Virus record (IMG/VR): IMGVR_UViG_3300047459_000157
Coordinates: 6,851 to 70,850 of that record
DNA from: a virus
Strand: one strand, 5' to 3'
DNA length: 64,000 bases
Positions 1 through 64,000 of this stretch are shown here, piece by piece. Each line of letters opens with the position of its first letter. Within the stretch, counting starts at the first letter, position 1. The notes under the pieces were generated by a model. It was not told where the DNA came from. It made no database searches and saw nothing but the letters and a program-made list of their open reading frames with translations. Made by a program: the position numbers and the translations under genes.

Positions 1-1
1 T

Positions 2-814
2 GGTTCAGGTGATATCGCAACTATTGACGGTACTCAAACACTTAGCAATAAAACACTAACTACAACTCAAATTACTGAAATATCTAACTTAACCGCTACT
101 GAAGGTGCTCAGTTAGAAAATATTAACTCAGTAACAATTAGTAACGCACAATGGGGTTATTTAGGTGCTGCTACCGCTTTTGGTGGTAGTTTACTGGATG
201 ACGCTGATGCTGCTGCTGGTAGATCAACATTAGGTGTTGATGCCGCTGGTACTGATAACTCAACTAACGTAACATTAGTAACTACATCACACGATTACTT
301 ATCAATATCTGGTCAAGCAATAACTTTAGCCGCTATTGATCTTACAGCTGATGTAACTGGTGACTTACCAATATCTGAAGGTGGTACTGGTCAATCTACT
401 GCTTCCGCAGCGTTTGGCGCTTTAAAACAAGCTGCTACAACTTCAGCAACTGGTGTTGTTGAACTTGCTACGGCTTCTGAAGTTAAAGCTGGTTCAGGTG
501 CTGGTAAAGTTGTAGATGCAACACAAGTAGGTGCTAGATCAAAAGTTGCAACAATAGATGTTTCTAATGCAACATTTGCTTCAAACCTATATGCTGAAAT
601 TCAGCATGATCTTGCAACTGAAGATGTAATTGTCCAACTGTTTGATTCAAGTACAAAAGAAACTGTTTATGCTGATATTGCTAGAACAGATAAATCTAAC
701 TCTGCATCAACAAGTAAAATTAAGGTTACTTTTGCTGCAGCGCCAAGCAACGATATTGAAGTTATTATAACTTCTACAGCGGGTGCAGGTGCTGGAACAG
801 TAGTTTACTCTTAA
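2..814 (+). CDS. Tail fibre / structural fibre protein, C-terminal part (5' truncated by window)
   Basis: Open frame 2 from the window start to TAA at 812-814, read by hand. Contains fibre-type motifs TQTLSNKTLT, LPISEGGTG and ATTSATGVVELAT. Confidence 0.75.
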   Translation, partial: GSGDIATIDGTQTLSNKTLTTTQITEISNLTATEGAQLENINSVTISNAQWGYLGAATAFGGSLLDDADAAAGRSTLGVDAAGTDNSTNVTLVTTSHDYLSISGQAITLAAIDLTADVTGDLPISEGGTGQSTASAAFGALKQAATTSATGVVELATASEVKAGSGAGKVVDATQVGARSKVATIDVSNATFASNLYAEIQHDLATEDVIVQLFDSSTKETVYADIARTDKSNSASTSKIKVTFAAAPSNDIEVIITSTAGAGAGTVVYS

Positions 815-830
815 TAAATAATTAAAATAT

Positions 831-857
831 AGGCGGTGCGTAAGCACCGTCTTTATT
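831..857 (+). terminator. Probable intrinsic terminator hairpin
   Basis: AGGCGGTGC-GTAA-GCACCGTCT stem with GNRA loop, followed by TTATT, just after the fibre gene stop. Confidence 0.6.
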
Positions 858-874
858 AATTTAATCATAATAAT

Positions 875-1249
875 ATGGCTATATTTCATCATATAATACA
901 ACCTTCTGTTACGGTTACTCATTCAAGTAATACTCACACAGTAGATTTAGACAAACCAGGTAATAATTATTTAGTGTCAATTAATAGTGGCGCTGCCAAT
1001 GTTATTGCTTTTAGTAATCTAGATGCTTCAAGGGTTGGTAAATCTGGTAATATTATTCTTCAAAACCCAGCAAACGTAAGTAATACAACTATAGCTATGG
1101 ATCCAGGCGACGCCTATACTCCAGGTGGAAGTACTATAAACTTTAACTTAACAGCATCCGCTACAGCTATAATATCATATTATGTTTACGCATCGAATAA
1201 GATACTTTTAAACTATGTAGGTAAGTTTCAATTATTACCTCAACCTTAA
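875..1249 (+). CDS. Small beta-rich protein, possibly fibre-associated
   Basis: 124-aa ORF, Asn/Ser/Thr and beta-branched rich, lying between fibre genes. Confidence 0.55.
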   Translation: MAIFHHIIQPSVTVTHSSNTHTVDLDKPGNNYLVSINSGAANVIAFSNLDASRVGKSGNIILQNPANVSNTTIAMDPGDAYTPGGSTINFNLTASATAIISYYVYASNKILLNYVGKFQLLPQP

Positions 1250-1258
1250 TATAATAGC

Positions 1259-3808
1259 ATGAGGTGGTTGTGGAATAGAATAGATTTCTGGAATACTACT
1301 ACTACGTTTAACACGAGTAGGAGTACTAATAGGTTGACTAGCACGTCTAGATCGACCAATACTACATTTAGTACTAGTAGAACGACTACATTTTCTACAT
1401 CTAAACCAACTAGCACTGTAGTACAAACAGCTAGAAATACTACAACTGTATATAATACTACTAGAACAACTAACACCACAATATCAACCTCAAAGTCAAC
1501 TACGACACAATACAATACTACTAGAAATACAACAGTATCAACTGATAGGCTGACTAGTACTGTAGTTAGCACGAGTAGATCAACTAATACCACATATGGT
1601 ACTAGTAAATCTACAACTACAGCTTACAACACTACAAAATCAACAGTAACAGCTTATAACACATCAACTGTAACTAGTTTTGGTACAACAGTACCTACAA
1701 GTATAAACACATCGACTGTTTATAACACAACTAGATCAACATTAACTACATTTTCAACAAGTAGATCCACCCAAACAACATATGCAACGAGTAGAAACAC
1801 TACATATTCAACAAGTAGAATAACTACTAGAACTATAGGTACGAGTAGAACTACTCAAACTGTATATAACACTGTTGTATCAACAAGTAGAATAACTAAC
1901 ACAATAACTATAACTGCGTTTAATACATCGTTCGTTACAGCTTATAATACTTCTACGTCAACATTAACGAGTAGAACTACTACAGTTAGCACTAGTAGAC
2001 TAACTAGTACTGTCGTGAGCACGTCTAGGACAACTTCTAAGGCAACATCTACTGTTTACAATACTAGTACAACAACATCTAAAAGTACTGCAAGAGACAC
2101 TACTACAGTTTACAATACAACGTTTAGTACTTTTGTTAGAAACACTATTAATACGTTAATAACGGCTTACAACACAACAACAGCCACTACAACTACATTT
2201 AATACGACAAGATCGACACTTACGTCGTTTAATACTACTTATGCTACTAGCAGAAACACAACAGAAAGTAGAAACACAACAACAACGTATACAACTTCTA
2301 CAGTTTTTAATACCAGTACAGTTACTCAAACAAGTAGAGTAACAACTTACGGTACGTCAAGATCTACAACAACAACATTTGCTACATCTAGAAATACAAC
2401 TGAAAGTAGAAATACTGTTACAGTATATACAACTAATACAGTTTATAACACAACAACTTCTACAACAACTACGTTTAACACAACAACGTTAACGTCGTTT
2501 AATACTATAACTACTTTTTCAACAAGTAAGAATACAGCTACATCTAGAGCAACTACTGTTTCAACTAGTAGATCAACTCAAACAACTTACGGTACGTCAA
2601 GAATTACTACCACAAGTAGGGCAACTACAACTATTTATATAACTAATACAGTTTATAATACAACTACGTTGACTACTTTTAATACTACAACTACTTTTGC
2701 TACGACTAGAGGCACTGCCACTACTTACGCTACTAGTAGAAGCACGGTAACTATATACTCAACTAGTAGAAATACAACTGAAAGTAGATCAACAACAACA
2801 TCTAGATCTACTCTCACGGTATATAATACTAGTACAACTACTACTTTTAATACACATTATAACACTAGTACAACAACTGTATTTACGACAAGCACTGTGG
2901 TTAGTACAACTAGATCAACATTAACAGCTAGATCTACAAACACAATATATACAACAAGTACTACGTACCTTACAACTAGATATACTGAGTTTAATACTAG
3001 TTACAATACTGTTAAATCAACAAGTAGAGGAACTGCAACATCTAGAAGTACTGCTACATCTAGGTCAACAACAACTGCTTACACAACTGTATTTAATACT
3101 AGTAGAAACACTGGTGAAAGTAGAAACACAACTACTACATACAATACGTCTAAAAACACTGGCGAAAGTAGAAGTACTACGACTATATACGGAACAGCTA
3201 CAACTACTACATTTAATACAACATTTGGTACATCTAGAGGTACTAGTCATGGAACAGCTACAGCTACAACTACTACGTTTAGTACTAAATATAATACATC
3301 TAGAACTACTACATTTAACACTAGTACAACAACAACAACAACGTACAGTAGTTCATTTAATACATCATTTAACACTAGTAGAAATACGTTAACAGCTAGA
3401 TCTACAACAACAACTCATACTTACGGTACTTCAAGAAATACAACTACTCATTACAATACCACTCAAGTATTACCAAGTAGAGGAAGAACGAACTCTACTG
3501 CGTTCCCATCATCAAACTGTAATAACAGTACGTTCGTAACAATATACATATTGAAAAACAACTCAAGCTCTAGTGCAACCGTTGAAGTTAATGATAACTT
3601 ATATACAAACTCAAGTGGTTCATCATCTCTAAGTGGAGGTAACTACGGTATATCTCAGAACAATGGTGGTAACGCTGTGAAAGTAGCAACAGTATCAGCA
3701 TACGGTGGTCTAGTAACTGCAGTTCATAATTGTAACAGTGGCGGTGGCGGTAGAGGCGGCGGCGGCGGCGGTAGTGATCCAGGTGGTGGTGGTGGTATAG
3801 ATCCATAA
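1259..3808 (+). CDS. Thr-rich repeat protein A (849 aa), probable virion fibre or surface protein
   Basis: About 730 aa of T/S/N/R/F/Y repeats (TSRNTT, TTFNT, AYNT), then a ~100-aa globular C-terminal domain and a Gly-rich tail. Confidence 0.8.
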   Translation: MRWLWNRIDFWNTTTTFNTSRSTNRLTSTSRSTNTTFSTSRTTTFSTSKPTSTVVQTARNTTTVYNTTRTTNTTISTSKSTTTQYNTTRNTTVSTDRLTSTVVSTSRSTNTTYGTSKSTTTAYNTTKSTVTAYNTSTVTSFGTTVPTSINTSTVYNTTRSTLTTFSTSRSTQTTYATSRNTTYSTSRITTRTIGTSRTTQTVYNTVVSTSRITNTITITAFNTSFVTAYNTSTSTLTSRTTTVSTSRLTSTVVSTSRTTSKATSTVYNTSTTTSKSTARDTTTVYNTTFSTFVRNTINTLITAYNTTTATTTTFNTTRSTLTSFNTTYATSRNTTESRNTTTTYTTSTVFNTSTVTQTSRVTTYGTSRSTTTTFATSRNTTESRNTVTVYTTNTVYNTTTSTTTTFNTTTLTSFNTITTFSTSKNTATSRATTVSTSRSTQTTYGTSRITTTSRATTTIYITNTVYNTTTLTTFNTTTTFATTRGTATTYATSRSTVTIYSTSRNTTESRSTTTSRSTLTVYNTSTTTTFNTHYNTSTTTVFTTSTVVSTTRSTLTARSTNTIYTTSTTYLTTRYTEFNTSYNTVKSTSRGTATSRSTATSRSTTTAYTTVFNTSRNTGESRNTTTTYNTSKNTGESRSTTTIYGTATTTTFNTTFGTSRGTSHGTATATTTTFSTKYNTSRTTTFNTSTTTTTTYSSSFNTSFNTSRNTLTARSTTTTHTYGTSRNTTTHYNTTQVLPSRGRTNSTAFPSSNCNNSTFVTIYILKNNSSSSATVEVNDNLYTNSSGSSSLSGGNYGISQNNGGNAVKVATVSAYGGLVTAVHNCNSGGGGRGGGGGGSDPGGGGGIDP

Positions 3809-4371
3809 TGGGTTTTCAAGAAGAATACCAGGACACAAGCTTAGAGTTTGATCACGACAAGATAGTATTTTTTGAATCTAGTCGTGGTCGTGTTTGGCAA
3901 GTGATGATGCGTTGGGAAACACCTATAATGAACAAAATAGCCGAGCTATGTGTTAATGAAGGTGATCATGTTTTAGAATGTGGTTTTGGCATGGGAATAC
4001 TGTCAGATGCTATACAAGCAAGAAAACCATCATCACACACGATATGTGAGAACCATAAAGATATAATACCAAGATTAAGGTCTTGGGCTAAAAATAAATC
4101 TAATGTTATATTACACGAAGATAAGTGGATAAATGTAAAAGATAGTGAGTATAGTGTAATATTAATAGATACATACGCAGATGATGATTTGCCAAAATTT
4201 AAACAGTTTTGTGAAGCTAAAATGAACAAGGGTTTAGTCAGCTGGTGGAATCACTCTGGTAAAGAAAATATGGGTTGGGACGATGTTAAGTTTTATGATG
4301 TTAACATTAAACCACCTAAAAACGCATATTATAATAATTCAATTTATAAAATACCAATTAAAGAACTATGA
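3808..4371 (+). CDS. Class I SAM methyltransferase, GAMT/Rmt2 (guanidino N-methyltransferase)-like
   Basis: QVMMRWETPIM, VLECGFGMGI and HTICENH match GAMT/Rmt2 motifs (WETP; VLEVGFGM; HxIIE). Start overlaps the upstream stop. Confidence 0.8.
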   Translation: MGFQEEYQDTSLEFDHDKIVFFESSRGRVWQVMMRWETPIMNKIAELCVNEGDHVLECGFGMGILSDAIQARKPSSHTICENHKDIIPRLRSWAKNKSNVILHEDKWINVKDSEYSVILIDTYADDDLPKFKQFCEAKMNKGLVSWWNHSGKENMGWDDVKFYDVNIKPPKNAYYNNSIYKIPIKEL

Positions 4372-4925
4372 TAGATGAAAGTTTAATAACAGAGTATGAT
4401 GGAAATAACTTTACGATAAGTAAGGAGGACTGGGTTGTCAATACTGACGGTAGTACTCAAGAAGTTTCTGTTATACAATATAAAAATAGAGTAACTGCCG
4501 GTGGTGCTGAAAACTGGGAGCCATGCTTGTCTGCATATTTCAACGATTGTGAAGGGTGTAATGCTAATACTTGTTTTGATAATATAACTTATGGTGATGT
4601 TTTAGTTATTAGTTTAGGTTTAGGTTCAATACCTGAATATATACAAAGAAATAAAAACTACACAAGTATTGATGTTATTGAAGAAGATCAACAGTTGATT
4701 GATCACGTAGATTGGTTACATAATGATATAAATGTAATAAAAGTAGATGATTTTGAAACATATCAAAATTCTAAAAAATACGATTTAATTATAATAGAGT
4801 GCTACGGTGACGTAAGTGAATTTAATTCATCTGGCACAATGAGAGTAAACTATACGCCTCAATTAAAAGATGATGATAGTATAATTATTTGTCCATTCAT
4901 TAATTTAACATATAGAAATGCCTAA
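4368..4925 (+). CDS. Class I SAM methyltransferase-like protein (spermidine-synthase-like fold)
   Basis: GDVLVISLGLG, IDVIEED and KYDLIII correspond to Rossmann methyltransferase motifs. Confidence 0.65.
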   Translation: MIDESLITEYDGNNFTISKEDWVVNTDGSTQEVSVIQYKNRVTAGGAENWEPCLSAYFNDCEGCNANTCFDNITYGDVLVISLGLGSIPEYIQRNKNYTSIDVIEEDQQLIDHVDWLHNDINVIKVDDFETYQNSKKYDLIIIECYGDVSEFNSSGTMRVNYTPQLKDDDSIIICPFINLTYRNA

Positions 4926-7158
4926 TACTAGTACCGCCACGGTTACTAGTTTTAATACTAGTACCGCTTTTTCTACAATTACTCAATATTCTACTGCCAC
5001 AACGTTCAGTACGAGTAGGAATACTAGTGTGACTACAAATAGAGGTACAACTGAAACATCAGCTACTAGTAGAACCACTACTTTCAACACTGATAGAAAT
5101 ACAACTAGAAGTACTAACACAACAACAACAACTTCTTATACTACATACTTTAACACTAGTAGAGAATCTGGTAGAGCAACTGATGAAAATACTAGTAAAT
5201 CAACTACAACTGCATATACTACTTCTACTGTTTATAATACAACAAAATCTACACTTACATCATATACTACTTCTACTGTTTATAATACAACTAGAGGAAC
5301 AGATAAGTCTACCATAACTATTTACGGTACCACAACAACGTTTAATACTACTACTGTATTTAACACTACTTATAACACCTCTACTTTAACAGGTAGAAAT
5401 ACAACTTTTAATACTTCTAAAAATACATTAGAACAAAGAAGTACCACTACAATATATTCTACTACAACTACTTTTAATACTAGTACGCTTACTTCTACTA
5501 GTAGAGTAACTTCATATGCTACTCAAAGATCTACGTCTAGAACTACAACTATTTCTACGTCTAAAAATACAACCACAACTTTTACAACTACTACTATATA
5601 TACTACTAGTACAGTATTTTTAACAGAAAAGTCAACTACAACAGCGTTTAACACCAGTACAACTACTGTTACTACGTTTAATACCACTAGATCTACATCT
5701 ACTAATAGAAATACAACTTATGCTACTAGCAGGAACACAACTGAGTCAAGAAGTACTATAACTATATTTTCTACGCAAACGTATTTTAATACTTCTACTA
5801 ATACAACTACTGTATTTAATACTACTACTACAACAGTATTTAATACACTAACAACTTTTAACACAACTAGAAGTACTGGAACGTCAAGAAATACTACAAT
5901 ATCTACAGAAAGACAAACTAACACTACTTACGCTACTAATAGAAACACTACTGAGTCAAGAAATACAACGACTACTTACACTACTAGTACTACGTTTAAT
6001 ACATCAACATTAACTGTAACTGCTTTTAACACTAGTACAACAACTGTTTTCAGTACAACAACTACATTTAGCACAAGTAGAAATACAACAGAACAAAGAA
6101 GCACTACCACTGTATATACAACTACTACTACGTTTAATACAAGTACTCTTACTTCAAAAAATACAACTACTACGTTTAATACAACTAGAAGTACTAATAC
6201 TACGTATGGAACATTTAGAAACACGTTACAGACTGATCAAATATATAGAAACACAAGTAGATCAACAAATACTATAACTATAACTGCTTATACAACGTCT
6301 TTTACAACAAGTTTTTCTACAAGTAAAAATACAACAACGTCTTTCACGACAACTTACAACACAAGTACTAATACAACCACTACGTTTAACACTAGTACAA
6401 CAACTGTATTTAGTACCACAACAGCTTACAACACTAGTACAACAACAACTAGAGGAACTGCTAAAGATACTACGACTATATATACGACTACGTTTAATAC
6501 TAGTACACAAACGCAAACAACAACAATAACAGCGTTCAATACATCTACAACGTATACAACTACGTTTAATACTAGTACTACTACAACTTTTAATACAGCT
6601 ACAGCTACAATAACAGCTTTTAACACAAGTACTGAAACTATTACCACGTTTGCTACTAGCACAACAACGTTAACTGTTTATAACACCACAACAGCAACAA
6701 GTAGAACAACTTTGTATAATACTAGTACAAGTACTGTAACTACATTTAATACTAGTACAAATACTATAACTGCTTACAATACAACTACTGCTACAGTTAC
6801 TACATTTAACACGAGCACGAACACGTCAACCGTATTTAATACTACTACATTGACTACATTTGTAACCTCGACGTCTACAACAACTGTTTACAATACTGTA
6901 ACTGCAACTGTAACCACTTTTGAAACTAGTACAGATACAGCAACTATTTTTAATACAAGTACTAATACAATAACAACGTTTAATACTAGCACTGTTACAG
7001 CTTTTAATACGACTACAGCTACTGTTACTACATTCACAACAACGACTACGTTTAACACTACGTTTAACACTACTAGATCAACTAACACAAACTGGTACGA
7101 TGGTAGTGGTGATAACTTTGGTCAACTTGGTGACGCACCTTTCACTGGTGGTAGGTAG
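4918..7158 (+). CDS. Thr-rich repeat protein B (746 aa)
   Basis: Almost entirely TSRNTT / TTFNT repeats, with a short C-terminal tail WYDGSGDNFGQLGDAPFTGGR. Confidence 0.8.
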   Translation: MPNTSTATVTSFNTSTAFSTITQYSTATTFSTSRNTSVTTNRGTTETSATSRTTTFNTDRNTTRSTNTTTTTSYTTYFNTSRESGRATDENTSKSTTTAYTTSTVYNTTKSTLTSYTTSTVYNTTRGTDKSTITIYGTTTTFNTTTVFNTTYNTSTLTGRNTTFNTSKNTLEQRSTTTIYSTTTTFNTSTLTSTSRVTSYATQRSTSRTTTISTSKNTTTTFTTTTIYTTSTVFLTEKSTTTAFNTSTTTVTTFNTTRSTSTNRNTTYATSRNTTESRSTITIFSTQTYFNTSTNTTTVFNTTTTTVFNTLTTFNTTRSTGTSRNTTISTERQTNTTYATNRNTTESRNTTTTYTTSTTFNTSTLTVTAFNTSTTTVFSTTTTFSTSRNTTEQRSTTTVYTTTTTFNTSTLTSKNTTTTFNTTRSTNTTYGTFRNTLQTDQIYRNTSRSTNTITITAYTTSFTTSFSTSKNTTTSFTTTYNTSTNTTTTFNTSTTTVFSTTTAYNTSTTTTRGTAKDTTTIYTTTFNTSTQTQTTTITAFNTSTTYTTTFNTSTTTTFNTATATITAFNTSTETITTFATSTTTLTVYNTTTATSRTTLYNTSTSTVTTFNTSTNTITAYNTTTATVTTFNTSTNTSTVFNTTTLTTFVTSTSTTTVYNTVTATVTTFETSTDTATIFNTSTNTITTFNTSTVTAFNTTTATVTTFTTTTTFNTTFNTTRSTNTNWYDGSGDNFGQLGDAPFTGGR

Positions 7159-7211
7159 AAAAGCGTAAAAACGTGTAACTATTATAATACTAATAAATTA
7201 AATTTAATTAT

Positions 7212-8120
7212 ATGGAAATGTTTAATAAAAAAGAGTTAGACTCAAGAATAGGTCCACTCAAAAAAAGCAAAAGTTTATACGACTTAGAGCAAGTAGAAGG
7301 TTACTTCAGAAGACGTTGTGCTGAGATCGGTATTGAATGTGCTTACGATGTTATGGCAGAAGAAATGCCATATTTTAAAACACTCGGTTATACTGAGTAT
7401 GCTGGTAATTTTTACATACAACCTTTAAATTACAAGTTAAGAAACGAGCAAATGATAGAGTCATGGTATGATAAGGAAGAACTTGGTTACCCAACTGTTG
7501 ATTATGCTTCTTATCTTATTGACAAGGTTGTTAAAAATGATAGTAATAAATATACAGACAGGGATGATGTTACATCAAAATACGAAGCTAAAGATAATTT
7601 AGTTGTTTTACCTGGTTCTAATAAAGTTAGAGAAAATGTATGTTTAAATAAACTAAAGTGGATTAAAAAAGAACATGGAGATAATGTGTACTTTAAGCCA
7701 CATCCAATAACAACACATCAAATTATTGGTGAGTTAAAAGATTTTTTTGGTGAAGAGTGTATACTACCAAGAAACGCAGATATGTATTACTTTTTACAAA
7801 AAGCTAAAAACGTATATACAACACACATAAGTGAAAGTGCTGTTTACGCGGCTGTTTTAGGTAAAGCGATACAACCAATTGATGTTTGGAATAATATACA
7901 AAGAGGATCTTTTTATTGTATAAATAATCATGTTTTTAGAAATCAAGTACAAGCAAAAAAGTTTATTAATTTTTGTTTCTCAAGTTACAAGTCAGGTATT
8001 ATAAATCCTGAAGTTGATAAAAACTGGAAGAAAAAAATAGATGATTATTTAGAGTGGATAATGTTTAAAAGAGAAACGTATAAAAACTGGTACTTAGCAT
8101 CAGAAGTAAAAAAGAAGTAA
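7212..8120 (+). CDS. KpsS/KpsC-like (Capsule_synth) glycosyltransferase, putative beta-Kdo transferase
   Basis: VYFKPHP and VYTTHISESAVYAAVLGK match the KxHP and VxTxxS..A...GK motifs of KpsC/KpsS CMP-Kdo-dependent transferases. Confidence 0.6.
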   Translation: MEMFNKKELDSRIGPLKKSKSLYDLEQVEGYFRRRCAEIGIECAYDVMAEEMPYFKTLGYTEYAGNFYIQPLNYKLRNEQMIESWYDKEELGYPTVDYASYLIDKVVKNDSNKYTDRDDVTSKYEAKDNLVVLPGSNKVRENVCLNKLKWIKKEHGDNVYFKPHPITTHQIIGELKDFFGEECILPRNADMYYFLQKAKNVYTTHISESAVYAAVLGKAIQPIDVWNNIQRGSFYCINNHVFRNQVQAKKFINFCFSSYKSGIINPEVDKNWKKKIDDYLEWIMFKRETYKNWYLASEVKKK

Positions 8121-8170
8121 AAAGCGTGACAATTGCGTAATAATATAAAAGTAAACTAAAATTAAATAAA

Positions 8171-8428
8171 ATGGCAAAAAAAGCAACAAAAATAACAAAA
8201 GACGAATTAAAAAGTATTCAAGATAAAGTAGGTCAAATAAATAACTTACAAATGCAAATAGGTGGGTTAACTGTTCAACAAAGCAAAGCTGTTGAAATGT
8301 TAGGAAGCTTGCAAACAGAATTAAATGTAATACAAACTTCATTAGAAAGCAAATACGGTAAAGTATCTGTTAATATTCAAGATGGTAGTTTGAAAGAAAT
8401 ACCTGAAGAAAATGGATCACTTAATTAG
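8171..8428 (+). CDS. Small coiled-coil protein
   Basis: 85-aa ORF with heptad pattern ending KYGKVSVNIQDG. Confidence 0.6.
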   Translation: MAKKATKITKDELKSIQDKVGQINNLQMQIGGLTVQQSKAVEMLGSLQTELNVIQTSLESKYGKVSVNIQDGSLKEIPEENGSLN

Positions 8429-8633
8429 AAAAATAAGCATAGGTAAAGACTATAAGAACGATGCCATGCATTATGCTGTTGGTCAAGAAGTGTATGGAGG
8501 TCATACTATTGAACATATAATCGAAGAAGAAACTAAGTTTAGTATATTGATAAAGAAAGCGGATGAAGTACTTCCTTGGAAAGACTTTAACAAGAACATG
8601 GCAATATCTGTAGAATATAACCTTGAATATTAA
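8412..8633 (+). CDS. Hypothetical protein
   Basis: 73-aa ORF that overlaps both neighbours. Confidence 0.6.
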   Translation: MDHLIRKISIGKDYKNDAMHYAVGQEVYGGHTIEHIIEEETKFSILIKKADEVLPWKDFNKNMAISVEYNLEY

Positions 8634-9241
8634 TGAAGACAGTATTTAATTATATTGTAAAACCATTAAACGAAAAAAGATACCAAAACACACTACCTGT
8701 CGGTGACAAAGAGTTAATAGTTAATACTGATAACTTTGACCACAGGTATGTGAATAGGTTTGCTAAAGTTGTTGGAATACCAGCTAATATTGAAACACCA
8801 ATAAAAAAAGGAGACATTGTTGTAGTACATCACAATGTTTTTAGAAGGTGGAAAGATATGAAAGGTATAGAAAAAAACAGTAAGTCATATTATAAAGATG
8901 ATATGTGGTTTGTTGAGAACGATCAGATATTTTTATATAAAAGATATTGTTGCTGGGTTGCAAACGATACTTTTTGTTTTGTAAAGCCAATAAAAGCAAA
9001 AGATCCATTAAGCGTAGAAAAAACAGAACCTTTAATAGGTTTTATGTCTTATCCTGATAAAAAACTACAAGACGCTGGTATAAAAGCAGGTGATCTAGTA
9101 GGTTTTAAACCAAATACTGAATATGAGTTTGTTATAGATGGCGAACTATATTATAGAATATTCAGTAACTCAATTACAATTAAATATGAACATAAAGGAG
9201 ACGAAGAAGAATATAATCCAAGCTGGGCAAAAGGCAGTTGA
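8633..9241 (+). CDS. GroES-like co-chaperonin (tandem GroES-like domains)
   Basis: IKKGDIVVV and GIKAGDLVGF...YEFVIDGELYYRI resemble GroES (VKxGDxV...GxEY); lies upstream of the head genes. Confidence 0.6.
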   Translation: MKTVFNYIVKPLNEKRYQNTLPVGDKELIVNTDNFDHRYVNRFAKVVGIPANIETPIKKGDIVVVHHNVFRRWKDMKGIEKNSKSYYKDDMWFVENDQIFLYKRYCCWVANDTFCFVKPIKAKDPLSVEKTEPLIGFMSYPDKKLQDAGIKAGDLVGFKPNTEYEFVIDGELYYRIFSNSITIKYEHKGDEEEYNPSWAKGS

Positions 9242-9458
9242 GGAATTAATTAAGGTTGCTAAGGAACCTATTGTTGATAGTGATGATGATATATCTGCGG
9301 ATAGATTAAAAAATGCTGCAGCCACAAAAAAGCTAGCTATATTCGATGCTTTTGAAATATTGACTAGAATACAAGAAGAAGAAGCTATATTAAATGATAA
9401 ACCTGTAGAAAAGAAAGAAAGCACTTTTAAAGGTTTTGCTGAAAGAAGATCTAGATAA
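9186..9458 (+). CDS. Probable terminase small subunit
   Basis: Helical 90-aa protein (likely start MNIKETKK at 9186) whose stop overlaps the terminase large subunit start. Confidence 0.5.
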   Translation: MNIKETKKNIIQAGQKAVEELIKVAKEPIVDSDDDISADRLKNAAATKKLAIFDAFEILTRIQEEEAILNDKPVEKKESTFKGFAERRSR

Positions 9459-11677
9459 TGGCTTACCAACAAGATTTAATAAAGGTTGTTGAACCTATTA
9501 AGATAAATACTATAAAAAGGCTTAATAAGAAAAAAGCTTGGCAATACGGTTATAATAAAGAACATGATATTGTTGTAATTAGTAAAACAGGTCAAATAGG
9601 TGAGATATATGAAATACAAAACTTTCAAATAGCTTTACCACCAGAACCTAAAAAAGTACATAGGTTTGATAGTGACAAATGGGAGATAACTAATCAACCA
9701 AAAGCATTACAAAGAATTAAAACTATATTTGACTGGAGAGAATATCCAGGTGATTTTAAAAATCAGTATGTAGATTATATAGACGAAGAGTTTAAGCGAA
9801 GAGAAGAAGGGTTTTGGTATTACAGCAAAGGTGTACCAATTTATATTACCGGTACTCATTATATGTATTTACAATGGAGTAAAATTGATGTAGGTAATCC
9901 TGATTTTAGAGAAGCTAATAGGTTGTTTTATATATTTTGGGAAGGTTGCAAAGCAGATAAACGATGCTACGGTATGTGCTATCTTAAAAATAGACGATCT
10001 GGTTTTTCGTTTATGGCTTCAGGTGAATTAGTAAACCAAGCTACAATATCAAGTGATGCTAGGTTTGGTATATTATCAAAAACTGGTCCTGACGCAAAGA
10101 AGATGTTTACTGACAAGGTTGTACCAATATCAGTTAACTATCCTTTCTTTTTTAAACCGATTCAAGATGGTATGGATCGACCTAAAACAGAATTAGCATA
10201 TAGAGTGCCAGCTAGTAAGTTAACTAGAAGAAAAATTGAAGCTGGTAGTAATGATAATGACTTACAAGGACTAGATACAACTATTGACTGGAAAAACACT
10301 GGTGATAATAGTTATGATGGTGAAAAGCTTAAACTACTAGCACACGATGAAAGTGGTAAATGGGAAAGACCAAACAATATATTAAATAACTGGAGGGTCA
10401 CAAAAACAACACTACGATTAGGTAGTAGAGTTATTGGTAAGTGTATGATGGGTTCAACATCAAATGCTTTAGATAAAGGCGGTGACAACTTCAAAAAACT
10501 TTATAGAGATTCAGATGTCACAAAAAGAAACCGCAATGGACAGACTAGCTCGGGATTATATAGTTTGTTCATACCTATGGAATGGAACTACGAAGGCTTC
10601 ATTGATTCTTATGGGTTACCTGTATTCGAAACGCCAGACAAAGAAGTATTAGATCCTTTTGGTGATTTTATTGATATAGGTATATTAGAACATTGGCAAA
10701 ACGAAGTTGAAGGTTTAAAACACGATGGAGATGCTTTAAACGAGTTTTATAGACAATTTCCAAGAACTGAAGAACATGCTTTCAGAGACGAGACACAAAA
10801 CAGTATATTTAATTTAGCAAGAATATACGAGCAGATAGATTTTAATGAAGAAGCTGGTGCTCAAAACAATATAACTAGAGGTAACTTCCAATGGGTTAAC
10901 GGTATAAAAGATAGCAAAGTTATGTTTTATCCAGATCCAAAAGGTAGGTTTAAAATAACCTGGACACCACCAGTTCATTTACAAAACAATGTAAAAGAAG
11001 ATAGAGGTAGAAAATATCCTGGTAATGAACACATGGGTGCTTTTGGTTGTGATAGTTACGATATATCAGGTACTGTTGACGGTATGGGATCAAAAGGTGC
11101 TTTACATGGTTTAACTAAGTTTAGCATGGAAGATGCACCTGCAAATCATTTCTTTTTAGAATATATAGCAAGACCACAAACTGCTGAGATATTTTTTGAA
11201 GATGTATTAATGGCTTGTGTATTTTATGGTATGCCTATACTTGCTGAGAACAACAAACCAAGATTATTATATTATTTTAAACGTAGAGGTTATAGAGCAT
11301 ACTCAATGAATAGACCTGATAAAGTTTGGAATAAATTATCAGTAGCAGAGAAAGAAGTAGGTGGAATACCTAATTCAAGTGAAGACATAAAGCAAGCACA
11401 TGCAGCTGCTATTGAAATGTATATACAGAAAAATGTTGGTATACAGAGCGATGGATCTCACGGTAGCTTATATTTTAATGAAACATTAAATGACTGGGCT
11501 AAGTTTGATATAAATAATAGAACAAAACACGATGCTTCTATAAGTACGGGTTTAGCTATTATGGCTTGTAACAGACATTTATATAGTCCGAGTGCTGGTA
11601 AACAAACAACAAAACTAAATATAAAGATAGCTAAATATAAGAATAAAGGAACGCTATCAAAATTAATAACAGAATAA
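9458..11677 (+). CDS. terL: Terminase large subunit
   Basis: Walker A-like KNRRSGFS, Walker B LLAHDESGKW, motif III GSTSN, nuclease FGCDSYD; lies before the portal. Confidence 0.9.
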   Translation: MAYQQDLIKVVEPIKINTIKRLNKKKAWQYGYNKEHDIVVISKTGQIGEIYEIQNFQIALPPEPKKVHRFDSDKWEITNQPKALQRIKTIFDWREYPGDFKNQYVDYIDEEFKRREEGFWYYSKGVPIYITGTHYMYLQWSKIDVGNPDFREANRLFYIFWEGCKADKRCYGMCYLKNRRSGFSFMASGELVNQATISSDARFGILSKTGPDAKKMFTDKVVPISVNYPFFFKPIQDGMDRPKTELAYRVPASKLTRRKIEAGSNDNDLQGLDTTIDWKNTGDNSYDGEKLKLLAHDESGKWERPNNILNNWRVTKTTLRLGSRVIGKCMMGSTSNALDKGGDNFKKLYRDSDVTKRNRNGQTSSGLYSLFIPMEWNYEGFIDSYGLPVFETPDKEVLDPFGDFIDIGILEHWQNEVEGLKHDGDALNEFYRQFPRTEEHAFRDETQNSIFNLARIYEQIDFNEEAGAQNNITRGNFQWVNGIKDSKVMFYPDPKGRFKITWTPPVHLQNNVKEDRGRKYPGNEHMGAFGCDSYDISGTVDGMGSKGALHGLTKFSMEDAPANHFFLEYIARPQTAEIFFEDVLMACVFYGMPILAENNKPRLLYYFKRRGYRAYSMNRPDKVWNKLSVAEKEVGGIPNSSEDIKQAHAAAIEMYIQKNVGIQSDGSHGSLYFNETLNDWAKFDINNRTKHDASISTGLAIMACNRHLYSPSAGKQTTKLNIKIAKYKNKGTLSKLITE

Positions 11678-11678
11678 T

Positions 11679-14105
11679 ATGGCTGAATCAATAATAAAAG
11701 ATCATTTTCCTAGTCAAGTAGCTAGCGATATGGAGAAAATGAGTCCAGAATATGGACTTAAAGTCGCTAAGGCTATTGAAGACGAGTGGTTTAAAAGAGA
11801 CGGCGTTACTTATAGGTTTGCTAGCAATCAAGATACTTTTAATAAGTTAAGGTTATATGCTCGTGGAGAGCAATCTGTACAAAAATATAAAGATGAGTTA
11901 TCAATTAATGGTGACTTAAGCTATTTAAACTTAGACTGGAAACCAGTACCTATCATACCTAAATTTGTAGATATAGTAGTCAATGGTATAGCAGAAAGAG
12001 TTTATGATATAAAAGCATACTCACAAGATCCTTTTGGTGTTAGTAAAAGAACAGCTTATATGGAGGATTTAATGATCGATATGAAGAATAAAGATCTTAA
12101 CGAGTATACTCAAGCTGCTTTTGGTGTAAATATAATACAAACACCAGAAGAACAATTACCTGATAGTAAAGAAGAGTTAGAATTACATATGCAGCTTTCT
12201 TATAAACAAGCTGTTGAGATAGCAGAAGAACAAGCTATATCTACTATAATGAATGGTAATAAATACGAGCTTACTAGAAAAAGATTTTACCGTGATCTAA
12301 CTGTTTTAGGTATTGGTGCTGTTAAAAATTCATTTACTACATCTGAGGGTGTTAAAATTGATTATGTTAATCCAGCTAACTTAGTTTATTCATATACAGA
12401 AAATCCATACTTTGACGATGTATACTATATTGGTGAAGTAAAAACAATACCTGTAAATGAATTAGTAAAACAATTTCCTGATTTAACACAAGGTGAACTA
12501 GAAGAAATAGCTGGTCAAAGTTTAAGGAAAACAGGACATTATACTTCATCAATGCAATTTGATGAGTTAGATAAGAATATGGTTCAGGTTTTATACTTTA
12601 ACTGGAAAACATATGCTAAAGAAATTTATAAAGTAAAAGAAACAGCTTCAGGTGCTGCTAAAATTATTGTTAAAGATGAAAGCTTTGATCCTGTAATGGA
12701 TATAGAGTTAGAACAAAGATTTGGTAAACTAGAAAAACAAATTGAAGTGCTTTACGAAGGCGCTATGATTTTAGGCACAGATAAGCTAATAAAATGGGAA
12801 CTAGCTAAGAATATGCTAAGACCTAAGAGTGATTATACAAAAGTTAAAATGAACTACAATATAGTTGCTCCAAGAATGTACAAGGGTAAAATTGAATCAT
12901 TAGTTGGTAGAATTACAGGTTTTGCTGATATGATACAAATAACCCATTTAAAACTACAACAAGTGTTATCGCGAATGGTACCTGACGGCATATATATGGA
13001 TGCTGATGGCCTAGCGGAAATAGATTTAGGTAATGGTACTAACTATAATCCACAGGAAGCTTTGAACATGTTTTTCCAAACAGGTTCGATTATAGGTAGA
13101 TCTATGACATCGGAAGGTGATATGAACCCAGGAAAAATTCCTATTCAAGAAATTCAATCTGGGGCAGGTGGTGCAAAACTACAGTCATTAATTCAGACTT
13201 ATAATTATTATCTTCAAATGATAAGAGATGTCACCGGTTTAAATGAAGCAAGGGATGCTAGCACGCCAGACGCGAAATCACTAGTTGGTGTACAAAAAAT
13301 AGCTGCTGCAAATAGTAACACTGCTACGAGACATATATTACAAGCAGGATTATTTTTAACAGCTGAAACAGCTGAAGGTGTATCGTTAAGAATATCTGAT
13401 ATTATTGAATACTCACCTACAAAAGAAGCATTTATACAACAAATAGGTTCTCATAATGTAGCAACGTTAGAAGAAATGGCTAACTTACATTTATATGACT
13501 TTGGTATATTTATTGAATTAGAACCAGATGAAGAAGAAAAACAGTTACTAGAAAACAATATTCAAATGGCTTTAACTCAACAAAGTATAGAGTTAGAAGA
13601 TGCTGTTGATCTTAGAATGATTAAAAATGTTAAGCTAGCTAATCAATTGTTAAAGATTAGAAGAAAGAAGAAACAAAAGAAAGATCAAGAGATACAGCAA
13701 CAAAACATTGAAGCACAAGCTAAAGCAAATGCAGAAGCTCAACAAGTAGCTGCACAGGCTGAAGTTCAAAAGAATCAAGCTATTGTTCAGTCTCAATTAC
13801 AGTTAGAAGAAGGTAAGTTTCAACTTGAATCACAAAAAATGATGCAAGAGGCAAAACTTAAAAAATCACTAATGGCTTATGAGTTTCAACTTAACATGCA
13901 GTTAAAAGGTATCGAAGAAGAAAAGGTCGATAAAAAAGAAAAATACAAGGAAGATCGTAAAGATGAAAGAACTAGAATACAAGCTAGTCAACAATCTGAG
14001 CTAATCGACCAAAGAAATAGTGGTAAACCACCTAAAAAGTTTGAGTCTACAGGTAATGATAACTTAGGCACAGGCTTTGATCTAGGACAGTTTATCCCTA
14101 GATAA
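11679..14105 (+). CDS. Portal protein
   Basis: 808 aa directly after terL, with RDVTGLNEARD segment and a Q/E/K-rich coiled-coil C-terminus, as in P22-type podovirus portals. Confidence 0.85.
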   Translation: MAESIIKDHFPSQVASDMEKMSPEYGLKVAKAIEDEWFKRDGVTYRFASNQDTFNKLRLYARGEQSVQKYKDELSINGDLSYLNLDWKPVPIIPKFVDIVVNGIAERVYDIKAYSQDPFGVSKRTAYMEDLMIDMKNKDLNEYTQAAFGVNIIQTPEEQLPDSKEELELHMQLSYKQAVEIAEEQAISTIMNGNKYELTRKRFYRDLTVLGIGAVKNSFTTSEGVKIDYVNPANLVYSYTENPYFDDVYYIGEVKTIPVNELVKQFPDLTQGELEEIAGQSLRKTGHYTSSMQFDELDKNMVQVLYFNWKTYAKEIYKVKETASGAAKIIVKDESFDPVMDIELEQRFGKLEKQIEVLYEGAMILGTDKLIKWELAKNMLRPKSDYTKVKMNYNIVAPRMYKGKIESLVGRITGFADMIQITHLKLQQVLSRMVPDGIYMDADGLAEIDLGNGTNYNPQEALNMFFQTGSIIGRSMTSEGDMNPGKIPIQEIQSGAGGAKLQSLIQTYNYYLQMIRDVTGLNEARDASTPDAKSLVGVQKIAAANSNTATRHILQAGLFLTAETAEGVSLRISDIIEYSPTKEAFIQQIGSHNVATLEEMANLHLYDFGIFIELEPDEEEKQLLENNIQMALTQQSIELEDAVDLRMIKNVKLANQLLKIRRKKKQKKDQEIQQQNIEAQAKANAEAQQVAAQAEVQKNQAIVQSQLQLEEGKFQLESQKMMQEAKLKKSLMAYEFQLNMQLKGIEEEKVDKKEKYKEDRKDERTRIQASQQSELIDQRNSGKPPKKFESTGNDNLGTGFDLGQFIPR

Positions 14106-14131
14106 TTTGTTTAATTTTATAATATTATATT

Positions 14132-15358
14132 ATGGCTAATAAAAAAGAAGAAAAGGTAGTTGAAGAAGTTCAACCAACCAAAACAAAAGCAAAGGAAGTT
14201 AAGGAACAAGTAGAATCAGAGGGTGGCAATATGAAAGCACCTGCTAAAAAGAAAGCTACTAAACCTAAAAAACTTACCTCACAAGAACCTACAATATCAA
14301 AAGTAGATTTAAGTGAAAAGAAAGAAGAGCAACCAAAAGATGATGTTGCTAAAGTTGATTTAAGTAAAAAAGAAGAACCTGTAGAACAAGTTAAAGAAGA
14401 GGTTACTCCTGAAGAAACAACAGAGGTAGAAGATACACCCGTTGTTGAGGAGATAACTGATGAAGAAGTTGTTGAGCAGAAAGTAGAAGAAACAAAAGAA
14501 GAAGTTGTTGAAGCTATTGAAGAAGCTAAACAAACAGGAGATCCTTTACCGGAAAATATTCAAAAAGTTGTAGACTTTATGAGTGAAACTGGTGGAAGTC
14601 TTGAAGAATACGTTAGATTAAATCAAGACTATAATAATTACGATGAAAATCAATTATTAAGAGAATACTACAAACAAACTAAACCACATCTTACTGATGA
14701 TGAAATTAGTTTTGTTATGGAAGATCGTTTTTCTTACAACGAAGACGTTGATGAAGAAAAAGATGTTCGTAGAAAGAAATTAGCATTGAAAGAGCAAGTT
14801 GCTGATGCTAAGAACCATTTGGAAGGTTTAAAATCCAAGTACTATGCGGAAATTAAAAGCGGAGTTAAGTTAACTTCAGATCAACAAAAAGCTGTAGATT
14901 TCTTCAATAGGTATAACAAAGAGCAAGAAGGTGTTCAACAAAGATCGGATGTTTTTAATAAGAAAACTAACGAAGTTTTTACTGATCAATTCAAAGGTTT
15001 TGAATATAGTATTGGTGAAAAAAGATTTAGGTTCAATGTTAAAGACGTAGATAAGGTTAAAAATAACCAAAGCAATATCAATAATTTTGTAAAACCGTTT
15101 TTGAATAAAAACAACGAAATGGATAATGCTAAGGCTTATCATAAATCATTATTTACTGCTATGAACGCAGATGCGGTAGCAAATCATTTTTACCAACAAG
15201 GTAAAGCAGATGCTATGAAAGAAAGTGTTGCCAAGGCGAAAAATGTAAATATGGACCCAAGACAACAGTTTACTGGACAAGTTGAAGCTGGAGGTATGAA
15301 GGTAAGAGCGATCACTGGTGATAATGCTAACAAGCTTAGAGTTAAAATTAAAAAATAA
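14132..15358 (+). CDS. Capsid scaffolding protein
   Basis: Acidic E/K-rich disordered N-terminus and helical C-terminus, between portal and capsid. Confidence 0.7.
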   Translation: MANKKEEKVVEEVQPTKTKAKEVKEQVESEGGNMKAPAKKKATKPKKLTSQEPTISKVDLSEKKEEQPKDDVAKVDLSKKEEPVEQVKEEVTPEETTEVEDTPVVEEITDEEVVEQKVEETKEEVVEAIEEAKQTGDPLPENIQKVVDFMSETGGSLEEYVRLNQDYNNYDENQLLREYYKQTKPHLTDDEISFVMEDRFSYNEDVDEEKDVRRKKLALKEQVADAKNHLEGLKSKYYAEIKSGVKLTSDQQKAVDFFNRYNKEQEGVQQRSDVFNKKTNEVFTDQFKGFEYSIGEKRFRFNVKDVDKVKNNQSNINNFVKPFLNKNNEMDNAKAYHKSLFTAMNADAVANHFYQQGKADAMKESVAKAKNVNMDPRQQFTGQVEAGGMKVRAITGDNANKLRVKIKK

Positions 15359-15383
15359 GTTTAACAATTAAAAATTAAAAATT

Positions 15384-16880
15384 ATGCCTTTTTCGAGTTC
15401 AGGTGCTTACTTAGCACATTTAACTCCGCGTCCTACACAAGATGTATATAATGATAACTATTTATCATTTGATAGTGCATCAGGTGGCGGAACATTCGCA
15501 CAACAATTTTTACCAGAAATCTACGAAAAAGAAGTAGAAAGATACGGAAAGAGAACAATCTCTGGTTTCTTAAAAATGGTAGGAGCTGAAATGCCAATGG
15601 CTTCAGATCAAGTAATTTGGTCGGAGCAAGGAAGACTACACGTTGCATATAGCGACGAAGTAACAGGAGAGTCTGCAAACATTAACAATGCTGACGGTAA
15701 TTCAATTACTATTCCATTAGAAGCTGATGGAACTAGCTTAATCAAAAACCACGATACTATCGTAGTTTCTAACTTAGCTGGTACTAAAGTTTTAAAATGT
15801 TTAGTAGTTAATAACGGTGGTACTGCTAATATTACAGTTGCTCCTTACACACAAAGAAGATTATCAGGAAATAACGATGCTGGTGCAAACACTGGTGGCG
15901 TTAACTTTAGTAATTCTGAAGACGTGAAAATCTTTGTTTACGGTACTGAATACATGAAAGGATCTAGCGGTTTAGCTGGTTCTATGGATGCTAAGTTTAC
16001 TCAGTTTAGCAACAGACCTACTATCATGAGAGACAGATACAGAATCTCTGGTTCTGACACTGCTCAAATTGGTTGGGTTGAAGTTACAACTGAAAACGGT
16101 GCTTCTGGTTATTTATGGTACTTAAAATCTGAGCATGAAGCTAGATTAAGATTTGAGGATCAAATGGAAATGGTAATGATCGAAGGTGAGCAAGTAAATA
16201 TGCCTACTGGACATACATACCAAGGAACTGGCAACTTCGCGGTTGGTGGTACTCAAGGATTATTCTCTGCTTTAAATGCAAGAGGATTAGTATGGACTGG
16301 AACTGATTTTGATCAGGTAGCTGGTTCTGCTCCTTTCGCTCAAGGTGGTTTAACTGAGTTTGATACAATTCTACAAGAATTGGACAAGCAAGGTGCTATT
16401 GAAGAAAACATGATGTTCTTAAATAGAGCTACGTCTCTAGAAATTGACAACATGCTAGCTTCAATTAACTCTGCTTCTGCTGGTGGATCATCTTACGGTG
16501 TATTCAACAACGATGAGGATATGGCGCTTAATTTAGGTTTCTCTGGTTTCAGAAGAGGTTCTTATGACTTCTACAAAACTGACTGGAAATACTTAAATGA
16601 CTCTGTAACAAGAGGACTAGTAAGTGACGTAGAAGGAGTTATTGTACCTGCTGGTACTTCAACTGTTTATGATGAAAATCTTGGAAAAAATATATCTAGA
16701 CCGTTCTTACACGTAAGATATAGAGCTTCTGAAGCTGATGACAGAAAATTCAAATCTTGGATTACTGGATCAGTTGGTGGTAGCTATACAAGTGACGCTG
16801 ATGAAATGGTTGTAAACTTCCTTTCAGAAAGATGTTTATGTGTTCAAGCTGCGAATAACTTCGTATTATTGAAGCAATAA
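15384..16880 (+). CDS. Major capsid protein
   Basis: 498 aa after the scaffold and followed by a strong terminator; codon usage looks high-expression (AAC/TTC/ATC). Confidence 0.8.
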   Translation: MPFSSSGAYLAHLTPRPTQDVYNDNYLSFDSASGGGTFAQQFLPEIYEKEVERYGKRTISGFLKMVGAEMPMASDQVIWSEQGRLHVAYSDEVTGESANINNADGNSITIPLEADGTSLIKNHDTIVVSNLAGTKVLKCLVVNNGGTANITVAPYTQRRLSGNNDAGANTGGVNFSNSEDVKIFVYGTEYMKGSSGLAGSMDAKFTQFSNRPTIMRDRYRISGSDTAQIGWVEVTTENGASGYLWYLKSEHEARLRFEDQMEMVMIEGEQVNMPTGHTYQGTGNFAVGGTQGLFSALNARGLVWTGTDFDQVAGSAPFAQGGLTEFDTILQELDKQGAIEENMMFLNRATSLEIDNMLASINSASAGGSSYGVFNNDEDMALNLGFSGFRRGSYDFYKTDWKYLNDSVTRGLVSDVEGVIVPAGTSTVYDENLGKNISRPFLHVRYRASEADDRKFKSWITGSVGGSYTSDADEMVVNFLSERCLCVQAANNFVLLKQ

Positions 16881-16892
16881 TATCACATTATT

Positions 16893-16932
16893 AAAAGCAA
16901 AGGGAGCTTCGGCTCCCTACGCTTTTATTTTT
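16893..16932 (+). terminator. Intrinsic terminator
   Basis: AGGGAGC-TTCG-GCTCCCT (cUUCGg loop) flanked by AAAAGC/GCTTTT and a T-tract. Confidence 0.85.
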
Positions 16933-16957
16933 ATAAACTATTAAATTATATTATATC

Positions 16958-17677
16958 ATGGACAAAGTATATTTATTAAAAGGGGCTCAACAGCCACCTG
17001 TAGTTACACTACAATCAAAGCATACAAGAAGAAAACCTTTACTTCATTTTGATAAAGAAAAGGGACATCAACAAGAATTAAGGTATGCAACTAACCAAAA
17101 ATCACCTTTCGTTGAAGAACAAAAAGGTGTTGCAACATTAGGTCATATTTCATTTAGATCAGGAAAATTAATTGTTCCTGAAACTAAACCTAACCTGATT
17201 AAATTCTTAGAATTACATCCATTAAACGGAACGTTATTCTTTGAGTATAAACCTGTTGAAATAGCAACAAATCAAGTCGATGCAATTGAGTTAGAGTTTA
17301 ACGCTTTAAGTTTAGCTAAGAAATTAGAAATAGACGACTTAGAAGCAATAATGAGAGTTGAATTAGGTAGTAAGGTTAGAAAAATGTCAAGCAAGGAAAT
17401 TAAAAGAGATGCTTTGATGTTTGCAAAAAGAAAACCTTCTGCATTTATTGAACTAGCTGGAGATGATAACGTTCAACTTAGAAACGTTGGTATTAAAGCA
17501 GTTGAAGCTGATATTATCAAATTATCTAATGACAACAGAAAATTCACATGGGCAAGTAACGGTAGAAAACTATTTACAGTACCATTTGAAGAACATCCAT
17601 ATTCAGCGTTAGCCGCTTGGCTAAAAACTGATGAAGGACTAGAGGTTCTTAAAACATTAGAAAAAAGATTAAAATAA
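16958..17677 (+). CDS. Conserved-looking hypothetical protein downstream of the capsid gene
   Basis: 239-aa ORF with good coding character. Confidence 0.6.
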   Translation: MDKVYLLKGAQQPPVVTLQSKHTRRKPLLHFDKEKGHQQELRYATNQKSPFVEEQKGVATLGHISFRSGKLIVPETKPNLIKFLELHPLNGTLFFEYKPVEIATNQVDAIELEFNALSLAKKLEIDDLEAIMRVELGSKVRKMSSKEIKRDALMFAKRKPSAFIELAGDDNVQLRNVGIKAVEADIIKLSNDNRKFTWASNGRKLFTVPFEEHPYSALAAWLKTDEGLEVLKTLEKRLK

Positions 17678-17683
17678 TAATCA

Positions 17684-17727
17684 TTTATAGAGGTGGTCAT
17701 CTCTATAGGTGACCACTTACTATAAAA
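17684..17727. other. Long intergenic hairpin
   Basis: TTTATAG-AGGTGGTCATCT-CTAT-AGGTGACCACTT-A-CTATAAA forms an extended stem with G.U pairs. Confidence 0.6.
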
Positions 17728-17735
17728 AAGAAATT

Positions 17736-18449
17736 ATGGCAGTAAATATAAACACAGTTTATCAAAGAGTATTAGCAATTGCTAACAAAGAGCAAAGAGG
17801 ATATATTACGCCTCAGGAGTTTAATCTATTTGCCAACCAAGCTCAGATGGATATATTTGAGCAATATTTTTATGATCTAAATCAGTTTGGTAGAATATCA
17901 GGTAATGATACTACTTATGCTGATATGATAGATTTAATAAATGAAAAAGTAGATATATTTGAAAGATTCAGAGCAGCATTAACAGATCTTTCAGCTGCAG
18001 GTATTGGTACTTGGCCAGCATACTACAGAATGGGTGAGGTATATTATAAATACAAAGGTGATTATATTGAAATAGAAAAAATAAATCAAAATCAAATTCA
18101 CCATATACAAAACGCTCCATTAATAGCACCAACCGTAACACGACCGTGTTATGTACAATTAACAGAACAAACTTTTCAAACCTTTCCAACTATAACTGTA
18201 GAAACAGATATATTTTTTAATTATATAGCTAGACCAAGAGCTGTCAACTGGGGTTATGTTATAAACACAGCTAATGGATCTGCATTGTACAACGCTAACA
18301 CTTCTGCAAATTTTGAACTACATGCGTCAGAAGAAACTGAGTTAGTTATAAAGATATTAGAACTAGCTGGTATACAAATCAAGCAAACTGATCTATATCA
18401 AATAGCTGCTCAAGAAGAAGCACAAAACACACAACAAGAAAAACAATAA
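17736..18449 (+). CDS. Head-tail adaptor / tail ring protein
   Basis: Likely start MAVNINTVY at 17736. Position after the capsid gene; EFNLFANQAQ helix and YIARP motif. Confidence 0.55.
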   Translation: MAVNINTVYQRVLAIANKEQRGYITPQEFNLFANQAQMDIFEQYFYDLNQFGRISGNDTTYADMIDLINEKVDIFERFRAALTDLSAAGIGTWPAYYRMGEVYYKYKGDYIEIEKINQNQIHHIQNAPLIAPTVTRPCYVQLTEQTFQTFPTITVETDIFFNYIARPRAVNWGYVINTANGSALYNANTSANFELHASEETELVIKILELAGIQIKQTDLYQIAAQEEAQNTQQEKQ

Positions 18450-18452
18450 GAT

Positions 18453-19565
18453 ATGCCACTATTAACAGGAACTAATGAACAATATTATGCTAACCAGCAG
18501 ACATTTGAAAACGCTAATGGTAGTATAACTGGATCTAGTAATGAGTTTAGATTAACCTTTGATCCTTTACCAGCTACTGAGGCTGACTTTCAAATATTTA
18601 TAGATGGTGTAGAACAAAACACTAACACTTATGTTTATACTGCTACTGGTAGTAACTCAGGTCGTATAGTGTTTGATACAGCACCAGCTAATGGTGTTAT
18701 AATAATAGTTAGACAAACAACGTTTAGCGAAGACTTAGGTAACTATCAATATATAACATTACAAGATGCTGTAAATAACTTTTTGTTTTCTTACGTTGGT
18801 GAAGATAAAATAATAGGTAAGGTAAAGAGAGCTGATGTATTATTTCATGCTCAAAGATGTTTACAGGAACTTAGCTATGATACATTAAAGTCAGAAAAAT
18901 CACAAGAGATAGAAGTACCACCAAGTTTAAAAATGGCTCTGCCTCACGACTATGTTAACTATGTTAAAGTATGTTATATAGATAATAATGGTATTGAAAG
19001 AGTTTTACAACCTGCAAGAAAAACTAGCAACCCTAGATCCATACTACAAGACGGTAGTTTTAATTATTTATTTAATGAAGATGGTTCTATAATGGAAGCA
19101 GGTGATTCTGTTGAGTGGGCTAGGTATCAAGCCAACAGTGGTCAAGCTAATAGTGATCTTGACATGAGATATGATATTAATGACTTTGATACAGCTGAAG
19201 GTAAAAGATATGGTTTAGAACCTGAAAACGCTCAGGTAAATGGTGTATACTATATAGATGGTGTTAGAGGTTATATACACTTTAGTAATACAATGAATCA
19301 AAAAACAGTAGTACTAAAATATATAAGCGATGGTGTTGGTACTGAAGAAGAAAAAATAATACACAAGTTTGCTGAAGAAGCATTATATAAATGGGTAGCA
19401 CACGCTATATTATCTGTAAAACAAGCTGTACCTGAATATGTTATTCAAAGATTTAAGAAAGAAAGATTTGCAGCTATAAGACAGGCTAAATTAAGATTAT
19501 CTAATTTTAAATCTGAAGAGTTAGCTCAAGTAATGAGAGGTAAATCGAAATTTATAAAACACTAA
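18453..19565 (+). CDS. Tail structural (ring/adaptor) protein
   Basis: 370 aa with N-terminal beta domain (FDTAPANG) and an adaptor-like LPHDYVNY segment. Confidence 0.55.
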   Translation: MPLLTGTNEQYYANQQTFENANGSITGSSNEFRLTFDPLPATEADFQIFIDGVEQNTNTYVYTATGSNSGRIVFDTAPANGVIIIVRQTTFSEDLGNYQYITLQDAVNNFLFSYVGEDKIIGKVKRADVLFHAQRCLQELSYDTLKSEKSQEIEVPPSLKMALPHDYVNYVKVCYIDNNGIERVLQPARKTSNPRSILQDGSFNYLFNEDGSIMEAGDSVEWARYQANSGQANSDLDMRYDINDFDTAEGKRYGLEPENAQVNGVYYIDGVRGYIHFSNTMNQKTVVLKYISDGVGTEEEKIIHKFAEEALYKWVAHAILSVKQAVPEYVIQRFKKERFAAIRQAKLRLSNFKSEELAQVMRGKSKFIKH

Positions 19566-19568
19566 ACA

Positions 19569-22500
19569 ATGCCGGAAATACAACACACTTTTACCGCGGG
19601 GAAAATGAATAAAGACCTCGATGAGAGGTTATTGCCTAATGGTCAGTATAGAGATGCTTTAAATATACAGGTGTCTGGTGCTGACGGTGATGACGTTGGC
19701 GCGGTTACAAACATATTAGGTAATAATTTAGCTTACAGTGTAGAGGTGAGTATAGCTGGTTCGAAATGTGTAGGTGGTATAGCAGATACAGAAAATGAAA
19801 AGATATATTGGTTTTTGTATGGTAACAGTGTAGATGCAATAGCAGAGTATGACCAAATATCTGGTCAAGTAACACCCGTTGTTGTTGATAAGAATAATGT
19901 TTTTGGTTTCTCAAGACTTAACGAATTTAAAATAACAGCTGTTAATATAATTGACGGCTTATTATTTTTTACAGATAACAAGTCTGAACCAAAAGTAATT
20001 AATATAGAAAAATTTAAAGCTGGTAGTACGGATTTTAACACGCATACAGTTTTACTTCCTCAAAGCAATTTAGCTTCTGATTCATACGCTTTTACAGAAG
20101 AAGATGTAACTGTTATTAAGAAAGGACCTAATGTAGAACCTACGTTAACAATGGCTAACACAAAACGTGTTACATCTAATGGAGCTACTGGTATAACAAC
20201 ATCAACTGTTACTTTTGATTTTAGCGATGGATCTGGTAACTTAAAAAGTGTTGGTGATCTTGTTGATTTAGTGTTAAACAACTTTCCTACATATATACCT
20301 GGTGATGTACTTATATTAAGAGCTGGTGATGATGCAAATGGTTTTGATGATGAATATGAGCTAAGACTTGTAGTACAAGCTGGTCAACCACAAGGTAGCA
20401 CATACAAATGTAGAATATTATCAATAGGCTCAACTACACCAACAGTAGCAACAACATGGGAAGTTGTGTTAAAACAAGATGATCCTTTGTTTGAAAAAGA
20501 GTTTGTTAGATTTTCTTATAGATATAAATATAAAGATGGTGAATACTCAACGTTCTCGCCATTTAGTGAAGTAGCTTTTTTACCTAAAGAATTTAGTTAC
20601 GATCCTGCTCAAGGTTATAACTTAGGTATGGTTAATGATCTACGTTCTTTAAAAATAACAAACTTTATACCTTCTGACATACCTAAACAAGTTGAAGAGG
20701 TTGATATATGTTTTAAAAAAGAAAATGGTAGTAATGTTTACGTTGTAAAAAGTATTAAGTATAACGACAAACAGTGGACAGGTACTGGTTCTTATGAGCT
20801 AGAAAGTGAAATGATATATAAAACAATTGAATCAAACCAATTGTTAAGACCTTTTGATAGTGTTCCGTTAAAAGCTCAAGCTCAAGAACTTGTTGCTAAC
20901 AGAATAGTGTATGGTAATTATACACAGAACTTTGATTTAATTAGTGATAGAGGAGTAGATATATCACCTGAATTTGATGTCGTTAACAATATAAGAACTA
21001 CTTCTAACGTAGGTTTTCCAAACAAATCATTAAAGTCACAAAGAACATATCAAGTAGGTATAGTATATAGAGATGCTTATGGTAGAGAAACACCTGTGCA
21101 AGCTGATGATACTGGAAGTATATTATTACCTAAAGATGATGCGCCTAACGCTAATCAAATTACCGTAGCTATGACAAGCCCAGCGCCAGCCTTTGCTACA
21201 ACATATAAGTTTTTTATAAAAGAAACATCTAACGAATATTATAACTTAGCTATGGATCGTTGGTACGATGCTGAAGATGGTAATGTGTGGTTAAGTTTTG
21301 CTTCATCAGAAAGAAATAAAATTGACGAAGAAACTTTTTTAATATTAAAGAAAAGACACGATAGTGAAGAGTTTGTTACTGAGGCTGCTAAGTATAAAGT
21401 AATAGCTATAGAAAATAATGCACCTACAGAGTTAAAAGAAACAAAAGTGTCTTATGGTACGATACCAACCGAGTTTTCTTCAGATGGTTATCCAATACCA
21501 GATGGTACTACAGTAGATATTGATAAAGATGACTTTGAATCAAGGTTTGGTGAAAACTCTGAAATACTATCAGCATCTGATTTATGTATAAGAATAAAAG
21601 CTTCTAGTGGTATATCACAATACTATGATGTAGCTTCAATAAGTTTAAATATAAATTCTAGTGGTAGTGGTGATGATGAATATAGATTTCTTTTAAAAGA
21701 AAAGTTTAGACAAGATGTAAAACAATATTTTCCAACTGGTAACTTTAATAGTGGTGTTAGTGGTATGGAGCTTGAAATAGCTAGAACAGAAATAAAAAGA
21801 AAAGCTGAGTTTACAGGTAGATTTTTTGTTAAAGTATATAGAGATGCATTGTTACAAGAAAAAATACTAGAAACAGGTAACGAAGGTAATTACTCAGTAA
21901 AAGAATCAAAAGGTATATATAAAAGAACTGGAGCTTGTAGTAGCTCTAGATTAGGTGATATATGGGAAAGAGGTTCTGAGTTTAGATTTTGGATTAACAA
22001 CTGTACAGATTTTCATTCAATAAAAGGTAAAGTTAAAGGTAGTAAACTACAGTTAATGGCTAAACACTCACAAGTAACGGTTGATAATCAAGGTAATGTT
22101 AGTGGTTCTAATAAATCAGATAACTTACCTGATCCATTTGCTGGTGGTATAGTTACTGGTAGAGATTACATAGCTATAATGTTTCACACACAAAGAAGCT
22201 TAGAAAAAGTTGGTAACACAGACGAAGGTTTACATATTAACTTTGCAAAAGCATTGTGTACTCAAGGTACTAAGTTTAGATTTACAGAAGATCCTGATGG
22301 AACAGTATATAAAATAAAGCATCACGCTAGAGTTGGTGTAAGATTTTTTGATAAAGCTTTTGAGTCTGATGATGACTGGGCTAGAAACAAAGGTTTGTTT
22401 ATGGTTATGGAATTAGATAAACCAATTGCAGCTTTTGATTTCCAACAAGATGTTTCTAATAGTACTTTTGGTAACATGGAAATACTACAAGAGTACAGCG

Positions 22501-23855
22501 ATGATAATACTTTTAGTACAGAAAATCCAGCTATATGGGAAACAGAGCCTAAAGAAGCAATAGATTTAGATTTATATTATGAAGCAAGTCAAGCTTTTCC
22601 TATAGCAGATCATGGTTTAGCTAAAAATTTAGATTACTCTAATTGCTTTAGTTTTGGTAATGGTGTAGAATCAAATAGAATAAGAGATGATTTTAACACT
22701 ATGACTATAGCTAAAGGTGTTAAAGCTTCAGCTCCACTAGCTGAGCAATACAAAGAAGAGGTCAAGAAAAATGGTTTAATATTTTCTGGTATATACAATT
22801 CTACAAGTGGTATTAACAGAACAAACCAGTTTATAATAGCTGAAGCTATTACAAAAGATATAAATCCAGAATATGGATCAATACAAAAATTACATCAAAG
22901 AGATACAGATCTAACAGTTTGCTGTGAAGATAAAATACTAAAGGTCTTAGCTAACAAAGATGCTTTATTTGAAGCTGGTGGTAATCCACAATTAACAGCT
23001 ACTAATAGAGTTTTAGGACAATCAATGCCATATGTTGGTAAGTTTGGTATAAGTAAAAACCCTGAAAGCTTTGCTAACTATGGTTTTAGATCATACTTTA
23101 CTGATCGTGCTCGAGGAGTTGTTTTAAGGTTATCTAGAGACGGTTTAACACCTATATCAACTCATGGTATGGTAGATTACTTTAGAGACAACCTAGCAAC
23201 ATATGATAACTTAATAGGCAGTTATGATGACAGCAAGGGTCTTTATAACTTAACAATGGTTAGTAGCAGTAGTAGAGGTGGTGAAGATACCGTAAGTTTT
23301 AAAGAACAAGTAACAGGTTGGCCTAGTAGAAAATCATTTATACCTGAATTTGCATTATCATTAAACAATATATATTATAGTTTTAAAGATGGTCAAATGT
23401 ATAAACACAATAACCCTATAAGAAATACTTTTTACAGTGCACAATATAGATATAATAGCGCTAGTACTTCTAACTTTGAAGGATCAAGGTTAAAATTAAT
23501 ACTTAATGATTCACCTAACACTATAAAATCTTTTAAAACTATAAGTTACGAAGGTACGCAAAGTAGAATTATATCAGATTCTAAAGACACAGATGGTTTA
23601 TTATATAACATAGGACCAGGTAAAACACCAGGTTGGTATGTAGACAACGTTGTGTCAGATAAACAAAGTGGTTTTATACCTGAGTTTATAGAAAAAGAAG
23701 GTAAATGGTTCAACTATATAAAAGGTGACGCTACTACATTATTAAACTTAGATAGTAAAGAGTTTAATGTTCAAGGTATAGGTAACTTTGCAACTATAGC
23801 TGATACTCAAGGACCAATCACTGTTGAAATAAACATAATTGAAAATAACGACTAA
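19569..23855 (+). CDS. Tail nozzle / stabilization protein (tail tubular B-like)
   Basis: 1428 aa; N-terminal GKMNKDLDERL..GQYRDALN and beta-propeller-like segments; position in the tail block. Confidence 0.65.
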   Translation: MPEIQHTFTAGKMNKDLDERLLPNGQYRDALNIQVSGADGDDVGAVTNILGNNLAYSVEVSIAGSKCVGGIADTENEKIYWFLYGNSVDAIAEYDQISGQVTPVVVDKNNVFGFSRLNEFKITAVNIIDGLLFFTDNKSEPKVINIEKFKAGSTDFNTHTVLLPQSNLASDSYAFTEEDVTVIKKGPNVEPTLTMANTKRVTSNGATGITTSTVTFDFSDGSGNLKSVGDLVDLVLNNFPTYIPGDVLILRAGDDANGFDDEYELRLVVQAGQPQGSTYKCRILSIGSTTPTVATTWEVVLKQDDPLFEKEFVRFSYRYKYKDGEYSTFSPFSEVAFLPKEFSYDPAQGYNLGMVNDLRSLKITNFIPSDIPKQVEEVDICFKKENGSNVYVVKSIKYNDKQWTGTGSYELESEMIYKTIESNQLLRPFDSVPLKAQAQELVANRIVYGNYTQNFDLISDRGVDISPEFDVVNNIRTTSNVGFPNKSLKSQRTYQVGIVYRDAYGRETPVQADDTGSILLPKDDAPNANQITVAMTSPAPAFATTYKFFIKETSNEYYNLAMDRWYDAEDGNVWLSFASSERNKIDEETFLILKKRHDSEEFVTEAAKYKVIAIENNAPTELKETKVSYGTIPTEFSSDGYPIPDGTTVDIDKDDFESRFGENSEILSASDLCIRIKASSGISQYYDVASISLNINSSGSGDDEYRFLLKEKFRQDVKQYFPTGNFNSGVSGMELEIARTEIKRKAEFTGRFFVKVYRDALLQEKILETGNEGNYSVKESKGIYKRTGACSSSRLGDIWERGSEFRFWINNCTDFHSIKGKVKGSKLQLMAKHSQVTVDNQGNVSGSNKSDNLPDPFAGGIVTGRDYIAIMFHTQRSLEKVGNTDEGLHINFAKALCTQGTKFRFTEDPDGTVYKIKHHARVGVRFFDKAFESDDDWARNKGLFMVMELDKPIAAFDFQQDVSNSTFGNMEILQEYSDDNTFSTENPAIWETEPKEAIDLDLYYEASQAFPIADHGLAKNLDYSNCFSFGNGVESNRIRDDFNTMTIAKGVKASAPLAEQYKEEVKKNGLIFSGIYNSTSGINRTNQFIIAEAITKDINPEYGSIQKLHQRDTDLTVCCEDKILKVLANKDALFEAGGNPQLTATNRVLGQSMPYVGKFGISKNPESFANYGFRSYFTDRARGVVLRLSRDGLTPISTHGMVDYFRDNLATYDNLIGSYDDSKGLYNLTMVSSSSRGGEDTVSFKEQVTGWPSRKSFIPEFALSLNNIYYSFKDGQMYKHNNPIRNTFYSAQYRYNSASTSNFEGSRLKLILNDSPNTIKSFKTISYEGTQSRIISDSKDTDGLLYNIGPGKTPGWYVDNVVSDKQSGFIPEFIEKEGKWFNYIKGDATTLLNLDSKEFNVQGIGNFATIADTQGPITVEINIIENND

Positions 23856-25924
23856 TGGCATTAACTAACTGTACAATAAATTCATCATCGATTAATGTTA
23901 CTAAAGGTAATAACCTAACAGGTGTTGCTAACCAAGTATTAACTATATTACCAGATCCTGGTTTTGTTGTTGCTGCTGCTGATTTTACAAAAGCATCACC
24001 TCCAACTGGAATATCTAGTATAACTCTTGGTAATAGCCACGCCAACCCATATCATGATGATAACAAGGTTACAGTAACATGTGATTACGATGATAGTTTT
24101 GTTGCTGATGCTAATTTAACTTTTACAATAAATGTTGATGGAGCTGCTGTAGATAAAAAAGCAAGACCTTGGACTTTTGCTGGGCATTGGGTTCAAAAGA
24201 TTAATTCAAACATAACAGCTAGCCCTGTAACAGCAACTACTAACCAAGTGTATTCTGGCTCAAATACATTTAACAATAGAACAGAAATATTTACTCAGTT
24301 TTACGAAGCTAATAATGGTTTTTACTTTACAAGTATACCTACAGTAACACCAACAGCATCTCCATACAACGATAACTACGAATCATCTATAACAGAGATT
24401 GCTTGGAGTGCTGGTAGAGTTACAAAATATAAAGTAGTAGTTACTTTTAAAACTCCAGAAGCATTTGTTACTGGACACGTAATAGATATAAACTCTGGTG
24501 CTGTCGCTGCTTTTGATGCTGCGGCAAACTTAGTATCAGGTGTTACAATAGATCAAAGTAATTTACCATTAAAAGGTCCTGCAGAAAGAACATTAAGAGT
24601 GTATGGTAATAGTGGTTGTTCAATTCAAATATGTATCAGATCTAGTACTGGTAAAAATTACAATGTAATAAATGACACATGGACTAGCTTTGGTAGTGAG
24701 GTTTATAGTGCTAACATAACAATGCCGAGTGATGGGTTTTTTGAAACAATAGTATCATTTTTAGATAACGGTACTAATGCAAACCAAACATATGATATAA
24801 AAGTTAAAGGTGGTACATCACCAGCAACTAACACTGCATTAAACAATGTTAACAATAATGATCCTTTTGTTATACCAATGACTCAAAGGCCAAACGTTGC
24901 TTTAACAGTAACAGGTACTTCATCAGTAGGTGCTTTAACTATAACAGAAACAAACAATGTTATATCTGTTGGTCATGGTGAAAATGTTGATAAATTTGGT
25001 AATGCTTTTGGTAAAAAAGATTTATCAATGACCGTAGTACATTCTAGCGGTAAAAATATGTTTTTAAGAAGACAACCTGTTTTTAGAGATGATATAAACT
25101 ATTTAGCTAGTAACTCAGCAACAATAACTGGAACAACAAATGATTTTACAAACACTCAGTCTAGCGCAAACGGTGGTACTGAGTTTGAAATATTAGGTTT
25201 AAATGCTACTGGAAATGGTACTGCTACGTTAACAATAGCAAGTAGTTCAGGTGGTTTCTCTTCATTAAAAGGAGGAACAACATCACCTGTTCAAAGTGTT
25301 TTAAATATAGATAACTTTGTAAATCAAGCGCCTGTAGCTAATCCTGCTACTAGACAAATTGATCATAACACAGCTACAACTATAAATTTAACAGGATCAG
25401 ATCCTGAAGGTGATACAATAACTTACGCAATAGTTCAAAATCCTCTTAATGGTACTATAAGTAATTTAAATAGTGCAACAGGTTCATTAACTTTTACACC
25501 AGCCAATGGTACTTCTGGTAATACAACATTTACTTTCAAAACAAACGATGGTTTTGAAGATAGTGGTAACGCTACAATTACATGTCAAGTTGCTTCTGCA
25601 CCAGGTGGTGGTGGTGGTAGTGTTGCTAGATTTGAATTAGATACTTATAACAACAACGGTGTATACAGTGGTACTCATTACATACACGCAACGCAAACGT
25701 GTACCGCTGGTAATTTAGCTGTAACTTGTATGAACTTTGGTAGTTTAACTAACAAATGGGTTAGATGGAGAACAGTTGCTGGTGGTTGTAATAGTACTGA
25801 ATACTTTAGAGGTCAAATAAAAGGAGCTGCTTCAACTGGTGTACCTACAGCTTATGTAAGTGGTGACACATACTATAACAGCATGGCTGATTCGGTATCT
25901 GGTAGTAATGCGGTAACTTGTTAA
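23855..25924 (+). CDS. Structural protein with Ig/cadherin-like (Big_9) domain
   Basis: NQAPVA...GSDPEGDTITY...P.NGT...LTFTP...TFTFKTNDG is a Big_9/cadherin-like repeat. Confidence 0.7.
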   Translation: MALTNCTINSSSINVTKGNNLTGVANQVLTILPDPGFVVAAADFTKASPPTGISSITLGNSHANPYHDDNKVTVTCDYDDSFVADANLTFTINVDGAAVDKKARPWTFAGHWVQKINSNITASPVTATTNQVYSGSNTFNNRTEIFTQFYEANNGFYFTSIPTVTPTASPYNDNYESSITEIAWSAGRVTKYKVVVTFKTPEAFVTGHVIDINSGAVAAFDAAANLVSGVTIDQSNLPLKGPAERTLRVYGNSGCSIQICIRSSTGKNYNVINDTWTSFGSEVYSANITMPSDGFFETIVSFLDNGTNANQTYDIKVKGGTSPATNTALNNVNNNDPFVIPMTQRPNVALTVTGTSSVGALTITETNNVISVGHGENVDKFGNAFGKKDLSMTVVHSSGKNMFLRRQPVFRDDINYLASNSATITGTTNDFTNTQSSANGGTEFEILGLNATGNGTATLTIASSSGGFSSLKGGTTSPVQSVLNIDNFVNQAPVANPATRQIDHNTATTINLTGSDPEGDTITYAIVQNPLNGTISNLNSATGSLTFTPANGTSGNTTFTFKTNDGFEDSGNATITCQVASAPGGGGGSVARFELDTYNNNGVYSGTHYIHATQTCTAGNLAVTCMNFGSLTNKWVRWRTVAGGCNSTEYFRGQIKGAASTGVPTAYVSGDTYYNSMADSVSGSNAVTC

Positions 25925-25934
25925 AAAATAAAAT

Positions 25935-26381
25935 ATGGCAACATTAACTTTAACTTTTAATAATCAACTAAACGATTCACTGCAAATAGGTGATGTAGCT
26001 TACTATATGACAACTCAAGATCATGTTATAACAGACAATGATTTTCAACTTGGTAATGCTAGTACAAATCCTGCTTTTAGTGAAAATCAAAGTGGTAACC
26101 CTACGCAAGCGTTTTCAAATGCTTTTGTAGAAATGGGTATGGTAACTGATTTACCAACATCAATGGGTGGTACTTTAACAACAGCTAATCAAATGCAGGT
26201 GTTTATAGATGCTACAACAACTAGACCAACTAGTGCTAGTTTTATCATGTTTAGTAAGGATGCTAGAGCTAATATGTCAAGTTTACTTGGTTACTACGCT
26301 GAAGTTGAGTTTGTTAACACTTCTGATTCAGAGGCTGAGATTTTTGCAGTAAACAGTGAGATAGTTGAAAGTAGTAAATAA
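25935..26381 (+). CDS. Tail-associated protein
   Basis: 148 aa, with NDSLQIGD and LLGYYAEV segments; in the structural block. Confidence 0.5.
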   Translation: MATLTLTFNNQLNDSLQIGDVAYYMTTQDHVITDNDFQLGNASTNPAFSENQSGNPTQAFSNAFVEMGMVTDLPTSMGGTLTTANQMQVFIDATTTRPTSASFIMFSKDARANMSSLLGYYAEVEFVNTSDSEAEIFAVNSEIVESSK

Positions 26382-26420
26382 TATGTGATTATATATGTAT
26401 AACTTAATTAAAAAAATATA

Positions 26421-27044
26421 ATGGGTTTAATAAAAGATGCAATAGGTGGAACAGTAGGCGGTTTAACTAGTATTGCTAGTGGTATTATAGGTAGTGGTAA
26501 AAGAAAAAGAGAAGAAAGAGCTGCTAAAAGAGAATTTGATGCTGCAAAACAGCGTATGGCTGGTTTTGACACGTCTAACTTATATGCTAATCAAGAAAAC
26601 GCCTATGAAGATTTAACTGTAAATCAACAAGCCTCACAGTTTCAAGCACAACAAAATCAAGCTTCACAAGCAAACATTATGTCTAGTATGGCAGGTGCTG
26701 CTGGTGGTGGTGGTATTGCTGCATTGGCTCAAACTATGGCTAATCAAAGTGCGCAACAAAATGCTGCTGCATCTGCTAGTATTGCTCAACAAGAAAGCGC
26801 TAACCAAATGGCAGCTGCTAAAGGTGATATGGCACTTCAATCATCTGAATTAGCAGGAGCTACACAAGCTAGACAAATGGGCTTAGATAAACAAAGTTTC
26901 TTATTTGATCAATCATCTCAAAGATTAGGTGCTGCAAAAGCAGCAAGAGCAAAAGCAACAGAAGCTATATACGGAGGCATTGGCCAAATGGGTGAAGCTG
27001 CTGGAGCTGCTGGTGAAGCTGTGTTAACTGGTCAATTAGGATAA
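26421..27044 (+). CDS. Ejection (pilot) protein
   Basis: Gly/Ala/Gln-rich helical protein with an N-terminal Gly-rich hydrophobic segment, typical of podovirus internal virion proteins. Confidence 0.6.
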   Translation: MGLIKDAIGGTVGGLTSIASGIIGSGKRKREERAAKREFDAAKQRMAGFDTSNLYANQENAYEDLTVNQQASQFQAQQNQASQANIMSSMAGAAGGGGIAALAQTMANQSAQQNAAASASIAQQESANQMAAAKGDMALQSSELAGATQARQMGLDKQSFLFDQSSQRLGAAKAARAKATEAIYGGIGQMGEAAGAAGEAVLTGQLG

Positions 27045-27057
27045 TAAAATAAATAAA

Positions 27058-28374
27058 ATGGCAACACAAAATACACAAAAAAGATCAGGTTTTTCAGGTC
27101 ATAAAAATTATGGCGCTTATGCAGGTGACTATGTAGCTACTGTTAAAGATTTATCAGCTGCAAGTAGACGCGCAAGTCCTAGTGGAACAAATTTTAATAA
27201 GTTACAAAAATTTCAAGCAGAACAAAAAATGAAAACCGCTATTGATAGTGGTAATGTTGATTTTAACATGGGGTTAGTTCCTGATGCTTACAAAGCTCAG
27301 ATGAAAGACTATATACTTAATAAAGCTAGAGAAAAAGGTCAAATAGAATTACAGATAGAAAGAATGAGGGAAGGTGGTAACATGAGTGATCCAATGTATC
27401 AAGAGTTAAGAATGCAAGCTTCTCAAATAGAACAAGAGCTAGGTCCAAGCGGTAGCTTAACAAAAGCATGGACAAACTTTAACCAAGGTGCTCAAGACTT
27501 TGCTGAAGATAGTTTAGAAGGTAGTATATCTATAATGAGTGATAGTGCTAATGAACATGCTAATGCTGATTTATATTCTAATTCTTTACAGTTAGATATA
27601 TCAAATGGTACTTTAAACTTTGGTAATCAAGACATGGGCTTTACTGCTTATGATAAGTTTCCTGATTATTTTAATGCTGACTATACTAATGCTAGCAATA
27701 TAATAAGTCAATCACAAGGTATATTTGACAAAGGTGTAAAGCTAACAGGTCCTGATAAATTAAAATATAGTAATAACTTTCAAGAAGTATTAAGAAAAGG
27801 TGGTACAGAAAGCGTGTTGTCATTAGCTTTTGATCCATTAATAACTCCTAATGAAAGTTTATTAGATTTTAAAGATCCTAAATATAAAAAATTAGTTGAG
27901 ATAATACAAGGTGATGATCCTATGATGGCTGCTGAGGCAATGGAAGAACTAAAAGCAGATTTAACAAGCAGCTATATAAATGTTTTAGACACTCAAGCAA
28001 CTAATGGTTTTAACGCTAAAAACCCTGATGGTGGTGATGGTGGTGGTGACGGTTTCTTCTCTTCGTTTGGTAGTTTTTATTCAGCTGGTCAGTTTGATAT
28101 GAATAAGTATTTAGTATCACAAGGTCTTGAAGAAGGTACTGATTTTGCAACAATGAGTGAAGAGGATAAAAGTAAAGCTTTTGGTTATTTAAAAGATGAA
28201 ATAAACAATTTAATGTTAGATAACGAAATTAACCAATATACTGAGTTTAGGTTTAGAGGCGTTGATGCTAAAGGTAATCCTAAATTTAATTTTAAAGACA
28301 GAATATCTGGTACTGTATACAAAAATTACAGTATGGATAGACTTGAAAAGCTTTTGAATAAAAAAATAAAATAA
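27058..28374 (+). CDS. Internal virion (ejection) protein
   Basis: 438-aa helical protein between the pilot protein and the giant protein. Confidence 0.5.
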   Translation: MATQNTQKRSGFSGHKNYGAYAGDYVATVKDLSAASRRASPSGTNFNKLQKFQAEQKMKTAIDSGNVDFNMGLVPDAYKAQMKDYILNKAREKGQIELQIERMREGGNMSDPMYQELRMQASQIEQELGPSGSLTKAWTNFNQGAQDFAEDSLEGSISIMSDSANEHANADLYSNSLQLDISNGTLNFGNQDMGFTAYDKFPDYFNADYTNASNIISQSQGIFDKGVKLTGPDKLKYSNNFQEVLRKGGTESVLSLAFDPLITPNESLLDFKDPKYKKLVEIIQGDDPMMAAEAMEELKADLTSSYINVLDTQATNGFNAKNPDGGDGGGDGFFSSFGSFYSAGQFDMNKYLVSQGLEEGTDFATMSEEDKSKAFGYLKDEINNLMLDNEINQYTEFRFRGVDAKGNPKFNFKDRISGTVYKNYSMDRLEKLLNKKIK

Positions 28375-28380
28375 ATTAGT

Positions 28381-31300
28381 ATGTCAGATTTTTACGTGTC
28401 AAGCGTTACTGGCGAGCCTATTGCGAAGGAGCAAGCTCAAAGTAAAGCTAAAGAATTAGGTGTTACGTTAGATGAGTATTTAGACTCTTATAACTATGAA
28501 TTAGCTCTTCCAAACGAGGCTGACACAGACAATAATGTCGTGGATAACACAGTGCCTGAGTATGTAGAGCCAGAGCCTATTGCATTAGATCCAAACACTC
28601 CAGATCCTTCAGATCAAATGTTCGATGCCTTCGAACTAGAACCAGGTGAACAAGAATTACAAGATGAAAACCTGATAAACAAAAGAACAGCTAAACGTAG
28701 AGAACTCTTTGATAACATTGAAGAGGAAGAAGCTGTATCACTCCTAAAATCATATTTTCCAGACTTTAAATTTGAAGAAGCAACTGTATGGGCTAGCTCA
28801 ACAGGTTTTCCATCTACAGATGCTGTTAGAGTAACTTCACCTGATGGTGAAAATAGTATCAAGCTAGAACTAGATATAGGTATGTTTGATATAGATCCAT
28901 ACATGAAAAATGAAGATGGTACTCCTTACTCACATATAGATGGAAATTATGAAAAATTAAAAAAGTTTATAAAAGAACACAGTGTTGATGTTGAAGGTAC
29001 TTTAGCTGCTCAAGCTAATATAGGTGATACAGAAATAGGTATACAAGATACTAGACAGACAACAACACAACTACCTAGATCAGGTGTAACAGTTACATCA
29101 GAAGAAACATATATAAAAGAATACAAGACTGTATCTGAAATATATAACACTAGTCATTTAGAAGGTGGTGCTAAGATTGATGATAGCGATATAACAGCTA
29201 TAAATGAAAAATATAAATACGATCCTACTACAGGTACTTATGATTTAAGTATATTTGATACAGAAAAAAGAAAAAGAACATCAGGTGGTTATGCTTCGCC
29301 TACCACAGGTATTGTAACCGGTAGTAGCGTTGTAGAGTACGATTATCAACCATATGAAGCTGAACTAGAAGCAACAAGAAAACAGTTAACAGCGAGATCT
29401 GAAAGCTCAGACTATGAGTTTACAGAAGAAGATGTAAAGAAATTTACAGCAATGAATATGAGATCGCAAGATATAACTGAGAAAAAAGCATATGTATTAG
29501 AACAATTTATAGATAGTCAACCTGAAAGCACGCAGGGTATAATGCAAGCTTATAATCTTCAAGAATCTGATAAAGCTCAAAAAGAATCTATAAAGAAAAG
29601 TGTTTTAGCAGAAAATAAACTAAACGAAGCTGTTGAAAAACAAAAGTTTATGGAAGGTTATATTGATTGGTATCAAAACCCAAATCAAACATGGGATTTT
29701 CCAGATGATTATCAAGGTGAAGTAATTCAATTAGCTAACGGCAAGATAACACCTAAAGATCAATACTTAAACTTTATAAACTTTTCACAACAACATGCTG
29801 ATCTTATAGAAGAAGCAAATAGCTTACAAAGAGAAGCTCATGCTTCAGCTGATCAGGTTGCTGATAGAGAAGCTCAATGGGATTTATTAAGAAGAGACTA
29901 TGATGTATGGAGTAAGTCTGGAGCTAATATTGCTTTAGGTACTACTGATATATTAGTTGGTGGTGCATATATGGCTCACAAACTTGCTAGGTTTATTCCT
30001 GGTGTTGGGCTACCGTCTATATTACTAGATGATATTGTGGACGATGCAGCAGCTGATTATTATGGTTGGTCACAAGAAGCTAGAGAAGATTATCAAAGAG
30101 ATATAAAGTTTGAAGATGCTTTTAGTGATGGTAACTTTGGTGAATTTTTTATGGCAGAGATGTCAAAGCAAATACCTATACTAGCATCGATAATAGCTAG
30201 TGGTGGTACATACGCGCCTTATGTTGTTGGTACTTACTCTGGTGGTCAAGAGTGGATGAGACTAGAACATTCTAATAAATACTATGGTACAGACTATGGT
30301 GAAGGTGAAATGTTTATGAGATCTGTTGGTTATGGTACAGCTGAATCTGTATTAGGTACTTTACCTACTGTATGGATATTAGGTAGAGGTTCTAAAATAA
30401 TGACACAAAAGTTTGGTCAAGAGTGGATAAAAGGTGCTGGTAAACAATACCGAAGAAAAATGGCTGGAGAAACTCTTTTAGCTTCACCAATGATAGAAGC
30501 TGGATCTGAAGCTTTAACATCGTTATCTCAAAACATGATAAGTTATGCCGCTGGTGATTTACACTATAGTCAATTAACTCAAGGTATGGATCATGCTGGT
30601 TTTGTGGGTGGTTTAATGGGTTTAACCTTAGGTGGTAGTCAGTTTGCGGTAGGTGCTGCAACAGCTTCAATAACTAGTAGTGCAAACCTAGAACAAATAC
30701 TAGATCTTCAAGAAAGATATAGAAACTTAGAAGATAAAACTTCTCCTGAAGCTAAACAAGTCATTCGTGATATGGACAATTTATATAGAGCTGAAAAAGC
30801 AAAGCTTGATAATATAGATGAAGAAGGTAAAAGAGGTTATGATGCAGCTACAAGACTGCAAGCTGAGATACTTGCTGAAGCTAGAGAAATTGAAGCTAGT
30901 GACAAAAGTAATAAACAAAAACAAAAAGAATTAAAAGATAAACTTGATAAGTTTAATTCATTACAATTTCAAAGAGATACATATAGAAACAAAGATTCTT
31001 TTGGTAACGCTTTTGCTGTATTAGAAACAAATGATAAAGATTTATTTGACGAGCTAAGACAAAAAGCTATTAGATCATTTGATGGTAAAATACCTACAGA
31101 AGATCAAATAAAAGAAACAATGGAAAAGCTTTACTACGATGATAGAGTAGATAAGCAAATAGAAAAAGATATAGATTTAAATAAAAGGCTAGGTAAAAGT
31201 CTTAATATAGTAGATGTTCAAGGTGCTGTTGATGTTGTTAGAGACATTATTAATAGTATTAAAAACAACAAAGACAACTTAGATGAAAATGGTAAACTAA

Positions 31301-34300
31301 CTAAAGAAAAACAAGATCAAATTAATCAGTTAGAACAAGAGATAAATAGCATAAGACAAGGTACTAAAAACGGTTTTTATAAAAAAGACGGAGATAATAA
31401 AACTAAATATCTTATACCAGATAACATGAAGAAAAACCAGAAGGTTTACACTGGTGTTCATGAGTTAGGACATGATGTGTTTGAAGATATAGCTAGAAAA
31501 GATGATTTCTTTTTTGATGACATGTCTGATGCTATATTAGATTATACGAGTAAAGCTAACCCAGGTCTGTATAATAGATTATTAGTTAGATCAAAAGCTA
31601 AAGGTTCTGAAGAACTAGTAATGGAATTTTTAGAAGATATTGCGGAGGGTAGAATAAACTTAGAAAAAGAAGGTTATTTATCTGGAATACTAGGTTATGT
31701 AGTAAATAAAAAATCTGATATACCAATACCTTTTCAAAGTAAACAAGATACTGTAGAGTGGTTAACGTCTCTTGCTAAAAAACTAAAAGACGGTGATATA
31801 AACAAAACCGCTTTGAAAAATGATATAGCAGCTGCTAGAAGACAAAGAAAAGGTGATAGAGTTAAGAAAAAAATAACTGATAAAGATGTTGAAATAAAAT
31901 CATCTGATTCACAAATTGTAACTGATATATATAATGAAAAAGGTGTTAACGGCGCTTTTGAAATTATAGAAAAATATAGAGGTATGGCTAATAAGTTAGC
32001 TAACAAATACAGAGAAGTACCTGGTTACGAAACTTATAAAGACGATTTAATACAAGAGATACTAACTGGTGAAAGAGGTGTATACGGTATGATAACTAAA
32101 TACAACCCTAAATCAGGTGTGCCTTTAGCTGCTTATATAAATAAGTATATTAAATCAAGAACTATAGAAGCTGCTAATAAGATATTAAAAACTAACTTTG
32201 AGTTAGATGTTAGCGAAGCAAGAGGTGTTGCTGCTGCTGAGTCTGAAGTATCTATAGACAATCAGGTACAAAGAAACTCTAAGCTACGAAGACAATTAAA
32301 TATACCTAACGCTGTTATAACTAAAATAAAAGCTGCGGTAGAAAAAACATTTGGTACTAGGTTACCTGATATTAATTCTAAAGACTTTAAAAAATCTTTA
32401 CAAGATAGTTATAGAACAGAGTTGTTTAAAACTATAAAAACCCTTATAGGTACTAGAACTAAGTTTAAAAATTATTTAGACAAAAACTTTGAAGCTATAT
32501 ACAAAGCTTTACCACAATCTGTTATAAACAAAAGATTCAAACCGTTTGCAGAAAACACTGGTAAAAGAGAAAAGACACCACAAGGTAACGCTATATTTAA
32601 AAAGAAAAACATAACCAAAGAAGAGTTTATAAATTATTTCTTAGGTGACAATGTTGGTAATTCAACTAAGGGCACTAGAAAAGATGCGTTAGCAGAAGCA
32701 TTAGCTCAAGAACTAGCTTTTGATGCTACTATGGAAATAGTACAAAGCCCTGAGGTAAGACAAAGAAGAGCTATGATAGCAGAGCTTGATGGTAATGCTA
32801 TTATGGATAATGACATTGCTGTTATAGCTAAACAAATAGATAGAGATCCTTCAGTAAAATTCTCTGATATATCTGTTCCAAAAGGTATTGATCCAAAATC
32901 ATATATTGAAAACACATTTATACCTCAATCAGAAACTCTTGCTCAATTAGTAAGAGATAAAGGATATGAAGAGGTTTATAGTAATTCTTTACTTGAACAA
33001 GGTTTCAATAAAGATGTTTGGAAATTTGTAGATAAATTAATTAAAGAAGGTAAGATAGATTCTGATGGTAATGTTAAATGGAAAGCGTGGGCTAAAAATA
33101 GTCCGATAAAAGAAGTTAACGGTATATATGATGTAATAAATGAAAGAGGAGCTTTAACGAACAAAAGTAGTAAAACGTTAAGAGATAATTATTTAAAAGA
33201 CGTAAAGATACTTGCTAAAGATTTAGGTAGTGATATAATGAATCTTTTTGGTAAAGACATGGAACTACTAGGTTTTGTGTATAGATTATTAGATCCAGCA
33301 GAAAATAAAAAAGATGGAACAAAAGGTCGATACTTTAAAGATAAAGAATCATTAAAGAAAGATTTAAAAAGTAAATTAAACTTACCTTTTGAAGTTGATG
33401 ACGTTAGGTTGATGAACATTAAGTTTGATTTGTTTAAGAAAATACAAAAAATACTTAATCAAGATACTACTAGAAAAAAGAAGTTAGATCAAATAAAAGA
33501 ATTAAAAGATGAAATTGACAACGCTAACGTTGCTAATATTGAATTAGGTATACATATAGCTAAATCAATGGCTAAAGGCAAAATGACTGATGTAGGTATA
33601 TACGACATGCTACAAGCTCAAAGCAATATTGTCGGTGGTTTAAAAGGTACATCAAGATTAGACTTTATACAAATATTAGACGGATCTCAAGCTGTAGGTA
33701 AAAACTATACTAAACACCCTAAGTATAAAGAAGTAAAAAAGTTTATAAAAGATAAGTTTCCTGACAAAACACCTGCTGAAGTAGAAAGCGCTGTTAAATC
33801 AGTATTAAGACCTAAGGGTGAGCACGTTGGTGCTTGGTTAAAAACAGCACAAAAAATTGCTGATGCAATATTTAACTTTAGATATAACAAAAAAGGATTA
33901 AGTGAAGCTGAGTTAGAAAATAGATTAGACAAAGAACTAAGAGAAGCTTATAAAGACCATACACAATATTTAACAGATGTTTATGATACTAAAGCTATAG
34001 ACAAACTACAAATCATTAAAGGTAAGGTTGTTATAGCTGGTTCAACAAGTGGTAAAGCTTTAGCTAGATTAGAAAACACAATTGCTGAAGGTATATTTGG
34101 TGAGTCTCGTGTTGAAAGATCTGCTAAGCTTAAAGCTGAATATGAACTAGGGCTTAAGTTTTCTTCAACAGGTAATACTAATAACTACGTTAATGTTAAA
34201 AGTAAACTAGATTTAATAAATGCTGTTAGAGCTTTACAAGCAAATCCTAATCAACCTCAAAAAGGTATTAGTGTTCTAGACTTTGATGACACATTGGCAA

Positions 34301-37041
34301 ATACAAATAGTCAAGTTATAGTTAATATGCCTGACGGTACTACAAAAGAAATAAACGCTACAGAGTTTGCATTGCAGTCAGCAACTCTTGAAGCTATGGG
34401 TGCTGAGTTTGACTTTAGTCAGTTTAACCAAGTAATAGACGGTAAGAAAGGTCCTTTCTATAATAAAGCAAAATCTCTAAGAGATAAATTTGGTAACACA
34501 GATATATTTGTTTTAACTGCTAGACCACAAGCCGCAGCAAGTGCTATACACGCATTCATGAAAGGTATAGGTTTAGAAATACCTATAGAAAACATAACAG
34601 GTTTAGAAAATGGTACTGCAGACGCAAAAGCAATGTGGATGCTAGATAAAGCAGCTAATGGTTATAATGACTTTTTATTTGCTGATGATGCTATAAAAAA
34701 TGTTAAAGCTGTTAAACAGATATTAGATGCTGTTGATGTTAAATCAAAAGTATATCAAGCTGGTAGAGTAAATCAAAAAGGTCAACCTAATTTAAAGTTT
34801 AGCGAAACAAGTACGCAAACTAAGAGTGATATACTTAATAAAATGATACAGGATAAAAAAGGTATATCTGCTAAAGCTAGATATTCTGATGCTGTTGCTA
34901 AACTAAAAGGTTCTAAAGTTGGTGGATTTAAGTTTTACTTACCACCATCTGCTCAAGACTTTGCTTTAGCTTTATATAACTTCTTACCAAAAGGTAAACA
35001 AGGTAACGCAGCTTGGAAGTTTTTCCTTGACACATTAATAAAACCTTATAACAGAGGTGTTGCTGCTTTAGATATTGCTAGAGAACAAGTAGGTATTGAC
35101 TATGACGCTTTGTTAAAAGATTTTAAAAACGTTAAAAAGAATTTAAACAAAGAAGTACCTAACAGTGCTTTTACATATCAACAAGCGGTTAGAGTTTACT
35201 TATGGCAAAAAGCTGGTTTCAATATACCTGGTATAGCTAAAAGAGATTTGTTATCTATTAATAGAATTATGAAAGCAGATCCTGAATTAAAAGCGTTTGC
35301 TGATAAACTAAGTAAACTAACAGGTATAAAAGAAGGTTATGTTAAACCTGGCGAACATTGGGTTGCTGAGTCTATTTTATCTGATTTAGCTAGTATAACT
35401 GATAAAGTTGGTAGAGCTCAGTTTTTAAAAGAGTTTACAGAAAATGTAGATGAAGTATTTGACAAAGATAATCTAAATAAAATAGAAGCTATATTTGGTA
35501 AAGCACTAAGAGATTCTTTAGAAGATAGTATATACCGTATGAAAACCGGTAGCAATAGACAGTTTGGTTCAAATAAACAGTTGAATGACTTTATGATGTG
35601 GATCAACAACTCTGTTGGTGCTACTATGTTTATAAACTTTAGATCTGCAACATTACAGTCTTTATCTTTATTTAACTATATAAACTACGGTGATAATAAT
35701 ATATTTAAAGCTGCAGCGGCTTTTGCTAACCTACCTAATTATGTAAAACATGTTGTAAAAATATTTAATTCACCTAAGCTAAAACAAAGAAGAACTGGTT
35801 TAAAGCTTAATGTACAAGAAGCTGAAATGGCAGAAGCAGCTAATAGCGGTGGTTTCAAAGGTATGTTAGCTTATTTATTAAAGATAGGTTTTACACCTAC
35901 AAGAGCTGTTGATAGTTTAGCTATTGCAACTGGTGGTGCTACTTTTCTTATAAACAGAACTAAAACATACATAAAGCAAGGCATGCCTAAAGCTGAAGCT
36001 GAAGCAAAAGCATTTGAAGATTTTTCTGAAGTAACAGAAAGAAACCAGCAGTCTGCGGATCCTTCTAAAATATCACCATTACAAGCTGGTCCATTAGGTA
36101 GAACGGTTTTTGCTTGGCAAAATACACCTTTCCAGTATAATAGAGTTATGAAAATGGCAGGTTTAGATTTAGTAAATAGAAGAATAACACCTCCTTACAA
36201 AACTCAATACCAAAGTGATATGTCTAATATTGGTAAAATAGTATACTATGGAGCTTTACAAAACTTTATATTCAATGCTATGCAGACAGGTTTATTCGCG
36301 TTGTTCTTTGATGAAGATGATTTAGCAGATAATGAAAAACAATTAGCTAAAGAGTATGGTCAAAAGTTTAGAGCGGTAAATCAAATGGGTGATACAATAC
36401 TTAGAGGATCTGGTTTACCTGGAGCTATAGTATCTACTATTAAAAATATACTACTACAGTATCACGCGCAAGAAAAGAAAGGTTGGAACGCTGATCACAC
36501 ATATACATTGATAGAAGCTATAAACATGTCACCTACATTAGGTAGTAAAGCAAGGTTAATGTACTCAGGTATACAAACTTACAAGTTTGAAAAAGATGTT
36601 ATAAACGCTAGAGGATTAGCATTAGATAGTCCATTGTGGGATATTATAGGTGCTGAAACTCAAGCAGCAACAAACATACCTTTAAGTAAAGCTATACTGT
36701 TGTTAAGAAATATACAAGGTAGCTTACAAGAAAGACATGCTACTTGGCAAAGAGTTGCTGTTGCTATGGGTTGGCCATATTATCAAATGAATATGGAGTT
36801 ATACCCTGAACACGAAGATATAAAAACTCAAGCAAAAGAAGTACGTAAAGAACAGGGTAAGATAAAAGCTAAAGAAACTAGAGAGAGAAACAAAAAGATT
36901 AAAGACGCTGCGGAAGCATTTATATTAGACAATATGTCTTGGGCTGAAGAAGATGAATACTATGATTTATCCGGTAAAGAAAGACGTGCTTGGATGAAAA
37001 AGAAAGTAGATGAATATCTAAATAATCAAGAAAACAAGTGA
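28381..37041 (+). CDS. Giant multidomain internal virion protein (zincin HExxH, sigma-region-2-like, HAD phosphatase)
   Basis: 2886 aa. HELGH at 31459-31473; DDLIQE..KYNPKSGVPLAAYI at about 32040-32140; HAD motifs DFDDT (34279), VLTAR and FADD; Gly-rich hydrophobic segments near 29930-30670. Confidence 0.75.
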   Translation: MSDFYVSSVTGEPIAKEQAQSKAKELGVTLDEYLDSYNYELALPNEADTDNNVVDNTVPEYVEPEPIALDPNTPDPSDQMFDAFELEPGEQELQDENLINKRTAKRRELFDNIEEEEAVSLLKSYFPDFKFEEATVWASSTGFPSTDAVRVTSPDGENSIKLELDIGMFDIDPYMKNEDGTPYSHIDGNYEKLKKFIKEHSVDVEGTLAAQANIGDTEIGIQDTRQTTTQLPRSGVTVTSEETYIKEYKTVSEIYNTSHLEGGAKIDDSDITAINEKYKYDPTTGTYDLSIFDTEKRKRTSGGYASPTTGIVTGSSVVEYDYQPYEAELEATRKQLTARSESSDYEFTEEDVKKFTAMNMRSQDITEKKAYVLEQFIDSQPESTQGIMQAYNLQESDKAQKESIKKSVLAENKLNEAVEKQKFMEGYIDWYQNPNQTWDFPDDYQGEVIQLANGKITPKDQYLNFINFSQQHADLIEEANSLQREAHASADQVADREAQWDLLRRDYDVWSKSGANIALGTTDILVGGAYMAHKLARFIPGVGLPSILLDDIVDDAAADYYGWSQEAREDYQRDIKFEDAFSDGNFGEFFMAEMSKQIPILASIIASGGTYAPYVVGTYSGGQEWMRLEHSNKYYGTDYGEGEMFMRSVGYGTAESVLGTLPTVWILGRGSKIMTQKFGQEWIKGAGKQYRRKMAGETLLASPMIEAGSEALTSLSQNMISYAAGDLHYSQLTQGMDHAGFVGGLMGLTLGGSQFAVGAATASITSSANLEQILDLQERYRNLEDKTSPEAKQVIRDMDNLYRAEKAKLDNIDEEGKRGYDAATRLQAEILAEAREIEASDKSNKQKQKELKDKLDKFNSLQFQRDTYRNKDSFGNAFAVLETNDKDLFDELRQKAIRSFDGKIPTEDQIKETMEKLYYDDRVDKQIEKDIDLNKRLGKSLNIVDVQGAVDVVRDIINSIKNNKDNLDENGKLTKEKQDQINQLEQEINSIRQGTKNGFYKKDGDNKTKYLIPDNMKKNQKVYTGVHELGHDVFEDIARKDDFFFDDMSDAILDYTSKANPGLYNRLLVRSKAKGSEELVMEFLEDIAEGRINLEKEGYLSGILGYVVNKKSDIPIPFQSKQDTVEWLTSLAKKLKDGDINKTALKNDIAAARRQRKGDRVKKKITDKDVEIKSSDSQIVTDIYNEKGVNGAFEIIEKYRGMANKLANKYREVPGYETYKDDLIQEILTGERGVYGMITKYNPKSGVPLAAYINKYIKSRTIEAANKILKTNFELDVSEARGVAAAESEVSIDNQVQRNSKLRRQLNIPNAVITKIKAAVEKTFGTRLPDINSKDFKKSLQDSYRTELFKTIKTLIGTRTKFKNYLDKNFEAIYKALPQSVINKRFKPFAENTGKREKTPQGNAIFKKKNITKEEFINYFLGDNVGNSTKGTRKDALAEALAQELAFDATMEIVQSPEVRQRRAMIAELDGNAIMDNDIAVIAKQIDRDPSVKFSDISVPKGIDPKSYIENTFIPQSETLAQLVRDKGYEEVYSNSLLEQGFNKDVWKFVDKLIKEGKIDSDGNVKWKAWAKNSPIKEVNGIYDVINERGALTNKSSKTLRDNYLKDVKILAKDLGSDIMNLFGKDMELLGFVYRLLDPAENKKDGTKGRYFKDKESLKKDLKSKLNLPFEVDDVRLMNIKFDLFKKIQKILNQDTTRKKKLDQIKELKDEIDNANVANIELGIHIAKSMAKGKMTDVGIYDMLQAQSNIVGGLKGTSRLDFIQILDGSQAVGKNYTKHPKYKEVKKFIKDKFPDKTPAEVESAVKSVLRPKGEHVGAWLKTAQKIADAIFNFRYNKKGLSEAELENRLDKELREAYKDHTQYLTDVYDTKAIDKLQIIKGKVVIAGSTSGKALARLENTIAEGIFGESRVERSAKLKAEYELGLKFSSTGNTNNYVNVKSKLDLINAVRALQANPNQPQKGISVLDFDDTLANTNSQVIVNMPDGTTKEINATEFALQSATLEAMGAEFDFSQFNQVIDGKKGPFYNKAKSLRDKFGNTDIFVLTARPQAAASAIHAFMKGIGLEIPIENITGLENGTADAKAMWMLDKAANGYNDFLFADDAIKNVKAVKQILDAVDVKSKVYQAGRVNQKGQPNLKFSETSTQTKSDILNKMIQDKKGISAKARYSDAVAKLKGSKVGGFKFYLPPSAQDFALALYNFLPKGKQGNAAWKFFLDTLIKPYNRGVAALDIAREQVGIDYDALLKDFKNVKKNLNKEVPNSAFTYQQAVRVYLWQKAGFNIPGIAKRDLLSINRIMKADPELKAFADKLSKLTGIKEGYVKPGEHWVAESILSDLASITDKVGRAQFLKEFTENVDEVFDKDNLNKIEAIFGKALRDSLEDSIYRMKTGSNRQFGSNKQLNDFMMWINNSVGATMFINFRSATLQSLSLFNYINYGDNNIFKAAAAFANLPNYVKHVVKIFNSPKLKQRRTGLKLNVQEAEMAEAANSGGFKGMLAYLLKIGFTPTRAVDSLAIATGGATFLINRTKTYIKQGMPKAEAEAKAFEDFSEVTERNQQSADPSKISPLQAGPLGRTVFAWQNTPFQYNRVMKMAGLDLVNRRITPPYKTQYQSDMSNIGKIVYYGALQNFIFNAMQTGLFALFFDEDDLADNEKQLAKEYGQKFRAVNQMGDTILRGSGLPGAIVSTIKNILLQYHAQEKKGWNADHTYTLIEAINMSPTLGSKARLMYSGIQTYKFEKDVINARGLALDSPLWDIIGAETQAATNIPLSKAILLLRNIQGSLQERHATWQRVAVAMGWPYYQMNMELYPEHEDIKTQAKEVRKEQGKIKAKETRERNKKIKDAAEAFILDNMSWAEEDEYYDLSGKERRAWMKKKVDEYLNNQENK

Positions 37042-37065
37042 TAATAAAAGAATAACGACTTAACT

Positions 37066-38244
37066 ATGAAAAAACTACTATTAATTGTAGCACTGCTGAT
37101 CTCTAGCAATGCTGAAGCACAATTTTTTAAAGAATTATACAAAGATTTCCTTAAGTACGGAACGTTCTATACCGCCGGTAATATAGAGAACGCTAGGTTG
37201 GTCCAACCTAATTACTTCATACGTACAGATCCTGAAGATTTTTATGGCATACCACAAGTAGAAGACAGAGCAGACTACCACCCTTTCAATTATAGATATG
37301 GTTTTGGTATTCGTAAGTTAGCTAGGTTTGATTATGAAATAAAACCTGGTAACTTTTGGACAGGTAACCAAAAGGTAGAAAAACAAATAGGTTTATCAGC
37401 ACCTACATCAGCTGTACAAGGATTAGAATATTTATTACACTGGGAAAAAGAAAGATTTAACGGTGATAAATTTGAAAACAAAAGGTTATTTGTAAGACAC
37501 ACAGGAGACTATCACATAGCTAAGTTTGAAGCTAGAGAAACTGGTAAAATAAATTTTCAATACATGTCTGGTGAATTAAGAGCCAGGTTACCTATTGGTA
37601 AGAAACTTAGTATATCTGCTGGTGCAATATATAGAACACATCAACGTCCTTACGGTTATAATCCAGTAGAAATATGGTTAAACGAACAAGATGAAAATGG
37701 TGATGCTGTAAACCCATGGTACACTCTAGGTTTTGAGTATGGTTATGATGACATATACTATTCACAAAATGATGAGTTTGGTAACTCAACATATGACTGG
37801 TATTGGGTTAACGAACAAGGAGATATTGTGGCTTATACCGATGCTGATTTTAGAGACAGAATAATGCCTGGTTTATTGAATAGATACAATCAAGAAGCTT
37901 GGGCTGATCTTGATGCTTTTGGTGAAGTTGCTCCAGTCATCGGTGCAGACTTTTACCATTACAAAAATAACTTTTGGCTACACGCTTATGGTAGCTGGAT
38001 ATTACCTTACCACAAATATATACAAGGTAATGAAGATTTCAGCTATTTACACAGAAACAGCTGGGGTAAAGGTGGACACAATAACTTATTAGACGGTGAA
38101 CAATGGAGTGACTATCAAGCTGGTTTAGTACTTGGAGTTAAGATTAGCAAATCAATCGGTTTGTTTGTTGAAGGAGAGTATACTAAATTTTGGGACACTG
38201 AAATGTTCAATTCAAACTTTGGAATTAATTATACATTTAGATAG
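37066..38244 (+). CDS. Secreted protein, predicted outer-membrane beta-barrel
   Basis: Signal peptide MKKLLLIVALLISSNAEA-Q, amphipathic aromatic-rich strands, C-terminal FGINYTFR (beta-signal-like). Confidence 0.65.
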   Translation: MKKLLLIVALLISSNAEAQFFKELYKDFLKYGTFYTAGNIENARLVQPNYFIRTDPEDFYGIPQVEDRADYHPFNYRYGFGIRKLARFDYEIKPGNFWTGNQKVEKQIGLSAPTSAVQGLEYLLHWEKERFNGDKFENKRLFVRHTGDYHIAKFEARETGKINFQYMSGELRARLPIGKKLSISAGAIYRTHQRPYGYNPVEIWLNEQDENGDAVNPWYTLGFEYGYDDIYYSQNDEFGNSTYDWYWVNEQGDIVAYTDADFRDRIMPGLLNRYNQEAWADLDAFGEVAPVIGADFYHYKNNFWLHAYGSWILPYHKYIQGNEDFSYLHRNSWGKGGHNNLLDGEQWSDYQAGLVLGVKISKSIGLFVEGEYTKFWDTEMFNSNFGINYTFR

Positions 38245-38246
38245 TC

Positions 38247-38531
38247 ATGGCAAAACAAATAGGCGAAGAAACAAAGGTAACATTAGATTTAAAAACATTA
38301 GGACTTATAGGAGCAGGCGTATTTAGCTTGGCTGCTATGTGGTTCGCTTTACAAGCTGATATAGCTTTAGCAAAAGAGTTGCCTGAACCAGTAATAGATA
38401 GAATAGAGTATGATCTAAAAGACGAGTTGATTCGCCAGACAATACTTGACACACAAGAAGATGTTGAGGCGATGAGAGATCAATTAGATAAAATTGATGA
38501 AAGATTATACGAAATACAAAAAAACAAATAA
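38247..38531 (+). CDS. Membrane-anchored coiled-coil protein
   Basis: One TM segment (LGLIGAGVFSLAAMWFAL) followed by a coiled coil. Confidence 0.55.
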   Translation: MAKQIGEETKVTLDLKTLGLIGAGVFSLAAMWFALQADIALAKELPEPVIDRIEYDLKDELIRQTILDTQEDVEAMRDQLDKIDERLYEIQKNK

Positions 38532-38532
38532 C

Positions 38533-38943
38533 ATGAAATATTTAATTTTAATTTTAATTCCATTTATATCATTAGGTCAGGTTGATGTACCAGAGGAGTA
38601 TTGGTTAAATGATTCTAACTTTGAAGATAAAATAAAAGAACATAAAGCATTTGGTGATGATCAATCACTACCAGTTGTTGTGGAGTTTTGGGCTAAATTT
38701 AATGAAGCTAATTGTTTTGCTGAGTGGCAACAAATAGAAGATGCAACTTATTATAGAGTTAACATAGCTGAAGCACCAGAAGCAAAGAAAAAATATAGAG
38801 TACGTATGGCACCTACAATAATAATATTTAAAGGTGGTATAAAAGAAACAGTTTTTAAAGCAGGATTAGACCTTGAATTACCTGCTGGTTTAAAAGAAAT
38901 TCAAGAGAGTATTAACGAAGTCAACACGGCTTCTAAATTTTAA
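38533..38943 (+). CDS. Exported thioredoxin-fold protein lacking CxxC
   Basis: Signal peptide MKYLILILIPFISLG; PVVVEFWAKFN and KYRVRMAPTIIIFKGG match the thioredoxin fold without WCxxC. Confidence 0.65.
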   Translation: MKYLILILIPFISLGQVDVPEEYWLNDSNFEDKIKEHKAFGDDQSLPVVVEFWAKFNEANCFAEWQQIEDATYYRVNIAEAPEAKKKYRVRMAPTIIIFKGGIKETVFKAGLDLELPAGLKEIQESINEVNTASKF

Positions 38944-38947
38944 AATT

Positions 38948-38983
38948 ATGTGTCCATTTTGTGAAATATGTATTTGTAAATAA
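38948..38983 (+). CDS. Possible 11-aa Cys-rich micro-ORF MCPFCEICICK
   Basis: AAAATTATG start context like other genes here; fills the gap between two ORFs. Confidence 0.35.
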   Translation: MCPFCEICICK

Positions 38984-38989
38984 TAAATT

Positions 38990-39130
38990 ATGTGGAAATT
39001 AACTAAAGAGTATTGGAAAGATATGTGGGTGTTGCTTTGGAACAAGACCACTGTAGATGATATTATAATAGCTAAAGCTAAAAACATCAAAGCAAAAGCT
39101 AAAGCTATCAAAGAAGTAATAAAAAAATAA
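38990..39130 (+). CDS. Small 46-aa protein (not in ORF track)
   Basis: MWKLTKEYWKDMWVLLWNK...KEVIKK; the stop overlaps the next ATG (TAATG). Confidence 0.55.
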   Translation: MWKLTKEYWKDMWVLLWNKTTVDDIIIAKAKNIKAKAKAIKEVIKK

Positions 39131-39591
39131 TGCAAAGAATAAGTAAACACGTAAGTTACAAGGAAGGCGTGTATAGCATAACTGCGCTAAGATTAGGTTT
39201 AAAAAACGATCCCTCTGACGATCATCTATATAACATGATAAAGGTTTCAGAAAATGTGTTTGAACCTCTTAGAACTCACGTAGGAGGTCCTATAAAGATA
39301 AATTCGTTTTATCGTGGACCTGAACTTAATAAAGCTATTGGCGGATCAGCTAAATCACAGCATTGTCACGGACAAGCAATTGATATTGATGATACATTTG
39401 GCCACGCTTCTAACGCAGAGATGTTTAATTGGATAAAAGCTAATTGCGATTACGATCAAATGATATGGGAATTTGGTACTGATGAAAACCCAAACTGGGT
39501 ACATGTCAGTTACGTTAGCGAAGAAGCAAATAGAAAAAGATGTTTAAAAGCTTACCGTAAAGACGGTAAAACTAAATATATGGTAATATGA
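39130..39591 (+). CDS. Endolysin, peptidase M15A family
   Basis: INSFYRGPELNKAIGG..SQHCHGQAID...WVHVSY, the M15 zinc-peptidase signature. Confidence 0.9.
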   Translation: MQRISKHVSYKEGVYSITALRLGLKNDPSDDHLYNMIKVSENVFEPLRTHVGGPIKINSFYRGPELNKAIGGSAKSQHCHGQAIDIDDTFGHASNAEMFNWIKANCDYDQMIWEFGTDENPNWVHVSYVSEEANRKRCLKAYRKDGKTKYMVI

Positions 39592-40016
39592 CAGATACAC
39601 AAAGAGACAAAGGAAGAGTAATAGCTATACTTACTTTATTAAGTATAATGTTATTTGCTATGCTATCTGGTTGTTCACCTTATTACTATAAATCAAATCA
39701 ACCTAAAGTAACACACGTACTCGCTTTAACAGAAGAAGGAGATACTTTAAAAATACCAATTAATTCTATTAAACCTAATGTAATATATAATGTAATAGGT
39801 TATGATTACTACAGGCCTTACAACCATAACTATTATTGGAGACCTTATAATCATAATTATAATAATTATAAACCAAACAACAATGCACATGGTAATAGCA
39901 ACTATAATAATAACAGTTCTAACAATACGCCAACTAATACGACACCTACGATCAAACCAGCAGGATCGGTAACACCACCAAATCCAGTAATCGTTAATCC
40001 AAGAAAAAATAATTAA
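39588..40016 (+). CDS. Lipoprotein (possible spanin component)
   Basis: Hydrophobic N-terminus with lipobox LSGC and an Asn/Pro-rich tail, next to the endolysin. Confidence 0.5.
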   Translation: MTDTQRDKGRVIAILTLLSIMLFAMLSGCSPYYYKSNQPKVTHVLALTEEGDTLKIPINSIKPNVIYNVIGYDYYRPYNHNYYWRPYNHNYNNYKPNNNAHGNSNYNNNSSNNTPTNTTPTIKPAGSVTPPNPVIVNPRKNN

Positions 40017-40017
40017 T

Positions 40018-40245
40018 ATGGGAAAGAAAGGTTTATGGGCAAATATCCATGCAAAAAGAAAAAGAGGAGAATCACCAGCGAAACCTGGAGATAAGAATTA
40101 TCCAACTGATAAAGCTTTAAAAGACTCACAAGCAAAAAAACATAATCACAACGTATCTATGACACCATTCAAAAGATGTTGGAAAGGATATAAAGCTGTG
40201 AAAGGTAAAAAAGCATATTCGCCTGGTAGTTGTAAAAAAGCATAA
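40018..40245 (+). CDS. Small basic protein
   Basis: GLWANIHAKRKRG and CWKGYK motifs; Lys-rich. Confidence 0.55.
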   Translation: MGKKGLWANIHAKRKRGESPAKPGDKNYPTDKALKDSQAKKHNHNVSMTPFKRCWKGYKAVKGKKAYSPGSCKKA

Positions 40246-40247
40246 CA

Positions 40248-40931
40248 ATGGCATACTCTCAAAAAAATAATCCATTTCAAAAGACAAGCTGCGGTCGTAG
40301 AAGAAACTACATGACTGTTGGTAATAGTAGTCCTGTCAAAAAAAACAAAAGCAAGTTATCTAAAGAGGTTATTCAAAACTATGAAGATATAAATATAAGT
40401 GAAGATGTTTTAAATGCTTTAGGTACTACACCTTCTGATACTGTAACAGTAAGATCTAGTAGACATAGAGGTATGGATCCTCGTGTAAATGCAGCTATGT
40501 CGTTATCTGGTAAAAACTCAGGTAAAACCCAAACTGGGTATTTGATGGGTGAGGAGTTAAGCACTAGAGGTGAGCAAGGTGGTAAAAAAGAAAAGATAGT
40601 ATATGCAGGAGCTGACCGAACGTATACAAAAGATAACAAAGAAGAATTAGCTGGCTCTGTTGCACAGAAAAGAAAAAGAAAACCTGATGTAAGAAAAACT
40701 ACTAAAGGTAAAGGTCGTAACTTCCGCACAACAAAAGAAGGCGCAGGTATGACATCTAAAGGTGTAAAAGCTTATAGAGCTAAAAATCCTGGTAGTAAAT
40801 TAAAAACAGCTGTAACAGGTAAAGTTAAAAAAGGTAGCAAGGCTGCTAAAAGAAGAAAATCATTCTGCGCTAGATCAAAAGGTTGGACTGGACCAAGAGG
40901 TAAAGCCGCTAGACGTAGATGGAAATGTTAA
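40248..40931 (+). CDS. Basic protein with C-terminal RRKSFCAR...RRWKC domain
   Basis: 227 aa with a highly basic C-terminal domain. Confidence 0.55.
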   Translation: MAYSQKNNPFQKTSCGRRRNYMTVGNSSPVKKNKSKLSKEVIQNYEDINISEDVLNALGTTPSDTVTVRSSRHRGMDPRVNAAMSLSGKNSGKTQTGYLMGEELSTRGEQGGKKEKIVYAGADRTYTKDNKEELAGSVAQKRKRKPDVRKTTKGKGRNFRTTKEGAGMTSKGVKAYRAKNPGSKLKTAVTGKVKKGSKAAKRRKSFCARSKGWTGPRGKAARRRWKC

Positions 40932-40934
40932 GAT

Positions 40935-41150
40935 ATGTGGAAATTATTTCAAGATAAAAACGAAATTAACGAGAAGAATATAATAGGATTTGCATCCTTT
41001 ATAGTAATGGTATTATTTGCTGTAGCTGACTTGATGACAAGCTTGATAGCAGATAAAGATCTTATTATAAATGAAGTAGTTTATAACTCATTTGTATGGG
41101 TTACATTAGGCTGCTTCGGTATATCTGCTGTTGAAAAAATTAAGAAGTGA
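40935..41150 (+). CDS. Holin-like membrane protein
   Basis: 71 aa, two TM helices, basic C-terminus, near the endolysin. Confidence 0.5.
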   Translation: MWKLFQDKNEINEKNIIGFASFIVMVLFAVADLMTSLIADKDLIINEVVYNSFVWVTLGCFGISAVEKIKK

Positions 41151-41269
41151 AATTCTTTGATTTAAATAATAATGGTAAATATGATTGGTGGGAATATATA
41201 CTACCTATTATATTATTATTATGTGTTGAAGTTGTAGCTGAGGTTATAGCTAAATTTTTGATATCTTAG
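41147..41269 (+). CDS. Possible 40-aa membrane peptide
   Basis: GTG start overlapping the previous stop; DLNNNGKYD followed by a hydrophobic helix. Confidence 0.35.
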   Translation: MKFFDLNNNGKYDWWEYILPIILLLCVEVVAEVIAKFLIS

Positions 41270-42038
41270 TCTTTTTAGGTATAGACGATATAATCTTTTC
41301 ACCTTTCATCCAACCGTTGTATTTCACAACACCTTCCTCAAGATCACTTAATATATACCAATGTAACAGCTTATTCTTTTCTAGCTGCTTAACATATTTC
41401 TGTTCCATTTTAGAATCGTGAGCTGGTCTTTTTAAAACATATACTGGTAAATGCCAGCTATGAGGTTTGCAACCACTTTCAATTCCTTTTTTGTCTCTTG
41501 GTTTTATGTTAGTTTGTTTAGCAAAAAAATCAAAACCTATTAAGTGTATATCTTTATACACTTTTATTTTTTCTATAAACCATATAAGACTTATAAAACC
41601 TGCACTAGGTCTATACTCACTAGTATCGATCATATCTTTATTAAACCTATTCTTCATAAGATCTATAATCTCTTGATCTGAATACATAAACTCATAAGGC
41701 ATGTTCTTAGGTAAATGTTCTTCTAACTTCCACTCTTTTAATATAAAATTACCTCTACATCTATTAACTAAGATCTTAGTATTTTTATACTTACCTGTTT
41801 CAAAGTTTTTTCTATTCTTGTGCCATTCAGGAGCTCTAAACTGACCTGTTATCCATATGTCACATTTACTACCTAACTGTTTTTGTTGTGTTTCGTTGGC
41901 TGATATAGCTCTACCAAACCTAACAACAATATCAAAGCCGTCAATAAACTCAGCAAGATTATGTTCCATCATCTCAACTGAGTTACCAACGAATAACACT
42001 GATTTATCTTTTACAAACTCTTGTATACTGTCCACCAT
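41250..42038 (-). CDS. GT29 (sialyltransferase-like) glycosyltransferase
   Basis: Sialylmotif L-like VGNS...IDGFDIVVRF...GSK, S-like PSAGF...LIGFDFF, and VS-like H....EQ. Confidence 0.75.
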   Translation of the reverse strand: MVDSIQEFVKDKSVLFVGNSVEMMEHNLAEFIDGFDIVVRFGRAISANETQQKQLGSKCDIWITGQFRAPEWHKNRKNFETGKYKNTKILVNRCRGNFILKEWKLEEHLPKNMPYEFMYSDQEIIDLMKNRFNKDMIDTSEYRPSAGFISLIWFIEKIKVYKDIHLIGFDFFAKQTNIKPRDKKGIESGCKPHSWHLPVYVLKRPAHDSKMEQKYVKQLEKNKLLHWYILSDLEEGVVKYNGWMKGEKIISSIPKKTKISKI

Positions 42039-42652
42039 GCTAATGATTTTTCTGCTCCTTTAAATTTATCAAACCAAGGTCCACCGTTAGTATAATGTAA
42101 TGCTTTAGCATTGTTACACTCGTAATGACCTACTAAACAATTATATTCTTTAGGTATATCACCTATGCTCTCTGCCCACCTTAATTCATGTAGCTCTGAT
42201 GGTTTTGCTTTGTCTAAATATTCTTTTGTTAAATGTTTTAATTTAGAACAATTAAAAATAACTAAGCTCGACCAGTTTTTTCTTGGATAAGACTTGTTTT
42301 CTATACCGTCCATTTTAGTTCCAGTGACACTATAGTACTCATGCTTTACTACAGCTATATCGTTATCACCTAAGTAACTTACTAACTCCATAGGATCACA
42401 TTGCCACAAAAAGTCGTTATCACAAAACATTGCTATACCGTCATATCCACATAGCAAAGGCACATAAAACCTGGTAAACGAAAACTCTGTTGATTCACCA
42501 GCTACATCTTCTCTACCGTATACATCTGTATGTTTTAATTTAGCTTTGTCTAAGTAGTATATCTTTAACTGTTTATTAAAGTCTAACATAGATTTTCTAC
42601 AAACTTGAGTTGCTTGTGGAAACTTACTATCGTGCCCTATAAATATTCTCAT
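42011..42652 (-). CDS. GT-A fold nucleotide-sugar transferase (GT8/CDI-like)
   Basis: STEFSFTRF, FCDND (DxD), RKNWSS and HYTNGGPW motifs. Confidence 0.8.
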   Translation of the reverse strand: MRIFIGHDSKFPQATQVCRKSMLDFNKQLKIYYLDKAKLKHTDVYGREDVAGESTEFSFTRFYVPLLCGYDGIAMFCDNDFLWQCDPMELVSYLGDNDIAVVKHEYYSVTGTKMDGIENKSYPRKNWSSLVIFNCSKLKHLTKEYLDKAKPSELHELRWAESIGDIPKEYNCLVGHYECNNAKALHYTNGGPWFDKFKGAEKSLAWWTVYKSL

Positions 42653-43413
42653 AATTGTTTTAGTATTTCTTCAAATTTATCTAAACGTACCATATTAGAT
42701 CCGTCACTCCAAGCAGCACTAGGATTTTCGTGTACTTCAAAAAAGTAGCCATCAACGTTTAATGCTTTAGCAACTTTAGCTATAGGTAAAGTATATTTAG
42801 GTTGACCAGCTGTTGTATTACCTGAGTTAGGTCTTTGTGTAGAGTGAGTGCAATCCATTATAACTGGTACACCTAGATCTTTCATATCAACTATTTGTCT
42901 AGGATCTACAACAAGATCACCCATACCAAACATACTACCTCTTTCAGTTAACATAACTTTATTGTTACCTGTACTCTTAACTTTATCAATAGCGTGTATC
43001 ATACTACGACCATCTACAAATTGTCCTTTCTTAATATTAATAGTTTTAAAAGTATTACCTGCGGCAACTAATAAATCAGTTTGCCTACATAGATAAGCTG
43101 GTATTTGTATAATGTCTACAACATTGGCTAACTCTTCTGCTTGCCAAGGTTCATGTATGTCAGTTGTAATTTTACAACCTTGTAACTCTTTTAATTCAGC
43201 AAATATATCTATAGCTTTATCTATACCAATACCTCGTTTAGAGTTTACAGATGTTCTGTTTGCTTTATCAAAAGATCCTTTAAAATAATAATCAAATCCA
43301 TACTTTTCTGCTAGTTGACTACACTTGTCAGCTATCTCATGTGCTTGTATTCTACCTTCGATACTACAGCTTCCAGCTATTAATATCGGCTTCTGTGTTG
43401 ATTTCAATTCCAT
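42649..43413 (-). CDS. kdsA: Kdo-8-phosphate synthase
   Basis: IAGSCSIE, KGSFDKANRTS, TDIHE, QIPAYLCRQTDL, KKGQF, ERG, DCTHSTQ and SDG are all KdsA signatures. Likely start MELKST. Confidence 0.92.
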   Translation of the reverse strand: MELKSTQKPILIAGSCSIEGRIQAHEIADKCSQLAEKYGFDYYFKGSFDKANRTSVNSKRGIGIDKAIDIFAELKELQGCKITTDIHEPWQAEELANVVDIIQIPAYLCRQTDLLVAAGNTFKTINIKKGQFVDGRSMIHAIDKVKSTGNNKVMLTERGSMFGMGDLVVDPRQIVDMKDLGVPVIMDCTHSTQRPNSGNTTAGQPKYTLPIAKVAKALNVDGYFFEVHENPSAAWSDGSNMVRLDKFEEILKQL

Positions 43414-44020
43414 TATATTTAGTTTCAATTACTTCTATATCGTAGTTTGCTAGTATTCTATTTTGCTCTAAGCTCTCTTGTTTATATTTATCTTCCATAG
43501 TTCTATATGTTTTCAATAAATAAGGGTGATAACCATATATACCTAAATGCCTATCACCATAACCTATATCGGATCTCGTAAACCACATTGCTTTACCTGA
43601 TTGATGTATAACTTTAACATCGTCAGCTTTAGCACCTTTAGTATAAGCTGTTAAACACAGTGGAGGTTCTGATGTACCTAATATTCTTTTCTTAATAGGT
43701 TTCATAGTCTCGTGGTTTATATCTATCATGTCTCCTTGTATGTTTAGTATATAATCATAACTACCTACTAAATCTAACACAGCACGTTTAGATAACCTAT
43801 GTGTACCATTTTCAGCTGGGCCTGTTTGTATACACCATTTAATTGGTATATGCTTTGCAATACGTTTACTATCTGTTGCAACAAACGTATCAAAACCCAT
43901 CATACGTACTTTGTCAAACACAATACGTATCAGAGGTTCATCTTCAAACTTCATCAACATCTTGTGTTTGATTCTAGTACTATTAAGTCTTGCTGGTATT
44001 ACTACAGCTATGTTTCTCAT
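43364..44020 (-). CDS. kdsB: CMP-Kdo synthetase
   Basis: IPARLNSTR, VATD, NGTHR, NIQGD, HLGIYGY and ESLEQNR match KdsB. Confidence 0.88.
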   Translation of the reverse strand: MRNIAVVIPARLNSTRIKHKMLMKFEDEPLIRIVFDKVRMMGFDTFVATDSKRIAKHIPIKWCIQTGPAENGTHRLSKRAVLDLVGSYDYILNIQGDMIDINHETMKPIKKRILGTSEPPLCLTAYTKGAKADDVKVIHQSGKAMWFTRSDIGYGDRHLGIYGYHPYLLKTYRTMEDKYKQESLEQNRILANYDIEVIETKYNGIEINTEADINSWKL

Positions 44021-44361
44021 ATCTTCTTACCTGCAGTTCTTCTGATTATATCATCGTGATTAAACTCAGCCCAATATAATTCAAAAGCTACACCATCTTC
44101 AATACCTTCAAACTGATGTATCTTACCAGGTTTAACCATAGTAAAATCACCTGCTTCAAGTATTGTTTCATCTAACAAGCCTTGATCTTCTTGCCAAACT
44201 CTGACAAGCATTTTGCCGGACTCAACAAAAAATCCGTTCCATTTAAATCTATGCTCGTGTTCAGAGCATTTAAATCCTTTATTAAATTCTATTCGGTGAA
44301 ACTCTAATACTCCATTTTTATGGACCATTTCTGTTTTACCCCATATTTTTCCTGCTTTCAT
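44017..44361 (-). CDS. Cupin protein (possible sugar isomerase/epimerase)
   Basis: KIWG, CSEHEH, FFVESG and PGKIHQF cupin motifs. Confidence 0.7.
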   Translation of the reverse strand: MKAGKIWGKTEMVHKNGVLEFHRIEFNKGFKCSEHEHRFKWNGFFVESGKMLVRVWQEDQGLLDETILEAGDFTMVKPGKIHQFEGIEDGVAFELYWAEFNHDDIIRRTAGKKI

Positions 44362-45137
44362 ATTTTTTTATTAAAGTAAGGTTTAGACCATCTAGCTTTG
44401 TTCATAAGTCTTACAGGTCTTTTCTTTTTTTGTTTAGGCATATCTGGTAACCAGTTATACCATTTATTTCTATTGTTTTCACTTAACGAACTTATATTAA
44501 ACTTATCTAACGCTTGATCTTTTTTATTAGCAAAATGAATACTAATAAGCATCCTAGCACCAGGTGCATCTACCTTATGCCACATACCTATTGGTATGTA
44601 AAGTAAATCACCTGCTTCCAGAGTTATCTCTTCTAGTATTTCTTTGTTATCAAAGTCTTTATATAAAGTCCATTTAACTCTACCCTCAGTGTGAAACAAA
44701 AAGTTTTCTGTACCATCTTTATGAGGTGGAAAACTCTTTGATCCTGCTTTCGGTGAAGCATATATGTTACATTGGCCATGAGAAAAATATCTTTCTAACT
44801 CAAAGCATATATCAACTAAAGGTTTATTCTCGTAGTCTGCAAAAGGTATAACAAAAGATTTACCTTTTTTCCACAAGTTATGTACCTCTTGTTTACTTAA
44901 CATAGGTTGTTTTAGTTTCTTGTGTTTATCTAAACACCATCTAGTATCTTCATCATCATAGTCTAGTATCTGTAAACTTCTAATGTGAGGGTACTTGTTT
45001 AAGTAAGTATCTAGTAATTTAAAATTAAATAAATTTTTAAATTTATTTCTTCTAATAACAAGATGTTTCTTTTTCCAATACTCTTTAAAAAAAGTACCTA
45101 CATCTATTGGATCTAGTATTTCATTTATTGTTACCAT
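44358..45137 (-). CDS. JmjC / 2OG-Fe(II) oxygenase (YcfD/ROXA-like)
   Basis: FFKEYW.KK.L, NIYASP, FPPHKD (HxD) and LEAGDLLYIP.GMWH. Confidence 0.85.
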   Translation of the reverse strand: MVTINEILDPIDVGTFFKEYWKKKHLVIRRNKFKNLFNFKLLDTYLNKYPHIRSLQILDYDDEDTRWCLDKHKKLKQPMLSKQEVHNLWKKGKSFVIPFADYENKPLVDICFELERYFSHGQCNIYASPKAGSKSFPPHKDGTENFLFHTEGRVKWTLYKDFDNKEILEEITLEAGDLLYIPIGMWHKVDAPGARMLISIHFANKKDQALDKFNISSLSENNRNKWYNWLPDMPKQKKKRPVRLMNKARWSKPYFNKKI

Positions 45138-45279
45138 AGGGAAACCATTTATTTAATAATTCTTTTCTTCTTTCACAACCACAAGGTATATTATACTTTC
45201 TTGATAAAGTCATTATCAACCAGTGTATACCTGTAGCTTTAGTAAACCTTTCAAATGTATCGCCAAAACCTTTATCCAT
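45121..45279 (-). CDS. Small 52-aa protein with CGC motif (not in ORF track)
   Basis: MDKGFGDTFERFTKATGI...PCGCERRKELLN; overlaps both neighbours. Confidence 0.6.
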   Translation of the reverse strand: MDKGFGDTFERFTKATGIHWLIMTLSRKYNIPCGCERRKELLNKWFPYGNNK

Positions 45280-46993
45280 CACAACTTAAACAGTTAGGGT
45301 CCATAGCTTGAGAAGCAATATCACCTCTCAATACAGATTCAGTTCTCATATAGTATAAAGTTTTTATACCTTTTTTCCATGCTTCTAAATGTACTTTATT
45401 AATCCATTTAGGATCAGCTTGAGATGGAAAAGCTAGATTTAAACTAACAGCTTGATCTATATATTGCTGTCTGATACCAGCTTGATTAACCAACTCTAGT
45501 TGGTTTATCTCTTTAAAAGTTTTGTAAACTTCTTTTATAGGTACGTTGTGTTCTCCTAAAGTAACGTTCTCTAATTGTTTGATACCTTGAATAGAACCTC
45601 CGTCTCGTAGTATTTGATCCCATATTTTTTCAGTGTTTAATTTATGCTTTTCTAATTCTTTAACTAAAGTTGGATTTTTGCGGATGAAAGTTCCTTTTGC
45701 ACTTTGGTCTGTAAAGACGTTCGCCGCCCAAGGTTCGATACCCGGTGAAATATTACCAGCAAGCTTGCTGTTGCTAACAGTAGGAGCAATAGCACGTAAA
45801 TGAGTATTGCGGAAACCAGTTCCAACACACCATAAAGGCTCTCCAAACTCCTCTGCAAGAGCATAACTAGCTCTTTCACTTTCAATTTTAATTTGTGAAA
45901 ATATTCTTCTTGTTTCATATTGTGCTAATAATCCTTCAAAAGGAAATCCTTTTTGCTGTAGATATGTATGCCAACCTAAAACACCTAATCCAAGTGCTCT
46001 ACCTTTTTCTGCAGATCTAACAGCGTTTTCAAATCCTCTTCTGTTTTTTGCTTTTTGTATAAATTCCTCTAATACACCGTCTAAAAACCATATGCTATCA
46101 TATATTAAATTAGAGTCTTTCCATTCATGGTATTTAGCTAGGTTCAAACTAGATAAACAACAAACAAAGCTATGGTTTTCATCCGTGTGTAATACTATCT
46201 CTGAACAAATATTTGTCATAAATACTTTCAGAGCATTATCCTTGTATGCAGAAGGGTTGTTCTTATTTACATTACCCTTGTACATTATATAAGGCTCACC
46301 AGTTGCTTTACGTTTCTGTAGTAATTTACTCCATTTACGTCTTGCAACTTTATCACCGTCTCTAAGTTTACGCATAAACTTATCTCCGATTATAGTACAT
46401 TGATGTAGGTTTAATGATTGTCTATTAACATCACCCTTAGGTTCTCTTATCTCTAACCAGTCTTCCCAATCTTTGTGATCTATATTTAAATTTACTGATG
46501 CAGCTCCTCTACGTACAGCTCCTTGATTTGTAGCTAGTATTGTAGAATCATAAACTTTACAAAAAGGTACAACACCATCGGATGTACCGTTCATTGTAAT
46601 GTTTGCACCAGAAGGTCTGATCATGTTTAAGCCAACACCAACTCCACCACCGTGTTTAGCTAATAGCATCATCTCTAGGTTTTTTTGTCCTATGTCTAAT
46701 ATACTATCTGCAACATCAATACCGAAGCATGATATTGGTAAACCTCTTTCAGTACCAGTATTTGATAACACTGGAGAGGCTAGACATAACCAACCTTTCC
46801 ATATGTAATCAAAAAATATTTTAGCCATTTCTGGCTTGTTTAAACGTCTTGCTACAGTTGTAGCTACACGTTCATAAGCTTCTCTCGGTGTTTCTCCATT
46901 ATACAGATAACCACCAGCTATAGTTTTTTTATAAACTTCAGCGTCTGCCCACTCTGGGTAATCAACGCCTTTTTTCCATCTATTACTCCACAT
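45272..46993 (-). CDS. nrdA: Ribonucleotide reductase class I alpha subunit
   Basis: ISCF, GGGVG, TNICSEI, AIAPT, YIDQAVS, KTLYY and C-terminal CLSC; no evident ATP cone. Confidence 0.95.
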   Translation of the reverse strand: MWSNRWKKGVDYPEWADAEVYKKTIAGGYLYNGETPREAYERVATTVARRLNKPEMAKIFFDYIWKGWLCLASPVLSNTGTERGLPISCFGIDVADSILDIGQKNLEMMLLAKHGGGVGVGLNMIRPSGANITMNGTSDGVVPFCKVYDSTILATNQGAVRRGAASVNLNIDHKDWEDWLEIREPKGDVNRQSLNLHQCTIIGDKFMRKLRDGDKVARRKWSKLLQKRKATGEPYIMYKGNVNKNNPSAYKDNALKVFMTNICSEIVLHTDENHSFVCCLSSLNLAKYHEWKDSNLIYDSIWFLDGVLEEFIQKAKNRRGFENAVRSAEKGRALGLGVLGWHTYLQQKGFPFEGLLAQYETRRIFSQIKIESERASYALAEEFGEPLWCVGTGFRNTHLRAIAPTVSNSKLAGNISPGIEPWAANVFTDQSAKGTFIRKNPTLVKELEKHKLNTEKIWDQILRDGGSIQGIKQLENVTLGEHNVPIKEVYKTFKEINQLELVNQAGIRQQYIDQAVSLNLAFPSQADPKWINKVHLEAWKKGIKTLYYMRTESVLRGDIASQAMDPNCLSCDG

Positions 46994-47250
46994 TATATAT
47001 TTCTAATTAAATGATTTATCCATGCAACTAGCCCGTTAATATTTAACGCGACTAAGTTCCATTGTTTTCTCGCTGTAACTTGACATAACACACAGCAAAA
47101 GCCAGCTATGTATAAAGCAGGTTCCACAGTCCATTGTGCTGCCACTAAAAACCCAGCACCCATGTAACCTATTCTACTAGCTAACTTTTCCCAAGCTGTC
47201 TGTCTTTTGTTTTTTACTAAGTATTTTAATACTTTATATTTCCAACCCAT
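46993..47250 (-). CDS. Small membrane protein between the RNR subunits
   Basis: 85 aa with about three hydrophobic segments. Confidence 0.5.
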   Translation of the reverse strand: MGWKYKVLKYLVKNKRQTAWEKLASRIGYMGAGFLVAAQWTVEPALYIAGFCCVLCQVTARKQWNLVALNINGLVAWINHLIRNI

Positions 47251-48218
47251 TACCAGATGTCTTCGAAGTCTTCGCCTTCATTTGCTTTGCTGTAATCGGT
47301 CGGCCTAATAGCAAAAAAGTCAGTATGGGTATGACCACCAGTAAGATGATAAAACCAATCCAAGTTTTTCGCTGCTTCTTTATCGTACTTAAATTCTTTT
47401 GAGAGCTTTTTGTAACCAAGCTCAACAAGTTTTTCATTTAGTCTCTTTTTTATAAACTGTTTAAGATCGTAAGATTTCAACCCTTCAATATCCCCTGCCT
47501 CAAACATCTTATCTATGTATTTCATTTCAGCATCATGCATTACATGTGCTGCTTCTACTATGTGTGGTTGGCAAGTCTTTGCAAGAAAGTCTTTTTCTTC
47601 ACACATATGTCTAAATAATTGACAACCCATTTTACTATGTAATGATTCGTCTCTTACAGACCATTTCATTTGTTGTCCAACTCCTTTAAGTAAATTACGT
47701 AGCTGAAAGCTATAAAGTACTGCAAAAGCAGAGTATAAAGAAACTCCTTCTGCGAAAGCACTAAAAATAGCCAATGATCTACCAATTTCAACAGGGTCGG
47801 TGCCACTATATGAAACGAGATTATCAAAACGCTCAGCCGTAGCTGGCTCATGTAAAAACGCTTCAAAGTCTTCAAGTCCAAGTGTTTCATTTAAATAACT
47901 ATATGCTACAGCATGTATTGTCTCTTGACTTCCGAACATCATGGCCATCTGCTGTATTTCGTGTTTAGGAAACCATGATACTACTTTCTGTGTCCAGTAA
48001 TCACTTACTGCACATTCAGTCTGAGCAAAGCCTAGTAAGATATTTCCTACTAGGTTTTTCTCTGCGTCTGTTAACTTCTCGTTCCAGTCTTTTACATCAC
48101 CCGACATAGGGATCTCTGTATGTAACCAAAATGCTTGAGCTTGTTTCAACCAACCCTCAGTATAATACTCAGGGTACTCAAAAGGTTTATATGCTACTCT
48201 ATTATCAAATAATCCCAT
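47250..48218 (-). CDS. nrdB: Ribonucleotide reductase class I beta subunit
   Basis: FW..EI, ETIHAVAYS, EGVSLYSAF and RDESLH di-metal ligands. Confidence 0.95.
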   Translation of the reverse strand: MGLFDNRVAYKPFEYPEYYTEGWLKQAQAFWLHTEIPMSGDVKDWNEKLTDAEKNLVGNILLGFAQTECAVSDYWTQKVVSWFPKHEIQQMAMMFGSQETIHAVAYSYLNETLGLEDFEAFLHEPATAERFDNLVSYSGTDPVEIGRSLAIFSAFAEGVSLYSAFAVLYSFQLRNLLKGVGQQMKWSVRDESLHSKMGCQLFRHMCEEKDFLAKTCQPHIVEAAHVMHDAEMKYIDKMFEAGDIEGLKSYDLKQFIKKRLNEKLVELGYKKLSKEFKYDKEAAKNLDWFYHLTGGHTHTDFFAIRPTDYSKANEGEDFEDIW

Positions 48219-48221
48219 ATC

Positions 48222-48361
48222 TTAATATTGTAAAGTTAAACAGACATCGAATATAAATACGTAAAACACGTGATCTATCTTGTTGTTTTCTGCGTCTGGA
48301 TAATTTCTATACCCAAACAATAGGCCTTCAAAAAGACCAAAACTTAATTCCCATTTTTTCA
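48222..48361 (-). CDS. Small hypothetical protein
   Basis: 3' part of the ORF-track 74-aa frame; likely start MKKWELSFG (approximate). Confidence 0.4.
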
Positions 48362-48493
48362 TATTATCTTCCTTGTCCGCGGTAAGGAGTACCTGAGTAA
48401 TACTTACCTGATTTTTGTTTAGTGTTTCTATTTTTACTGTGTACACCTGGTCTTTTCTTCTTAGGTTTCCACGAGTAGTTTTGTAACGTTAAT

Positions 48494-48937
48494 TTAGCCA
48501 TGTTTTAATATTAATCTAACTGTTTCATCACATTCTTTTTGGTTTTGAGGCTTATACAATACAGAGTTTAAATTATGTTCTGCGTAATGCTTAAATAATT
48601 TCCATCTCATAGGAAAAGCCTCATTAGCTCTACCTTTAGTTTCTATTATAAAACCTTTACCAATAAAATCTGGTGTATATTTAATAGGTAATATCTTTTT
48701 ATTACCTCTATCCTTATACTCACCTTTTCCATTAGCACATCTTTCATAACAAGTAACGTTTAAATCAAAACCCTGAAAGATCGTATATGTACTACCTTCA
48801 TAAGCAGCATCAATACCTGCTTGTTTTAAAGCTTTATACATATACGCTTCTAGACCTGAGGCAAACTTAATCCCGTCGATACTAACTTTTTTACTAACGA
48901 CAGGACCTCGTTTCCTTTTATAATTCTTTTTCCTCAT
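48494..48937 (-). CDS. T7 endonuclease I-like Holliday junction resolvase
   Basis: FASGLE...YE...KYTPDF...IIETKG, a PD-(D/E)XK pattern. Confidence 0.8.
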   Translation of the reverse strand: MRKKNYKRKRGPVVSKKVSIDGIKFASGLEAYMYKALKQAGIDAAYEGSTYTIFQGFDLNVTCYERCANGKGEYKDRGNKKILPIKYTPDFIGKGFIIETKGRANEAFPMRWKLFKHYAEHNLNSVLYKPQNQKECDETVRLILKHG

Positions 48938-49193
48938 GTACTTTCATTTGTTTAAGCATTGATTCTTCTATCTCGTCTTGCAAACATCTTTTTGCAGCTT
49001 CGATATATAATAACGCATCCATTATTTCTTCTTGTACATCAGTTAAAAACATATGCAGATCTTTCTCGCCTGTTTGTATCTCGTTATACATTGTTGAGCC
49101 GTATTTCTTTTGGCCAACTAAGCTACGATCGTCCATCTTCCTTAGTACAGCTTGTACTATCTTGTCTTTGGTTTTAATCTGCATCTTTAACAA
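48918..49193 (-). CDS. MazG-like all-alpha nucleotide pyrophosphohydrolase-type small protein
   Basis: R..VGQKKYG...QEEIMDALLY motif. Confidence 0.55.
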   Translation of the reverse strand: MLKMQIKTKDKIVQAVLRKMDDRSLVGQKKYGSTMYNEIQTGEKDLHMFLTDVQEEIMDALLYIEAAKRCLQDEIEESMLKQMKVHEEKEL

Positions 49194-49965
49194 ATGTTCC
49201 GTTAACCATTTTACCCGTACGTTTAGATATTACGTTGTATGCTTCTGCTATACACGTTTCTATGTTTACGTTGTTTAAATGTGCTAGGTTAGTTAATACT
49301 ACAACCATATCGCCAATAGCATCTATAACTTCTGGCTGATCATTTTCTAGTGTAGCTTTTGCTAGCTCACCCATTTCCTCTTGTAGTTTGATTAATTGCG
49401 TTTTAGGATCACCTTTATCATATAATCCTCTTTCGCTTGCCCATTGTCTAATGTTCTCAAACATTTTTAATGGTTTCTTGGAGCATTTTACTGGAGTTGG
49501 TTGCGCGAATATGTCATTGTTATCGTAAAACCTTGCAAATGCTTTATTGTATATATAACTTCTTTCTGTGTTAAACATAGAAGTTTTAACGTTTTTCATT
49601 ATCCAGTCTATTGTTCTAGGTGTAATATTTAATTCACCGTGTTCAGTCTGCCATTTCATACCTAAGTTATCAAACAGCTGACCTTTCAACTTGTCTACTG
49701 GACATGGAAACGTTGTGGTCTGTTCGGTTATATTTATATTCATTTTAGTTTTTGGTTTAAGTTTTTTGTATGGTACCATATCTACTTTGTAGCCATACTC
49801 TTTTTGTAATTTTATCTCTTTAGACGATATATAATCTACATCTTCAGAGCTTTCTAGTACTTCATACTCGTTAGGTTCATAACCTTGTTGAACTGTGACC
49901 CGGTTATTAAGATCACAGGTAACACCGATCTTTTTACCTGGAATATGATAAATATAATAAGTCAT
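49174..49965 (-). CDS. Fusion of an N-terminal GIY-YIG-like domain and a C-terminal MazG-like NTP pyrophosphatase
   Basis: YYIYHIPGKKIGVT at the N-terminus; QWA.ERGL...KLQEEMGELA...DAIGD at the C-terminus. Confidence 0.7.
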   Translation of the reverse strand: MTYYIYHIPGKKIGVTCDLNNRVTVQQGYEPNEYEVLESSEDVDYISSKEIKLQKEYGYKVDMVPYKKLKPKTKMNINITEQTTTFPCPVDKLKGQLFDNLGMKWQTEHGELNITPRTIDWIMKNVKTSMFNTERSYIYNKAFARFYDNNDIFAQPTPVKCSKKPLKMFENIRQWASERGLYDKGDPKTQLIKLQEEMGELAKATLENDQPEVIDAIGDMVVVLTNLAHLNNVNIETCIAEAYNVISKRTGKMVNGTFVKDAD

Positions 49966-50603
49966 AATTTATCGTTGTATATATGCATGTTATGTGCGTG
50001 ATGGTAATACCACCCGAGGTCCATAGACAATCTCTCTGCGACATATTTTTGTAATGATGAGAATTGATACTGATCATTGCAAAAGCCGTACCAGAGATCA
50101 TTAGATCGCATGTAAACAGACATATTAAGTTTATCATTAAGTATTGTAAATTGAACAGCATACGTACAAGGAGTATCAAACTCATATGTACCGTGTTCTT
50201 TACAATCATATATACTAATTGCAGCGTGTCTGGTTTCTTTATTATTTTTAAGCTTATTGATTACATAATCTAATTGATGATTACGTTGCCATTGCCAACC
50301 ATAATTACTTCTAACCATATTGTTTTCATCTGCCATCTTTTCCCATATAGGAGGAACCTTACCATATATTTCACCTAGCTTGTTTATACTAGGATCACCA
50401 GATAAGTACCATTGCCATTCAGCTTCAGCGTAATCAGGTTTCCAATTACGTTCTTTGTTTGTTATATAATTCTCTGTTGGATTTTCCATATAAAAACCAC
50501 AGTTGAATATAGCTTTTGTATTATCAAAATCTACACCTGTTTCTCGTATGTGATCCCACAAATAATTATAAGCATGATTAGCGTTATAAAATTTATTTTC
50601 CAT
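49962..50603 (-). CDS. Thymidylate-synthase-family enzyme, dCMP hydroxymethylase-like
   Basis: YG...R.A, catalytic PCT and MRSNDLWYGFCND. Likely start MENKFY. Confidence 0.75.
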   Translation of the reverse strand: MENKFYNANHAYNYLWDHIRETGVDFDNTKAIFNCGFYMENPTENYITNKERNWKPDYAEAEWQWYLSGDPSINKLGEIYGKVPPIWEKMADENNMVRSNYGWQWQRNHQLDYVINKLKNNKETRHAAISIYDCKEHGTYEFDTPCTYAVQFTILNDKLNMSVYMRSNDLWYGFCNDQYQFSSLQKYVAERLSMDLGWYYHHAHNMHIYNDKL

Positions 50604-50868
50604 ATTTCTTATAATAATATAATTGATACTCTGATACTTTTTCCCATATTGTATTTGGTCCATAAGAATCAGACGTACCTAATAGTTTACGATTAGGGTA
50701 TTTACCTTTTTCAATATCTACAACCCATATTCTTTCGCCATACTTTACAGCTCTTGGAGTTATACATATATCGTTGTTTATACACCATATCGCTGCGGCA
50801 TCTTCTTCGGTGGTTCGAGTGTAAACACCCATACCAAACTTTTTACTCCCACGGAAGGCCGCTGTCAT
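50593..50868 (-). CDS. Hypothetical protein
   Basis: 91-aa ORF in the operon; start uncertain. Confidence 0.5.
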   Translation of the reverse strand: MTAAFRGSKKFGMGVYTRTTEEDAAAIWCINNDICITPRAVKYGERIWVVDIEKGKYPNRKLLGTSDSYGPNTIWEKVSEYQLYYYKKYGK

Positions 50869-52570
50869 CTTTTTCGTCTAATACATTAACTTGAGGCACA
50901 AAAGAACCTGACTTAGGTTCCCATGTAAAAAACGATTCACCACCGTTTTCACCTAGGTTTTGAAACTTAACTTTTAATACTTTTACCTTTGTATTTTTAG
51001 CTTCATAATCTCTATGTACTAATAAGCCGTGATAACTAGCATCATACCATTCACCACCACCTTTTATATTATACATTGTAGGTTCTTGTATTTTACCGTT
51101 TTGGTCTCTCATCATCTTTGTCGGATGTGCTACTATAAACGTTAGAACGTCATACTTTTTACAGAACTGCTCGATTTTACTTAAGTAATCCATAGTATAT
51201 CTATTAACATCATCTGACACAGCGTTTGTGTCTCTTATTTTATTATAAGGATCTATCACAAGGCATTTAATACCTTTACGTTTAACTAATTCAGCACCTT
51301 TACGCAATACAGAGTCTAGACTATATTTGTCCATGTCTATAAAATAAAAGTTATCGTTAACGTGTTCTGATACTTCCTTCCACCTACCGCCACCAATATC
51401 ACTTGGCGATGGCATATCACCCCAACACTTACGCATAAGCTTGTGAGCATGTAAATAAATAGGTTGGTTTTCAGGACTAGCAAATGCTGTCTTCCAACCA
51501 TACTGTTTATTATAGCCTACAACCATTTGGTCAACAAAATCAGACTTGCCGCTACTAGGTATGCCAGTAACAGTAATAAACTGACCAGTGTATGTACTGA
51601 ATATCTCGTCAAAGTTATTGAGGCCAATTTGAAAGCCTGGTTTAAAACCGTTTTTAACAAAATCTTTAAGTTCACCTTCTACGTTTTTAAGTGTTGTTAC
51701 GTTTTCTAATGGTACTTGTTGCGCTGTATGTATAGCACTTTTTAGATCTTCTGCGCCGTACTTAATTAAGTACTCGTTAGCATCTTTACAGTCTAAGAAA
51801 TCTACTATATAACAGTTTTCTGCACCTAGCCTACGCACAAACTCTTGTTTGAGCATTTGTCCAGGTTCATCAGCATCTACCGCTAGAATTATTTTTACTT
51901 TGTCTTCAAAGTAATCAATACAATTATCAAGATAATCTAAGTTGTTGTGATTTAACGTTGCACCGTTAGGTACTGATATTACGTTAGGCACACCTGCCTC
52001 GTGTAACGATAAAACATCGATTTCACCTTCAACAATTACACATGTATCATTATTAACTATACTGTTAATATTATAAAATACTTTTTCTGCGCCCTTGTAT
52101 AATTTAAAATTCTTTGCACCGTCACGATACTTAATATTGATAAGTTGATTACCCATAAAGTAATTAAACTTTATTGTGTTCTCTTGCTTACCAGTCTGAG
52201 GCATAAACTCAGGGCCTTCAGAAACATTTAATGCTTCTAATGTACCCTGAGATATTCCTCTTGACTTAAACCATTCTACAACTTTACTACTGGGTGCCTT
52301 ATGAGTTTTTGTAGAAAAACTCGGGCGTACGTATTCACGGTCGCTTGCACCCTTACGTTCGTAAGTATGTAGTTGAAAAGTTGAGTTACAGTTGTGGCAA
52401 GTACCGAGACCACGTTCCCAATCATAAGAAGCACATTTAAGCTTCTGATTCTTAGGTTTCCTGTCGTGAGAACACAGAGGACAAATCCCCTGTGTCTTAC
52501 CCACTTCAAGACCATGTTGATTGAACTCATCAATCAAAAATCCATTAATCTCTTTATTCTCTACTTGCAT
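50843..52570 (-). CDS. T7 gp4/Twinkle-like primase-helicase
   Basis: Zn finger CPLC..CHNC, TOPRIM IVEGEID and DADEPG, Walker A GIPSSGKS, Walker B LVIDPY. Confidence 0.92.
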   Translation of the reverse strand: MQVENKEINGFLIDEFNQHGLEVGKTQGICPLCSHDRKPKNQKLKCASYDWERGLGTCHNCNSTFQLHTYERKGASDREYVRPSFSTKTHKAPSSKVVEWFKSRGISQGTLEALNVSEGPEFMPQTGKQENTIKFNYFMGNQLINIKYRDGAKNFKLYKGAEKVFYNINSIVNNDTCVIVEGEIDVLSLHEAGVPNVISVPNGATLNHNNLDYLDNCIDYFEDKVKIILAVDADEPGQMLKQEFVRRLGAENCYIVDFLDCKDANEYLIKYGAEDLKSAIHTAQQVPLENVTTLKNVEGELKDFVKNGFKPGFQIGLNNFDEIFSTYTGQFITVTGIPSSGKSDFVDQMVVGYNKQYGWKTAFASPENQPIYLHAHKLMRKCWGDMPSPSDIGGGRWKEVSEHVNDNFYFIDMDKYSLDSVLRKGAELVKRKGIKCLVIDPYNKIRDTNAVSDDVNRYTMDYLSKIEQFCKKYDVLTFIVAHPTKMMRDQNGKIQEPTMYNIKGGGEWYDASYHGLLVHRDYEAKNTKVKVLKVKFQNLGENGGESFFTWEPKSGSFVPQVNVLDEKDDSGLPWE

Positions 52571-52579
52571 CTGTGTTTT

Positions 52580-52900
52580 TTAAAATGGTAAATCGTCTGC
52601 TGGTGCAGCTGCTGCTGCTGGTTGGGCCATTGCTTGCGCAGGTTGGCCATCTCTTGGAGCTGGTTCAACATTTGTACCATTGCTCCATACTACCTTTACA
52701 TTACCTAGATAAATCTTCTCAGTCTTAGCATCTCTTTCCTCTTTCGTTTGTTGAACGACTACAGGACCTTGATTACCAAACTGATCTGTTTCATCATTAA
52801 CGGTTATTGTAATAGGTAAGTATTTACCTTTTTTACCTTCGATAATTTTATCTTTAGGTATTTTAGTAAGGTCAATACTTGTAGCTATTATACTTGCCAT
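52580..52900 (-). CDS. Single-stranded DNA-binding protein (putative)
   Basis: Small beta domain, flexible linker and acidic C-terminal DDLPF. Confidence 0.7.
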   Translation of the reverse strand: MASIIATSIDLTKIPKDKIIEGKKGKYLPITITVNDETDQFGNQGPVVVQQTKEERDAKTEKIYLGNVKVVWSNGTNVEPAPRDGQPAQAMAQPAAAAAPADDLPF

Positions 52901-52901
52901 A

Positions 52902-53069
52902 TTAATAAGTATTTAATTGGTTAAACATTCTAGACATCTGTTGCTTTGTAGCACCTGTGCCTCTTCTTAAATTATCAACAGCTTTAACATGTGATTGATT
53001 ATTGTAAAAGTTGTTGGTACTCGTTGTAACGCCTGATACGTCACAAGTTCTTTTTCTTGTTCTTGCCAT
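52902..53069 (-). CDS. Small 55-aa protein (not in ORF track)
   Basis: MARTRKRTCDVSG...FNQLNTY read by hand; fills the intergenic gap. Confidence 0.55.
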   Translation of the reverse strand: MARTRKRTCDVSGVTTSTNNFYNNQSHVKAVDNLRRGTGATKQQMSRMFNQLNTY

Positions 53070-53080
53070 ATAATTAAAAA

Positions 53081-53812
53081 TTAAAGTGTTTTACTTATGA
53101 AATATTGTTTCGGATTAAAATCCTTGGTTTTATAGAACAGCTCATAAGCGTCTTCTGCTCTATCGACCTTGTCTTTACCTGACGAATAAAACTCAGGCGA
53201 ACAGTCAAACACACCTAACTGATGAGTTGTCTTATCAATTACTACAAACACCATATCATAGCCAAATAACTTTCTATATATGTATGCTTGTGAATCGTAA
53301 TTATAACGATAAGCACTGTTCTTGAATTTTTGAATATCAGCTGTAGTTTTAATATCTACTACTAATCCATCTTCATGGTTAATAATATCAGCTTTTCCTT
53401 TCCATACGTATTTACCGACTTTATCTACACCCGGTACCTCGTAGTCAACATCTTTAGCTTGTATTAAACCTTTACACACATCGTTGCTCATCATCTTTTG
53501 AGTCATCAGTTCGATACGATCAACCTCGTGTTGTAATAAACATAGTTCTCCACCTGACATTTCTTTGTACATCTTTGTATTTCTAGTAGATGATTGTATT
53601 ACTTTATACTTCTTAAGCTTATCTGGCTCAAGTATTGCAGTATGAAAGTAACCACCTACTAAAAATGCAGATGATGGTTTACTTGGTTCTCCAAACGCTA
53701 GTGGGTTAGTTAGTAACGTACCAATGTCTGAGTTACTCAAGTATTTCTTACCAAAACTGCCATAGTAATCTTCGTCATTACGTAGCCTTTTTAGTACGTC
53801 TTCTTTTTTCAT
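53081..53812 (-). CDS. PD-(D/E)XK exonuclease (RecE/DUF3799-like)
   Basis: LSNSDI, G.YFHTAILEP, KGKAD, VDIKTT and YDSQAYIY. Confidence 0.8.
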   Translation of the reverse strand: MKKEDVLKRLRNDEDYYGSFGKKYLSNSDIGTLLTNPLAFGEPSKPSSAFLVGGYFHTAILEPDKLKKYKVIQSSTRNTKMYKEMSGGELCLLQHEVDRIELMTQKMMSNDVCKGLIQAKDVDYEVPGVDKVGKYVWKGKADIINHEDGLVVDIKTTADIQKFKNSAYRYNYDSQAYIYRKLFGYDMVFVVIDKTTHQLGVFDCSPEFYSSGKDKVDRAEDAYELFYKTKDFNPKQYFISKTL

Positions 53813-54331
53813 TTATAATGTTGTTAGTTCTTTCTCTTGTTCAGGAGTAAGTTGATACTTTTTCTTGATTGCATCTATTTTACCACCAGACTGTATATAG
53901 CTTTTAGCCTTTTTAATATCGGCTAGCTTGTCTTTATGTGTGTTAGTTGCGTCACTGTCTTGAGTATCATCTATTAAAAATAAATTTCCTAAAGCATATT
54001 TCTTACCATAAGAAGATGCAGAGCCAAATTGCTGAGGTGTTTGCATACCTTTTTGATTAAGATCTACACCAACTATAGCTTTTGCTTTTAACGACATACC
54101 TTTGCCGTCGTGTATAGCAGCTGTAGTTTGAAGCACAGGAATAGGACCATCAGCAATTAACTTTTCGTTAACTGTGACTGTTATATCGTACTTCAATAAA
54201 AATGGTTTGATTGCTTCTAAGATGTCTTCGGCTGATCGGAAATAATATTTGCCGAAGGAGTTAAATCTACTCTTTTTCGATTTAAACTCAGTCTGGACTT
54301 TAGCCAGCTTCTGTTGTAAAGTTAATTGCAT
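53813..54331 (-). CDS. ERF-family ssDNA annealing protein
   Basis: FGKYYFRSAEDI and Q.FGSASSYGKKYAL..LF.IDD..DSD. Confidence 0.85.
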   Translation of the reverse strand: MQLTLQQKLAKVQTEFKSKKSRFNSFGKYYFRSAEDILEAIKPFLLKYDITVTVNEKLIADGPIPVLQTTAAIHDGKGMSLKAKAIVGVDLNQKGMQTPQQFGSASSYGKKYALGNLFLIDDTQDSDATNTHKDKLADIKKAKSYIQSGGKIDAIKKKYQLTPEQEKELTTL

Positions 54332-54402
54332 TTAATTTGATTTAGTCTATATATATAATTACACATTAGTGAAACGTATTTAAATTTATTGTTCACCATA
54401 AC

Positions 54403-55170
54403 CTAAAGATAATCAAGCACTTGCGAGTGATCTACATTATCAATAAGCTTTTTAACAGCTTGTTTCTTGAGTTGTGAAACTCTTACATAAGAGCTACTGC
54501 CTTGCATATTTAATTTAGCTGCAATTTCTTTAGCACTATGCTTATCGCTGTTCAAACCGTAACTTAATGTTAATACATTATATTCTTTCTCATCTAAATA
54601 CTTTCTTAATAAACTATCTAAATAAGCATTTAACATTTCTAAGTTGTACGGTTCAGATTTATCAGGTATTTGATAGATCATATCTTCATCTTGTTTTGGC
54701 TTTTCGTCTATACTTAAGAATATAGAATTAAAAAACATTTCAACCATCTTTTTATCTTTACCAAAGTTCCTACGTATCTCATTTAGTTTATGCTCAGGTA
54801 TTCTCATGTCTCCACGATTAATATCTACAGCTCTACGTATGTGACCTCGTATTCTTTTTGATAAGAAAGATTTTAATGTTTTTTCTTGATCTTCTGATTC
54901 TTTTAAAACCATATAGTCTAATCTATCAACTGCTTTAACTAAGCCAGAATTACCTTCCTGTATAAGGTCTTGTATATCCATTACACCACTTGCTTGTTGT
55001 GATGTTGAGAATTTTCTAGCTAAATTTTCTACCAAAGGAGTAAATCCTATTATCATCTGTTCTCTATTCCAGATAGTAAAGTCTCCATCTTTTACCTTAG
55101 GTAGTTTATAAATTTTATATTCAATGTCTTTTTTCCACCGAATATAATTTTGTACATTATAACTTTTCAT
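54403..55170 (-). CDS. Sigma-70 family RNA polymerase sigma factor
   Basis: Region 2 DLIQEGNSGLVKAVDR...RIR..IRRA; region 4 LDEKE...YGL...KEIA...RVSQLK..AVKKL. Confidence 0.9.
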   Translation of the reverse strand: MKSYNVQNYIRWKKDIEYKIYKLPKVKDGDFTIWNREQMIIGFTPLVENLARKFSTSQQASGVMDIQDLIQEGNSGLVKAVDRLDYMVLKESEDQEKTLKSFLSKRIRGHIRRAVDINRGDMRIPEHKLNEIRRNFGKDKKMVEMFFNSIFLSIDEKPKQDEDMIYQIPDKSEPYNLEMLNAYLDSLLRKYLDEKEYNVLTLSYGLNSDKHSAKEIAAKLNMQGSSSYVRVSQLKKQAVKKLIDNVDHSQVLDYL

Positions 55171-55783
55171 TTAATATTTGTTTTTCTCGTTTTAAATCAT
55201 CACTCATGTGGCGATGCACTGTTCTTGTAGAGCAACTTAAAAGCTTGGCTATTTTACTAATAGTAATTTTTCCGTCTACCTCAACCATAGCATCGTATAT
55301 ATCATACTTGTCTATGCTTGGTCTACCTATTAGTTGACCTACGATTTTTAATTTCCCACTCAGGTCTAAACCAGAGTAAGGTTTGAATACTACTTTACGT
55401 AGCTTGTTTGCAGGTGGATCACCACCTTGGTTAAATACATCTTCTATCATATCATTTAATATTTTCTGTTTTATGAAGAAGGTTACAAAACCATTATCTT
55501 TATTTGCTATAAATTTAAATACAGAACGCATATCATCTTCTAATGATATTTCATCACCTTCAACTCCATCTATATTTAAATAATATAATACAAGCATGTG
55601 CCACTTTAATGATTTATATGTAGTTATCTTAGCCTTGCTGTTAAACAAGTGATAACATTCATATGTACCATCGGCGTAGTATTTATACTGCTCGGTTTCA
55701 ATAGTAGGTACATCGGTAATAGGATCTCTCCTATATACGATGCGTCTATTATTTAACCATTTTAAATTTCTGTCTTGTGACAT
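55157..55783 (-). CDS. Protein with C-terminal helix-turn-helix
   Basis: KITISKIAKLLSCSTRTVHRH is an HTH motif. Confidence 0.7.
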   Translation of the reverse strand: MSQDRNLKWLNNRRIVYRRDPITDVPTIETEQYKYYADGTYECYHLFNSKAKITTYKSLKWHMLVLYYLNIDGVEGDEISLEDDMRSVFKFIANKDNGFVTFFIKQKILNDMIEDVFNQGGDPPANKLRKVVFKPYSGLDLSGKLKIVGQLIGRPSIDKYDIYDAMVEVDGKITISKIAKLLSCSTRTVHRHMSDDLKREKQILNEKL

Positions 55784-55804
55784 TTGCCTGTTACTTATTT
55801 ATTC

Positions 55805-56158
55805 TTAATACCTTTTGTCATACCCTATTAATTCCAGTTTCACTGGATCCCATTTTCCATGCTTTATTGATTTATCAACTAATAAATCAATTCTATTATT
55901 CCACCTATGATGCATTCTGTCCATTACTGTCCATATGCCATCAAAACCGTCTGTACCTGTAATTCTGACTTTTGCGCCAAATATAAAACCTTGTTCTTCA
56001 AGATCTCTACTTACAGCTATCCATCTATGTTCACCAGGACAACATTCCATTATATGTGAACCTGATGCGGTTATAAAAGGGGTACTATCTGTCTGTTCCG
56101 GCACCGCGTGGTATATCGTCGCAGTAACCAAAATGCTTTTTAATAAATTTAGTATCAT
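55805..56158 (-). CDS. 3D-domain (MltA-like) cell-wall protein
   Basis: TATIY..TASG..IAVSRD...V.D......IDL. Confidence 0.7.
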   Translation of the reverse strand: MILNLLKSILVTATIYHAVPEQTDSTPFITASGSHIMECCPGEHRWIAVSRDLEEQGFIFGAKVRITGTDGFDGIWTVMDRMHHRWNNRIDLLVDKSIKHGKWDPVKLELIGYDKRY

Positions 56159-56612
56159 ATAGTTTTTCTTTATTATGCGCTATATTTTTCTTCTCGTGTA
56201 CGTAGTATAACCAGTACGCGTGTATAGCACAATCACGCTTATATTCATCTGGCATAGCCTGTGGTGGTTGACTAAAGCCAACGTTAAACATACCACCTGG
56301 AATTTTAGCCAGTTTATCTTTACATTTAGTTATTGTTAAATGTGTTTTACCATATCGTTTTGTATACTCATCACCAAGAGCTAACATATGTTGATATAAC
56401 CAAGCATAGTTAGAAGCTGAGTAAGTAACCCACTTAGTTGATGGGTGATGTGGATGTGCCTTCTTATATGGAACATCAGCATCGTCACCCATAATTAAAT
56501 GATGAGCTGTACAAAGCATTTGAGCTGATTCAAGTATCATCTTAACAACATGCTTGTTGTATTGATACTGTGCAGCTTTAACTGGATCTTCATCTAAATA
56601 AAATATATTCAT
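56085..56612 (-). CDS. Pyrimidine-dimer DNA glycosylase (DenV-like)
   Basis: MNIFYLD...KHVVKMILESAQML...HPSTKW...EYTKRYGK.H...PQAMPDEY. Confidence 0.8.
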   Translation of the reverse strand: MNIFYLDEDPVKAAQYQYNKHVVKMILESAQMLCTAHHLIMGDDADVPYKKAHPHHPSTKWVTYSASNYAWLYQHMLALGDEYTKRYGKTHLTITKCKDKLAKIPGGMFNVGFSQPPQAMPDEYKRDCAIHAYWLYYVHEKKNIAHNKEKLYDTKFIKKHFGYCDDIPRGAGTDR

Positions 56613-56741
56613 AGTGTTTCTCGTATCATAATATCAGTTAGCTTATCACATAGCTGATCGTAATTCTTTTCCATAAAGTTATATTCTTGTTTACCGTTAA
56701 TATCTACTGAGACCTTAAACAGTACTTCGTTTTTAAATTTT

Positions 56742-57617
56742 CTACTCATAGTTACGTATACATTTGAATAGCGGGTGTCTGTATGAACCTGCTTTAGTTC
56801 GTTGAAAATAAGTAAAGGTAGCACGCTGACCTATATAGTCATTAACTTTCAGTAACATATTTGCGAGATCCTTGTAGGTATAACCTTTGCCCGGCGGACA
56901 ACCGAACTGTATACCTTCGTCATCTTGCATCAGGAACTTTCCGAGCGTGCCTTGTCGCTTACCCTTACCTAATTCATAACCTATGATGGTTGCTTCAGTA
57001 TCGCTGAAGTCTTTGAATTTCATTAAGTCGTAAGACCTACCGTGCTTGTATAAGCCATCTAGCCTTATGATAGAGCCTTCGTAACCAGCTGCAAGATATT
57101 CTTTATGTAATGTTCTAGCATAATTGTAGGAATCTACGAGCTTTGCAGGAACATATTTAATACAGTAAGAGTATATGTCTGAGTTTACTAGATTATTCAT
57201 ACGAGTTTTGTAGCTGTCATACTGCACACCATCGAAATAATCGTAGCAATGAAACTGAGTTAGATTTTTAGCATCTAATCTTTGTTCATCGGTAGGCTTT
57301 TGCTTACGAACTAGTGATATAATTTTCTCGAAGTCATCTTTCAGATCATGATTGTATAACTCGCCATCGAGTATAACATCAGGTTGATTAAAGAAAAATG
57401 GTTTTAAACTATCGAGTATATGTTTTATGTTTTTAAATTCTTTACCTGTTCTTGAATATGCTTTTACGCTGAACGAGGCTAAGTTTTCTTGGCCAGGAAA
57501 ATCTGACACGCGTTTTATTAGGCAGCGAACGCCGTCTAATTTAGGTTGTATATACACAGGTTGAGACCAGTCTACTCGTTTGTCGTCATACTTGTGTGCT
57601 AACATTGGTTTTATCAT
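56742..57617 (-). CDS. ATP-dependent DNA ligase
   Basis: PMLA, QPKLDGVR (KxDG), LDGELY, EGSIIR, LMKFK and a C-terminal OB fold (R.P.F..IR). Confidence 0.92.
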   Translation of the reverse strand: MIKPMLAHKYDDKRVDWSQPVYIQPKLDGVRCLIKRVSDFPGQENLASFSVKAYSRTGKEFKNIKHILDSLKPFFFNQPDVILDGELYNHDLKDDFEKIISLVRKQKPTDEQRLDAKNLTQFHCYDYFDGVQYDSYKTRMNNLVNSDIYSYCIKYVPAKLVDSYNYARTLHKEYLAAGYEGSIIRLDGLYKHGRSYDLMKFKDFSDTEATIIGYELGKGKRQGTLGKFLMQDDEGIQFGCPPGKGYTYKDLANMLLKVNDYIGQRATFTYFQRTKAGSYRHPLFKCIRNYE

Positions 57618-57922
57618 AGGTTATTTAATTTATTTTGTATTTGATCTAGTTTTCTTTTTATAATTGCTGCCTTCATGTATTCTTCATTACCTTCGTACAA
57701 ACTCATTAATGTATGTAGTCTAGCCATTTCAGATACTAAGAACTCTTCTTCTGTTTCTTTAAAGGGCAATTGTCCTTTTATCAATTCACCTATAGTCATA
57801 GGAGTATTGTATTGATGCCAGTTTGGGCTTTGAGCTTTTTGTATTAGTTTATCTAATACTTTTTCAGCTAGCTCATCTATTATTTTTTCGTTGTTTATGA
57901 AACCCATATCGTTATTATCCAT
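57614..57922 (-). CDS. Hypothetical protein with UVR-like C-terminal hairpin
   Basis: EEYMKAAIIKRKL resembles the UvrB/C motif. Confidence 0.5.
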   Translation of the reverse strand: MDNNDMGFINNEKIIDELAEKVLDKLIQKAQSPNWHQYNTPMTIGELIKGQLPFKETEEEFLVSEMARLHTLMSLYEGNEEYMKAAIIKRKLDQIQNKLNNL

Positions 57923-57934
57923 TTACTTTCGTAT

Positions 57935-58405
57935 TTAGTCTGTATTAAAATTTTCATATACTTTTTCAAATCTTGTTTTACCATTAGCAAAATCAGTGTA
58001 GTCCATATCTTTCATGTACTTAGATATAATCTTTTCTGGTTTTAATACAAACACACATCTACTACTGTATTGATCGTAGCAACTAATCCATATGTCATCA
58101 GAATCACCTGTCCATATAATATAAGTATATTGGTGATCGATATTTTGATGGTCTGCGTATAAGTAGCAACTGTCATAGTAATGATCATGAACTAGCTTTG
58201 CAGCTAATGCGCTACCGTCTTGTCTAGCATTAGTGTGACACCAGTTTGCTAACTGTACACCTTGCCATTCAGGGTAACCATCATGATGTAAATACATATT
58301 TACATAGCTATTGTCAGCGTAAACTGAAGGGTTAGCAGCAAAACCTAAATCGTTTTGGCTTGCGTAGTCTCTATCTACTACCATAGTTAAATTTCTTGTA
58401 CTCAT
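57935..58405 (-). CDS. Hypothetical early protein
   Basis: MSTR...YLHHDGYP motif; 156 aa. Confidence 0.6.
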   Translation of the reverse strand: MSTRNLTMVVDRDYASQNDLGFAANPSVYADNSYVNMYLHHDGYPEWQGVQLANWCHTNARQDGSALAAKLVHDHYYDSCYLYADHQNIDHQYTYIIWTGDSDDIWISCYDQYSSRCVFVLKPEKIISKYMKDMDYTDFANGKTRFEKVYENFNTD

Positions 58406-58555
58406 TTTATTCCGCCTTTATTTATTGTTAAACGTATTTCTCTGATATAATCATGGAACTTACTCCACTTGTCAGACTCTTCTTCAAAGTATGAATGTTC
58501 GATTCTTCGTTTTATTTCTTTTTCTATAAGAGATAACAAAGTCACCATTACATCT

Positions 58556-58870
58556 TTACACATCATCTCTTTCTCTGAATAATGCGAAGCCTAGCTTTGC
58601 GTAATTTATTATATCGCCAAACCTACTAATCATAGGTTCTGCCTTGTTTAGATCATGGTTGCTAACGTGAGCTGCAACTGAGCTAATTTGCTTATCGAAG
58701 TAAGCATACCACACAACTAGAGGATCTACATTTAGCTTTTTAGCCGTAGATTTAAAGTTGTTAAGTACATCATTATCCTGCATAGTATATTCAGGACCTT
58801 TCTTGTTCATTGTTTCTTGCGCGTAATGATCTAACTCATGTACTAACGCGTTAAATTGTTCTGTCGTCAT
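58556..58870 (-). CDS. Nucleotide-modification-associated domain 1 (DUF1599)-like protein
   Basis: KKGPEY...NNF...K...GDIINYA pattern. Confidence 0.55.
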   Translation of the reverse strand: MTTEQFNALVHELDHYAQETMNKKGPEYTMQDNDVLNNFKSTAKKLNVDPLVVWYAYFDKQISSVAAHVSNHDLNKAEPMISRFGDIINYAKLGFALFRERDDV

Positions 58871-58871
58871 A

Positions 58872-59153
58872 TTAGTCTAGTAATGTCATATAAGCTGAAG
58901 CATTGTTGGTTCTAAACCAGTCTAAGCCTCTTCTCATATCGTTCTGTAAATTAATTGTATCAGGGTGCATTATATCATCGCTAAATTGTGTAGCTATTGT
59001 AAACTCTGCACCTTTAATAAAGTCATACATACTTAGCTCAGCACCTGTTAACTTGCATTTGTCACCTGTAAAAGGGTTAGCTACTGTATCACCTTCGTTA
59101 TACCACATACCGTGGAACCATTTAGGTTTTTCTTGTTTATTTTTTGTCTTCAT
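58872..59153 (-). CDS. Hypothetical early protein
   Basis: 93 aa; NPFTG..L..ELSMYD.IKG...AYMTLLD. Confidence 0.6.
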   Translation of the reverse strand: MKTKNKQEKPKWFHGMWYNEGDTVANPFTGDKCKLTGAELSMYDFIKGAEFTIATQFSDDIMHPDTINLQNDMRRGLDWFRTNNASAYMTLLD

Positions 59154-59595
59154 AGTAATCGCCTGAGTCTAATAACTCATCTTTTAATTCGTTAAACTTT
59201 TCTTCGTATATGTCTTGCCACCATTGTTCAAGCTCATGGTTAAATTCGTATTCCATATCGTCCCATATATGAGACTCTACCCACACATCTTGACCATCAG
59301 TCAATGCTTCAATAGCTTGTTCTGACCATGTAGTATAATCTTCATACTGATAACCATCTTGTGAAATATAAGGTTTCTCATCATAAGTACACCAGTATAT
59401 ATCGTAGCCATCAGCTGTTGATTCACTGTATACTTTTAGGTTGTGTGATTTATCTGACCATGTAGTTTCAGTATCTAGTTTACCACCATATTCTGTAGTT
59501 ATATATTCTAATAGCCAAGGTGCATCTGGTTCTTCCATGATACCATCTGCTTGTAGCTTATCGTTGACAATATCGTCTGTTAGTAATTCTGCCAT
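59137..59595 (-). CDS. Highly acidic early protein (possible DNA mimic)
   Basis: 152 aa, strongly D/E-rich with many W/Y residues. Confidence 0.55.
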   Translation of the reverse strand: MAELLTDDIVNDKLQADGIMEEPDAPWLLEYITTEYGGKLDTETTWSDKSHNLKVYSESTADGYDIYWCTYDEKPYISQDGYQYEDYTTWSEQAIEALTDGQDVWVESHIWDDMEYEFNHELEQWWQDIYEEKFNELKDELLDSGDYYEDKK

Positions 59596-59831
59596 TATTT
59601 ATTAATTATATTATCGCCATACATAAAGTCATAAGGTGACATTTTGTAACTGCTTAGATTAGAATACGTTATTAGTTCTGATAAGTCTCTCATTGTAAGC
59701 TCTGACCAAGTCATCTTAGACATAAGAGTATACTTAAGTAATTTAGCGCTGTCGTATTTTCTAGCACTAGCTTGCAACTCAGTTTTAACATTGGGTTTTA
59801 GCAAGTCGTAAATTGATTTTAGTTTATTCAT
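59595..59831 (-). CDS. Hypothetical early protein
   Basis: 78-aa ORF directly downstream of a promoter-motif copy. Confidence 0.55.
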   Translation of the reverse strand: MNKLKSIYDLLKPNVKTELQASARKYDSAKLLKYTLMSKMTWSELTMRDLSELITYSNLSSYKMSPYDFMYGDNIINK

Positions 59832-59852
59832 TGTTATTATTTATTATTTAAT

Positions 59853-59886
59853 TATATTATCCGACATGCGTCGTATTTACATTGTA
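59853..59886 (-). promoter_or_regulatory. Early promoter-like motif copy 1
   Basis: Minus strand TACAATGTA-AATACGA-N8-GGATAATATA. Confidence 0.75.
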
Positions 59887-59889
59887 TTG

Positions 59890-59936
59890 TGGACGTGGCA
59901 GGAGTCGAACCTGCACTTTAGTACCGTAGCACGCCC
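59890..59936 (-). ncRNA. 47-nt tRNA-like mini RNA (acceptor stem plus T-arm, no D or anticodon arm)
   Basis: GGGCGTG-CTACGGTACTAAAGT-GCAGG-TTCGACT-CCTGC-CACGTCC-A. Confidence 0.65.
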
Positions 59937-59940
59937 ATAA

Positions 59941-60196
59941 TCCCTCACTTGTTTTCAACTCAAACGTTACTGAGTATTCCCGTGAGGGAGACAGAGATAG
60001 AAGTTTGGGACTGGTAGTTTCTAGAATTGTCGTTTATACCCAACTTTCTGTTTTGACGCACCACGATCGAGCTAATGCCCCGGTAATCGCCTAACGTGAC
60101 CAGTATGCCGCCACTCTGTCTTATTTCAACCGAAGTTAATCGGATTTACTGCGACTTACTACCTGCTTTGTACCACATGGGTGCATCGCTGCGCAT
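59941..60196 (-). ncRNA. Candidate structured non-coding RNA
   Basis: GC-richer stretch without a long ORF. Stems at 59941-48/59982-89, 59990-96/60114-20 and 59999-60009/60039-49. Strand is assumed from context. Confidence 0.45.
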
Positions 60197-60199
60197 ATA

Positions 60200-60346
60200 T
60201 TATTTTGTTTTATTATAGATCTCTAATGCTTTTTCAATATCTTGAATATCATAATCTATTAATATTTTATAAGCTTTTTTAACATTACTTACTATTGCTT
60301 TATTTTCTTCTTGCATCTCGTGCCATTTTTTTATTGAATCACTCAT
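60200..60346 (-). CDS. Small 48-aa protein (not in ORF track)
   Basis: MSDSIKKWHEMQEE...IYNKTK; start overlaps the upstream stop. Confidence 0.5.
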   Translation of the reverse strand: MSDSIKKWHEMQEENKAIVSNVKKAYKILIDYDIQDIEKALEIYNKTK

Positions 60347-60557
60347 CGTAGTATTTATTAGTTGTTACATCTAGTTTATTAGCTATGTGACGGCCGACCA
60401 GTCTCATGAGATAACTATGAGCTTCGTTTATTGTATTGCCCTCACTGGTTTCTGGTAAGAACTGGCCGATCTGCCAATCACATTGCTTGTAAATTTCATC
60501 TATTATATCTGTAGCTATTTCTTGTGCTACTACATCCATTTGTTTTATCTTTGCCAT
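60339..60557 (-). CDS. Hypothetical early protein
   Basis: 72-aa ORF in the early cluster. Confidence 0.55.
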   Translation of the reverse strand: MAKIKQMDVVAQEIATDIIDEIYKQCDWQIGQFLPETSEGNTINEAHSYLMRLVGRHIANKLDVTTNKYYDE

Positions 60558-60561
60558 ATTA

Positions 60562-60774
60562 TTATCTTAAGCATGTTCCGTAACCTCGTCTAGCGCCAAG
60601 CTTTCTTACACGTTTCGCCTGACTTTTTGGCATGATTTGAATAGTATTGCCGGTTTTATGGTATGTGATTGCCACACAGCCATATGGTTCAGTGGTCGAA
60701 CAGTCGACGCAAGAGGTATAACCTAGTGCGAGGCGCTGCGGAGGTATTATATTTTTACATTTACATTTTGTCAT
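60562..60774 (-). CDS. DksA/TraR-like zinc-finger protein
   Basis: CKC...IPPQRLAL...CVDC matches the TraR-type C4 finger pattern. Confidence 0.6.
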   Translation of the reverse strand: MTKCKCKNIIPPQRLALGYTSCVDCSTTEPYGCVAITYHKTGNTIQIMPKSQAKRVRKLGARRGYGTCLR

Positions 60775-60778
60775 CGTA

Positions 60779-60812
60779 TATATTATCCGAATTACTTCGT
60801 ATTTGTATTGTA
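60779..60812 (-). promoter_or_regulatory. Early promoter-like motif copy 2
   Basis: TACAATACA-AATACGA-N8-GGATAATATA. Confidence 0.75.
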
Positions 60813-61199
60813 ATTTCTAAGATAGTATTCTAACATATAGTTCATTCTTGCAAGCTGAGACCATATTAAAGCTCTCGCTGTGCCTACATATTCGTTAGTT
60901 TTTAAACCATTTTCAGTTAAGAAAGTAGTTCTTCTGTTCTGCTTGTATTGTTTGTTTAGTTGATATGGTGAGTAAGTACCGTTCTGTTTTCTTACTGTAC
61001 CACTTTTAAAGCAAGCTAATCTAAGATTACCGTTGTAGTATCTTGGGTGTGATGGAACAGGAAATTCAAATTCTCTTGTACCATTTAACGCTTGTCTTTG
61101 CGTAGTTACTTCTTTAATATTATACTTAAGGAGCAATTGTCTTGCAAAAGCATTTTCTAACGCTTCTTGTTCTTGTTGCCAAGTTTGTTTATTTCTCAT
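60792..61199 (-). CDS. Hypothetical early protein
   Basis: 135-aa ORF downstream of the tRNA. Confidence 0.55.
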   Translation of the reverse strand: MRNKQTWQQEQEALENAFARQLLLKYNIKEVTTQRQALNGTREFEFPVPSHPRYYNGNLRLACFKSGTVRKQNGTYSPYQLNKQYKQNRRTTFLTENGLKTNEYVGTARALIWSQLARMNYMLEYYLRNYNTNTK

Positions 61200-61219
61200 A
61201 GTTATTTAATTTAATTTAG

Positions 61220-61294
61220 TTGCGGAAGGTGGATTCGAACCACCGACCTCAAGGTTATGAGCCTTGCGAGCTGACCAGACTGCTCTATTCCGCC
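61220..61294 (-). tRNA. tRNA-Met (CAT), initiator-like
   Basis: Full cloverleaf GGCGGAA-TA-GAGC..GCTC-G-CAAGG-CTCATAA-CCTTG-AGGTC-GGTGG-TTCGAAT-CCACC-TTCCGCA-A. 1:72 mismatch; CCA not encoded. Confidence 0.9.
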
Positions 61295-61527
61295 GTATAT
61301 TCTTTGCGCCATGACATATCATCGCCATGTGGTGCATATTTATTCCAGTGATCTACTACTTTGTTAGTCCAACCACCATATTCTTTGTCAACTGCTTCAT
61401 TAATTAGCTCTAGTTGTCGTCTACCTGACTCGTAAGATCTATTGTCATCACTCATACAGTAAGTAAAGTCATGTTGCTTGATCATTTCGAAAGCAGGTAA
61501 GTCGTCGTAGTATATTTTTTTATGCAT
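61285..61527 (-). CDS. Hypothetical early protein
   Basis: HDFTY.MSDD.R.YE.G motif; the stop codon lies inside the tRNA 5' end. Confidence 0.55.
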   Translation of the reverse strand: MHKKIYYDDLPAFEMIKQHDFTYCMSDDNRSYESGRRQLELINEAVDKEYGGWTNKVVDHWNKYAPHGDDMSWRKEYTAE

Positions 61528-61705
61528 AAGTTCTATTATTTATTATTGTAAAAGCAGGGTAACTTCTGTATTTCTTGTCCGCACTGTCATAATATCTAGT
61601 GTTTGGAGCAAATTCTAGCACTTCGATGTCACCATTAGCATATTTTAGTATAGCGTTTTGTGGTTGGCCGAGTTGATTGTAGTTTGTTAATTTTAGTTTA
61701 TTCAT
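61520..61705 (-). CDS. Hypothetical early protein
   Basis: 61 aa, directly downstream of a promoter-motif copy. Confidence 0.5.
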   Translation of the reverse strand: MNKLKLTNYNQLGQPQNAILKYANGDIEVLEFAPNTRYYDSADKKYRSYPAFTIINNRTYA

Positions 61706-61720
61706 ATCATTTATTTGTAT

Positions 61721-61752
61721 TATTATCCAAATATCTTCGTATTTAAATTGTA
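61721..61752 (-). promoter_or_regulatory. Early promoter-like motif copy 3
   Basis: TACAATTTA-AATACGA-N8-GGATAATA. Confidence 0.75.
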
Positions 61753-62499
61753 ATTTCTATTAAATTTATCATACCATTCATCTTCTACTAGCATTATTTC
61801 TTGTCTAGTTAGCTTAATTATCTTCTTACTCTTGTATTTTCTAGGCATAGTAGTAATCAGTATATTCTTCAACAGTTACATATTTTTCTAACTCGTTAGA
61901 GTATATCATACCATCTATTACATGCTCGTCATTAAATGACCACACTTTTTCGTGTTTAAATTTTCTCATAGTTTATTAGTTGATTTATAGAACTCTATTC
62001 TGTCAAGAACATCTTGTCTAGTTATTTTCTTTTCCATTTGTAATAGTATATCGCTTGACATATCTATTTCTTTACCGTTTTCACACGTCAATATCCACTG
62101 CATAATTATATAGTTACGCCGTTAAACAGTATTTGATACCACATGAATACTATTCCTGTTATCGCTAGTGGCATTAAGAAACCGAAAGCGATGCCTTCAA
62201 ATATTAAGTCAATAACTGACTTACCTTTTACATAGTTGTACACTTTATTGTACGTGAATTTAATTTTACTCATAGTTATTATATTTATTTAGTTATATTC
62301 GTTATATATTGCTAGAACTTCTCTTTGTTCTGCTTTAGTTAGTTGAAAAACATTCTTGTTAGGAAATAGTTTTCGTGAAATCATTATTAGTTGAGTTTGA
62401 TTGTACATTATTATTATATTTATTAGTTAGTTTACCTTCTTCTGTGAAGTGACCGTACAGAATACCATTTACTCTGTACTCGTTAGTTATTTTATTCAT
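61750..62499 (-). other. Cluster of several short (<60 aa) early ORFs
   Basis: Hand-read frames such as MRKFKHEKVWSF.., MQWILTCENGK.., MSKIKFTYNK.. (one TM) and MYNQTQLIM.., each with an A/T-rich ATG context. Individual boundaries are not given. Confidence 0.5.
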
Positions 62500-62501
62500 A
62501 G

Positions 62502-62580
62502 TTGACATGAGTAGATTCGAACTACTTAGTGATACGTACCAATTTGGTCACACCGTTTTACACACTATACCGTAATGTCA
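62502..62580 (-). ncRNA. Second D-armless tRNA-like element
   Basis: TGACAT-TACGGTA-TAGTG-[31 nt]-CACTA-AGTAG-TTCGAAT-CTACT-C-ATGTCA-A. Confidence 0.55.
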
Positions 62581-62652
62581 GTTACTTGCTCAACTTTATT
62601 TATACTCGAGAGAACACAGCTCGACGCCGAGTGAGATGTAAAGAATTAGTTA

Positions 62653-62880
62653 TTATACTAACTCTTTATCTCTAAGTACTAATGGAATATTATTAGTAGC
62701 AGTGTAGCTTTTGTATTTAGACCAGCAAGCTAAGTTGGTTAGTGTATCTTTCATTATTGAAAATACTTTGTCGTGATTGTAAGTTATCTTGTCACCTTTT
62801 TTGTTAGTGAATTCGAATGTTACATTTTTTCCGATTAGTGATTGTCTTACGACAAATCTTTTAGTAGTTAAGTTACTCAT
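62653..62880 (-). CDS. Early protein near the start of the arm
   Basis: 75 aa, downstream of two promoter-motif copies. Confidence 0.6.
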   Translation of the reverse strand: MSNLTTKRFVVRQSLIGKNVTFEFTNKKGDKITYNHDKVFSIMKDTLTNLACWSKYKSYTATNNIPLVLRDKELV

Positions 62881-62924
62881 AGTTTAAAATTTAATTGTTA
62901 TTATTATTATTATTTAGTTACATT

Positions 62925-62958
62925 TATATTATCCATATTGAGTCGTATTTACATTGTA
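62925..62958 (-). promoter_or_regulatory. Early promoter-like motif copy 4
   Basis: TACAATGTA-AATACGA-N8-GGATAATATA. Confidence 0.75.
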
Positions 62959-63051
62959 TAAAAGTATATGTTTTATTTAGTAAATGTTTTAGTGTTTCTA
63001 TTATACCACACTCTCTCTCTATTTCTAATTTAGTTTGTTTCATATTACATA

Positions 63052-63085
63052 TATATTATCCAACTACACTCGTATTAACTATGTA
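63052..63085 (-). promoter_or_regulatory. Early promoter-like motif copy 5
   Basis: TACATAGTT-AATACGA-N8-GGATAATATA. Confidence 0.7.
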
Positions 63086-63103
63086 TATATTAATATATAG
63101 TTA

Positions 63104-63137
63104 TACAAAGGCTATACGTGGTGAAGCGGATAATATA
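63104..63137 (+). promoter_or_regulatory. Divergent promoter-like motif copy 6
   Basis: TACAAAGGC-TATACGT-N8-GGATAATATA on the + strand, with the same spacing as the other copies. Confidence 0.6.
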
Positions 63138-63459
63138 ACTGTACTGCATGGGTGAAATGCTATACACCGAGCGGCCTAGTATAACATGTGAAATATGTAG
63201 GCGAAACATAGTTAGTAATAAATGCTATACACAGATGCGCATCGGTATATATAGGGTATGAACGCGGTGATATCCGGCAAGGTGGGGCTGGGTAAATATA
63301 ATTGACTTTCCTTTTATTGTAAAGGTGAAGAGGGGTAGGGGCTACCCTATACCTCAAAATATCTTATATTTTTTTTGTGACAGTAGCTATATAGAGTATA
63401 CTAGTAATAGGCAAGTGTCACCTTTTTAAATTTCCACTTAACTATGTGATTATTCCTGT

Positions 63460-63684
63460 ATGGCAATAGCAAATTCACAAGGGCTCAGTCCCGCAGCATT
63501 AAGAAGAAAGAGAGCAAGGGACAAGGCAGCGGCTATGACGCCTGCTAGACGTAGGAAGAAAGCTGAGAACCAAAGGATAGGTCAGAGAAGTGATTCTGAT
63601 TTACACCATACACCAAGTGGAACTGTTCGTAGAACATCTATTGCTTATAACCGAGCAACTCACGATAGAGGTGAGGTTGCATAA
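63460..63684 (+). CDS. Small basic protein with HNH-like C-terminus
   Basis: Arg-rich, with DLHH...S..YNR; first gene after the strand switch. Confidence 0.5.
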   Translation: MAIANSQGLSPAALRRKRARDKAAAMTPARRRKKAENQRIGQRSDSDLHHTPSGTVRRTSIAYNRATHDRGEVA

Positions 63685-63712
63685 CTAATTTTTTAACCTA
63701 AATACCAAAATT

Positions 63713-64000
63713 ATGACGTATTTTTATTACAAGACTAGCAGTATGCCTAGTCAATCCAAAGTTAATGATGAAACCATTGCAGCGTGGAAGCACCTTGCAG
63801 AGAAGAAAAACTGGCGTATAGTCCAGTTACCTAATGGTTACTATCAAACCGAATACCAAGACATCGAAACAAACGATAAATGGTATGACGTCACTAGACG
63901 TGAAACAATAGAAGGTGCTGAACAAGCAGTTGACGGTAGTGTAGATCACTACAGTAAAAAACTAGAGTTTGTGAAAGGACCTAAAGTTGTTAAAACATTT
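63713..64000 (+). CDS. Hypothetical protein (3' truncated by window)
   Basis: MTYFYYK...KKNWRIVQLPNGYYQTEY...VTRRET, open to the window end. Confidence 0.6.
   Translation, partial: MTYFYYKTSSMPSQSKVNDETIAAWKHLAEKKNWRIVQLPNGYYQTEYQDIETNDKWYDVTRRETIEGAEQAVDGSVDHYSKKLEFVKGPKVVKTF

What the first reader, a model, noticed from the sequence alone, without database searches (positions are those of the whole stretch)
31897..32868. Sigma-factor region-2-like domain embedded in the giant ejection protein
Seen: IIEKYRGMANKLANKY...DDLIQEILTG..GVYGMITKYNPKSGVPLAAYINKYIKSRTIEA. This parallels sigma-70 region 2 (L..Y..LV..IA..Y...EDLIQEG..GL..A..KFDP.KG..F..YA...IR..I). Inference: the virion injects a sigma-like factor that redirects host RNA polymerase at the start of infection. 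This would be an alternative to the virion RNA polymerases of N4 and crAss-like phages. It fits the non-host promoter-like motif in front of the earliest genes, and the separate stand-alone sigma (54403-55170) could then serve late genes, giving a two-sigma cascade.
Basis: partly seen in the sequence, partly recalled or inferred. Interest (0 to 1): 0.85.

Follow-up and report, generated by a model that had tools for sequence, protein, structure and literature searches.

The report
Sigma-like domain inside giant phage protein
A giant virion-type protein of an uncultured marine phage carries a real but stripped-down copy of the RNA-polymerase-binding part of a bacterial sigma factor, so the phage may bring its own transcription starter into the cell, though that role is untested.

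Summary
Window 31897-32868 lies in frame inside a 2886-aa ORF (28381-37041) and is a conserved 324-aa module found in 510 protein clusters, nearly all within proteins of 2000-3500 aa. Its first ~100 residues are a divergent sigma-70 region-2 (sigma2) domain. Sequence signals are weak but always in the same register. The AlphaFold2 model's best PDB matches are sigma2 domains (16 of the first 17 rows, Z 6.3-8.7). A complex prediction docks it on the beta' clamp helices through the region-2.2 equivalent (0.77 against 0.00 for controls). The remaining ~200 residues form a confident fold with no match, and no sigma3 or sigma4 was found. The giant protein is partly homologous to annotated structural proteins of cultured relatives. 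A motif, AAYACGA-N8-GGATAAT, is clustered upstream of the stand-alone sigma gene here and in the relatives where it was found. However, motif presence does not track the detectable module. The stand-alone sigma is far better conserved and could read the motif. Injection, proteolytic release and promoter recognition are all untested. My searches of the paper library found no embedded sigma domain in a virion or polyvalent protein. I rate it a new variant of a known kind.

The parts
28381..37041 (+). Giant ORF, 2886 aa (P0002), the last large gene of the structural operon and the carrier of the module.
   Evidence: Terminase, portal and virion-protein PHROGs lie upstream. Syntenic giant ORFs occur in MW202828 (3859 aa), elemoA (3694 aa, 'structural protein') and phi38:1 gp101 (1691 aa, 'structural protein').
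29818..30780 (+). Residues 480-800, the part homologous to annotated structural proteins of cultured relatives.
   Evidence: A profile built from 26 uncultured homologues hits phi38:1 gp101 (E 5.2e-35) and elemoA gp90 (E 7e-29).
31459..31473 (+). HExxH motif (residues 1027-1031), about 145 aa upstream of the module. Candidate zincin-like processing peptidase.
   Evidence: HExLH is the family consensus, with the E nearly invariant. The fold is not confirmed: a PDB profile search gave no peptidase hit.
31903..32202 (+). Sigma2-like domain (module residues 3-102), equivalent to sigma-70 regions 2.1-2.4.
32194..32274 (+). Low-confidence, variable linker (module residues 100-126).
   Evidence: pLDDT below 50 for residues 100-126. 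This is the gapped, variable part of the alignment.
32275..32868 (+). Second domain of the module (residues 127-324): helical with a beta-hairpin, and holding all 13 invariant columns of the module. No known fold.
   Evidence: pLDDT 90.5, pTM 0.86. Best VIA Z 4.7, Foldseek nothing, Atlas 0.76. Invariant columns.
32857..32865 (+). K-F-S tripeptide closing the module. Two more lie at 34156-34164 and 34795-34803. Candidate cleavage sites.
   Evidence: 3 KFS found against 0.7 expected from composition. The family consensus ends in FKFS. Cleavage itself is untested.
34813..37038 (+). C-terminal 742 aa, the most widely conserved part of the giant protein.
   Evidence: Homologous in 215 of 227 uncultured giant proteins. 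Not detected in the three cultured giants.
54403..55170 (-). Stand-alone phage sigma factor, 255 aa, with regions 2 and 4.
   Evidence: Sigma70_r2 E 4.3e-6, Sigma70_r4 E 5.6e-5, PHROG 351 E 6.4e-21. 53-72% identical across the 27 relatives aligned.
57914..63076 (-). Span holding six exact copies of AATACGA-N8-GGATAAT, all on the minus strand, at 57914-57935, 59856-59877, 60782-60803, 61722-61743, 62928-62949 and 63055-63076. Candidate phage-specific promoters.
   Evidence: With up to 2 mismatches allowed there were 8 matches (6 of them exact) against 0.63 expected; 0 of 100 shuffles reached 8. It is the only non-coding bipartite motif with 6 or more exact copies in the window.

Best explanation
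The stretch encodes a two-domain cargo module of a polyvalent, virion-type giant protein from a podophage of Flavobacteriia.

Shown or strongly indicated:
- Module residues ~3-102 are a diverged homologue of the sigma2 domain of sigma-70-family factors.
- Residues ~127-324 are a separate, conserved domain of unknown fold.
- There is no sigma3 or sigma4.

Inferred mechanism:
- The giant protein is packaged and leaves the capsid with the DNA.
- The module is freed by the adjacent HExxH peptidase at K-F-S-type sites.
- Its sigma2-like domain clamps onto the beta' clamp helices of host core RNA polymerase.
- It acts as a minimal sigma, comparable to T4 gp55, and helps the first polymerases open the phage's own promoters. 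These are AAYACGA-N8-GGATAAT, whose downstream half is a near-consensus -10 hexamer, gATAAT.
- Those promoters lie upstream of the stand-alone sigma gene, which then takes over.

My odds for each step: sigma2 homology ~0.9; binding of core RNAP ~0.65; delivery from the virion ~0.6; promoter-specific initiation at the motif ~0.3.
For: Fold:
- The AF2 model has pLDDT 82.9.
- In the VIA search of 48,161 chains, 26 of 50 listed rows are sigma factors or RNAP initiation complexes, including 16 of the first 17. Examples: SigB Z 8.3, rmsd 2.6 over 86 aa; sigma32 Z 7.6, 2.6 over 90; sigma70 fragment 1sig Z 6.6, 2.5 over 86; the T4 gp45-dependent activation complex chain F Z 7.9. All cover model residues ~3-102.

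Sequence, always in the same register:
-.
- Two relatives' giant ORFs also hit PF04542, at 20.5 and 19.3 bits.
- The module's N-terminal HMM picks the stand-alone sigma's region 2 as its best hit outside the giant ORFs in 4 of 5 genomes (E 0.002-0.022).
- BFVD rows 5, 6, 13 and 16 are phage sigma factors (Foldseek probability 0.82-0.93, E 0.18-0.61).

Core binding:
- ipSAE was 0.77, 0.77 and 0.76, against a best control of 0.00. That mark was reached by 58 of 80 solved complexes and 2 of 110 mismatched pairs.
- The runs agree in at least 92% of contacts, and partner pLDDT is at least 84.
- The interface is beta' residues 288-319 and 337-345 with module residues 18-24, 42-67 and 96, i.e. the region-2.1/2.2 equivalent.

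Conservation: the helix equivalent to regions 2.3-2.4 is the best conserved part of the domain. In 50 sequences, position 77 is L in 48, position 80 is aromatic or His in all 50 (Y 39, F 6, H 3, W 2), position 88 is R or K in all 50, position 90 is I in 43, position 91 is E in 41, and position 95 is R in 40.

Virion link.

Promoter context:
- The motif has 6 exact copies, all on one strand.
- It has 1-10 copies on one strand in 18 of 19 near-complete module-bearing relatives, with 0 control hits.
- It is absent from the two cultured relatives tested, which also lack both sigmas.
- In the window and in all 18 of those relatives, the stand-alone sigma gene lies on the same strand 2-9 kb downstream of the cluster. 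Two of the 18 need the contig to be read as circular.
- The Bacteroidota -7 box TAnnTTTG (consensus recalled) is not enriched: 101 found, 99 expected.
Against: - No sigma3 or sigma4. The second domain matches nothing.
- The Pfam score is below the gathering cut-off, and only 1 of 50 members hits at E <= 1.
- Foldseek found nothing at E <= 0.001.
- VIA Z values of 6-8.7 fall in the range the tool calls common for helical models.
- By my own alignment to recalled E. coli numbering, the equivalents of sigma70 W433 and W434 are not conserved: K/S/G and F/Q/L.
- The complex pass may reflect the model's memory of solved sigma-beta' structures, and the beta' used was a stand-in (F. johnsoniae).
- Motif presence does not track the module profile: 12 of 17 module-negative and 13 of 21 module-positive sigma-bearing genomes have exact copies.
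- The motif is nearly invariant while the sigma2-like domain is only 19-65% identical to the window's, and in one genome it is undetectable by HMM. The stand-alone sigma is 53-84% identical. A conserved reader is the simpler explanation.
- In four motif-bearing genomes checked in full, the second domain of the module is not detectable, so it is unlikely to read the upstream half of the motif.
- A host-like TAATTTTG box at 63706-63713 (-) could start host-driven read-through.
- Virion status rests on partial homology and synteny only.
- Cleavage is inferred from a tripeptide.
Confidence: 0.4

Rival explanations
1. RNAP-binding module without promoter specificity. The sigma2-like domain binds the beta' clamp helices of core RNAP as a decoy or tether. 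It would either block host sigma binding (host shut-off) or hold polymerase at the entering DNA end. The AAYACGA-N8-GGATAAT promoters would be read by the well-conserved stand-alone phage sigma or by a host factor.
For: - Predicted beta' docking.
- No sigma4 or other recognisable DNA-reading domain.
- The motif does not track the detectable module.
- The stand-alone sigma is present in every motif-bearing genome examined and is 53-84% identical.
- The W433/W434 equivalents are not conserved.
Against: - The region-2.3/2.4 equivalent, not the beta' face, is the best conserved surface of the domain.
- A decoy on the clamp helices would also block the phage's own sigma.
- The sigma gene lies downstream of the motif cluster in the window and in 18 of 18 relatives, so something must act before it is made.
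- The 8-9 bp spacing between the two motif halves is far shorter than the ~17 bp that a sigma2-plus-sigma4 factor normally needs (recalled).
Confidence: 0.3
2. The domain acts in the producing cell, not after ejection. The giant protein is made late, and its sigma-like domain would modulate or sequester RNAP late in infection, or serve assembly. It would be cut off or remain inert in the virion.
For: - The gene sits in the late structural operon.
- No evidence of ejection was obtained.
- The middle of the giant protein is variable cargo, while only the C-terminal 742 aa is broadly conserved.
Against: - The fusion to a virion-type protein is kept in 510 representative clusters. For a factor needed only in the cytoplasm this is hard to explain when a free sigma gene already exists.
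- Giant multi-domain phage proteins with HExxH peptidases are thought to be delivered with the DNA (Iyer et al. 2017, passages seen).
Confidence: 0.1
3. Fold resemblance only. The domain is a helical bundle that happens to look like sigma2, or an ancient derivative that has lost RNAP binding, and it serves as a structural spacer in the giant protein.
For: - Every sequence score is sub-threshold.
- Foldseek found nothing at E <= 0.001.
- VIA Z below 9 for a helical model.
Against: - Five independent sequence tests agree on the same family and register.
- 16 of the first 17 fold rows are sigma-related.
- Docking uses the canonical face.
- The conservation pattern G-x-R-G-[ILV]-L...Y-x-P...P-L-A-x-Y-I-N parallels region 2.2-2.3.
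Confidence: 0.1

Closest known systems
T4 gp55, the late sigma factor of phage T4 (biology recalled; its complex 7d7d appears)
   Same: A minimal sigma consisting essentially of a sigma2-like domain, with no sigma4, that binds the beta' clamp helices and reads a -10-type element. The entry 7d7d chain F is row 3 of the fold search (Z 7.9).
   Different: gp55 is a free 185-aa protein made after infection and needs gp33 and the sliding clamp. Here the domain is embedded at residue ~1175 of a 2886-aa virion-type protein and is followed by a 200-aa domain of unknown fold. No sequence-level membership was tested.
Stand-alone phage-encoded sigma-70-family factors, including this phage's own (54403-55170)
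   Same: Homologous region 2: hhalign P 0.0025, reciprocal HMM hits at E 0.002-0.022. They share the pattern L-x-x-[FY]-[LI]-[SN]-K-x-I-[RK] in the region-2.3 equivalent.
   Different: The stand-alone factor has region 4 and passes the Pfam cut-off. The embedded domain has neither, and it diverges much faster.
Virion RNA polymerases of N4-like phages (gp50) and crAss-like phages (phi14:2 gp66) (biology recalled; N4 RNAP-peptidase fusions seen in Iyer 2017 passages)
   Same: A giant protein at the end of the structural module, packaged and ejected to start early transcription from non-host promoters. In N4-like phages it is fused to HExxH peptidase domains.
   Different: Those carry the catalytic polymerase itself. 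Here PF00940 gave no match (its control rang nowhere, so this shows little), and I judge, without a test, that no unassigned stretch of the ORF is long enough for a polymerase. Only a polymerase-binding initiation-factor domain is present, so host core RNAP would still do the synthesis.
Polyvalent proteins of phages and conjugative elements (Iyer et al. 2017, PMC5512222)
   Same: A multi-domain giant protein with a conserved HExxH motif, shuffled cargo domains (a HAD-like DxDxT motif here; P-loop kinase Pfam domains in relatives) and a proposed role in jump-starting transcription.
   Different: The word 'sigma' does not occur in the main text of that paper (supplements not seen). A sigma domain would be a new cargo type. 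The zincin fold here is inferred from the motif only.
T4 Alt, an injected ADP-ribosyltransferase (Iyer 2017 passage)
   Same: A head-packaged protein injected with the DNA that retargets host RNAP to phage early promoters.
   Different: Alt is an enzyme that modifies RNAP. Here the proposed action is stoichiometric binding as a sigma-like subunit.

Membership tests
Sigma-70 family (Pfam Sigma70_r2, PF04542) | Score at or above the curated Pfam gathering cut-off (24 bits) | tested here: not met
   14 bits and 16.4 bits. Relatives' giant ORFs score 20.5 and 19.3 bits. Only 1 of 50 members hits at E <= 1.
Sigma-70 family | Sigma2 fold (helical domain of regions 2.1-2.4) | tested here: met
   AF2 model pLDDT 82.9. 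26 of 50 VIA rows are sigma-related, 16 of the first 17. Z 6.3-8.7, rmsd 2.5-3.3 over 82-92 aa for most. This rests on a predicted model, not a solved one.
Sigma-70 family | Region 2.2 face that binds the beta' clamp helices | tested here: inconclusive
   Complex prediction 0.77 against 0.00 for controls, using the canonical face. The pass may come from likeness to solved complexes, and no binding was measured.
Sigma-70 family | Region 2.3/2.4 residues for melting and -10 recognition (aromatic Y430, W433, W434 in E. coli numbering, recalled) | tested here: inconclusive
   The Y430 equivalent is Y, F or W in 47 of 50 and H in 3. The W433 and W434 equivalents are not conserved. The helix is the best conserved part of the domain.
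Sigma-70 family | Region 4 (sigma4 helix-turn-helix that binds -35 and the beta flap) | tested here: inconclusive
   No Sigma70_r4 hit. hhalign of the second domain against the phage sigma family gave E 0.69. No sigma-related row in the fold searches of the second domain. A very diverged equivalent cannot be excluded.
Sigma-70 family | Free, dissociable subunit | tested here: not met
   Encoded inside a 2886-aa ORF with no stop. Release by proteolysis is only inferred.
T4 gp55-like minimal sigma | Sigma2-only architecture acting with core RNAP | tested here: inconclusive
   Fold row 3 (7d7d_F, Z 7.9, rmsd 7.5 over 114 aa). No sequence comparison with gp55 was made.
Polyvalent proteins (Iyer et al. 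2017) | Giant multi-domain phage protein with a zincin-like HExxH peptidase and variable effector domains | tested here: inconclusive
   The HExxH motif is conserved. The cargo is variable between relatives. The peptidase fold is not confirmed.
Polyvalent proteins / internal virion proteins | Packaged in the virion and delivered with the DNA | not testable with these tools
   Only indirect support: residues 480-800 are homologous to annotated structural proteins phi38:1 gp101 and elemoA gp90, and the gene is syntenic.
N4-like virion RNA polymerase | Single-subunit RNAP catalytic domain (PF00940) | tested here: inconclusive
   No match in the genome at E <= 10, but the control search rang in none of 14 genomes, so sensitivity is unproven.

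The most novel reading that the evidence does not exclude
An abundant clade of marine Flavobacteriia podophages packages a minimal, sigma2-only initiation factor inside a giant polyvalent ejection protein. After entry it is cut free, loads onto host core RNA polymerase and bootstraps transcription from phage-specific promoters (AAYACGA-N8-GGATAAT) that the host sigma cannot read. These include the promoter(s) that express the phage's full-length sigma, which then takes over. This would be a third solution to the early-transcription problem, beside using host promoters and bringing a virion RNA polymerase.
Probability: 0.3. Interest if true: 0.88.

Novelty: new variant of a known kind. Interest (0 to 1): 0.68.

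Why it matters
Phages are known to solve early transcription in two ways: they use host-type promoters, or they inject their own RNA polymerase (N4, crAss-like, phiKZ). An injected sigma-like subunit would be a cheaper third way. It would add a new cargo class to polyvalent proteins and give a natural example of a sigma2-only factor. The family is large: 510 clusters at 50% identity and 641 clusters at 90% identity. The mechanism would therefore concern a major group of viruses of marine Flavobacteriia. It is directly testable with a ~100-aa domain, a beta' fragment and a 22-bp promoter. The 200-aa second domain is a confidently predicted fold with no match to any solved structure searched and no known function.

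Tried and rejected
Similarity to cultured phages:
- Megablast and tblastn of the module and of the whole giant protein against 50,697 phage records gave no match.
- HMMs of the module against the giant proteins of MW202828 and elemoA found nothing significant.

Domain scans:
- A Pfam scan of nine overlapping pieces of the giant protein gave only sub-threshold noise. This included a weak DUF2608 hit over the HAD-like region.
- A PDB profile search of the HExxH region returned no peptidase. The best hit, an enterotoxin chain at E 0.1, is a chance match.

Second domain of the module:
- No fold match by VIA (best Z 4.7) or by Foldseek.
- The ESM Atlas gave one unnamed cluster at 0.76, which is uninformative.

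Alternative polymerase: PF00940 found nothing in the genome, but its control also rang nowhere.

Promoter motifs:
- My first motif pattern had the wrong spacing (N9) and gave 0 matches. I corrected it to N8.
- A second, 'late' promoter motif suggested by two intergenic regions (AAAGCGT...) was not supported: 2 matches against 1.5 expected.
- An exhaustive 6-mer/gap/6-mer count found no other non-coding bipartite motif with 6 or more copies in the window.
- Host-type TTTG-N17-21-TAnnTTTG gave 6 matches against 3.4 expected, none in the early region.

Telling the module from the stand-alone sigma as the motif's reader:
- No genome with one but not the other was found.
- G028, which seemed to lack the sigma, has it cut by the contig end.
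- G045, G048 and G055, which seemed to lack the module, have a diverged sigma2-like domain.
- G065 shows one only by eye.
- G017 has the module and the sigma but no motif that I could find.
- G076 uses a variant, ACACGA-N7-TTGATAAT.

RNA evidence: the 20 runs listed are kept as contigs only. The four laid showed no usable starts or ends, and contigs of 67-71 kb in 'RNA' libraries suggest DNA carry-over. This gives no evidence on expression or transcription starts.

Literature:
- Searches, and term look-ups in PMC5512222, PMC7824862, PMC7318152 and PMC13282480, found no report of a sigma domain inside a virion or polyvalent protein.
- Supplementary domain tables of Iyer et al. 2017 could not be seen and might list one.

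Correction: an earlier count said 7 of 11 PDB hits were sigma factors. The correct count is 6 of 11.
Full report
**What is there**

Window 31897-32868 translates without a stop into 324 residues that contain the quoted peptide. It is residues 1173-1496 of a single 2886-aa ORF, 28381-37041 on the plus strand. The ORF closes a structural operon. This operon has a large terminase (9458-11677), a portal (11679-14105) and three proteins that match PHROGs annotated 'virion structural protein'. The window is 64 kb of a 70,850-bp virus record that CheckV rates as complete.

By terminase and portal, the nearest cultured phages are podophages of Flavobacteriia: Flavobacterium elemo phages, Cellulophaga phages including phi38:1, and Tenacibaculum and Maribacter phages. 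An uncultured record, MW202828, is 62% identical in the terminase.

**The module is a real, conserved unit**

- A word-indexed search found 641 proteins at E <= 0.001, among candidates of 1587-5051 aa.
- An exhaustive HMMER scan of 1.84 billion representatives found 510, of which 378 are at E <= 1e-10.
- I aligned 50 copies taken from the window and 49 IMG/VR loci.
- The first 105 residues are 19-65% identical to the window's. The last 204 are 40-57% identical and hold all 13 invariant columns.

**Is the first part sigma region 2?**

Sequence tests:
- Pfam Sigma70_r2: E 0.044, 14 bits against a cut-off of 24, covering profile positions 2-64 of 71.
- PHROG 351 'RNA polymerase sigma factor': E 4.4e-4.
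- A six-frame search of the whole genome with PF04542 gave exactly two hits: the stand-alone sigma (27.6 bits) and this ORF (16.4 bits, E 4.5e-4).
- In 40 relatives' records, 35 had a hit. Nearly all were the ~250-aa sigma, but in two records the best hit lay in the giant ORF, at 20.5 and 19.3 bits.
- A profile of the whole module against PDB sequences gave 8 hits at E <= 10, 4 of them sigma factors.
- The N-terminal profile alone gave 11 hits, 6 of them sigma factors: best E 0.014, sigmaK 0.056, FliA 0.1, RpoS 0.29. All aligned in the same register.
- hhalign of the N-terminal alignment against 28 copies of the phage's own sigma family gave P 0.0025 over 69 columns. The C-terminal alignment gave nothing.
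- The N-terminal HMM picked the stand-alone sigma's region 2 as its best hit outside the giant ORFs in 4 of 5 genomes scanned in full (E 0.002-0.022).

Against: only the window's own copy, 1 of 50, hits Sigma70_r2 at E <= 1 in a Pfam-wide scan. No single score is significant by the usual standards.

**Fold**

AlphaFold2 on the 50-row alignment gave pLDDT 82.9. The model has two domains joined by a disordered stretch, residues 100-126.

Foldseek found nothing at E <= 0.001 in PDB or BFVD. In BFVD, rows 5, 6, 13 and 16 are phage sigma factors with probability 0.82-0.93.

The search that does not depend on Foldseek aligned the model to 48,161 chains. Of the 50 rows listed, 26 are sigma-related:
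- 20 have titles that name a sigma factor.
- 6 are RNAP initiation complexes in which I take chain F to be sigma.
- 16 of the first 17 rows are sigma-related.

All of these cover model residues ~3-102. Typical values are Z 6.3-8.7 and rmsd 2.5-3.3 over 82-92 residues. The tool warns that such Z values are common for helical models. What persuades me is that one family dominates the list and that this agrees with the sequence tests.

**Second domain**

The second domain was folded alone and gave pLDDT 90.5 and pTM 0.86. It matched nothing:
- best VIA Z 4.7;
- no Foldseek hit;
- one unnamed Atlas cluster at 0.76.

The module is therefore a sigma2-like domain plus an unknown domain. Neither sigma3 nor sigma4 was found.

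**Does it look functional?**

Column counts were taken over 50 sequences. Mapping them to sigma-70 by my own alignment (E. coli numbers recalled) gives:
- L51, E54 (40 of 50), G58 (41), R60 (44) and G61 (47), with a 3-residue insertion, parallel region 2.2.
- Y69 (Y or F in 50) parallels F419.
- L77 (48) parallels F427.
- Y80 (Y, F, H or W in 50) parallels Y430.
- The W433 and W434 equivalents are not kept.
- The helix equivalent to regions 2.3-2.4 is the best conserved part of the domain.

A complex prediction was run with residues 200-380 of F. johnsoniae beta' as a stand-in host:
- It scored 0.77, 0.77 and 0.76, against 0.00 for the best of three controls.
- That mark was reached by 58 of 80 solved complexes and 2 of 110 mismatched pairs.
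- The runs agree in at least 92% of contacts, and partner pLDDT is at least 84.
- The interface is beta' residues 288-319 and 337-345 with module residues 18-24, 42-67 and 96. That is the clamp helices against the region-2.1/2.2 equivalent.

Because sigma-beta' complexes are solved, this shows likeness to them. It does not show that this copy binds.

**The carrier protein**

The whole protein has no BLAST-level match in cultured phages. Syntenic giant ORFs close the structural operon in MW202828 (3859 aa), elemoA (3694 aa) and phi38:1 (gp101, 1691 aa). The last two are annotated 'structural protein', and for phi38:1 the annotation is by similarity to phi18:1 gp101.

A profile of residues 480-800 built from uncultured homologues hits phi38:1 gp101 at E 5.2e-35 and elemoA gp90 at E 7e-29. 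The protein is therefore partly homologous to annotated virion proteins.

- The C-terminal 742 aa is shared by 215 of 227 uncultured giants but was not found in the cultured ones.
- The middle is variable cargo.
- An HExxH motif lies ~145 aa upstream of the module and is conserved in the family. Its peptidase fold could not be confirmed.
- Three K-F-S tripeptides (0.7 expected) stand at the end of the module and on both sides of a HAD-like stretch with a DxDxT motif.
- Some relatives carry P-loop kinase Pfam domains instead.

This matches the 'polyvalent protein' picture of Iyer et al. 2017: a peptidase-processed, DNA-co-delivered multi-domain protein, with N4-type virion RNAPs as one cargo. 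In that paper's main text the word 'sigma' does not occur.

**The promoter-like motif**

AATACGA-N8-GGATAAT occurs six times exactly, all on the minus strand between 57914 and 63076. Allowing 2 mismatches gives 8 matches against 0.63 expected, and 0 of 100 shuffles reach 8. It is the only non-coding bipartite motif with 6 or more exact copies in the window.

With one mismatch allowed:
- It has 1-10 copies, always on one strand and clustered, in 18 of 19 near-complete relatives that carry the module.
- The reversed-pattern control has none.
- The two cultured relatives tested have none. Both also lack both sigmas.

In the window and in all 18 of those relatives, the stand-alone sigma gene lies on the same strand 2-9 kb downstream of the cluster. 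Two of the 18 need the contig to be read as circular.

The downstream half contains gATAAT, five of six bases of the classical -10 hexamer. The Bacteroidota -7 box TAnnTTTG (consensus recalled) is not enriched: 101 found against 99 expected. The two halves are 8-9 bp apart, far closer than a -35/-10 pair.

**What speaks against linking the motif to the embedded domain**

Among 38 further near-complete genomes found through the stand-alone sigma:
- The module profile hit 21, and exact motif copies were found in 25.
- The motif was present in 12 of the 17 module-negative genomes and in 13 of the 21 module-positive ones.

I then scanned four of the negatives in full:
- Three (G045, G048, G055) have a diverged sigma2-like domain at the same place in the giant ORF (iterated HMM, E 6.4e-10 to 4.5e-8).
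- The fourth (G065) shows one only by eye.
- None has a detectable second domain.

The sigma2-like domain may therefore be general in the clade. However, it evolves fast while the motif is nearly invariant. The stand-alone sigma, present in every motif-bearing genome I examined, is 53-84% identical. A conserved reader for a conserved motif is the simpler assumption.

G076 uses the variant ACACGA-N7-TTGATAAT, and in G017 I found no motif at all. A host-like TAATTTTG box at 63706-63713 (minus strand) could also start host-driven read-through. RNA data gave no transcription starts.

**Reading**

I take sigma2 homology as established at about 0.9. I take binding of core RNAP as likely and virion delivery as more likely than not. 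An actual promoter-specifying role at the motif gets roughly 0.3.

The gene order argues that something must act before the stand-alone sigma is made. A virion-borne relative of that sigma's region 2 would solve this. But a decoy or tether role, with the free sigma or a host factor reading the motif, fits the conservation data at least as well.

**Novelty**

Five literature searches and look-ups in four papers found virion RNA polymerases, injected RNAP-modifying enzymes and free phage sigmas. None reported a sigma domain embedded in a virion or polyvalent protein. Supplements were closed.

I class the finding as a new variant of a known kind: virion-delivered transcription take-over, with a new cargo.

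Noticed in passing
window 31459-31473 (P0002 residues 1027-1031): An HExxH motif is conserved across the family (consensus HExLH) about 145 aa upstream of the module. It is a likely zincin-type processing peptidase as in polyvalent proteins, but a PDB profile search gave no peptidase hit.
   Followed up: partly
window 32857-32865, 34156-34164, 34795-34803: Three h-K-F-S-[DSE] tripeptides (0.7 expected) bracket the module's end, an unknown 430-aa domain and a HAD-like domain. They are possible cleavage sites that would release separate cargo proteins. The median is 2 KFS per giant homologue (range 0-5, n = 204).
   Followed up: partly
window ~34258-34800 (P0002 ~1960-2140): A HAD-phosphatase-like stretch with a DxDxT motif at residue 1967. 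Pfam gave only a weak DUF2608 hit (E 0.027). Homologous in 96 of 227 uncultured giants. Some relatives instead carry P-loop kinase domains (PF06414, PF07931, PF13671).
   Followed up: partly
window 32275-32868: A 200-aa domain with 13 invariant residues (including a V-x-K-T-x-G-T-x-L-P block), predicted with pLDDT 90.5. It has no fold match in PDB and no named Atlas neighbour. Its function is unknown, and it was not detectable in four clade members that keep the sigma2-like domain.
   Followed up: partly
window 54332-54402 (minus strand): The 71-bp gap just upstream of the stand-alone sigma gene holds a degenerate look-alike of the motif: AATACGT, a spacer one base longer, then GTGTAAT.
   Followed up: no
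window 63706-63713 (minus strand): A host-like -7 box, TAATTTTG, lies about 20 nt upstream of a small ORF at the far upstream end of the minus-strand arm. It could be a host-sigmaA promoter.
   Followed up: no
window 61200-61284 and 59890-60200 (minus strand): tRNA-like sequences sit between the early small ORFs, for example one with a TTCGAATCC T-loop at 61200-61284. They were not scanned with ARAGORN.
   Followed up: no
G076:C1:31317-33996 (loci L222): This relative uses a variant motif, TTGACACGA-N7-TTGATAAT (7 copies on one strand), again upstream of its sigma gene. The GATAAT core is constant while the flanking bases differ.
   Followed up: partly
G017 (loci L120-L123): This relative has the module and the sigma, but I found no repeated motif of this type. 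Part of the window protein's N-terminal region (residues 483-1156) lies there in a separate 1599-aa ORF at the contig end.
   Followed up: no
window 1259-7158: Many short repeated words from the two Thr-rich repeat genes dominate the bipartite-motif count.
   Followed up: no
runs X7, X11 laid on window 57000-63500: Libraries labelled RNA hold contigs of 67-71 kb that match this phage clade. They probably contain phage DNA.
   Followed up: no
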